A stretch of DNA of 31,459 nt from Phycisphaerae bacterium (GTDB taxonomy: Bacteria > Planctomycetota > Phycisphaerae > UBA1845), in assembly GCA_046754365.1 (NCBI GenBank), contig JBHHVO010000001.1:1-31459 (forward strand), in the 5' to 3' direction. This document shows positions 1 through 31,459 of this stretch, in pieces. The stretch's first letter is position 1. The number at the start of each line of letters is the position of its first letter. The position numbers and the translations under genes are program-made. Under the pieces are notes generated by a model. It did not search any database. It worked only from the letters and a program-made list of their open reading frames with translations, and was not told the origin of the DNA.

Positions 1-121
1 ATAAAATGAGCGGCGGTGATCCGGACTTGCCGACGAGTCGCCAGCACCACCGCTGGTACGCGGGCAGTCGATACGTACTGGGTCGTCGCCCCGTGGTCAC
101 CTTCATCGCAGGGGTTGGGTT

Positions 122-1642
122 ATGACACACATCAACACGATTCGATACGGTACGATCGCGCTCGCTTTGGCGTGGGGATTTTCGGCCGGGGCGCTGGACG
201 CCGCCGGCGGTCCGCGACGGCGCGCGTCGTCATCGGCCACGCGCTCGGTAGGCAAGGCGCGGGTCGGCGGGCGCAGCGCCGTCCGCCATGGCGGCGCCCG
301 CTCACGCTCCATCGGTTCGCGACACACCGTGGCCAGACGCGGCGGCACGCGGTCCTTCATCGGTGCGCGGAGGGGCGGCGCCAGGGCGACCGGCGGTCGC
401 CGCACGGTGTCGCGCGCGCACCGGGCTACGCCGCGGGCATCGACGGCGCGCCGGATCGGCAAGTCGCGCGTCGGCGGTCGGTCATTCTCCACACCGCGCG
501 GCTCGACCGCCAGGTGGGGCACGCGGTCGAGCGCCAGGTCGGGCACCGTCCGGTCGTCGCGCACGACCGCGAAGCTGCGTCGCCCCGGCGCCGGGCGTTC
601 CGGAACGTTCACGCGCACGCCGCTCCTGCGCCACGCCAACCCGTCATCCGTTGCTCGCCATAAGGCCCCCGCGCGCGGGAACGCGACCACCGGGTTGTTC
701 GGCGGTTCCGCGACCGGCGCGCAACACGGTGGCATCGGCGGCACGCACCACGGGCCGTCGGTGTCGTTCTCGGCCGGTCTCTTGACCGATCACGCCGTCG
801 TGGGCATCCACCTCGGCGACGGGCACCACGACACAACCCACGGCCTCGCGCTCGGGCTGCTCGGCACGGCGCACTTCGGCCATAGCGGCTTCCATCACGG
901 CTTTGGCCATTTCCCCCACTATGGTTACACCGCATACTACCCGTACAATTCCTATTACTATTCAGGCTACGATCCGTACTACTATCCATCCCGCGCGTAC
1001 TACCGCTACGACACGTACGTGGACCGATTCTACGACAACGACCTCTACTACGCCGACACGGCCGTCGGTCGCGGTGACGGCTATGTCGGTGCGGCATGGT
1101 ATGAGCCGCCCGACCAAGAGCAGGTGGTTCCCGAGCCCGATTCCACGTACGCCGCGCCGCCGTCACCGATCCAGGCGTTGCTCGAGCAGGGGCACGACGC
1201 GTTCCGTCGCGGGGCCTACGAAGAGGCCAGAAGCCGCTACGTACGCGCGATCCTCGCCGATGAGGCCGGCGGCGTAGCCAAGCTCTTCTACGGCTTTGCG
1301 AACGTCGCGCTCGGTGACTACGAACAGGCGGCCGTCGCGTTTCGCCGCGCGTTGATCGCGACACCGGAGCTCATCGACACCCCGCCCGACCTGCGTGACC
1401 TCTACCGCGACGACGACCGACTCACCGCGCACATCACGGACCTGGCCGCGTTCTTCGCCGCCCATCCCGAAAGCCGCGACGCACTTTTCGTACTCGGGTA
1501 CATGCATTATGCCGCCGCCGATCCGGTCGCGGCGCTCGACGCGTTCACCGCACTCTGCGACGCCGATCCGTCCGACGACGTCGTCATGCTCCTCCGCCAC
1601 GCCGCCCGGCGCGCCGTGCGGCACGCCGCACCGAGCCCATGA
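122..1642 (+). CDS. Secreted low-complexity protein (Arg/Gly/Ser/Thr, His/Gly and Tyr-rich tracts) with C-terminal TPR-like domain
   Basis: 506-aa ORF. Signal-peptide-like N-terminus (IRYGTIALALAWGFSAGALDA). C-terminal TPR-like helices (LLEQGHDAFRRGAYEEARSRYVRAILAD; FYGFANVALGDYEQAAVAFRRAL; LFVLGYMHY). Confidence 0.8.
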   Translation: MTHINTIRYGTIALALAWGFSAGALDAAGGPRRRASSSATRSVGKARVGGRSAVRHGGARSRSIGSRHTVARRGGTRSFIGARRGGARATGGRRTVSRAHRATPRASTARRIGKSRVGGRSFSTPRGSTARWGTRSSARSGTVRSSRTTAKLRRPGAGRSGTFTRTPLLRHANPSSVARHKAPARGNATTGLFGGSATGAQHGGIGGTHHGPSVSFSAGLLTDHAVVGIHLGDGHHDTTHGLALGLLGTAHFGHSGFHHGFGHFPHYGYTAYYPYNSYYYSGYDPYYYPSRAYYRYDTYVDRFYDNDLYYADTAVGRGDGYVGAAWYEPPDQEQVVPEPDSTYAAPPSPIQALLEQGHDAFRRGAYEEARSRYVRAILADEAGGVAKLFYGFANVALGDYEQAAVAFRRALIATPELIDTPPDLRDLYRDDDRLTAHITDLAAFFAAHPESRDALFVLGYMHYAAADPVAALDAFTALCDADPSDDVVMLLRHAARRAVRHAAPSP

Positions 1643-1967
1643 TCGACCCACGACAACGAAGCGGGTCCATCAGTGCGTAGCGAACCGGAGTCCGTCACCG
1701 ACCGGACACCGGCGCAAACCGGAGTTCATGCCGTACGGTAGTTCGTGACGGACCGGGCGTCGTCGCGCACGGGTGCTTGGCAGGAGCAGGAGTTCACCAC
1801 GAGCCGGAGTTCGTCGCGCTCCGCAGCCCCAAGGTCCGGCCGTCGCTCACGCGTCCATGGTGTGGCCGAACAGCCCGCCGAACCAATCCCATCGATGCCG
1901 CACCCACTCGTCCCGGCGGAGTTGACCGGTGACAGGCGTTCGGCGACAAAGCGTTCACGAGCACCAC

Positions 1968-2876
1968 ATGACGAACGCGAAGATCCACACGGCGACGGTC
2001 GTCGCCAGCGAGGGACTGTGTCGCGAGCACCGCCGGCTCGTAGTGGACGTCGTCGGCTTCGGCGCGGCCAGTCCGGGACAGTTCGTGCACATCTGTCCCG
2101 ACCCGCACGAGACGCGTGACACGGCCCGCCACGGGGCCGCGGGCCCCATGCTGAGGCGGGCGTTCAGCATCGCCGGCCTGCAGGCGCACGGCGACCGGAC
2201 GCGGATCGACATCGTGTACCGCGTCGTCGGACGCGGAACCACGTGGATGGCGTCGCTCGTTCGCGGCGGCTCGATGAGCGTGCTCGGTCCAGTCGGCAAC
2301 GCATTCCCGATCAACGCATCGAAGCCGATCGCGTGGCTCGTGGCCGGTGGTGTCGGGCTGCCGCCGATGTTCTGGCTCGCGGAGGCGTTGCAGCGGGCTG
2401 GCGTCGGCGGCGTGGCGTTCTGCGGCGCGCGGTCGCGCGATCTGCTCGCCCTCTCGCTTGATGCCGATCACCTGCCGCCACCCGACGCGCGAACCGCCAC
2501 GCCGTGCGCGGCCGAGTTCGCGCGGCACGGTGTACCGGTGGTGCTCAGCACGGACGACGGCACACTCGGCTTCGCCGGCCACATCGGCCAAGCCCTCGCC
2601 GCGTACGGCGCCGCCCACCCTACCGACCCATCCGCTATCACCGTCTACACGTGCGGTCCGGAGCCGATGATGCGCTTTGTCGCCGCGTATTGCGTCGACC
2701 GCGACATCGAATGCCACGTCTGCGCGGAGCGCGCGATGGCATGCGGCATGGGCACGTGCCAGTCCTGTGTCATACCGGTCCGTGACGAGCTCGATCCCGA
2801 CGGCTGGCGCTACGCGCTGTGTTGCACGCACGGCCCGGTGTTCGACGCCCGCCGCATCATCTGGGAAACACCGTAA
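1968..2876 (+). CDS. pyrK: Dihydroorotate dehydrogenase electron transfer subunit (PyrK-like FAD/NAD/2Fe-2S protein)
   Basis: FAD-binding PGQFV and LRRAFSI, GPVGNAF, NAD-binding LVAGGVGLPP, YTCGPEPMM, 2Fe-2S motif MACGMGTCQSC...CTHGPVF. ATG at 1968 chosen over the GTG at 1929. Confidence 0.82.
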   Translation: MTNAKIHTATVVASEGLCREHRRLVVDVVGFGAASPGQFVHICPDPHETRDTARHGAAGPMLRRAFSIAGLQAHGDRTRIDIVYRVVGRGTTWMASLVRGGSMSVLGPVGNAFPINASKPIAWLVAGGVGLPPMFWLAEALQRAGVGGVAFCGARSRDLLALSLDADHLPPPDARTATPCAAEFARHGVPVVLSTDDGTLGFAGHIGQALAAYGAAHPTDPSAITVYTCGPEPMMRFVAAYCVDRDIECHVCAERAMACGMGTCQSCVIPVRDELDPDGWRYALCCTHGPVFDARRIIWETP

Positions 2877-2892
2877 CCGCTACGCGCGCCGA

Positions 2893-2975
2893 GGTGTGTG
2901 TGGAACCGAACTGTGTGTGGCACCTGGGTATGTGTGGCACCGAAGGTATGTGTGGCACCGGTTTCCAACCGGTGC
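2893..2975 (+). repeat. Four tandem 16-18 nt units ending in a REP-like hairpin
   Basis: Units: GGTGTGTGTGGAACCGAA (2893), CTGTGTGTGGCACCTG (2911), GGTATGTGTGGCACCGAA (2927), GGTATGTGTGGCACCGGT (2945). The last runs into the hairpin GCACCGGTT-TCC-AACCGGTGC (2955-2975). Lies between convergent genes. Confidence 0.85.
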
Positions 2976-3019
2976 AGATGTGCGTTCAGCCCCCGCCACG
3001 CAGTCGTTTCAACACGCGG

Positions 3020-3655
3020 TTACGGACGTGGCGTGTCCGCCGCGGTCGGGGCACTCGGCGGGCTCGGGGCAGTCGGAGCGGTCGGTTCGGCGCGCCGTCC
3101 GATGGCTGCAAGGATCGCCGCCTCGAGCCGCCGGTCGCGCGCGACAGTCTGCCACGCGACGTTTTGCCGCGGCAGCGTCCCCGCTTCCCTGTCGATCGGC
3201 GTGCGCCCGGTATCGACGGTGCCGCGATCCTCAAGGAACAGACGCTGGGTCACCGTGGCCGAACGTTGCACGCGCGCCCGGCAGTACACGTTCGTGCCCG
3301 CCTCCGTCTCGCGCGTCCGAAGCTCGATGAGCCGGCGCACGCGCGCGCTGCGGCCGAAGAGCGACGGGCCGCCCGCCCATCCCCGGTCGGCTCGCGCGGC
3401 CGCGGGGAGCGTCGTAATGACACCGGCGTCGGCCTCGACGCGATCGATGCCGTAGCCCAACGACTCGAGCACCGCCACCGCGAGTTCCGCGGCCTGCGCC
3501 GCATCGCGCTGCACACCCGCCACGCGACGCACGCTGAAGCTCATCGGCGCCCCGCCGCCGGCGGCACAGCCGGATGCAAGCCACGACACCACGGCGCACG
3601 ACGCCCATCGGACGTATGGCCTCGCCGGCCCAACAGCTCGTTGAAACACGCGCAT
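3020..3655 (-). CDS. Hypothetical lipoprotein
   Basis: 211-aa ORF. Basic N-terminus, hydrophobic stretch and lipobox LASG-C. Pro/Ala/Thr-rich C-terminal tail. Confidence 0.7.
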   Translation of the reverse strand: MRVFQRAVGPARPYVRWASCAVVSWLASGCAAGGGAPMSFSVRRVAGVQRDAAQAAELAVAVLESLGYGIDRVEADAGVITTLPAAARADRGWAGGPSLFGRSARVRRLIELRTRETEAGTNVYCRARVQRSATVTQRLFLEDRGTVDTGRTPIDREAGTLPRQNVAWQTVARDRRLEAAILAAIGRRAEPTAPTAPSPPSAPTAADTPRP

Positions 3656-3661
3656 AGCGCT

Positions 3662-3689
3662 ATTATTCGCCGATGCGCCGACCGTGCAA
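3662..3689 (-). promoter_or_regulatory. Putative sigma70-type promoter, probably giving a leaderless mRNA
   Basis: TTGCAC (3689-3684), 16-nt spacer, AATAAT (3667-3662), then 6 nt to the ATG at 3655. Confidence 0.45.
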
Positions 3690-3805
3690 GCGATCCCGGC
3701 GAGATCGGCGCTTCAGGACGGATGCTGGGAGCGCGTTGGACAAGCCTCTCTCAGACCCGCGCCCGACGCGGACAAGTACCGCCACCACTCGCCGCGCGAA
3801 TCGCG

Positions 3806-5182
3806 TCAGCGCAGGCCATAGTCCCGGAGCTTGCGGTAGAGCGTCCGTGCGCCGATGCCGAGGGCCTTGGCCGTCTTTTCGCGGTTGCCGCCGAACAGGC
3901 GCAGCGTGTTCATGATGTGCAGCCTTTCGACGTCCGCCATGGTCATACCGGCCAGGTTCGGCGGACCGACCGGGACGATGTCGGTCGACGCCTGCAGCGA
4001 TGGCGGTAGATCGTCGACCGTCAGGCTCTGGCCCTCCGCTTCGAGACACATGCGCTCGATCACGTTCCGGAGCTCGCGGACGTTGCCGGGCCAGCGGTAG
4101 TTCATGAGCTTGCGCATGACCGCCGGTACGACGCCCTCGAAGTGCGTGCCGTTCTCGCGGTTCACCTGTTCGACGAACCGCTGCACCATCGCGGGGATGT
4201 CCTCGGTCCGCTCGCGCAGCGGCGGCAGCCGGATCGCGCCGTGTGCATGGAGCCGGTAGAACAGATCCTCCCGAAACACGCCGGTGCGCACCAGTTCGCC
4301 GAGGTCACGATTCGTCGCCGCGATGAACCGCACGTCGAAGAACTCGATGTCGTTCGTGCCGACGCGCAGCACTTCCCCGTTCTCTATCGTACGAAGGAGC
4401 TTGGCCTGCATCTGAGAGGGCATGTCACCGATCTCGTCGAGGAACAGCGTGCCGCCGTCCGCCGCCTCCACCATGCCCTTTCGATCGGCGATCGCGCCGG
4501 TGAACGCGCCCTTGACGTGACCGAAGAGCTCGCTCTCCAGCAGCGTCTCACTCACCGCCGCGCAATTAAGAACCTTGAACGGCTTGCCCGCGCGAGGCGA
4601 GTTCGCATGAATCGCGTGGGCGAACAACTCCTTGCCGGTGCCGGTCTCACCGACAATGAGCACCGTCGCCTTGCTCCGCGCGATCTTCTTGACACGCTTG
4701 ATCTCGCGACGCACCGCATCGGAACCGCCGATGATTCCCGCGAACTCGAACGCCGCATCGATCTGCTCGCGCAGCAGACGCGATTCGCGACCGGCCAGCG
4801 CCTGTTTCGCCGCACGCGCCACCTTCGCCCGCAGCAGGTCGATGTCGATCGGCTTGATGAGATAATCGTACGCGCGGTATTCGCTGTCCTGGCTCAGCGC
4901 CTCCCGTGCCAGCGCCTCGCTCCCATAGGCCGTGATGACGATCACCTCGGTCTCGCGACGCAGGCGTTTCGCCTCGCGCAGCACGTCCATGCCCGTCACG
5001 CGGCCGCCGAGCTTGTAATCGGTCACCACCACGTCGGGCGGATGTGTTTCGATGCTTTCGATCGCGGCATCGGCCGTCTGCACCGTGTGGCACGCGAAGT
5101 TCGAGCGCGTCAACGCCTCCGCGATCGCCTCACCGTGGGCGGGCTCGTCTTCGACAATCAATACAAACGCTGCCTCACCCAT
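3806..5182 (-). CDS. Sigma54-dependent response regulator (NtrC/AtoC family: REC-AAA-Fis HTH)
   Basis: Receiver VLIVEDE...VVVTDYKL...YLIKP, Walker A GETGTGKE, intact GAFTGA loop, Walker [49 protein letters not shown]. Start MGEAAF at 5182. Confidence 0.95.
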
Positions 5183-5189
5183 ACAGAGC

Positions 5190-5963
5190 CTACGTCGGCG
5201 ACGGCGGTTCGGCCGCATCATCCGCGGGCGGCGACACCGGCGACGCATCCGGCCCCGGAAGGCGAATCGTAAACGTCGTCCCCCGGCCGGGCGAACTCTC
5301 AAACGACAACGATCCGCCGTGCCCCGCCACGATGCGACGCGTGATCGACAGCCCCAATCCCGTCCCGCGGGCCTTGGTCGAGAAGAACGGACGCATGATC
5401 CGCGATGCGTCCTCCGGCGCAATGCCCGCGCCGGTGTCGGACATCGTCAGCGCCACACCCGCGCCGTCCCGCCGCACGCCGATGCGCAACGTCCCGCCGT
5501 CCGGCATCGCCTCCAGCGCGTTGAGCGCGATGTTGAGCAGTGCCTGACTGAGCTGGTCCTCATCGGCCGATACGTACAGCGCGTCGGATGGACCGTCCAC
5601 CTGCAGCACCACACCACGACTCCGCGCCATCGGTTCAATAAACGTCGCGAGCCGCGACACGACCTCACGCACGTTCACACGGATCAGGTGGAACCGACAC
5701 GTCCCCGTCAGGTTCAGGAATTCGTCGAACAATCCCTGGAGTCGCTCCGCCTCGCGTCGGACGACTTCGAGCTTGAGCAGCGCCCGCCGGCGCAGGGCGT
5801 CGGCGTCGCCGTGCTCGTCGCGAAGGTCCTCGGCCAGTAGCCGGAGGTTCACCATCAGCGTGGAAAGCGGGTTGCGGAGTTCGTGCGCGAGACCGCCGAT
5901 GAGCTCGGTCAGCTCGGACACGGTCTGATGGTTGGACGGTTGCTCGTGGGGCGGAGCCGACAT
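5190..5963 (-). CDS. Histidine kinase (HisKA + HATPase_c only, no sensor domain)
   Basis: H-box LAHELRNPL, N-box ALLNIALNALEAM, G1 SDTGAGI, F/G2 PFFSTKARGTGLGLSI. Ends 7 nt before the regulator start. ATG at 5963 (MSAPPHE). Confidence 0.9.
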   Translation of the reverse strand: MSAPPHEQPSNHQTVSELTELIGGLAHELRNPLSTLMVNLRLLAEDLRDEHGDADALRRRALLKLEVVRREAERLQGLFDEFLNLTGTCRFHLIRVNVREVVSRLATFIEPMARSRGVVLQVDGPSDALYVSADEDQLSQALLNIALNALEAMPDGGTLRIGVRRDGAGVALTMSDTGAGIAPEDASRIMRPFFSTKARGTGLGLSITRRIVAGHGGSLSFESSPGRGTTFTIRLPGPDASPVSPPADDAAEPPSPT

Positions 5964-6124
5964 GGTGCGGTTTCGGTGCAGCCTTGACCAGGCGCCTCTC
6001 ACGCGACGTGGCAAGCCGCCCTCCCATACGGCCGCCCTCCGATCCGGCGGCCCGGACACCGACGCATCAGCCGCGAAGCGGCCGAGGGACGTCCGGCGCG
6101 GCGGCCGTCGCACCGACAACCGGC

Positions 6125-6349
6125 CTACCCATCTGGGGGAACGCGTTCCGCGAGCCGCACGCCGCGCGCCTGAGGACCCTTGTCCGACTCGACGAAGCTG
6201 TACTCCACCGTGTCACCATCCTTGAGGCACTTGAACCCTTCGCCCTCAATCGCGGAATAGTGCACGAACACGTCAGGTCCGCCACTTGGACCCAGGATGA
6301 ACCCGAAGCCCTTCCGTGGATCGAACCACTTTACCTTACCGGTCGGCAT
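6125..6349 (-). CDS. cspA: Cold-shock domain protein (CspA family)
   Basis: GKVKWFD, RNP1 KGFGFI, RNP2 [12 protein letters not shown]. 74 aa from the ATG at 6349. The paralogue name within the Csp family is uncertain. Confidence 0.95.
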
Positions 6350-6353
6350 CACG

Positions 6354-6360
6354 ACCTCCT
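6354..6360 (-). promoter_or_regulatory. Strong Shine-Dalgarno site for the csp gene
   Basis: AGGAGGT on the minus strand, 4 nt upstream of the ATG at 6349. Confidence 0.8.
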
Positions 6361-6686
6361 CCTACTCGGAAAGCAGGATCGGGCATGCACCGTCAGTCAA
6401 GCCGTCCGTCCGCACCGGCTCCAAAACCTCAGGATTCGCCTGCCCGCACACGGCTCCGGTCCCCTCCGCGTGCGTCCGCGCCGCCCCGGCTACCTCCGGC
6501 AGGCCGGCGCGATCGTGTCGTTCGTGTGGCCGGCGTCGGACCACCGCCCCCACGCAGCGAGCGGTCGCGCTGCATTCGGTGTCGTACGTGGTTCTGCCGA
6601 TCGCGCGCCCAGCGCGCATCGCCGCGCGATGCGATCCACGGGCCAGGCCACGGGCGGCGCCGTCGGGACAATGCGGCCAGCGCGGT

Positions 6687-8801
6687 CTACATCGTGGATG
6701 CCGGTTGAGCCTCCTCCTCCAGCATCGCCGCCTTCCGGGACAGCTTGATCCGCCCCTGATCATCCACGAGCAGGACCTTGACGCGAACCAGATCGCCGAT
6801 CTTGACAACGTCCGACACCGACTTGACATACTCGGTATCGAGTTCACTCACGTGACACAGGCCGTCCTGGCCCGGTGTGAGTTCGATGAACGCACCGAAA
6901 TCCTTGATGCTTGCGACCTTGCCGTTGTAGATCTTGCCCACCTTGACCTCGGCCGTCACCGCCTCGATCATCTCGATCGCGCGGTCCGCGCCGGCCAGCT
7001 CGCGACACGCGACGAGGATCGTGCCGTCCTCTCCGATGTCGATCGTCGCGCCGCTCTCGGCCTCGATCCCGCGAATGCCCTTGCCGCCCGGACCAATGAC
7101 CTTGCCGATCTTCTCGGGATCGATCTTGATCGTGAGAATCCGCGGGGCGTACTTGTTCGTGTCACCGCGCGGCTGTTTGATCGTGCCCAACATGTGTTTG
7201 AGGATCTGCTGACGGGCCTCACGGGCGACCTGCAGCGCCTCGCGGATTACGTCTTGTGACATGCCGCGGGCTTTCAAGTCCAACTGGACGGCCGTGATCC
7301 CCCGACCGGTACCCGCCACCTTGAAGTCCATCTCGCCGAAGTGGTCCTCCTCACCGAGGATGTCCACAACGAGCTTCTGTTCGCCGCCGTGCGCGAACAT
7401 GCCAACCGAAATACCCGCCACAGGCTGCTTGATCGGGACACCCGCGTCCATCATCGCCAGGCAGCCCGCACACACGCTCGCCATCGAGCTTGATCCGTTG
7501 GATTCGAAAATCTCCGACACGAGCCGGATCGTATACGGAAACCGCTCCGGGCTCGGCAACACGTACTCCAGCGAGCGCTCGGCGAGGTGGCCGTGGCCGA
7601 TCTCGCGACGCGTCGTCGCCCCGACCCGCCGAACCTCCCCCGTACACAACGGCGGGAAATTGTAGTGCAGCATGAACTTCTTGCTGTACTCCTCCGTAAG
7701 CCCGTCCACGATCTGTTCATCGCGCCCCGTACCGAGCGTCACGACGCACAGCGACTGCGTCTCGCCACGCTGAAACAGCGCTGATCCGTGCACCCGCGGT
7801 AGGACCGCGACTTCGCTTTCGAGCGGCCGGATGTCGCGAGGGCCGCGCCCGTCCGATCGCACGCCTTCGCGCACGACCGTCTCGGCCATGATCTCGCCCT
7901 CGAGCTCGTCGACGATGTCACGCAACACGGTCCAGCTCGGGTCGACGCACTCGCCGTCGTCGTTCGCGTATGCCTCCTTCACCGCGTCGTAGACCGCGCG
8001 GACAGCGTCGTAGCGGTCCTGCTTGCCCGACACCTTGCGCGCCCGCCGCAGGTCGGCCTCGTACTTCCGGCGAATGTCCGCGCGAAGATCGTCGGTGGGC
8101 GGCGGCGGCGTCCACACCTTGTCCTTCCCGGCCTTGGCCTGAAGCTCGGCGATCATGTCGCACATCTCAATGATCGTGCGGTGCCCGAACGCGATGCCGT
8201 CGGCCACCACGTCCTCGCTCACTTCCGCCGCGCCGACCTCGATCATGTTGACCGCGTCTTTATGCCCGGCGACGACCATTTCCATGTCGCTCTCTTCGAG
8301 CTGGCTGAGCGTCGGATTGAGCACATGGCGACCGTCGATATACCCGACACGGCACGCGGCCACCGGACCGTCAAACGGGATGTGCGATACGCACAGCGCC
8401 GCCGATGCGCCGACCATCGAGAGGATGTCGGGATCGTTCTCCTGATCCGTCGCGAGCGCCATGGTTTGGATCAACACTTCGTCCTTGAAACCCTTGGGAA
8501 ACAGCGGACGGATCGGGCGATCCGTCATCCGCATCGTCAGGATCTCCTTCTGTGTCGGGCGCGTTTCCCGTTTGAAGAAGCCGCCCGGAAACTTGCCTGC
8601 GGCGTACGTCTTCTCCCGGTAATCCACCGTCAGCGGGAAAAAATCGATCCCCGGTCGTGGTGCGCCCGTCACCACGGCCGCAAACACCACCGTCTCGCCG
8701 TACGTCACATACACCGAACCCGCCGCCTGTTTGCCAAGCTTGCCCGTTTCGAGCCGTAACGTCTCATGTCCGATCTTGCGCTCTACAGAATGAATCGCCA
8801 T
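6687..8801 (-). CDS. pnp: Polyribonucleotide nucleotidyltransferase (PNPase)
   Basis: FFPLTVDYRE, FPGGFFKRE, HGSALFQRGETQ, FMLHYNFPP, RREIGHG, ESNGSSSMASVC, EDHFGEMDFKVAGT, followed by KH and S1 domains. 704 aa, downstream of rpsO. Confidence 0.98.
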   Translation of the reverse strand: MAIHSVERKIGHETLRLETGKLGKQAAGSVYVTYGETVVFAAVVTGAPRPGIDFFPLTVDYREKTYAAGKFPGGFFKRETRPTQKEILTMRMTDRPIRPLFPKGFKDEVLIQTMALATDQENDPDILSMVGASAALCVSHIPFDGPVAACRVGYIDGRHVLNPTLSQLEESDMEMVVAGHKDAVNMIEVGAAEVSEDVVADGIAFGHRTIIEMCDMIAELQAKAGKDKVWTPPPPTDDLRADIRRKYEADLRRARKVSGKQDRYDAVRAVYDAVKEAYANDDGECVDPSWTVLRDIVDELEGEIMAETVVREGVRSDGRGPRDIRPLESEVAVLPRVHGSALFQRGETQSLCVVTLGTGRDEQIVDGLTEEYSKKFMLHYNFPPLCTGEVRRVGATTRREIGHGHLAERSLEYVLPSPERFPYTIRLVSEIFESNGSSSMASVCAGCLAMMDAGVPIKQPVAGISVGMFAHGGEQKLVVDILGEEDHFGEMDFKVAGTGRGITAVQLDLKARGMSQDVIREALQVAREARQQILKHMLGTIKQPRGDTNKYAPRILTIKIDPEKIGKVIGPGGKGIRGIEAESGATIDIGEDGTILVACRELAGADRAIEMIEAVTAEVKVGKIYNGKVASIKDFGAFIELTPGQDGLCHVSELDTEYVKSVSDVVKIGDLVRVKVLLVDDQGRIKLSRKAAMLEEEAQPASTM

Positions 8802-8856
8802 CTAGTCGTCCCTACTACTTCCTGCCATCATTGAAAACAAAGTCACTTGAGATGCC

Positions 8857-8891
8857 AAAAAAACACGCGTCGAGCCCCGTGCTCCACACGC
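8857..8891 (-). terminator. Possible intrinsic terminator or attenuator upstream of pnp
   Basis: Minus strand GCGU-gug-GAGC-acggg-GCUC-g-ACGC, then GUG and U7 (8863-8857), about 55 nt before the pnp ATG. The stem is weak and interrupted. Confidence 0.35.
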
Positions 8892-9214
8892 TGCCGCCGG
8901 GGGCGAGGTGTCCTGCCGAGAACGGCCTACGTAGGCCCGCCCACCCGAACCCCGCACATGCGGCAACCCACCCCGAACCTGATATACCGAACAGGGCGCC
9001 ACCGCCGGATCACCGGCATGCCATCGCCTTCATGGCCTGGGCGCCGAACGCCTGCGACGGCCAGGGTACAGCCCAGCGCGCGCCGGTCCGTCGCCGAGAC
9101 GCCCACACCCCGACCGCGCGCGGCACGCGCCGCCACCATCGAACCCGTGCCGTCCGCCGTATCCGCGGCGCGCTGCGGGCGCCGGTCTCGCCCGGGCCGG
9201 CGGTCGGGCGTGCC

Positions 9215-9484
9215 CTACTTCCTCAATCCCAGGCTGCCGATGAGCCGTTTGTATCTCGTCGGGTCGGCCCGCGTCAGATACCGGAGGAGGCTCGTGCGAC
9301 GCCCGACCATCTTCAGCAGGCCTCGGCGCGCGGCGTGATCCTTCTTGTTGGATTTGAGGTGCTCGGTCAGGTGTGAAATCCGCGCCGTCAACAGCGCAAC
9401 CTGGACCTCCGGCGAGCCCGTGTCCTTGGCATGGTGACGGTGTGTCCCAATGATGCCAGCCTTCGTTTCCACCGTAATCGACAT
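9215..9484 (-). CDS. rpsO: 30S ribosomal protein S15
   Basis: 89 aa. [24 protein letters not shown]...[16 protein letters not shown]...LGLRK. Confidence 0.98.
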
Positions 9485-9529
9485 CCTATCCAGCCGCTCC
9501 AACGCAATCGACCAACCGACCGCCGGTTC

Positions 9530-9558
9530 ATTGTCACCGCGAAACGCGCACGCGACAA
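9530..9558 (-). promoter_or_regulatory. Putative sigma70-type promoter for rpsO
   Basis: TTGTCG (9558-9553), 17-nt spacer, GACAAT (9535-9530). About 45 nt upstream of the rpsO ATG. Confidence 0.45.
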
Positions 9559-10712
9559 CCCCTTCCTTCCCCGCAAACGGGAGAGCGTACCCCCAAAGCC
9601 GATGGCATGCAACCCCGCCAGGGATGCACCGGCCGCGCTGCCACGGTGGCGGTCGGGGCCACACGCTCCGACGCCGTCGGCTGCATCGCCACGCGCTCAC
9701 GCCGCGCTGAGAAGACGATGAGTACCACGATCGCGATCACCAGCATGCCCGCAGCGACCCACGTCGCCCGGATGCCGGCGATACGCGGTGGTGCGTCGAT
9801 ACGCGGATCGGGAACCGGGAGCGGCGCGCTCGCAAGCACCGAACTCAACGCCCGCAATTCCGCGGCCTCCGCTTCCTGGACAATGAGCGTCTCAGCTTCC
9901 TGTATGTCGGCGATCGTCGTGCCGGGCGGGGCCATGACCGGCTCTGCGACCGGCGCCGCGTGCGACGGTCCGGGGCCTTGGGGCGTCGGCACCGCGGTTG
10001 CGGGCGCGGTGGTGACGGTGGGCGTAGCCGTTCCGCGGGCGGTCGCGGTCGCGCCATGCGCCGTCCGTGAGACAGCGTGTTGCTGCGGCGCCGGGGGCGC
10101 CTTGTCCGACGCGCCGCCGTGCCGGCGCCGCTGGGCCGGCGCGTTCGAACCGCCCGGGGCATCATGTTGTGGGACGACGGCGGTTTCTCGCGGTTTCTCG
10201 AAGTCGAGGTAGGACAGGCACGCGGGACAATAGAGTTCCGTTTGGGCCACGTGCCGGTGGCACTTCCAACACCGGCTGAAATACCGGCAGAAGCCCGGTG
10301 TCTCGCCGGCGAATCGCCACTGATACTCCGTCGCGGGGCCACGAATGATCGAGGTCTCCGTCAACACACCACGAAGAATCTGACGGATGACCCGCTCGAG
10401 CTTGACGCCCGGAAACGGGCGGACGTGTTCCAGGACATACCAGGGCCCGGCGTGTCGGCGCATCGTCTCCAGCATGTCGTCGCTCAGATCCTGCCCGCAA
10501 TGGTCACACGCGACGGCCGACCGCTGTACGAGCTGGCCACACGAAACGCATGGTGCGGTGTAGCCATGCCAGGCCTGCTCCCCAAGTGGGCTGAGGGGAC
10601 CGATGCCCGCGCGCGCGGCAATCTCCAGCGGATGATCCCCCGGCGGGGGATCATCCGGCAGGATCGGGCGGACGTATCCGTCGCGCGCCGGTGGCGTGAC
10701 TGCGGGATCCAC
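9534..10712 (-). CDS. Double zinc-ribbon / GYF_2-like membrane protein
   Basis: CVSC..CDHC and CWKC..CPAC pairs flank [13 protein letters not shown]...I..G.L....IIRGP..YQWRFA. Pro/Ala/Thr linker. TM helix [27 protein letters not shown] before the GTG start. Confidence 0.75.
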
Positions 10713-10738
10713 GATGCGCTGCTCCTTGGGTCTTTAGG

Positions 10739-10767
10739 ATTGTAGGCCGGGCCTCAGCGCGGAACAA
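10739..10767 (-). promoter_or_regulatory. Putative sigma70-type promoter for the zinc-ribbon gene
   Basis: TTGTTC (10767-10762), 17-nt spacer, TACAAT (10744-10739), followed by AAGGAG and the GTG start. Confidence 0.6.
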
Positions 10768-11437
10768 CCAACCGCCCGGACCGACGCCGCCGGTGGTACG
10801 GGGCGGTTTCGGTCGGCCCATACGTCACAGGCCGTGGGCCCACGAAGAAAACGAGACGCGCATCGCGGAAGCGCGTGATGCGGGTTCGGGCTGGTGTTGG
10901 CACGGTGGATCGGCGCCCGCGAGGCTTTCCGGCTACTCGATATCCAGCCTCCGCGGGTGTGGCGACGGGCGGCGCGCGGCCGACATATCGGACGAGCGGT
11001 CCGCACGGGAGCGTGTGCCGCGGCAGCCTGGGCGGCATCGTGTCCGTCGTCGTGTAACAGGGCGGGCATCGCCGCGCCCGTGGCCGCTGGATCGGGTCAA
11101 CCGCGCACGGCGGCCCGTGCGCGGAGCCGGCAGCGCTGCGATGATAGTGCGTCATGCCCTGGTTTTCGGTTAGCATGTTCGCCGGCATGGAGCCGACCGT
11201 TGTACGCGTCTTCACGCGGCGGTGCGCCGCGTCCCGTGTGCGGCCCCCGCGGCTCGGGGACATGCGGTCGCGCACCAGCGCGTTGACAAGCGCGTGGCAC
11301 GCGTTTGAGTCCCGTGTTGCCACCGGCAGGATGCGGGTGCGACGCCCGCGGTGCGGACTTTTTCAAGGCGCTGTTACGGCGCGGTCCGCGCGGCGGGCGC
11401 CACGCGGTTGAGCAGCGTACCCGAGGAAACAACCGGT

Positions 11438-14400
11438 ATGACCGGCACGAGCACACAAGAGCGTCGCGGCGAATACGACTTTACGCGCATCGAGGCGCGG
11501 TGGCAGCGGTACTGGGAGGAACACGAGACGTTCCGGACGCCCGATCCCGGTGACCCCGGCGTCCGCGACCGGCCCAAGTTCTACATCCTCGATATGTTCC
11601 CATATCCAAGCGGCGCCGGGCTTCATGTCGGTCATCCACTCGGGTACTGCGCCACCGACATCATCGCCCGGTTCAAGCGGATGTGCGGCTACAACGTGTT
11701 GCATCCCATGGGGTTCGACGCGTTCGGCCTGCCGGCCGAGCAATACGCGATCGAACACAACGTCCATCCCGCCGTCACGACGCGCAAGAACATCGACACG
11801 TACCGGCGACAGTTGAAGATGTTCGGCCTCAGTTACGATTGGAGCCGTGAGATCGCGACGTGCGACCCGTCGTACTACAAGTTCACTCAGTGGATCTTCC
11901 TGAGACTCTTCGAAAGCTGGTACGACCGGACCTGCCGCTGGCACGTTGGCGAGGGCGACGAGATCGTCGGTCGGGCCAGGCCGATCGCGACATTGGAATC
12001 CGAGCTCGCCGCGGGGCGGTGGGGCGTCGACGACGACCTCGAGATCGTACGCGATCGGAACGCACCGGGTCGGCGGGAGTGGGCGGACCTGTCGGCGGTC
12101 GAGCAGCGTCGCGCGATCGATCATCAGCGGCTCGCACGGCTCGACGACATCCCGGTGAACTGGTGCCCGGCGCTGGGCACCGTGCTCGCGAACGAGGAGG
12201 TCGACAGCGAGGGCCGTAGCGACCGCGGCGGGCATCCGGTGTACCGCAGACCGCTACGGCAGTGGGTGCTTCGGATCACGGAGTACGCGGATCGGCTCTT
12301 GGCCGACCTCGATGCGCTGGATTGGCCCGAACCGCTCAAGCTCATGCAGCGGAACTGGATCGGGCGAAGCACGGGTGCGGAGGTCGTGTTTCCGCTGGCC
12401 GACCGGTGGACGATCGAGGACGGAGCGTGGAAATGCCTCGACGGTTCCCCGTCGGGACCGCTGTGCGGCGCCGGTGTCCCGCACACGATACGCGTCTACA
12501 CGACCCGCCCGGACACGCTCTTCGGCGCGACGTACATGGTGCTCGCGCCGGAGCATCCGCTCGTGGACCGCATCACCACGGCCGGGCAACGGGCCGCCGT
12601 CGATCAGTACGTCGAGGCCACGAGGCACCGTTCCGACCTTGACCGCACCGCCGACGCGAAGGACAAGACCGGCGTGTTCACCGGTGCGTACGCGATCAAC
12701 CCGGTGAATGGTGCGCGGATACCGATCTGGGTCGCGGATTATGTGCTTATGGGTTATGGGACCGGCGCGATCATGGCGGTGCCGGGCGGTGACAGCCGGG
12801 ACTTCGCGTTCGCGGTCAAGTTCAACCTCCCGATCGTCGCGGTCGTACGTCCGCCGGCGGATTGGATCGAGCAACGGCTGTCTGCCCTGACGGCGGGCAT
12901 GGATGTGACCGCGGCTGCCGGGTTTGATGAGGTGGCCCGCGCGTTTCCCGAGCTCGCCGACGCCGTGGCGACCCGGCGCCGGCGAAGTGCCGACCTGGCC
13001 GACCAGACGCGGGCGGTGCTGTGCGACCGGGTCGGGATCGACCGCCTGATCGATCACTATGTCCGCCGCCCTCGGGTGTGGGGTGACGCCTTCACCGGCG
13101 AGGGCGTGAGCGTGAACTCGCCGGGCGAGGCGCCCGATGCCGACGAGGGCGGTGCGCCGGATACCGCGGCGGTAGGCGGCGCGCCCGCGTTGGGCGGCAC
13201 AGCGGCCCGTAACGCATCGGGCGGCGTGATACACCGGTGTCCCACACCTGCCGGCGATGCACGTGACGCCCGTGGCGTGGCGGTTCCCGGCGGCGTGTGC
13301 AGGCTGGACGGCTTGACGACGGCGGCGGCGCAGGAGCGCATGGTAGCGTGGCTCGAGACGAACGGCGTGGGGCGACGCGCGGTGAACTACAAGCTCCGCG
13401 ACTGGATTTTCAGTCGGCAGAAGTACTGGGGCGAACCGTTTCCCGTGTGGCACGGCGAAGACGGCGGCACGACCGCGGTCGACGAGGCGGAGCTGCCGGT
13501 GGAGCTGCCGCCGATGGACGACTTCGCGCCGACGCCGGTCGCGGATGACGCCGAGACACCCCCGGAGCCGCCGCTCGGTCGGGCGGCCGCGTGGCGCGTC
13601 GCCGAGCGTGACGGGCACCGGTACTACCGCGACCTGAACACGATGCCGCAATGGGCCGGCTCGTGCTGGTACTATCTGCGGTACCTCGATCCGCACAACA
13701 CAGAGCGATTCTGTGATGCGGATGTCGAGCGGTACTGGATGCCGGTAGACCTGTATGTCGGCGGCGCCGAGCATGCCGTGCTGCACCTGCTCTATGCCAG
13801 GTTCTGGCATAAGGTGTTGTTTGATCTCGGGTTCGTATCGACCCGAGAGCCGTTTCGAAGGCTCTTCAACCAGGGCAAGATCCAGAGCTTCGCGTACGTC
13901 GATCGGCGCGGTCGCAAGCTCAGCCCGGAGGCCGTGGAAGCGCGACCCCCGGGCAGGTTCGTGCTCAAGGACACCGGCGAAGAGGTCAAGCAGATCGTCG
14001 CCAAGATGAGCAAGGGGCTCAAGAACGTCGTATCACCCGACCCGATCATCGCCGAGTACGGCGCCGACACGTTCCGGCTCTATGAGATGTACATGGGGCC
14101 GCTCGATACCGACAAGCCCTGGAACACGCGCGACGTTCCCGGCTTGTTCAAGCTTTGCCAGCGGATCTGGCGACTCGTCGTCGACCCCGCGACGGGTGGC
14201 GTCTCGCCGGCGCTGACGAACGACGAACCAGCCGACGCCGCGACGCTGCGCGTGCTCCACAAGACGATCAAGAAGGTCACCGGCGACCTGGAGCAGCTCA
14301 AGTTCAACACGGCGATCGCGGCGATCTTCGATTTCGTGAATGCGCTGACACCGCTGGAGCGGCGACCACGGGCCGTGATCGAGCCGTTCGTGCTGCTGCT

Positions 14401-14701
14401 TGCGCCGTTTGCACCGCACCTGGCGGAGGAGCTCTGGCACCGGCTGGGACATGACGCGAGCCTCGCGTACGAGACCTGGCCGGTGTGGGACGAGGGCCTT
14501 GCACGCGACGAGGCGGTGGAGATGGCGGTGCAGATTCTCGGCAAGGTCAGGGCCCGCATCACGGTGGCGGCCGACGCCGATGAACACGCGGTGGAGGCGG
14601 CCGCGCTCGGCGACGCTCGCGTTCAGGCGGCGCTATGCGGCAGGGACGTCCGAAAAGTCGTCGTCGTGAAGGGGCGTCTGATCAACATCGTGCCCAAGTG
14701 A
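11438..14701 (+). CDS. leuS: Leucine--tRNA ligase with several insertions
   Basis: MFPYPSGAGLHVGH (HIGH), GFDAFGLPAEQYA, NWCPALGTVLANEEV, editing TTRPDT and GTGAIMAVP, LRDWIFSRQKYWGEPFP, TMPQWAGSCWYYLRY, GGAEHAVLHLLYARF, KMSKG. 1087 aa from the ATG at 11438. Confidence 0.97.
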   Translation: MTGTSTQERRGEYDFTRIEARWQRYWEEHETFRTPDPGDPGVRDRPKFYILDMFPYPSGAGLHVGHPLGYCATDIIARFKRMCGYNVLHPMGFDAFGLPAEQYAIEHNVHPAVTTRKNIDTYRRQLKMFGLSYDWSREIATCDPSYYKFTQWIFLRLFESWYDRTCRWHVGEGDEIVGRARPIATLESELAAGRWGVDDDLEIVRDRNAPGRREWADLSAVEQRRAIDHQRLARLDDIPVNWCPALGTVLANEEVDSEGRSDRGGHPVYRRPLRQWVLRITEYADRLLADLDALDWPEPLKLMQRNWIGRSTGAEVVFPLADRWTIEDGAWKCLDGSPSGPLCGAGVPHTIRVYTTRPDTLFGATYMVLAPEHPLVDRITTAGQRAAVDQYVEATRHRSDLDRTADAKDKTGVFTGAYAINPVNGARIPIWVADYVLMGYGTGAIMAVPGGDSRDFAFAVKFNLPIVAVVRPPADWIEQRLSALTAGMDVTAAAGFDEVARAFPELADAVATRRRRSADLADQTRAVLCDRVGIDRLIDHYVRRPRVWGDAFTGEGVSVNSPGEAPDADEGGAPDTAAVGGAPALGGTAARNASGGVIHRCPTPAGDARDARGVAVPGGVCRLDGLTTAAAQERMVAWLETNGVGRRAVNYKLRDWIFSRQKYWGEPFPVWHGEDGGTTAVDEAELPVELPPMDDFAPTPVADDAETPPEPPLGRAAAWRVAERDGHRYYRDLNTMPQWAGSCWYYLRYLDPHNTERFCDADVERYWMPVDLYVGGAEHAVLHLLYARFWHKVLFDLGFVSTREPFRRLFNQGKIQSFAYVDRRGRKLSPEAVEARPPGRFVLKDTGEEVKQIVAKMSKGLKNVVSPDPIIAEYGADTFRLYEMYMGPLDTDKPWNTRDVPGLFKLCQRIWRLVVDPATGGVSPALTNDEPADAATLRVLHKTIKKVTGDLEQLKFNTAIAAIFDFVNALTPLERRPRAVIEPFVLLLAPFAPHLAEELWHRLGHDASLAYETWPVWDEGLARDEAVEMAVQILGKVRARITVAADADEHAVEAAALGDARVQAALCGRDVRKVVVVKGRLINIVPK

Positions 14702-14709
14702 ATCGCGCC

Positions 14710-14744
14710 GGACCGACCCGTTTCGGTTGGCGTCGGGTGGGTCC
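14710..14744 (+). terminator. Hairpin immediately after the leuS stop
   Basis: GGACC-g-ACCCG ... CGGGT-g-GGTCC stem. No U-tract. Confidence 0.3.
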
Positions 14745-14902
14745 ATGTGCGGTGTCATGCGGTCCGCTTGGGGCGCGTGACCCGGGTGGCGTACGCGTTG
14801 ACACGTTGCCGGTGGGGTTGCCGTCGCGTCGCCGTTGGGACGGTCGGTGCGCGTGCGTTTTCGTTGTGAGGGCGATGTCATTCGGTTGGAACCGGGGGCG
14901 AC

Positions 14903-15475
14903 ATGCCGAGGGAAATCGAACTCAAGTTGCGTGTGGAATCCCACGATCCCGTGCGGGAGCGGTTGCGCGCTGCCGGCGGTGAATTTGTTTCGGCGGGGCT
15001 TGAAACCAACGTCATCTTCGATCGACCAGACGGATCGTTACGCGCACGGGGCATGGGGCTCCGCGTTCGGTCGTTCGTCGATCCGGGCGGGCGTCATACA
15101 CGTGTCACTGTCACCGTGAAGGGGCCTCGGTGTGGGGGCGCGATCAAGTCACGTGACGAGGTGGAGTTCGGCGCCGACGATGCGGAGACGGCCGTCGCAG
15201 CGCTCGAGATGCTCGGGTACCGGCGGATCCTGCGGTACGAAAAGCGGCGCGAGACGTGGGCGTATGAGGGGTGCCACGTGGAGCTGGACGAGCCGGCGCG
15301 CCTGGGGGTGTTGTTCGTGGAGATCGAGGGACCGGGTGAGGCGGTGATCGCGACGGTACGTACGAAGCTCGGCTTGTCGGCGGCGGCGGACGTGGCGGCA
15401 TCGTACGTTCGGCTCATGACGGCGTATTGCCGGGATTACGGCGTCGATTCGCATGATGTTCGTTTCTTGACGTAG
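14903..15475 (+). CDS. cyaB: CYTH-domain protein (class IV adenylate cyclase / triphosphate tunnel family)
   Basis: N-terminal EIELK (ExExK), ETNVIFD, LRVR, TVKGP, RDEVE, YEKRRETW, VELDE, FVEIEG. The fold call is firm. Cyclase activity is not established for most CYTH members. Confidence 0.85.
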   Translation: MPREIELKLRVESHDPVRERLRAAGGEFVSAGLETNVIFDRPDGSLRARGMGLRVRSFVDPGGRHTRVTVTVKGPRCGGAIKSRDEVEFGADDAETAVAALEMLGYRRILRYEKRRETWAYEGCHVELDEPARLGVLFVEIEGPGEAVIATVRTKLGLSAAADVAASYVRLMTAYCRDYGVDSHDVRFLT

Positions 15476-15614
15476 GTGTCGTCAGTCGGCAGCGCCGCGA
15501 TCGGGGTGTCGGTGGTTGGTAGGATTGTCGCCGCCATCAACCGCGCCCCGTTCGCTGACTGAAGCAACGGACGGCGACGCAGTTGGAGAAGCAAGACCAT
15601 TGGAGAAGCAAACC

Positions 15615-16058
15615 ATGTTCAAGAGGATGGCCCTTTCCGCGTGTCTGTTGGGGAGCTGCGGGTGGTGTCTGGCGGTGGTGGCACGCGTTGACAGCGCGGA
15701 GCCGGCGCCGCTCGAGTCGACGTTCCATCCGGTGGCGTCGCTCGATTCGCTGATGCACGGGCAGGAGCACGAATTCAAGGCAATCCGCAAGATGCTCAAA
15801 CACACGGAGGACAAGCACCGCATGAAACGCATTTTTCGCGGTGCCGAGCTCGTGGCCGAGTTCGCGAACGTAAACCTGCACCACAAACACAAAGACAAGC
15901 CCGACTACGTCGCATGGGCCACGACACTGCGCGCCACGGCGTTGGAACTGGCGGCGGAGGCGAAGAAGCGTGCCGGGGCGGACGAGGCGAGAATGAAGTC
16001 GCTTTTCGACAAGCTCCACGCGACATGCGACGCGTGTCACGACAAATATAAGGATTAG
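15615..16058 (+). CDS. Exported class II c-type cytochrome (cytochrome c'/c556-like)
   Basis: GGAG SD, signal peptide, helical body, single CxxCH (CDACH) four residues from the C-terminus. Confidence 0.8.
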   Translation: MFKRMALSACLLGSCGWCLAVVARVDSAEPAPLESTFHPVASLDSLMHGQEHEFKAIRKMLKHTEDKHRMKRIFRGAELVAEFANVNLHHKHKDKPDYVAWATTLRATALELAAEAKKRAGADEARMKSLFDKLHATCDACHDKYKD

Positions 16059-16357
16059 CCGCAGGTCCCAAAACCGACGCGAGCCACGGGGTTTCCAAAC
16101 CCGGACTGTTGGGGACGGACGTGGGACCCCGATCCGACCGCGTGCCCGCCGTCGGCGCGGTTGGCGAAGTACCGGGGACGGCGTCGTGACGCGGGCGGAT
16201 CCGGCGTCTGCCGGGTCGTGACGATCCGTCTCCGCGCGCTTGCTTCGCAAGGATGGGCGCCCGCGGTCATGTGCATCCGGGCTCGCGGCGCGGCGGCGGC
16301 GGCGGCGGGCGTAGCAGCGAACCTTCGCGCGAGCAGGCGGTCCGGGCCGGTTCGACC

Positions 16358-16393
16358 TATAATCATACGCGTGGTGCGGATCGCGGCCGCACC
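16358..16393 (+). promoter_or_regulatory. Putative promoter of the MoxR cluster (-10 box plus 5' hairpin)
   Basis: Perfect TATAAT at 16358-16363, hairpin GGTGCGG-7nt-CCGCACC at 16373-16393, purine-rich SD at 16431-16440. No recognisable -35 box. Confidence 0.5.
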
Positions 16394-16448
16394 GGGCGAT
16401 CGCCGGTCGGTCTGGTGGGCCGGTCTTTCCAGGAAGGGAGTTTGCCGC

Positions 16449-17729
16449 ATGTCCTCAGGACCGCAGTCCGGTTCGGCCGGTGAGCCCGTCGCCGACGGCG
16501 ACGATTCGACCGACACGGGGGTACCCAGATCCGCGGGCGCGGAGACGGCGGCAGGGTCGGCACCGCCGGCCGGGGGCGCTGACGCGCTTGGCGCCGCTGC
16601 GCCCGGTGGGGCGACGGTCGCGTCCGTGGCCGCCGGCGGTGGGGCGGTCGTGTCGGACGCCGGGTCGGACGACGTAGCACTCGTGGACAAGCTGGTCGAT
16701 GCGTACACGCGGATTCGGCATGAGATCGCGCGGGTGATTGTCGGTCAGGAATCCGTCTTGGAGGAGATGTTGATTGCGCTGTTTTGCAACGGCCACTGCA
16801 TTTTGGAGGGTGTGCCGGGGCTGGCCAAGACGCTCATGATCAGCACGCTGGCGCGGTCTCTGTCGCTGAGTTTCTCGCGGATTCAGTTCACGCCGGACCT
16901 GATGCCGTCGGACATCACGGGTACGGAGGTCATCGAGGAGGACAAGGGTACGGGGACGCGCTCGCTTCGCTTCGTGAAAGGGCCGGTGTTCGCGAACGCG
17001 GTGCTGGCCGACGAGGTCAACCGTACGCCGCCCAAGACGCAGGCGGCGTTGCTTGAAGCGATGCAGGAGAACCAGGTGACGGCGGCGGGTTTCCCGCACC
17101 GGCTTCCTCGGCCGTTCTTCGTGATGGCGACGCAGAATCCGATTGAACAGGAGGGCACGTATCCGCTGCCCGAGGCACAGCTCGATCGGTTCATGTTCAA
17201 GGTGTTGGTCGACTACCCATCGGAGGATGAGGAGTTCCAGATCGTCAAGCGCACCACGGCGCCGGTGGACCGCGCGGTGGAGCGCACACTCGACGCGCGC
17301 GAGATCATCAGCCTGCAGGACATCGTTCGGCGCGTGCCGTGTGCCGATCATGTTGTCCGTTACGCGATGCGGCTCGTCCGCTCGACGCGTGTGGATGAGG
17401 GTGACGTGCCGTCGTTCATCACGGATTACGTATCATGGGGTGCCGGGCCCCGTGCGTCGCAGTACCTCGTGCTCACCGGCAAGGCGCGCGCGATCCTGCA
17501 CGGCCGGTACTACGTGTCGTCGGACGACATCCGCGCCGTGGCCCACCCGGTTCTTCGTCACCGGATCCTCATGAACTTCAACGCCGACGCGGACGGCGTG
17601 ACCAGCGACAACATGGTCGACAGGCTGCTCGATGCGGTGTCGCTGGATCCACCGGTTACGTTGGACGAGGGAATGGCCAAGCGCGTGTTCGCGGCGCGCG
17701 ACCCTGAGCGGCCGGGGGAGGCGCGATGA
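16449..17729 (+). CDS. moxR: MoxR-family AAA+ ATPase
   Basis: Walker [24 protein letters not shown], Walker [52 protein letters not shown]. About 75-aa Ala/Gly/Asp-rich N-terminal extension. The symbol is a family-level name. Confidence 0.95.
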
Positions 17730-17828
17730 CAACCGGGCGCGGAGGGATTTCGGCGCCACGGCGGTGCCTGACCCGGCGCCGCGCGATCTGCACCCCGTCG
17801 CCGCGCGACGTCCGAGCGGATATGTGAC

Positions 17829-18767
17829 GTGGCACCGGACGAACCGAACTACCGCAGGTATCTCGATCCGAAGGTGCTCGGCCGCATCGGCAACCTTGAG
17901 CTTCGCGCCCGCCTGGTGGTGGAGGGCTTCTTCAGCGGGATGCACCGGAGCCCGCGCCGCGGGCTTTCCATCGAGTTCGCGGACCATCGGGTTTATACGC
18001 AGGGCGACGACATCCGTCATATCGATTGGAAGGTCTTCGGTCGCACGGACAAGTACTACATCAAGGAGTACGAGCAGGAGACGAACCTGAATCTCATGCT
18101 CCTGGTGGACTGTAGCGAGTCGATGGGCTATCGCTCGACGAACGAGACGATGAGCAAGCATGCGTATGCCGCGACGATCGCCGCGGCGGTGGCGTACCTG
18201 GCGCTGCAGCAACAGGATTCGGTGGGGCTCGCGCTGTTTGACGACCGGATCACGGAGTTTCTCAAGCCGTCGAACAGCACGCACCATTGGCGAGCGCTGG
18301 TGAAGGAACTCGATCGCGGGACCGGTCGGGTCGGCACGTCGATCGATCGGGTGTTGGGTGAGCTGGCCGATCGACTCAACCATCGGACGCTGGTGTTCAT
18401 GATCAGCGACCTGTTGGACGCACCGGATGCGATCATGCGCGGTCTGAAGCTGTTGCGCTATCGGCGGCATGAAATCGTCGTGTGCGGCGTGTGGGACCGG
18501 GCGGAACTCTCGTTTCCGTTCACGGGACCGACGCTGTTTGACGGCTTGGAGGGATCCGGAACGCTGCTGACCGAACCGCGATCGCTGCGGCAGCGCTATG
18601 TCGAAGCGGTGGAGCGGTTTCACGCGCGGATGCGGACCGGTTGCAGCCACATGCATGCGGATTATGTGTTGTTCAACACATCGTCGTCGTTGGACGTGGC
18701 GCTGAGCGCGTATCTGGCCACACGGAGCGCGCGCATCCGCCAGCGAAGCTCGCGCGTGCTGGGATGA
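17829..18767 (+). CDS. DUF58 protein (vWA-like, MoxR partner)
   Basis: SGMHRSPRRGLSIEFADHRVYTQGDDIRHIDWKVFGRTDKYYIKEYEQE, then LLVDCSESM (DxSxS) and MISDLL. Confidence 0.92.
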   Translation: MAPDEPNYRRYLDPKVLGRIGNLELRARLVVEGFFSGMHRSPRRGLSIEFADHRVYTQGDDIRHIDWKVFGRTDKYYIKEYEQETNLNLMLLVDCSESMGYRSTNETMSKHAYAATIAAAVAYLALQQQDSVGLALFDDRITEFLKPSNSTHHWRALVKELDRGTGRVGTSIDRVLGELADRLNHRTLVFMISDLLDAPDAIMRGLKLLRYRRHEIVVCGVWDRAELSFPFTGPTLFDGLEGSGTLLTEPRSLRQRYVEAVERFHARMRTGCSHMHADYVLFNTSSSLDVALSAYLATRSARIRQRSSRVLG

Positions 18768-18940
18768 GCCAGAGGACGCGTGACCGTGGGCCGGGACCAC
18801 GGGGTCCCGACGTTGAGACGACATGGGATACGCACTCGTGTCATGTGGCCGTGTGGACCGGCGCCGGCATGGGTTGACGGTCGGCGGTGTGCGGGTGATG
18901 TGTTGATAGCCCTCGTCGCGGTGGTCCTGGACGGTGCTCG

Positions 18941-21157
18941 ATGTCGTGTGCGGGGGTATTGGCGGTGGCGTTTCTTCATCCCGGACTCGCCGGTGCGGCG
19001 CTGGCGGCCGGTCTGGTTCCGATTCTGATCCATCTGATCAACCGTCGGCGCTACCGCCGGGTGTCGTGGGCGGCGATGTCGTTCCTGTTGGCGGCGAGCA
19101 AGCGAAGTATCCGTCGCGTTCGGCTCGAGCAGTGGCTGTTGTTGCTGGCGCGCGTGGCGCCTGTGGTTTTGCTGGGCCTTGCGCTCGCCCGGCCGTACGT
19201 CCCGGCGTCCGGTCTTGTTTCGCTCGGGGTGTCGCGGTCTCATCGCGTGGTCGTCATCGACAACTCGATGTCGATGAACGCGCGGTATGACGCGGCGCCG
19301 GGATCGGCCGGGGACAGGACGCGGTTTTCCGTCGCGATGGCCACGGCGAAACGGCTGGTGGCGTCGTTCCCGATGAAGGACGCCGTGAGCGTCGTCACAC
19401 TGGCCGCACCGGCGCACGCCGTGCTCGCACAGGCCGGGTATGATCGGCGATTCGTAGAGGAACAACTCGCGAAGGTCGCGCCGACGCATCGCGCCGCCGA
19501 TGTTGCCGGTGGGCTCGCGCATGCGCTTCGGATCGTGCGTTCGTCCGATGTGCCACCCCAAAACCGGGCCGTGTACGTTGTGTCGGATCTGGCGGGATCG
19601 ACGTGGCGCGCCGGTGCGTCGGCGGTCGCACCCGGACCGACGCAGGCGGCGCGGAGGCTCGCTGCGCTGGCGGACGCGGCGGCGGTGACCGTCGTGCGTA
19701 CGGCCGGCTCGGCGGAAGTCAACGCGGCCGTGACGAGCGTGGCCACGGAGTCGCCCGTGGTGGGGGTGAACCAGCCCATGCGCATCGCGGCGACGGTGAC
19801 GAACTTCGCCCCGCGCACGCTGCGCGGCGCGGCGCTTCAGGTGGCCCTGGATGGACGGATCATCCATCGGTTGAGCCTGCCCGCCGTGGAGCCCGGTGCA
19901 TCCCAGGTCATGTCGGCGACCACGCTATGCGCGACGCCGGACACGCACGCGATCTCGGCGAAGGTGGTGGGCGTGCCGGGCGACGCGCTGCCGGAGGACG
20001 ACGCGCGCCATCTTTCGATCACAGTGCGCCGAACGGTTCCGGTGTTGCTCGTGGACGGTCGTATCGGTCCGACGCCGCTTTCCGGGCAGGCGGGGTACCT
20101 GGCCACGGCGCTGGCTCCCAGACCGAGTGCCACGGACGTGTCACTGATTGAACCGAAGATCGTCACGGAGCTGGAGCTCGACGGGGAGGCGCTCGACCGC
20201 TACGACGTGGTGGCGCTCTGCAACGTGCGGCGGTTGTCCCAGGGCCAATGGAAGGACATTGCGGCCCATGTCGCGCGCGGCGGCGGGTTGATGGTGTTCG
20301 GCGGCGACCTGGTAAGCGTGGACAACTACAACCGGTTCGGCCATGCGGACGGGCGGGGCGTGCTGCCCGGCCGACTCGGGCGTCCCGCCGCGGCAGGTGA
20401 CGAGGCGGATGCCGGCGCCGGGATCGTGCTGGGCGACGAGCGCCATCCGATCGTCGCAGAGCTGGCCGCAGAGCCCAACAGCGGACTCTTCACGGCGCGC
20501 GTGGACAAGCATCTGACACTCGAGGTGACGCGCGAGGACGTGGACACACTGCTGCGCTACACGGATGCGGAACCGGCGATCGTGCTCGCTACGTTCGGGG
20601 AAGGCAGGGTGGCGCTGTGTACGACGACGGCCGACATGGCGTGGACGAACCTGCCGGCCAAGGGAGACTATGTGTCGTTGATGTCCAACATCGTGTCGTT
20701 CATCGCGCCCGCCCTCGGCGGGCACCGCAACGTGACCGTGGGGCAGATGGTCGTCGAGCCGCTGCGGCCCGCGCAAGCGTCGATGTCGCTGCGGGTCACC
20801 GCCGGCGACGGTCGGGCGGACGACGGACGGCTGGTACCGGATGGTGAAGACGGGCTCGCGCTGGCGTTCGGCCCGGTGGAGGACCCCGGCGTCGTGACGT
20901 GCGCCGTCGGTCCGGACCGCATCGTGTTCGCGGTCAACGTCGATCCAGCCGAGTCGGACATCGGTGGTGCGACGGGCGACGACCTCGAGGGGATCGCCGG
21001 AGCGGATGCAACAATCATCGACGACCCGTCCGAGCTAGAGCGACGGCACTACGCGCCCCGGGCCAGCGAGCTGGCGCTGCTGGCCATGTACGCCGCGGTC
21101 GCGCTGCTGTTTGGCGAGATGTGGCTGGCCATGCGGCTGGGCCTGCGCGGCGGCTGA
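18941..21157 (+). CDS. BatA-N / vWA / Ig-like / GATase1-like membrane protein
   Basis: BatA-type N-terminus PILIHLINRRR..VSWAAMSFL with two TM helices, MIDAS VIDNSMS, VSD, Ig-like ATVTNF strand, YDVVALCNV..GGGLMVFGG, C-terminal TM ending GEMWLA. Confidence 0.85.
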   Translation: MSCAGVLAVAFLHPGLAGAALAAGLVPILIHLINRRRYRRVSWAAMSFLLAASKRSIRRVRLEQWLLLLARVAPVVLLGLALARPYVPASGLVSLGVSRSHRVVVIDNSMSMNARYDAAPGSAGDRTRFSVAMATAKRLVASFPMKDAVSVVTLAAPAHAVLAQAGYDRRFVEEQLAKVAPTHRAADVAGGLAHALRIVRSSDVPPQNRAVYVVSDLAGSTWRAGASAVAPGPTQAARRLAALADAAAVTVVRTAGSAEVNAAVTSVATESPVVGVNQPMRIAATVTNFAPRTLRGAALQVALDGRIIHRLSLPAVEPGASQVMSATTLCATPDTHAISAKVVGVPGDALPEDDARHLSITVRRTVPVLLVDGRIGPTPLSGQAGYLATALAPRPSATDVSLIEPKIVTELELDGEALDRYDVVALCNVRRLSQGQWKDIAAHVARGGGLMVFGGDLVSVDNYNRFGHADGRGVLPGRLGRPAAAGDEADAGAGIVLGDERHPIVAELAAEPNSGLFTARVDKHLTLEVTREDVDTLLRYTDAEPAIVLATFGEGRVALCTTTADMAWTNLPAKGDYVSLMSNIVSFIAPALGGHRNVTVGQMVVEPLRPAQASMSLRVTAGDGRADDGRLVPDGEDGLALAFGPVEDPGVVTCAVGPDRIVFAVNVDPAESDIGGATGDDLEGIAGADATIIDDPSELERRHYAPRASELALLAMYAAVALLFGEMWLAMRLGLRGG

Positions 21158-21209
21158 TGTGGGGCGTCCGGAGTCGGCACCGACCGCGTTGCATCAATAG
21201 GGAGCGCTC

Positions 21210-23726
21210 GTGCGGGATGTGATTCAGTGGCTGTTGGGGCTTGAGCATATCCGCCTCGGGCGCGATGCGCCGATCGTGTTTCAATGGCAGCACGAGCCTC
21301 GGGCGTGGCTGCTGTTTTGCGCGGCGGTTGTGGGGGGGGCGTGCGTCGCGCTCGTGTACCGGCGCGAGCGCGTCTCGACGACGCGGCGTGTCGTGCTCGC
21401 GCTGTTGCGCTGCGGTATGTTGGCGCTCGTCGTGGCGGTCATCTGCCAGCCCGCGCTGGTGCTGCGGCAGGACCGCATCGAGCCCTCACATGTGGCCGTA
21501 CTGGTCGACACGTCGCGCAGCATGGCCGCGCGCGACGAGCCGACAGCGCCGGATAACGCGCCGCGGCCGAAGCCCGCTGCATCGATCGGCGCGGCGGGTC
21601 TGACGCAGGAAGAGATCGGACCTCGACCACGCGCGGAGGACACAGCCCGCGCGGACACGGCGGACGAGACAGAGCGTGTGACCGATGTCGGCGCGCCGGT
21701 GCGTCCGAGCCGCATCGAGCGCGCCCGCGAGGCGCTGTTGGGCAACGATGCGGCCGTGCTGAGGCAACTGCTGGGGCGTCACGCCGTTCAGTTGTACGGT
21801 TTCGCCGGCGGCACGGAGGCGCTGGCGTATGCCGGGTCGGTCGATGACTTACCGGCGCTTGTCGACGCCCTTGGCACGCTGGTCGCCGACGGCGCGAGCA
21901 CCGACCTCGACGGAGCGCTCGCGCATGTCATCCGTCATGGTGAGGGGCGGCGTCTGGCCGGCATCGTGCTGGCTACGGACGGGCGGTCGACGCAGGTCGG
22001 CGCGGCCCGCGCGTCGGCCGGGCTTCACGATGTGTTGGACCTTGCGCGGGGACGGAAGATTCCGATCTTTCCGATCCGTATCGGTTCCACGACGGTTCCG
22101 CCGGACATCGAGGTCGGCCCGCTGCGTGCGGATGAACAGGTCTTCGTCCATGACATCCTCGCGGTGGAGGCGGATGTGGCGGGTCGCGGACTCGTCGATG
22201 CCGCGGAGGTAACGGTCACGCTCACGGACGAGCGCACGGGCCTGCCGGTCGCGTCGAAGACGATGACGTTGACGCCGGCGGAGCCGGAGACGACCGTGGA
22301 GCTGCGGACCAAGCCGTCACAGTCCGGGCGCGTGCGTTATCGCGTGGAGGCAACGCCCATAGCGCGGGAGCGTGTGCGCTCGAACAACGTGGACCGGATC
22401 GACGTCAACGTGCTGGATGACCGCGTGGCCGTGCTCTACGTTGAGCTGTATCCGCGCTACGAGTATCGCTATTTGAAGAACGCCCTCCTCCGTGAGGAGA
22501 CGGTCGCGCTGAGCGTGCTCCTGCTGGAAGCCGACGAAGCGTTCGTACAGGAGGGCACGTATCCGATCCGGCGGTTTCCGGAAACGCCCGAAGAGCTCGA
22601 CCGGTTCGACGTCGTGGTGTTCGGCGACGTGGACCCGCGCGGCGGTTGGCTCACGCCGGCGCAGATGAAGATGCTGCTTGCGTTCGTCGGGGATCGAGGC
22701 GGGGGGTTTGCACTCATTGCCGGAGAGCGCTATGCGCCCCACCGCTACCGCGGCACACCACTCGAGAAACTCATCCCGGTACGCATCGATCCGGCGTTTA
22801 TGGGCCGGTATGAAGCGACGATCGTGACGAGCTTTCGGCCGAGGCTGACGTGGGAGGGACGTCACAGCCGCATCTACCGTTTCGCCGCCGATGAGGCCGA
22901 GAGCGCGGCGATGTTCGAGGCGCTGCCCGACCTGTACTGGGTCGCGCGGACGCTGGGCCCCAAGCCCGGCGCCACGCTGCTGGCGGAACACCCGACGATG
23001 CGAACCACGACGGGGCGGCTGCCGCTGGTGGTGATCGGGCGGTACGGCGCGGGCAAGATCTTCTTTCAGGCGACGGACGAAACCTGGCGGTGGCGCCGGC
23101 ACACCGGGGAGTTGCTCTACGACACGTACTGGGTGCGCGTCGTGCGCGAGCTAATGCGATCGCAGCGTGTCGGGCGCGATCACAGGTACGTCATTCGTAC
23201 GGATCGCCGGCGATACGCGTATGGCCAACCGGTGCGGACGCAGGTCGAGTTCGACGATTCGCAGTTGCTCGCGCAGCAGGGCGACGTCGTGGCGATCGCG
23301 GTTCGGGACGACGGCGCAGCACTGGTTGGACGGATCGACGCGCAGCGCGTCGCGCCCGATGCGGCGCTGTTCGAGGCGGTCTACGTGCCGCCACGGGCGG
23401 GGAGCTTCGAGCTGAAGGCGGCGGACATCACGCCGCGAACGGGTGATCGCCCCGTGTCGGCGCTGATCCACGTCCGCCGGGCCGACCTGGAATCGCGTCG
23501 ACCCGAGGCCGACCACGCCACGCTCGAGCGCATCGCCGACGTCACCGACGCCGTGGTCGTGGACCCGGAGGACGTGAGCGAGGTACTGGCCGGGATTCGC
23601 GATCGCAGCGCGCGGATCCCGGACGACGTTACCGAGCCGATATGGGACTCGAAGTTGGTTTTGGGACTTTTCGTTCTTATGATCAGTATGGAATGGGTGT
23701 TGCGCAAGGCGTTCGGACTCGTGTAG
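21210..23726 (+). CDS. Membrane vWA / Ig-like / GATase1-like (DUF1355-type) protein
   Basis: GGGAG SD, two N-terminal TM helices, MIDAS LVDTSRS, LATDG, FDVVVFGDVD..GGGFALIAG, YGAGKIFF.ATDETWRWR, C-terminal TM ending MEWVLRKAFGLV. Confidence 0.85.
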   Translation: MRDVIQWLLGLEHIRLGRDAPIVFQWQHEPRAWLLFCAAVVGGACVALVYRRERVSTTRRVVLALLRCGMLALVVAVICQPALVLRQDRIEPSHVAVLVDTSRSMAARDEPTAPDNAPRPKPAASIGAAGLTQEEIGPRPRAEDTARADTADETERVTDVGAPVRPSRIERAREALLGNDAAVLRQLLGRHAVQLYGFAGGTEALAYAGSVDDLPALVDALGTLVADGASTDLDGALAHVIRHGEGRRLAGIVLATDGRSTQVGAARASAGLHDVLDLARGRKIPIFPIRIGSTTVPPDIEVGPLRADEQVFVHDILAVEADVAGRGLVDAAEVTVTLTDERTGLPVASKTMTLTPAEPETTVELRTKPSQSGRVRYRVEATPIARERVRSNNVDRIDVNVLDDRVAVLYVELYPRYEYRYLKNALLREETVALSVLLLEADEAFVQEGTYPIRRFPETPEELDRFDVVVFGDVDPRGGWLTPAQMKMLLAFVGDRGGGFALIAGERYAPHRYRGTPLEKLIPVRIDPAFMGRYEATIVTSFRPRLTWEGRHSRIYRFAADEAESAAMFEALPDLYWVARTLGPKPGATLLAEHPTMRTTTGRLPLVVIGRYGAGKIFFQATDETWRWRRHTGELLYDTYWVRVVRELMRSQRVGRDHRYVIRTDRRRYAYGQPVRTQVEFDDSQLLAQQGDVVAIAVRDDGAALVGRIDAQRVAPDAALFEAVYVPPRAGSFELKAADITPRTGDRPVSALIHVRRADLESRRPEADHATLERIADVTDAVVVDPEDVSEVLAGIRDRSARIPDDVTEPIWDSKLVLGLFVLMISMEWVLRKAFGLV

Positions 23727-23849
23727 CCGCGCGCGGTCGCGCGCCCTCATTTGCTTGCCGGTGCGCGGCCGTGCCATGGTCCCCGCGCCGCCGGCCACGC
23801 GCCGTGGATGGCGCGCCGTACAGCACGCCATGTGCCGATAGATCGTGTG

Positions 23850-26800
23850 ATGCATAACGCCTGGCTTGAGGAATCACGGATACTCACACGCCTGACCGCG
23901 TTGCGTCGCACGATACGCCGCCGGTTGCTCGCGTATGGCGTCTGCGCGGTCCTGGCCGGCGGGATTGTGGCGTTTCTCGTGGCGGTCACGTTGGATTGGC
24001 TGTTGTGGTTGCCGGCCGCCCTGAGGGCCGTGGGGGTCGTGGCGTTCGTCTGCGGCTTCGTGGCCGCGGTCCGCCACTGGGTGTTCCGGCCGCTGTGCGC
24101 GGCGGTCACGGTGGATGAGATCGCCGGGCAACTGGAGCGACACTTCGGACATCTGCAGGACCGCCTCACGAGTGCGGTCAACTTCCTGGGCAACGCCGAC
24201 GCGGGCTCCCCGACCATGATGCGGCGGGTGGTGTTGAACACCGACCGTGTGCTCGACCACACGCCCCTGGCGTCCGCGCTGTCGCTCAGGCCGCTCGTCG
24301 TGCGCATGGTCCTGCTGGCGCTGTCGATGTCGGTGTTCGTTTCGATCGCTTGGTTCGGGCGCGATTGGGTACGGACCGGCATGTACCGCTACATCTACCC
24401 GATGGGCGAGATCGAATGGCCGCGCCGCGTGTCCATCGCGCCGCTGACCGGTCGCGAGACCGTCGCGATCGGCGATTCGTTGACCGTGCGGATGCGGGTG
24501 GTCCGCGGCCTCAACGACGCGCTCCGCGGCATCGTCGTCCTGCGTGATCCGGACGGGACGACCGCGTCGCTCGCCATGCAGCGTGACATCGACGGTACGT
24601 TCTACGCAACGATCGACGCGATCACGCGTGACGTCCAATACTGGTTCGAGGCCGGTGACGACAGCACGCAACGCACGTTGCAAACGATCCACGCCGTCCG
24701 CCGCCCCGAGGTTGCGGAGGCGCTCATTGAAATCCAACCGCCACCCTATGCGGCCGACCGCCCCGCGCGCGTGCGAACCCTGGACGCCACGCCCGTCCGT
24801 GCGCCCATCGGTGGGCATATCGTCGTGGCCGTGCGCGTGAGCAAGCCGGTCGTGACCGCGACAGACGCACCGGAGACGGGACTCAGGCTTGATGATGAGA
24901 CGTTCCTCCCGTTCACACCGGAAGCGGGTGACTCCGAGCAGCTCACCGCCAGGTTTCCCGTCGTCCAGGATGTCCGCTTCCGGATCGAGCTTGTCGACGT
25001 GCACGGTCTGCATAACCGCGGTTTTGACGTCTTCACCGTGGAGGCGATGCCGGACATGCCGCCGAGCGTGACGCTCGTGGAGCCCAAGGGCACGGTGGAA
25101 GCGACGACGAACGGCGCGGTGCGCGTCGTGGCGCGCGTCGAGGACGATTTCGGGATCAGCCGGCTTGAACTTCAGGCGGAAACACTCGCGGACGCGGACG
25201 TCCGCCCCGGTTCGCTGGTTCTGCAATCGCTGCTCGACCGCGTCGTGCCGGTGACCGACGATGCCGAAATCCTCGCGATGGCCCCGTACGACTGGCATCT
25301 CGCGAACCTGCACCTTGCAGCCGGAGATATCGTCGTCTACCGCGTCGTCGCCACCGACAACTTCGCCACCAGCCCGGACGGTGACGCGGCCGCATCGCGT
25401 CGTGCGCCCGGTCGTACCGGTGCATCCCGTGGCGCGGCCGGGCACACGGGCGCATCGGGCGACATGCGGATCAAGATCATCAGCGACGTCGAGTTCGAGA
25501 TACGCCTCCGCGATGATTTGGCCCTGCTCGAGGCGCGTATTCGTCAGGCGCGGTTGGACCAGCTCGACGTGCTCGACCGTACAACCACACTCGTTCGCGC
25601 CACAGACGGAGGCAGCGAATCCACGACGTCCGCGTCCCATGCCGAAGCCAGCCTGCTTTCGGTGCCGCAGCGGGACACGGCGGCGGCGCTGGCCGCTGAG
25701 CAAACGCGTCTCGTCCGTCGCGTACGGGAGCTGGCCCGGCGGTTCCGCGCGCTCACCGAGCGCATGGCCCGCAACCATGCCGGCGCGGACGACACGCGCC
25801 GCCGGATCGCCGACGCCGCCGACGAGTTGCTCCGTATCGCCACCGAACCGATGGCGACGGCGAGCGGCCACTTACGCGGCGTCAACGACGAACCCCGTGC
25901 CATCGCGCAACACGCGTCGCTGCGCACGGCGGCGGACCAGGAGCAGCTCGCCGCCGATGGTTTGGAGTCCCTGATCCGCACCATGACCCAATGGGGAAGC
26001 TTTCACGGTCTGCTCGCCAAGACCAAGGATCTCCTCGATCGCCAGCAGGCGCTGCGACGGACCACTACGGAGATCGGAGAAACCACGCTCGGCAAGCCGG
26101 TCGACGCGCTCACGCCGGAGGAACACGCCGAACTCACGCGAAACAAGAGGACGCAGGAACAACTCGGAGGCGACGTCGAGCAGCTTCTGGCGCGCATGAG
26201 ACAGTTGCTCGAGCAGACCGGAGAAACCGATCGCGCCGATGCCGCGACGCTCGAAGACGCGCTGCGGGCCGCGCAGTCGCGTGAGGTCCTCAAGCACCTC
26301 CGCGCGGCCGCGGCGGCGATCGAAGCCAATCGCACCGCGGCTGCGGCGATCGATCAGCGAACGGCGGAAGACGCGATCCGTAAGATCATCGACGCACTCA
26401 ACCAGCGAAACGATCGCCGACTCGCCGAGCTGCGGAAACACCTGCGCTCCGCCGAAGAACAAGTCGCCGACCTGATCGCCCAGCAGCAACTCGTCAGGGA
26501 TGCGACGGAGGAAGCGGCGCGGATGGGAACCGACGACACGACGTTGGGGCGCCTCGCCGACCGGCAGCATACGCTCCAGCGCAATACCCGACTTCTGGGT
26601 GAAGACCTGGCCGATGTGGTTCGCGCGGTGCGGGCGGCTCGTCTCGTACGTCAGGCCGTTGCGCCTATGGTACGGGCCGAAGACTCGCTCCGTACGACCG
26701 ACGTCGACGTCGCCACCGCGCGTCAGGACGATGCGCTCGCGACGCTCCGCGCTGCGCTGGAACAACTCGAGACCCTGGCCGACGAAACCGCACAAGAGGC

Positions 26801-27452
26801 AATGCGGCGTTCCCTCGCGCAGATCCGCGAGGCGCTAAGCGGCATGGTCGAGGCCCAGCGCAGCATCAACCGCGACATCGACGCCCTCGTGGCGCGCGCC
26901 GAAGGTCGCCGAAGACTCAGCCGGGCTCAAGCCCGGCGTGCGGCCAAGCTCGCTCGAGATCAGGCCGGCGTTCGCGCGCGCGTGGATGAGCTACGTCCCG
27001 AGCTCGAGAAGGTCGTCGTCTACGATTGGGCGCTACAGCGCGTAGCCGGCTGGATGGACACGGCGCGCGACCGGCTCGACCGCCGCGAGGTGGACGACGA
27101 GCTCGTCGCCACCACCACCCGCATCGTCCGCGAGCTCGAGAAGCTCATCGGCGCGATCGCGGAGACCGAGGCGATCCCGCTCCCGTCGGAGTTTGCCGAG
27201 GCGAACACCGGCGGCGGCGACGGCGGGCGCGGCGACGCGTCCGGCCACAAGCCGATCCCGACGATCGCGGAGCTACTCGTGCTCAAGGCGATGCAGATGG
27301 ATGTGAATCGCAGGACGCGCGCGCTGCACGACGCGTTCGACCCGGACGACGCGACGGAGCAGCAACTACGCGAACTACAAATGGTCGGCGAGGATCAGGC
27401 CGAGGTCCAACGCCTCACACAACGGGTGACGCAACGCGCGCGGCAGCCATAG
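23850..27452 (+). CDS. Large DUF4175-like membrane protein (3 TM, Ig-like domains, helical repeats)
   Basis: Three N-terminal TM helices, LQDRLTSAVNF, several beta-rich segments, DMPPSVTL, EDDFGI, then about 600 aa of Gln-punctuated helical repeats. ATG at 23850, 1200 aa. Confidence 0.8.
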   Translation: MHNAWLEESRILTRLTALRRTIRRRLLAYGVCAVLAGGIVAFLVAVTLDWLLWLPAALRAVGVVAFVCGFVAAVRHWVFRPLCAAVTVDEIAGQLERHFGHLQDRLTSAVNFLGNADAGSPTMMRRVVLNTDRVLDHTPLASALSLRPLVVRMVLLALSMSVFVSIAWFGRDWVRTGMYRYIYPMGEIEWPRRVSIAPLTGRETVAIGDSLTVRMRVVRGLNDALRGIVVLRDPDGTTASLAMQRDIDGTFYATIDAITRDVQYWFEAGDDSTQRTLQTIHAVRRPEVAEALIEIQPPPYAADRPARVRTLDATPVRAPIGGHIVVAVRVSKPVVTATDAPETGLRLDDETFLPFTPEAGDSEQLTARFPVVQDVRFRIELVDVHGLHNRGFDVFTVEAMPDMPPSVTLVEPKGTVEATTNGAVRVVARVEDDFGISRLELQAETLADADVRPGSLVLQSLLDRVVPVTDDAEILAMAPYDWHLANLHLAAGDIVVYRVVATDNFATSPDGDAAASRRAPGRTGASRGAAGHTGASGDMRIKIISDVEFEIRLRDDLALLEARIRQARLDQLDVLDRTTTLVRATDGGSESTTSASHAEASLLSVPQRDTAAALAAEQTRLVRRVRELARRFRALTERMARNHAGADDTRRRIADAADELLRIATEPMATASGHLRGVNDEPRAIAQHASLRTAADQEQLAADGLESLIRTMTQWGSFHGLLAKTKDLLDRQQALRRTTTEIGETTLGKPVDALTPEEHAELTRNKRTQEQLGGDVEQLLARMRQLLEQTGETDRADAATLEDALRAAQSREVLKHLRAAAAAIEANRTAAAAIDQRTAEDAIRKIIDALNQRNDRRLAELRKHLRSAEEQVADLIAQQQLVRDATEEAARMGTDDTTLGRLADRQHTLQRNTRLLGEDLADVVRAVRAARLVRQAVAPMVRAEDSLRTTDVDVATARQDDALATLRAALEQLETLADETAQEAMRRSLAQIREALSGMVEAQRSINRDIDALVARAEGRRRLSRAQARRAAKLARDQAGVRARVDELRPELEKVVVYDWALQRVAGWMDTARDRLDRREVDDELVATTTRIVRELEKLIGAIAETEAIPLPSEFAEANTGGGDGGRGDASGHKPIPTIAELLVLKAMQMDVNRRTRALHDAFDPDDATEQQLRELQMVGEDQAEVQRLTQRVTQRARQP

Positions 27453-27472
27453 CACGCAACGCAGAGAGGGAC

Positions 27473-28171
27473 ATGAGCATGCGGCGAAATCGCCTTGCAC
27501 CACGAACGCTTCGGGCGGTGGGCATCGTGCTCGGCGTCACCATCGCCGCGTCGTCCGGTCTGGCATCCGTGGCCCTTGCCGCCCAGGCACCACCGAAACC
27601 AGACGCGCCCAAGCCCAAACCCAGACCCAAGCCCGCGGGAGAGGACCTCTCCAAGAAACTCATCCGACAGGCCGCCGGCGATGCCGACGAAGACCTCATG
27701 TCCGAGATTATCCGCCTGATGGATGAGGCGTCGCGCAAACTCGCGCGCGATCTCGACGCCGGAACAGATACACAGGCCACGCAAGCGGCCGTCATGGCCA
27801 AGCTTGACGAGGTGATCAAACGGGCGGCCATGAACCAGCGCCGACCGTCCCAAAGCACACAGCAAACCCGCTCCGACAAACGCACCATGCCCAAACAACC
27901 GCACGACAAACGGGACCGTCCGTCCGGCGACACACGGCAGGACGCCGCCGCGCTCCCCACCGGCACCGTCGACGCCGGCAAGGGAAAGACGGACACGGAT
28001 ACCGCCGGGGCGTCCGGCGCGATGGGTGAGTGGCGCCGGACATGGGGCAACCTGCCCCAACGCGAGCGCGACGAGGTGATCCAGGGCCGCGGCGAGGCGT
28101 TCCTGGAACGCTACAGGGAGCTCATTGAACGATACTACCGTGCGCTGCAGGAGTCCCAGGAGAAACCGTGA
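27473..28171 (+). CDS. Secreted helical protein with WGxLP...YY C-terminal motif
   Basis: GAGAGGG SD, signal peptide ending ALA-AQ, Pro/Lys linker, helical core, Gln/Asp linker, tail WGNLPQRERDEVIQGRGEAFLERYRELIERYYRALQE. 232 aa. Confidence 0.78.
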   Translation: MSMRRNRLAPRTLRAVGIVLGVTIAASSGLASVALAAQAPPKPDAPKPKPRPKPAGEDLSKKLIRQAAGDADEDLMSEIIRLMDEASRKLARDLDAGTDTQATQAAVMAKLDEVIKRAAMNQRRPSQSTQQTRSDKRTMPKQPHDKRDRPSGDTRQDAAALPTGTVDAGKGKTDTDTAGASGAMGEWRRTWGNLPQRERDEVIQGRGEAFLERYRELIERYYRALQESQEKP

Positions 28172-29331
28172 ACACGCCCACACTGGAACTGCATCCACGC
28201 CGTCGTCCTGCACGGCGCGCCGCCTCGGCGTTGCGCACCGGTGCTGCATGGGTTGCCAGCCGGTGCGGGCGGCGGTGCGTCGCCGGTCCGCGCGGCCTGT
28301 CCAGATCCGGCCGGCGGTGGCTCGGCGTCGTCACGGTCGCGTGGTGCACGACCATTGCCACGGCGTTGGACCGGTCACCGCCGCACAAGGCGACACCCGT
28401 TGCGACGGAGATCACGCCGGAGCTCCGTGCGGCGGTTCGACGCGCGCTCGCGTGGCTTGCCCAGCAACAGGCGGAGGATGGATCGTACGGCAACCTGTCG
28501 CATTACGGCCCCCACGTCGGCATTACCGGTCTCGTGGGGCTCGCGTTCATGTCCGACGGGCACGTGCCGGGTCGAGGACGCTATGCCGATGTCGTGGACG
28601 GCTGCCTCCGGTTCGTGCTCGCGCACGGCTCCGAGAGCGGCCTGCTCGCGGCGGAAACGTCGCATGGGCCGATGTACGGGCATGGGTTTGCGACGCTCTT
28701 TCTGGCTGAAGTGTACGGCATGACGCCGCGGCGCGACGTACGGGAAACGCTGCGCAAGGCCGTCAGGCTCATCACGACGACCCAGAACGACGAGGGCGGT
28801 TGGCGATATCAACCCGTGCCGAACGACGCAGACCTTTCGGTTACGATCTGCGAAATCATGGCGCTTCGGGCGGCGCGCAACGCGGGCATTCACGTAGACA
28901 AGACGGTCATTGACGGCGCGATCGAGTATGTCAAGAAGAGCCAGAACCCCGACGGCGGCTTTCGCTACATGCTGCACTCGGGGGGGTCGCAGTTTCCGCG
29001 GTCGGCCGCCGGTGTCGCCGCGCTGCAATACGCCGGCATCTACGAAGGCCCGGAGCTCGAACGGGGCCTACAATATCTAATGAGGTTCCTGCCGCCGAAC
29101 GAGCAGGCGCTCGGCCACTACTTTTACGGGCACTACTACGCCGGCCAGGCCATGTTTCTCGCGGGTGACAACTACTGGCAGGTCTGGTGGCCCGCGGTGC
29201 GTGAGGAACTGCTCGGCAAACAGGCGCCCGAAGGCTTCTGGCGCGGGCAGGCGGGCACGGAATATGGGACAGCGATGGCGTCGATCATCCTTCAAATGCC
29301 GAACCGGCTCCTGCCGATCTTTCAAAAGTAG
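28168..29331 (+). CDS. Prenyltransferase/squalene-oxidase repeat protein ((alpha/alpha)6 barrel), probably exported
   Basis: QW-type repeats ALAWLAQQQAEDGSY, QNDEGGWRY, SQNPDGGFRY, QAPEGFW. Hydrophobic leader before LDRS. GTGA overlap with the upstream stop. Confidence 0.88.
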   Translation: MNTPTLELHPRRRPARRAASALRTGAAWVASRCGRRCVAGPRGLSRSGRRWLGVVTVAWCTTIATALDRSPPHKATPVATEITPELRAAVRRALAWLAQQQAEDGSYGNLSHYGPHVGITGLVGLAFMSDGHVPGRGRYADVVDGCLRFVLAHGSESGLLAAETSHGPMYGHGFATLFLAEVYGMTPRRDVRETLRKAVRLITTTQNDEGGWRYQPVPNDADLSVTICEIMALRAARNAGIHVDKTVIDGAIEYVKKSQNPDGGFRYMLHSGGSQFPRSAAGVAALQYAGIYEGPELERGLQYLMRFLPPNEQALGHYFYGHYYAGQAMFLAGDNYWQVWWPAVREELLGKQAPEGFWRGQAGTEYGTAMASIILQMPNRLLPIFQK

Positions 29332-30593
29332 TGTACTTCCGACGCGTCACACACGGTCCGTTCATCGTCTTGGCGGCGTTGTCGTGCGCCGCCGCGGTGG
29401 CACCACCCGCCGAAGCGTTCCGCAGCGCCGGCGACGTCGTCACCAAGACGCTCACCGAGGACGCCGTCACCGGCCGACTCGTCACGTTTTCCATCGCCGA
29501 CGGGCTCGTGCTCGGCGGTGCAGGCGGGCCGGACCGCAGGATACCCACGGACGATATCGTGCGGCTTACCGCGGCACCGACGGACACCGCCACGCACGTC
29601 GCGCCCCGTCCGCTCCCGGGAGAAATCACACTGCGCCTCGTCGGCGGCGACCTGCTCATCGGGCGCATCACCGGCATGAACGAGACCGACGAGGCCGTCT
29701 TCGTCCGCACGCGCGATCTCGGTGAAGTCGCGATACCGCTCGAGTCGCTTGTGGCGGCCGTCCGAAACGCACGCTCGAGGCGGGCGCTTCACGTGGGGCA
29801 AGGCCCCGACGGCGCAACCACGGCCCGACAGGCGGTACGCCCGTACGAAGACACGATCTTCCTTGCCAATGGCGACACGCTCACCGGCTTCGTCACGGCC
29901 ATCGACCCAGACGGCGTCGTCGTCGAGTCCGCCCGTGGCGAGACCACGGTAGCCCTGCGCCTCATCGCCGCCATACACTTCGCGGCCGCGGAGCCGCAGC
30001 GACTCGAGGGCAAACACGTCATCCTCACGCTCCTCACAAGCGGACGGCTGACGGTGACCAGCCTCAACTGGTCCGACGACATCATCCGCGCGACGCTCCG
30101 CCATGGTCCCGACGTGCTCATCGAGGCCGAGCGGGTCGCGGCCGCCGATGTCGTGGGCGGCCGGTGGGAATGGCTCTCCCAGCATCAACCCATCAGCTAC
30201 GAACACACGCCCATGCTGTCACTCGGGTGGGACTACGCCCGCGACCGCAACGTCCTTGGCCAGCCCATCCGCGTACGCGGCGAAACGTTCTCCCGCGGCA
30301 TCGGGGTGCACAGCCGCTCCAAGCTCACGTACGATCTCAAGGGTGCATACCGCGCGTTCGTCACGAGCCTCGCGCTCGATGATGCGAGCGGCCCGCTCGC
30401 CGACGTGACGGCGGTCATACAGGTGGACGGGCAAACGCGTTTCACCCGCAACGGCATCCGCGCCGGCGACATCGTCGGCCCGATTCGCATCGACGTATCC
30501 GGCGCGAAGCGTATCGAACTCATCGTCGATTTCGGAAGAAACGGAGACATCCAGGACCGATTCAACTGGATCGAGGCGGCGCTCATTCGCTAG
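29331..30593 (+). CDS. Exported protein with four small beta-repeat modules and a C-terminal NPCBM/NEW2 domain
   Basis: Signal peptide (FIVLAALSCAAAVA). C-terminal GETFSRGIGVHS.SKLTYDL.G.YRAF...ALDD....V...I.VDG.....I.IDVSGAKRIELIVD.G..GD..D..NW. One-nt overlap with the upstream stop. Confidence 0.88.
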   Translation: MYFRRVTHGPFIVLAALSCAAAVAPPAEAFRSAGDVVTKTLTEDAVTGRLVTFSIADGLVLGGAGGPDRRIPTDDIVRLTAAPTDTATHVAPRPLPGEITLRLVGGDLLIGRITGMNETDEAVFVRTRDLGEVAIPLESLVAAVRNARSRRALHVGQGPDGATTARQAVRPYEDTIFLANGDTLTGFVTAIDPDGVVVESARGETTVALRLIAAIHFAAAEPQRLEGKHVILTLLTSGRLTVTSLNWSDDIIRATLRHGPDVLIEAERVAAADVVGGRWEWLSQHQPISYEHTPMLSLGWDYARDRNVLGQPIRVRGETFSRGIGVHSRSKLTYDLKGAYRAFVTSLALDDASGPLADVTAVIQVDGQTRFTRNGIRAGDIVGPIRIDVSGAKRIELIVDFGRNGDIQDRFNWIEAALIR

Positions 30594-30688
30594 CGTCAGC
30601 ATTGTGACGACCGTACCGACGAGCCGAGCCGCCGGTCGCCGCCGCCGCACGTTTGACGCCGCCTGCAGCGCGGCCTACCGTCGCCGTC

Positions 30689-31459
30689 ATGTCCGCGGCC
30701 GCCGACTTCGATGTCATGCACCGCCTCCCCGCGCTGCAGGAGCGCCGCGAACGCGTATTCCTCGTGCTCGCGGGCGTGTTCCTCGGATCCATGGCGATGC
30801 TCAACATCCTCGGCATCACACGGTTTATCCACATCGGTCCGCTCGCGCTGGCGGTCGGTGTGTTGCCGTATCCGCTCACGTTTCTTTGCACGGACTTCAT
30901 CAGCGAGTTCTACGGGCGCACGCGCGCGAACTTCGTCGTCCTCGTCGGACTGCTGCTCAACGGCATGGTGCTCGCGTTCCTCTGGCTCGGACATCGCATC
31001 CCGGCCCTGCCCGCCGACCAGCAGCCCCCGTGGCAAACGCTCTCACTCGCCAGGACGCTCGTGCTGCCATTCGGCGGCGAAGTCACCGAGATTGAGCTCT
31101 TCGAAATCATCTACCGGTGCACGCGCGGCGCCGTCGTGGCGTCGATGGTGGCGTACCTGGCCGCCCAGTTCTGCGACGTGTACCTGTTCCACTTTTGGAA
31201 GAAGCTCACCCGGGGCAAACACCTCTGGCTCCGCAACAACGGCTCGACCATGGTGTCGCAACTCGTCGACGCCACCGCCGTGATCTTCATCACGTTCTGG
31301 GCGCAATTCGCCGCCGGTGACAAGACGCTCGCCGCGTTGCTCATGCTCGTCGCGAGCAACTACGTCTTCAAGCTCACCGTCGCCGCCATCGACACGATCC
31401 CGTTCTACATCGGCGTCCGGTTCCTCAAGGGATACCTGCGCATCGACCCGACACGCAGC
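30689..31459 (+). CDS. yhhQ: Queuosine precursor transporter (YhhQ/VUT family), 3' end beyond the window
   Basis: My translation: VGVLPYPLTFLCTDFISEFYGR, ASMVAYLAAQFCDVYLF, LWLRNNGSTMVSQLVDA, NYVFKL..A.IDTIPFY. Open to the window end and absent from the ORF track. Confidence 0.9.
   Translation, partial: MSAAADFDVMHRLPALQERRERVFLVLAGVFLGSMAMLNILGITRFIHIGPLALAVGVLPYPLTFLCTDFISEFYGRTRANFVVLVGLLLNGMVLAFLWLGHRIPALPADQQPPWQTLSLARTLVLPFGGEVTEIELFEIIYRCTRGAVVASMVAYLAAQFCDVYLFHFWKKLTRGKHLWLRNNGSTMVSQLVDATAVIFITFWAQFAAGDKTLAALLMLVASNYVFKLTVAAIDTIPFYIGVRFLKGYLRIDPTRS

Follow-up and report, generated by a model that had tools for sequence, protein, structure and literature searches.

A Phycisphaerae MoxR/vWA gene cluster with a split DUF4175 protein, a highly conserved exported toroid and an NPCBM protein

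Results

An eight-gene cluster of ATPase, vWA, membrane and exported proteins

The window analyzed here, the whole stretch of 31,459 nucleotides, belongs to a MAG of an uncultured planctomycete of a hydrothermal vent (lineage Phycisphaerae). A first-pass annotation had described eight co-oriented genes over 14 kb (16449–30593), and ORF reading recovered all of them on the plus strand where they had been placed (g1 to g8). The features are as follows.

16358–16363, plus strand: TATAAT hexamer, candidate −10 element upstream of g1 (read directly)
16431–16440, plus strand: Shine–Dalgarno-like AGGAAGGGAG, a good match, 8 nt before the g1 ATG (read directly)
16449–17729, plus strand: g1, cytoplasmic MoxR (MRP-type) AAA+ ATPase (AAA_3, AAA_lid_2)
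17829–18767, plus strand: g2, cytoplasmic DUF58 vWA-like adaptor with MIDAS DCSES (DUF58)
18941–21157, plus strand: g3, BatA-type membrane protein (BatA_N, TIGR02226, VWA_2)
21210–23726, plus strand: g4, second membrane vWA protein (weak VWA_2)
23850–27452, plus strand: g5, N-terminal and middle part of a split DUF4175 protein (DUF4175)
27473–28171, plus strand: g6, small exported protein with a DUF4175-type C-terminal tail (tail motif)
28168–29331, plus strand: g7, exported single-domain (alpha/alpha)6 toroid of terpene-cyclase/prenyltransferase-like fold (repeat matches, AF2 model)
29331–30593, plus strand: g8, exported and beta-rich, with a C-terminal NPCBM/NEW2 module of carbohydrate-binding type (NPCBM)

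The spacing is as tight as first described, with gaps of 99, 173, 52, 24–123 (the range between the opening of the g5 ORF and its likely start) and 20 nt up to g6, while the last three genes overlap by 4 nt (g6/g7) and 1 nt (g7/g8). A scan of all intergenic gaps between g1 and g8 found no terminator-like site; a promoter scan found no full sigma-70 site, and the TATAAT hexamer stays a candidate −10 element. The sequencing runs in which this sequence occurs are all DNA runs. The protein classes also agreed with the first-pass annotation: the DxSxS motif of three MIDAS-bearing proteins reads DCSES in g2, DNSMS in g3 and DTSRS in g4, the three membrane-anchored proteins (g3, g4 and g5) have three TM segments each, and of the three exported proteins g6 and g8 carry hydrophobic N-terminal leaders, while that of g7 is weaker here.

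Domains were assigned with Pfam and NCBIfam profile searches. The ATPase g1 matches the full AAA_3 model (positions 1–131; 2.7e-62, 208.9 bits) and AAA_lid_2 (5.6e-17), and its translation contains Walker A (GVPGLAKT) and Walker B (LADEVNR) motifs, giving the core and lid expected of an MRP-type MoxR protein; it has no TM segment, and its ~70 N-terminal residues are low-complexity and lineage-specific. The adjacent DUF58/vWA cofactor gene that accompanies MoxR is g2, 99 nt downstream of g1, whose product (DUF58, 7.1e-49; VWA_2, 2.1e-9) likewise lacks a TM segment. The two membrane proteins supply the remaining hallmarks of a Bat-type/MRP operon, namely a BatA_N double TM with a vWA/MIDAS domain in g3 and a second membrane vWA protein in g4. 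Thus g3 (BatA_N, 5.8e-14; TIGR02226, 1.2e-18; VWA_2, 4.6e-10; and a weak GATase1_like match) consists of two N-terminal TM segments with a basic cytoplasmic loop, the vWA domain, a GATase1-like region and a C-terminal TM segment. Its vWA domain probably faces the periplasm, judging from the positive-inside rule and from Borrelia BB0173, a BatA-type vWA protein shown to have this orientation (PMC5700661). The same plan recurs in g4, where TM segments at residues 32–50, 61–79 and 816–834 enclose the vWA domain and a large periplasmic body.

A DUF4175 protein split over two genes

The g5 ORF is open from 23751, and the likely start at 23850 gives a protein of 1200 aa that matches the database copy. 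It scores 33.9 bits against DUF4175 (PF13779; cut-off 27.3), rising to 40.3 bits when a second stretch is included, and combines this score above the gathering cut-off with the three TM segments and long ectodomain typical of the family. Only model positions 190–378 and 665–752 are covered, and at NCBIfam TIGR02302 had no match in g5, which thus reads as a divergent DUF4175 member. Its parts are a TM hairpin, a cytoplasmic helical segment of ~75 aa, a third TM segment and the ectodomain, in which the AF2 model (mean pLDDT 82.5) shows three Ig-like beta-sandwich domains (residues 195–543) followed by ~650 aa of long helices; against the PDB, the model returned tandem-Ig matches only. The homologues (n = 112) are mostly ~1160 aa long and come from Phycisphaerae.

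The missing end of the protein resides in g6. Although g6 has no family match in Pfam or NCBIfam, it ends in a tail motif, WGxLP ... YRxxIERYYRALQE, that aligns with the extreme C-terminus of a single-chain relative (P0109; E 1e-5), and tails of the Y..L..YY type are present in three others (P0110–P0112). A single-chain DUF4175 form was ruled out for g5, the W-G-x-L-P ... Y-x-x-L-I-x-x-Y-Y tail being on a separate gene with its own leader. Across related loci g6 is a separate ORF with a leader in 29 of 31, and the tail motif is found in all 31; because the split is kept in these 31 loci, it is not an assembly error. The clusters of g6 in the Atlas are confined to Planctomycetota. We conclude that g5 and g6 together make up one DUF4175 protein, and what was previously called a giant helical-repeat scaffold is better described as half of it.

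A toroid as conserved as the ATPase

At the sequence level g7 matches squalene-cyclase and prenyltransferase repeats (Pfam, NCBIfam), with a further weak match to Pec_lyase. Its AF2 model (pLDDT 81.7, pTM 0.77) is a single toroid of ~310 aa, for which Foldseek returned squalene–hopene cyclase, single-domain cyclases, AprG, GH76 and TED at TM 0.5–0.66. No segment of its leader reaches the TM threshold in the window, and leaders score in 27 of 28 orthologues. These orthologues are 52–77% identical (median 73%), which places g7 next to g1 (67–79%, median 75%) and apart from DUF4175 (44%) and from g3–g6 and g8 (40–49%). The C-terminal LPIFQ[KR] is invariant in all 28 and is also kept by toroid paralogues (36–57% identity), together with H172, Y214, R234, N238, Y267, Y320, Y324 and an acid pair at 220–222. 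Cys228 is invariant in orthologues and Thr in some paralogues. Comparison of the conserved residues across paralogues identified no metal site or catalytic site.

The g7 protein shares with class II terpene cyclases such as squalene–hopene cyclase the (alpha/alpha)6 toroid, QW-like repeats and an acid pair at the DxDD position, but differs in its Sec-type leader, its single domain in place of the beta-gamma didomain and the sequence DADL for DxDD (D-S-D-M or D-E-G in paralogues); with TIGR01787 at 36.6 bits against a cut-off of 322.7, this assignment was rejected. Protein prenyltransferase beta subunits are marked by a Zn site (Asp, Cys, His) and an alpha-subunit partner; the Prenyltrans score of g7 is borderline (26.6 bits, cut-off 26.5), and no such alpha subunit is encoded within g1–g8. 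A TED thioester domain was likewise rejected, since g7 has no CxEQ but a conserved Cys followed by [QE]-[IV]-M, without Gln at +3; the TED_complement match is weak (0.0024), and other TED likeness is at the level of the fold. Fusions of the toroid to NPCBM and to vWA domains occur in AlphaFold DB clusters. We regard g7 as a candidate client or partner of the system; its strong conservation would also fit a structural hub.

The last gene, g8, has a clear NPCBM module (PF08305, residues 281–418; 2.4e-29, 102.5 bits against 23.9), and its clusters in the Atlas comprise Planctomycetota and Verrucomicrobiota.

Conservation, paralogues and rearrangements

A survey of neighbourhoods and paralogues, proposed as a check on the first-pass annotation, showed the same gene order in 41 related Phycisphaerae loci, and since the flanking genes differ among these, the cluster is more than a chance arrangement. 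Counted only over loci whose contig allows it, presence is 20/25 for g1, 27/30 for g2, 30/31 for g3, 35/37 for g4, 31/33 for g6, 28/31 for g7 and 20/24 for g8, the least constant member. This upholds the view of one envelope-associated system that is inherited together and has its motor in the cytoplasm and other parts in the membrane and periplasm. Its recurrence across Planctomycetota is upheld too: among 151 genomes sampled, at least 50 have a toroid within 5 kb of a g5-like (DUF4175-like) gene, a lower bound from two match lists compared by hand, and the toroid is therefore a core part.

The block is nonetheless modular. The same MAG holds a second, rearranged paralogous system (contigs C153 and C145), and the toroid, which follows g6 in the window, directly precedes MoxR in C153 and in genome G136, and a g5-like gene in four others (G081, G145, G033, G119). 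MoxR copies reach 13 per genome, and G070 has eight g4-like copies. The ATPase pair is absent from 5 of 25 loci and g6–g8 from 2, in G041 and G051 a long distance separates g5-g6-g7 from g4, and in another class a toroid–NPCBM pair stands without any nearby MoxR gene (G070 and G043). The first-pass notion of one unit therefore holds for a co-inherited block and not for an indivisible one. On contig C2, a g6-like/NPCBM pair adjoins a LysM L,D-transpeptidase.

Comparison with known systems

The closest functional parallel is the Mxa system of methylotrophs (MxaR/MxaS/MxaA/MxaC/MxaK/MxaL), in which an MRP-type MoxR, a DUF58/vWA protein and further vWA proteins serve a step on a periplasmic protein; deletion of any of mxaR, S, A, C, K or L leaves periplasmic methanol dehydrogenase without Ca2+, and Ca2+ in vitro rescues it (PMC12276312). 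The MRP type of g1 is the subfamily of both the methanol-dehydrogenase MoxR and RL3499 (PMC3893208). The likeness of g3 and g4 to MxaC and MxaL rests on the shared vWA domain, the window has a DUF4175 stalk, toroid and NPCBM protein in place of methanol dehydrogenase, and no PQQ dehydrogenase, mxaF or mxaI is found in it. The resemblance to Mxa Ca2+ insertion would thus be functional only, in the sense of working alike.

In family content, the window shares MRP MoxR, DUF58, BatA_N-type and DUF4175 genes with Rhizobium leguminosarum RL3499–RL3502 and alphaproteobacterial MoxR/DUF58/BatA_N/DUF4175 neighbourhoods, and differs from RL3499–RL3502 in the split of DUF4175 and the added exported toroid and NPCBM protein. 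Bat operons (Bacteroides aerotolerance) and their spirochaete homologues (Borrelia bb0170–bb0176, Leptospira bat) have MoxR, DUF58 and BatA/BatB-type periplasmic vWA proteins in common with it (PMC5700661; PMC3557215). BatC (TPR), BatD and BatE (SH3) had no match in g1–g8 at E ≤ 0.01 (Pfam), and the DUF4175, toroid and NPCBM parts are foreign to Bat operons.

A commoner planctomycete cluster, here termed type-2 (G119 locus L058, G081 locus L054), unites MoxR, DUF58, g3-like, g4-like, toroid and g5-like genes, and the second system of the same MAG is of this kind. In type-2 a giant PQQ/BamB-like propeller protein, lacking from the window type, precedes the toroid, which itself precedes a shorter g5-like protein (~776 aa) whose helical part is a separate gene (943–1072 aa); in the window these are fused in the 1200-aa g5 and the toroid comes after g6. 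The NPCBM gene was not seen in type-2, and in G119 a YfhO-like membrane protein gene follows. Our cluster is a Phycisphaerae-specific version of a Planctomycetota-wide cluster that extends the MRP/Bat-type operon; the additions are a stalk protein split in two, a barrel protein under strong conservation and a periplasmic sugar-binding protein. The literature searched held no description of this extended MoxR-vWA-DUF4175-toroid-NPCBM form.

Discussion

We tentatively favor a maturation machine resembling Mxa, with the toroid as the best candidate client or partner. Its domain content and topology, the periplasmic BB0173-type vWA domain, the gene order in 41 loci with unrelated flanks, the block of Ca2+ loading in Mxa deletions and the shared MRP subfamily of g1 all point in this direction. 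In such a machine, a MoxR hexamer with DUF58, working in the cytoplasm, would act on those short portions of g3, g4 and g5 that reach into it, whereupon the periplasmic vWA/MIDAS and stalk domains of g3–g5 would change state; these domains would hold a periplasmic client, presumably g7, so as to load, mature or position it, a divalent cation possibly being involved. The g8 protein might tether the assembly to envelope glycan, and every paralogous cluster in a genome may have a toroid of its own to serve, joined in the commoner type by a dedicated giant beta-propeller protein.

The first-pass annotation held that no client enzyme is encoded here, which was an assumption. Among the subunits other than the ATPase, the exported toroid is the best conserved; it accompanies the system through several rearrangements and contains polar and aromatic residues that are kept in every case. 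A MoxR/DUF58/vWA system acting on a periplasmic client also has precedent (PMC12276312). The conservation at the level of MoxR, the persistence, the residues kept across paralogues and the NPCBM and vWA fusions are what suggest a client. Against it stand the lack of an identified metal or catalytic site in the toroid, the degenerate DxDD (DADL) and the loss of Cys228 in paralogues. An obligatory single machine is made less plausible by the 5 of 25 loci without MoxR and by the distance of g5-g6-g7 from g4 in two genomes.

It is possible, though we doubt it, that the cluster instead builds a structural envelope scaffold that has no client, in which the vWA proteins, the DUF4175 stalk with g6, the toroid and the lectin form a periplasm-spanning brace for integrity or shape and MoxR/DUF58 only assemble or remodel it. 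This idea is close to the first-pass view and to reports on RL3499–RL3502, where RL3499 is important for membrane integrity and cell morphology (PMC3893208) and RL3499 and RL3500 are linked to impaired growth on complex medium (PMC5118466). The predicted Ig-like domains and long helices of g5, the invariant C-terminal tails of g6 and g7, which resemble docking motifs, and the g6-like/NPCBM pair beside the transpeptidase agree with it. However, up to 13 MoxR and 8 g4-like copies per genome are many for one brace, and the stalk parts diverge fast (28–51%) compared to the toroid (52–77%), as would sooner be expected if the latter were an enzyme or ligand binder.

Quite unlikely, in our judgment, is a role in glycan handling, with the toroid as a glycoside hydrolase-, lyase- or epimerase-like (alpha/alpha)6 enzyme and NPCBM as its in-trans module, acting on peptidoglycan-associated or captured polysaccharide to which MoxR/vWA regulates access. 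Fold matches to GH76 mannanases, an AGE-family epimerase and AprG (TM 0.55–0.66), the weak Pec_lyase match, the acid pair, the solitary toroid–NPCBM pairs and fusion, and the YfhO-like protein would suit such a role. Yet the fold is too generic for assigning chemistry, matches at the sequence level are to cyclase/prenyltransferase repeats only, with no CAZy-family match, and g8 is the least constant member. That the Bat-type operon (g1–g4), the DUF4175 pair (g5–g6) and the toroid–lectin pair (g7–g8) are independent neighbours sharing no function is improbable: parts are found apart in some genomes, but the same families re-associate in at least three gene orders and in two paralogous systems of one MAG, and the block, with its small gaps and overlapping last genes, is conserved where the flanks are not. 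Finally, membership in the anti-phage/conflict systems of the MoxR-vWA-beta-propeller ternary type, suggested by a bpMoxR match of g1 (31.7 bits, cut-off 27) and by giant beta-propeller proteins in paralogous clusters, is so improbable that we rejected it, because AAA_3 scores far higher (208.9 bits), none of the eight proteins matches a PADLOC family, the vWA proteins are BatA-type membrane proteins with no effector domains, and the propellers are exported, PQQ/BamB-like and absent from the window.

To our knowledge, few bacterial gene clusters that lack a mechanism are as widespread as the MRP-type MoxR operons (Bat, RL3499–RL3502, Mxa). Planctomycetes have unusually rich versions, which include additional partners in the periplasm, come in several gene orders, occur as many paralogues within one genome and offer natural experiments on who binds whom. 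New here are the MoxR-level conservation of the toroid, the g5/g6 split of DUF4175 and the second, rearranged system in the same MAG. The cluster also draws attention to a very large group of exported Planctomycetota proteins with the terpene-cyclase fold, which is unstudied and so far carries no annotation beyond 'prenyltransferase/squalene oxidase repeat'. If the toroid is the client of the Mxa-like machine, the system would reveal how a cytoplasmic AAA+ ATPase can control maturation beyond the inner membrane, the same question that methanol dehydrogenase poses. A bolder and rather unlikely extension is that Planctomycetota multiplied a MoxR/DUF58-powered trans-membrane maturation machine to 2–13 copies per genome, each with its own exported toroid plus propeller or lectin, and that the toroids are a new family of periplasmic enzymes or receptors loaded from the cytoplasmic side at the expense of ATP. 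If true, the multiplied machine would represent a general mechanism for energizing periplasmic protein maturation.

Layout and predicted topology of the gene cluster

The metagenome-assembled genome (MAG) that holds the window as its contig C1 is 65% complete and comprises 487 contigs. The window has a G+C content of ~0.63–0.71, homologues of its proteins are encoded in MAGs of Phycisphaerae and Planctomycetota, and the read sets containing its sequence are hydrothermal-vent DNA metagenome runs only. Flanking the cluster are genes for LeuRS (upstream, 11351–14701), a CYTH protein, a cytochrome c'-like protein and a Vut_1 transporter. At 3806–6119 on the - strand, a receiver-domain sigma-54 activator adjoins a short histidine kinase consisting of HisKA and HATPase_c only; this pair is unrelated to the cluster, whose features are as follows.

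Features of the cluster, with the presence of each gene in testable loci and its median identity
16358–16363, + strand: TATAAT hexamer upstream of g1
16449–30593, + strand: cluster g1–g8, eight ORFs
g1, starts 16449, + strand: MoxR-type AAA_3 (2.7e-62) and AAA_lid_2 (Pfam); 20/25 loci, 75%
g2, + strand: DUF58 (Pfam, 7e-49); 27/30 loci, 65%
g3, + strand: BatA_N (NCBIfam TIGR02226, 1.2e-18), VWA_2 and a weak GATase1-like match; 30/31 loci, 46%
g4, + strand: VWA_2, a weak match; 35/37 loci, 49%
g5, start most likely 23850, + strand: DUF4175 at 33.9 bits, above cut-off, or 40.3 bits when a second stretch is included; anchor of the locus set, 44%
g6, starts 27473, + strand: no Pfam or NCBIfam family; 31/33 loci, 42%
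g7, + strand: squalene-cyclase and prenyltransferase repeat matches; 28/31 loci, 73%
g8, ends 30593, + strand: NPCBM (2.4e-29); 20/24 loci, 40%

The first-pass annotation had described eight co-oriented genes with small gaps and two terminal overlaps, encoding three MIDAS-bearing, three membrane-anchored and three exported proteins, and all of these features were recovered. The intergenic gaps are, in order, 99, 173, 52, 24–123 and 20 nt, followed by overlaps of 4 nt and 1 nt; the start of g5 is most likely at 23850, giving 1200 aa as in the database copy. Each of g2, g3 and g4 contains a DxSxS MIDAS motif, and a hydrophobicity scan found three transmembrane segments each in g3, g4 and g5 and none in g1 and g2. 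N-terminal leaders were scored in the window copies of g6 and g8 and in most orthologues of the three exported proteins (g6, 29/31; g7, 27/28; g8, 20/21). The single TATAAT placed ahead of the cluster does exist, but a promoter scan found no complete sigma-70 site. A strong Shine-Dalgarno sequence precedes the ATG of g1, and the gaps between the cluster genes contain no terminator-like site.

Because the TM1–TM2 loops of g3 and g4 are basic, their vWA bodies are predicted to face the periplasm, an orientation shown by experiment for the BatA-type protein BB0173 (PMC5700661). The first ~70 residues of g1 (16449–16660) form an Ala/Gly/Ser/Asp-rich extension outside the orthologue alignments, whose coverage begins at about residue 73; either the extension is specific to the lineage or translation in fact begins further downstream.

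Conservation and re-association of the cluster families

The g5 homologue alignment served as anchor for collecting 41 loci, each with up to 10 kb per side, and the cluster genes were sought in them by tblastn. Almost every locus of sufficient length showed the same order, g1 to g8, the flanking genes of the window never adjoined the cluster in the 41 loci, and the loci departing from the g1–g8 content represent real rearrangements, masked sequence having been excluded as their cause. The block is therefore co-inherited yet modular.

Similar neighbourhoods had been said to recur in Planctomycetota, and they do so beyond this locus set. Of 151 sampled Planctomycetota genomes, 140 contained the family of g7, an exported (alpha/alpha)6 toroid, and 140 the g5-like family, often in multiple copies. 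When the 150 top matches from each search were compared by hand, at least 50 genomes had a toroid within 5 kb of a g5-like gene. A commoner planctomycete arrangement, here called type-2, runs MoxR, DUF58, g3-like, g4-like, giant PQQ/BamB-like propeller, toroid, g5-like and helical protein, in which the g5-like protein is short (~776 aa) and the helical protein (943–1072 aa) has a gene of its own; in genome G119 the block is followed by genes for a small protein and a YfhO-like membrane protein. The type-2 helical gene is linked to the g5 C-terminus by tblastn at loci L057 (8e-10) and L054 (9e-4), whereas comparing g6 and g5 by pairwise BLAST with the small and helical proteins encoded at L058, a low-GC type-2 cluster, gave no significant match.

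The MAG itself (G000) carries a second paralogous system with another gene order, spread over two contigs that probably join at the DUF58 gene.

Second paralogous system in the MAG
Contig C153, L049:1–7750: giant PQQ/BamB-like propeller (>1600 aa, cut by the contig end), toroid, MoxR, DUF58
Contig C145, L050:1–7929: DUF58, g3-like, g4-like, g5-like

In another class, a toroid–NPCBM pair stands alone among unrelated metabolic genes (G070, L042:17304–19639; G043, L046), where it adjoins a PSCyt/PSD1 and DUF1501 pair. In G041 and G051 a g5–g6–toroid module lies far from the g4-like gene. Thus the families re-associate in at least three gene orders, which is strong evidence for a functional link among them and makes the toroid a core component. 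The paralogue count proposed as a check gave four MoxR copies in the MAG and 2–13 in five other genomes. In the 7.4-Mb planctomycete genome G070, MoxR systems have undergone an unusually large paralogous expansion, to 13 AAA_3 MoxR genes alongside 8 of the g4-like type, and several of these genes are co-located.

A split DUF4175 protein and an exported toroid

The predicted structure of g5 (mean pLDDT 82.5) comprises a transmembrane hairpin, a cytoplasmic helical segment of ~75 aa, a third transmembrane segment, three Ig-like sandwiches (195–543) and ~650 residues of long helices; searched whole against the PDB, it gave generic tandem-Ig matches only. Even at E ≤ 10, Pfam returned nothing meaningful for g6 or for the g5 C-terminal region. 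All 31 g6 orthologues end in a tail of ~40 residues, WGxLPxRxRDE..QG....ERYRxWIERYYRALQE. This tail also closes P0109, a distant single-chain g5 relative of 1801 aa (alignment E 1e-5), and the single-chain relatives P0110–P0112 have Y..L..YY tails. Because the g6 tail also ends single-chain relatives of g5, the two genes together encode a DUF4175-type protein split in two, of which the second half has acquired its own leader.

The g7 model is a single (alpha/alpha)6 toroid (pLDDT 81.7, pTM 0.77), with fold matches at TM 0.5–0.66 to squalene-hopene cyclase, single-domain cyclases, AprG, MstE, GH76 mannanases and TED domains. Its sequence likeness to solved structures is confined to QW-type repeats, and the DxDD position reads DADL; motifs and scores fail for a genuine squalene cyclase, prenyltransferase or thioester domain. 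H172, Y214, R234, N238, Y267, Y320, Y324 and an acid pair at 220–222 are kept across paralogous toroids of 36–57% identity. The extreme C-terminus (29314–29331) reads LPIFQ[KR] in 28/28 orthologues, and all 14 paralogues examined have the near-identical end [LI]P[IL][FYM][QE], in most cases with K or R after it; this invariance suggests a docking peptide. Tat export, which would permit maturation by a cytoplasmic MoxR, was rejected: RRWLG occurs in the window copy, but twin arginines are missing from several orthologues, and a Sec-type leader is therefore preferred.

The AlphaFold DB cluster relatives of g7 bear generic names only and include toroids apparently fused to an NPCBM module or a vWA domain. 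Among the structural neighbours in clusters A0A2E7D1C9 and A0A7Y5HIA5 are proteins that join a toroid to an NPCBM-type module or are automatically named 'VWFA domain-containing', and these are possible Rosetta-stone fusions. The g8 protein belongs with ~420-aa NPCBM families of Planctomycetota and Verrucomicrobiota. On contig C2 (L051:8555–12085), g6-like and NPCBM genes come directly after a LysM and YkuD L,D-transpeptidase gene, a neighbourhood that hints that such proteins may work near peptidoglycan.

Proposed mechanism and alternatives

In the Mxa set, which serves Ca2+ incorporation into the periplasmic methanol dehydrogenase of methylotrophs, three members, MxaS, MxaC and MxaL, are described as vWA proteins and a further one, MxaR, as a MoxR ATPase (PMC12276312). 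The MoxR Proper subfamily includes the MoxR of methanol dehydrogenase and Rhizobium RL3499 (PMC3893208), and g1, by its AAA_3 and DUF58 signature, belongs there too. Given this precedent and membership, we tentatively favour a mechanism like that of the Mxa set, the likeness being a MoxR ATPase and vWA proteins with a periplasmic target, here a presumed one. What the analysis shows is the make-up of the cluster, its topology, its co-inheritance and the pattern of conservation; we infer all the interactions, which way the system acts and what kind of step it performs. The cytoplasmic MoxR/DUF58 pair would act on a periplasmic partner by way of the vWA membrane proteins and the stalk formed by the split DUF4175; this partner, most likely the toroid, would thereby be metal-loaded, folded or positioned, with g8 as a putative glycan tether. 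The earlier statement that no client is encoded was an assumption, since the Mxa precedent (PMC12276312) and the core status of the toroid make g7 a candidate partner.

A purely structural envelope brace is a less likely reading; it agrees with the Rhizobium phenotype and the stalk-like g5 but accounts less well for the many paralogues and the conservation pattern. We consider a glycan-processing pair under MoxR control improbable, and unrelated modules that merely neighbour one another more improbable still. A conflict (defence) system was rejected as extremely unlikely, a PADLOC search of the cluster proteins having returned no matches.

The core of MoxR, DUF58, BatA-type vWA protein and DUF4175 is already known, of which the split DUF4175, exported toroid and NPCBM protein form a lineage-specific variant; no description of the g1–g8 cluster was found in the literature searched. 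The cluster is thus real, large and conserved, though not categorically new, and its toroid offers a testable client hypothesis for a MoxR/vWA system.

Follow-up and report, generated by a model that had tools for sequence, protein, structure and literature searches.

The small gene that follows the large DUF4175-like gene in this DNA probably encodes a separately Sec-exported subunit of an envelope rod, one whose hairpin (S5) completes the last helical bundle on the terminal hairpin (M4) of the large protein. Both genes lie in a 31,459-nucleotide stretch of a Phycisphaerae bacterium, hereafter the window; these two genes, their parts described below and the two genes that follow are all on the + strand. 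In the proposed arrangement, four-helix units would be strung together to form the rod; an M hairpin and then an S hairpin would make up each unit, and one continuous helix would join neighbors. The large protein would stop after its fifth M hairpin (M4, residues 1171–1231), hung on a Gly-rich tether, and the missing fifth S hairpin would be residues 70–122 of the small protein. Once in the periplasm, S5 would pack onto M4 and complete the last four-helix bundle, which would fix a ~60-residue flexible linker and a WGxLP...YY tail at the far end of the rod. In silico analysis established how the repeats are arranged, that S5 is homologous to the S elements inside the rod, that some relatives carry one gene in place of two in the same operon, and that an M4–S5 interface is predicted. 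We infer that the two proteins bind each other in the cell, that the tail sits at the rod's end and that both partners are periplasmic, a topology based on transmembrane segments read by eye.

The large gene (23751–27452; 1233 aa in the ORF as drawn, with Met20 or Met34 probably the real start) encodes a membrane protein with transmembrane helices at its N-terminus, then a beta-rich part and then the helical rod. Residues 328–537 match the Pfam DUF4175 model (PF13779) at 33.9 bits, above the gathering cut-off of 27.3, and a second stretch matches model positions 665–752, for an in-frame sum of 40.3 bits. The likeness to DUF4175 operons of the Bat/cmdA-D type extends to the genes upstream, which together form a MoxR-DUF58-VWA envelope operon: a MoxR AAA+ gene (16161–17729; AAA_3, E 3.9e-62), a DUF58 gene (17829–18767; DUF58, E 7e-49) and a gene for a double-TM, BatA-type VWA protein (18941–21157; BatA, E 5.8e-14; TIGR02226, E 1.2e-18). 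BatC/BatE-type TPR and SH3 proteins were not seen among the cluster genes scanned for domains. Two differences set these proteins apart from the DUF4175 family as described: the large protein covers only positions 190–378 and 665–752 of the 825-position model, and the small protein belongs to no family found in Pfam or NCBIfam. As summarized in PMC5700661, which cites Vanderlinde et al. 2011, mutants of the Rhizobium RL3499–RL3502 operon have envelope and morphology defects.

The rod (25485–27443; residues 579–1231), delimited by an hhalign window scan and an AF2 model (pLDDT 85.5, pTM 0.73), consists of alternating hairpins M0 S1 M1 S2 M2 S3 M3 S4 M4, or four and a half four-helix units. Within-unit loops (Ma-Mb-Sa-Sb) in the model are 3–7 residues long, and successive units are bridged by long unbroken helices (862–925 and 985–1050). 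Judging from helix boundaries and loop lengths rather than contacts, each M(i) would pack with S(i+1). The repeats are visible only in a window-by-window profile scan: single-sequence self-BLAST of the large protein gave no off-diagonal matches, and the self-comparison mode of hhalign returned nothing for the rod. Family-profile matches within the rod link M4 to M3 (P 1e-5, reciprocal), S3 to S1 (2.6e-4) and M2 to M1 (6e-4); because Gly-rich low-complexity sequence affected part of the reversed-window controls, internal matches with P above 1e-4 are only suggestive. As a chain of four-helix bundles with long shared helices, the rod model recalls vinculin, alpha-catenin and talin, and proteins of this type filled the top rows of a Foldseek search, although the structural match was not significant (best E 9.3e-3, TM 0.19; no row at E ≤ 0.001). 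There is no sequence relation, and the analogy is one of architecture only.

The large protein ends on half a unit. S4 (27015–27173; residues 1089–1141), the internal element closest to the hairpin of the small protein, is followed by a disordered Gly-rich tether between unit 4 and M4 (27174–27260; residues 1142–1170) that has pLDDT below 50 at AF2 model residues 594–616 and is GGG-rich in every orthologue. The M4 hairpin (27261–27443; helices 1171–1195 and 1203–1231) is then the opening half of the last unit and has no S partner within the protein. It carries QMDVNRRT (1182–1189) and QAEVQRLT (1216–1223), after which the protein closes with QRVTQRARQP and a TAG stop codon at 27450–27452. Alignments with orthologues run from about residue 40 to 1230–1233, and all 19 orthologous large proteins end at M4. 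Of all the rod's helices, the two of this hairpin, M4a and M4b, show the highest conservation (mean column identity 0.64 and 0.58).

A 20-nt spacer (27453–27472) containing a Shine-Dalgarno-like GAGAGGG, read off the sequence, separates the two genes. The small gene (27473–28171) starts with ATG at 27473 and encodes 232 aa. Its N-terminus reads MSMRRNRLAPRTLRAVGIVLGVTIAASSGLASVALA|AQ and then APPKPDAPKPKPRPKPA. Residues 1–37 (27473–27583) form a putative signal peptide with an Arg-rich n-region, a hydrophobic core (Kyte-Doolittle maximum 1.95) and an ALA|AQ site, and homologues likewise have a hydrophobic stretch up to A/G-Q. A Pro/Lys linker seen in the translation (27584–27640; residues 38–56), variable across homologues, leads to the S5 helical domain (27641–27838), for which AF2 places helices at 57–67, 70–92 and 98–122; the hairpin motifs are IIRLMDEASRKL at 79–90 and TQATQAAVMAKL at 100–111. 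A disordered low-complexity linker (27839–28018; residues 123–182; pLDDT 39–54) with a conserved DKRxMP follows. The tail and stop codon (28019–28171; residues 183–232) have the pattern RRxWGxLPxRERxEVIQG..FLERYR..IERYYRALQE, with WGNLP at 191–195 and ERYY at 219–222. The tail is the most conserved portion of the protein, and W191, G192, R199, Q204, R215 and Y222 do not vary in 54 sequences, orthologues and paralogues combined. The half-module end of the large gene and the small neighbor with its signal peptide, which the sequence-only reading had picked out, are thus present in every feature where that reading had placed them.

Database searches found no sequence relative in the PDB and no significant Foldseek match to PDB structures, and the small-protein family has no relative of solved structure. 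The small protein (P0004) did not match PF13779 at E ≤ 10, and among 54 members of its family one matched (E 0.015). Look-alikes in the Atlas were planctomycete clusters only, plus one weak DUF4175-tagged cluster (score 0.79).

Profile comparison identifies the small protein's hairpin as an S-type rather than an M-type element. A hairpin profile built from 54 sequences matched S4 over 46 aligned columns (P 1.5e-5, hhalign probability 79%) and did better still against a pooled S profile (P 6.3e-6, probability 85%), versus P 0.13 for a pooled M profile and 0.035–0.16 for reversed queries. This strong S match appears only after paralogues are added to the profile; orthologues alone gave a weak one (P 0.002–0.02; 0.021 and 0.0022), and pairwise BLAST of the small protein against the rod was not significant (E 0.017–0.17). 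The earlier suggestion that these helices belong to the repeat is borne out and narrowed to the S half. For the tail, a profile found no counterpart in the rod (P 0.12–0.31), and we dropped a pairwise resemblance between the tail and M0 (E 0.05–0.17).

Homologues in which both parts are fused had been suggested as a check, and single-chain forms do occur in the orthologous operon. These proteins of 1393–1436 aa run in the order M4, a 50–110-aa linker, S5, a low-complexity stretch and the tail, and so align collinearly with P0001 and then P0004. Seven of them are P0257, P0258 and P0261–P0265 (1393–1418 aa), and four closed genomes of one genus have fused versions of 1411–1436 aa. The fused genes lie in the same MoxR-DUF58-BatA operon, immediately 5' of the toroid gene described below. 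Their M4–S5 junction has no signal-peptide-like segment, and the linker there is long and probably disordered. Fused forms surfaced only in a profile search among long proteins: searching longer proteins with a single sequence yielded none, and the best 150 matches of an exhaustive profile search were all 147–452 aa. We set aside P0259 and G144:C150 as doubtful fusions that keep an internal signal-like hydrophobic stretch, and the long frames of G219 (1158 aa) and G319 (1035 aa) as frame artefacts of high-GC DNA. In P0260, a fused planctomycete protein of 913 aa, residues 720–913 (S plus tail) resemble PF13779 positions 673–814 at E 1.9e-4, below the cut-off, a weak hint that canonical DUF4175 proteins may themselves be single-chain versions.

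The split is old and dominant. The two-gene layout was found in 22 of 22 orthologous two-gene loci examined (19 plus G278, G041 and G212). Because fused forms are scattered among split ones on a quick tree, they look secondary, which suggests later fusions of an old two-gene state; most likely a few lineages re-fused the two genes. That S5 shares ancestry with the S elements inside the rod in turn implies an ancient fission. Of the gene fission proposed from sequence, an ancient version is thus implied, and a recent event is made unlikely by the 22 split loci and by the paralogous system below. The pair resembles known Rosetta-stone pairs in having collinear fused and split forms in orthologous operons and a break within a single structural unit, from which one would expect the halves to come together again. 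It differs in that the break lies in a rod repeat unit, not between catalytic domains, and in that the downstream half has its own Sec signal peptide, as reassembly would occur outside the cytoplasm.

Complex prediction joined the two hairpins, as anticipated from the sequence. Three runs gave ipSAE 0.63, 0.62 and 0.66, compared with 0.01 for the best of three controls. Among 80 solved complexes 58 reach the mark used for this score, as do 2 of 110 mismatched pairs, counts that are approximate since in-house alignments were used. The runs had at least 38% of contacts in common, with a partner pLDDT of 52–53, and the confident interface consisted of exactly M4 (1169–1196 and 1206–1231) and S5 (73–122), leaving the tail outside. 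The docking of S5 on M4 in the model may stem only from S-on-M packing learnt from the internal units. For the two partners, predicted interface positions were more conserved than the rest (0.64 vs 0.53, p 0.03; 0.72 vs 0.57, p 0.011). The conserved interface positions coincide with the core-facing positions of any helical hairpin.

Next to the small gene lies a gene for an exported toroid, a prenyltransferase/squalene-cyclase-like alpha/alpha protein (28168–29331; PF13243, PF13249, PF00432), whose GTG start overlaps the TGA stop of the small gene; then comes an NPCBM-domain protein gene (29331–30593; PF08305, E 2.4e-29). The toroid gene is directly 3' of the small gene in each of 12 loci (that of the window included) and 3' of a small or fused gene in 7 more. 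The small-protein family comprises 5412 representative clusters at E ≤ 0.001 and occurs in 154 of the 301 genomes sampled from the phylum.

A paralogous system, found at 24 loci, repeats the arrangement with a different partner. There the C-terminus of a coiled-coil protein is an M-type hairpin, and the gene after it encodes an S hairpin, placed behind a ~200-aa TPR-like domain, and the same tail. A paralogue of the NPCBM gene follows the paralogous small-protein gene in 22 of the 24 loci, and none of the 24 has a toroid gene. The idea that the tail recruits the toroid ("barrel") enzyme is weakened, since the paralogous system keeps the tail without the toroid gene. Besides the 232-aa protein, the source genome encodes a second S-hairpin protein, a paralogue of ~390 aa that has a TPR-like head and the same WGxLP...YY tail; two queries did not find the coiled-coil partner in this 65%-complete genome, which says nothing of its absence.

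Three other accounts of the small gene can be set against these data. The non-significant pairwise BLAST and weak orthologue-only profile would fit a resemblance to the repeat that arose by chance between amphipathic helices. We regard this as very unlikely: the broader profile matches over the full hairpin (P 6e-6 to 1.5e-5) and favors S over M, reversed controls reach only 0.035–0.16, and the fused homologues lend independent support. Still less credible, with hardly any probability left to it, is a recent disruption in which a nonsense or frameshift mutation broke a single gene and left the small ORF as a remnant. Relatives with single-gene versions invite this account, but it sits badly with a two-gene layout in every orthologous two-gene locus examined, with the separate signal peptide and Shine-Dalgarno-like site of the small gene, and with the size of its family.

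A stronger competitor, which we nonetheless consider unlikely, is that the small protein owes its S hairpin to common descent and does not dock on M4. It would then work on its own as a periplasmic adaptor, for instance by forming a homodimer via the hairpin or by binding the toroid or NPCBM protein, with M4 left alone or paired with the M4 of a second large protein. The paralogue's hairpin behind a TPR-like domain, and so not always an N-terminal cap, speaks for this, as do a most-conserved tail that lacks a counterpart in the rod and the long, probably disordered linker that still parts M4 from S5 in fused forms. Against it stand the M4-then-S5 order kept in fused forms of the same operon, the unpaired M element that always ends the large proteins, and a complex prediction that passed (0.63 vs 0.01 for the best control) with its interface confined to M4 and S5.

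Completion of the last bundle by S5 thus remains the reading we prefer. The earlier proposal of a terminal bundle completed by a separately exported cap holds in silico, and none of the three results named against it (a lack of fused homologues, a lack of an interface, or helices that do not align with the repeat profile) was obtained. Two known systems offer parallels of principle. WXG100 pairs (EsxA/EsxB) form one four-helix bundle from two helix-turn-helix hairpins on separate polypeptides, and in chaperone-usher pili donor-strand complementation completes a subunit's fold with a piece of another exported protein. The predicted M4–S5 bundle would likewise be built from the hairpins of two polypeptides and, as in pili, its fold would be completed by a piece of another exported protein; there is no homology to either system. 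It differs from both in that one hairpin ends a 1200-aa repeat protein, and from pili in that the complementing piece is helical, not a beta strand.

DUF4175 proteins and MoxR-DUF58-BatA operons are very widespread, and the system now gains a concrete, testable architecture of M+S units, the last of which would be built from two polypeptides outside the cytoplasm. The work defines a new conserved family and names candidate core residues for mutation, Q1182, T1189 and Q1216 in M4 and M83, Q104 and L111 in S5. It also offers a natural example of a repeat unit split over two exported proteins, with the fused versions as built-in controls. More speculatively, and as something of a long shot, the M hairpin at the rod end may be a socket and S-hairpin proteins interchangeable plugs, which the MoxR/VWA part of the operon might load or swap. 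If so, different tips could be mounted on the same periplasmic rod, and the DUF4175 system would be a modular, assembly-controlled envelope scaffold.

The DUF4175-like gene, whose product P0001 is 1233 aa long, stops at 27450-27452, right after QMDVNRRT ... QAEVQRLT, and the gene for the 232-aa protein P0004 starts at 27473, following a 20-nt gap that carries GAGAGGG. The sequence-only reading had the large protein ending on half a module and the small gene encoding a signal peptide, a Pro/Lys linker, a helical part and a WGNLP...YY tail; the layout is exactly as described. The P0004 leader has an Arg-rich n-region and a hydrophobic core, then ALA followed by AQ, and the Pro/Lys linker lies between it and the helical domain. 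In the AF2 model this domain comprises helices 57-67, 70-92 and 98-122, and about 60 disordered residues separate it from a helical tail (183-230) in which the translation places WGNLP and ERYY. We confirm that the last unit is split between two genes.

Both genes lie in the end region of a co-oriented cluster running from MoxR through NPCBM: a MoxR AAA+ ATPase (16161-17729), a DUF58 protein (17829-18767), a BatA/TIGR02226-VWA protein (18941-21157), a second VWA-like membrane protein of 838 aa (21210-23726), P0001 (23751-27452, forward strand), P0004 (27473-28171, forward), a prenyltransferase/squalene-cyclase-like toroid protein (28168-29331, forward) and an NPCBM protein (29331-30593, forward). 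The P0001 frame as drawn opens at TTG (window 23751-23850); orthologue alignments begin only near residue 40, which makes Met20 or Met34 the probable start. The GTG of the toroid frame shares GTGA with the TGA stop of the small gene (28168-28171), which suggests translational coupling. With many Arg and little conservation across its first 60 or so residues, the toroid frame may really start further downstream than drawn. The cluster is an operon of the Bat / cmdA-D kind; mutants of such operons in Bacteroides and Rhizobium have aerotolerance or envelope defects, and no mechanism has been established (PMC5700661 and references cited there; PMC3557215). For DUF4175, itself uncharacterised, the sole literature found concerns an unrelated Acinetobacter division protein with the domain (PMC7481262). 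The small-protein family comprises 5412 representative clusters and has no relatives in Pfam, NCBIfam or the PDB. Its members closest to P0004 carry database names that indicate Planctomycetota, class Phycisphaerae.

Single-sequence comparison detected no repeats in P0001. An hhalign window scan of 19 aligned orthologous large proteins revealed two alternating element types, M (about 600-678, 761-829, 900-961, 1027-1084 and 1173-1229) and S (about 697-748, 844-885, 969-1009 and 1094-1137). The strongest internal match was M4 to M3 (P 1e-5, reciprocal), with others between S3 and S1 (P 2.6e-4) and M2 and M1 (P 6e-4). AF2 modelled the C-terminal 680 residues confidently (pLDDT 85.5, pTM 0.73); in this model the helices of each unit run Ma-Mb-Sa-Sb with loops of 3-7 residues, and Sb of one unit continues into Ma of the next as a single long helix (862-925, 985-1050). 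The predicted plan is one of tandem four-helix bundles; vinculin, alpha-catenin, talin and spectrin head the Foldseek matches to the rod model, all non-significant. Beyond S4 come a Gly-rich disordered tether (1142-1170), M4 (1171-1195, 1203-1231) and the stop, and all 19 orthologous large proteins end at the same point after M4. Taking scan, model and end point together, the rod therefore has four and a half units.

The small protein probably supplies the missing half, as had been proposed. A profile of its hairpin, S5, built from orthologues alone gave weak matches, at P 0.02 to the rod and 0.002 to a pooled S profile. Enlarged with the C-terminal halves of 22 paralogues (alignment A2), the profile matched S4 (P 1.5e-5, probability 79%, 46 columns), S3 (P 0.013) and the pooled S profile (P 6.3e-6, 85%), but the pooled M profile only at P 0.13; reversed queries gave 0.035-0.16. 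S5 and the S elements have in common the pattern M-x-x-A-x-x-x-L, loop, Q-x-x-[AI]-x-x-x-L-x-x-[AL]-I. Profile comparison found no counterpart of the tail in the rod.

We predicted one complex, of P0001 985-1233 (alignment A3) with P0004 57-232 (alignment A1), and obtained a predicted interface between the two proteins. The ipSAE was 0.63, 0.62 and 0.66, whereas the best of three controls scored 0.01. Of 80 solved complexes 58 attain the mark reached here, as do 2 of 110 mismatched pairs; both counts apply only approximately because we used our own alignments. At least 38% of contacts were common to runs, and partner pLDDT was 52-53. The interface predicted with confidence consists exactly of M4 (1169-1196, 1206-1231) and S5 (73-122). 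Its nearest contacts bring the invariant Gln and Thr motif residues Q1182, T1189 and Q1216 to T100, Q104, L111 and I115, and the tail lies outside it. The model may be copying the internal packing of S on M. No rod helices are better conserved than M4a and M4b, and in both partners the positions of the predicted interface exceed the others in conservation, but any hairpin conserves its core-facing positions.

Homologues with both parts fused exist. Searching long proteins with a profile brought up P0257 (1401 aa), P0258 (1418 aa; 'DUF4175 family protein [Tepidisphaeraceae bacterium]' at NCBI) and P0261-P0265 (1393-1413 aa), and a scan of 301 genomes from the phylum added versions of 1411-1436 aa, encoded in four closed genomes that belong to one genus in the same class. 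All are collinear with P0001 then P0004, in the order M4, an acidic or Pro-rich linker of 50-110 residues, S5, a low-complexity stretch and the tail. No hydrophobic stretch resembling a signal peptide occurs at their junction (Kyte-Doolittle maximum at most 1.0 versus 1.95 for the P0004 leader). P0258 and P0261 sit in the same operon, with DUF58-BatA at both loci, MoxR also visible for P0261, a 750-940-aa protein gene before and the toroid gene directly 3'.

Other features of these loci deserve record. Two apparent fusions, P0259 (929 aa) and L071 (G144:C150, 1347-aa frame), retain an internal signal-peptide-like hydrophobic stretch (Kyte-Doolittle 2.0-2.2); very recent fusion, a read-through frame or an assembly error may explain each. 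In one clade (L064-L070; P0261-P0265) the mature small protein opens with P(T/S)LD(D/E)LLG(I/L), a motif also present in the linker of the fused forms, where the fast-evolving stretch preceding it, e.g. PFGFMMPAVWTAWEA, could be a decayed leader. The linker between S5 and tail varies widely in length and composition across the family, with long poly-Gln runs in the g42 fused forms (L064-L067, residues about 1320-1370), while S5 and tail on either side are conserved.

Was the split a gene fission, as first suggested? An earlier single-gene stage, and hence an ancient fission, is implied because S5 is homologous to internal S elements. The two-gene form, however, holds at 22 of 22 orthologous two-gene loci examined, and fused forms look later. 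A quick maximum-likelihood tree of the rod, rooted on paralogous coiled-coil proteins, requires at least two state changes and places fused forms at two positions, one nested in a clade that also has split members; its branches have SH-aLRT values as their sole support, amino-acid composition is uneven and the outgroup is distant. Because that outgroup is split, the more parsimonious history is, tentatively, an old two-gene state followed by fusions.

The outgroup belongs to a paralogous system (24 loci in the same genomes) that encodes, in order, a secreted coiled-coil protein with an M-type hairpin at its end, a protein of 350-450 aa that combines a TPR-like head, an S hairpin and a low-complexity stretch with the same tail, and an NPCBM paralogue. 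Several of these loci divide the DUF4175-like protein itself into a gene for its TM and beta domains and a separately secreted coiled-coil gene (L014 545-4823; L015, L048, L052, L057), so the family is cut at more than one place. In the window's own genome, contig 2 (L013 2555-6085) encodes an approximately 390-aa small-protein paralogue with TPR-like head, S hairpin, low-complexity stretch and WGxMP...YY tail, followed by an NPCBM paralogue; upstream, where relatives have the coiled-coil gene, lies an L,D-transpeptidase-like gene (by eye), and two queries found no secreted coiled-coil partner in this 65%-complete genome.

The tail had been proposed to recruit the toroid. At all orthologous loci examined, a toroid gene does lie 3' of the small gene or its fused counterpart. 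Such a specific role is unlikely, because all 24 paralogous loci keep the tail and lack the toroid gene; in 22 of them an NPCBM gene follows the small-protein gene.

The principle, a Rosetta-stone pair or completion of a fold in trans, is familiar; to our knowledge, a half helical repeat unit exported on its own has not been described before. Three independent tests, all in silico, support the core reading that a separately exported piece completes the last bundle. Three segments of P0001 that look hydrophobic by eye (about 58-80, 88-108 and 183-203), together with its Arg-rich N-terminus, would place the bulk of the protein outside the cytoplasm. Because the C-terminal piece has its own gene, it would need its own export signal, which is present in the small protein and missing from fused forms. 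In the periplasm, S5 would complete the bundle of the tethered M4, and its docking would anchor both the flexible linker and the conserved tail, WGxLP...YY, at the far end of the rod.
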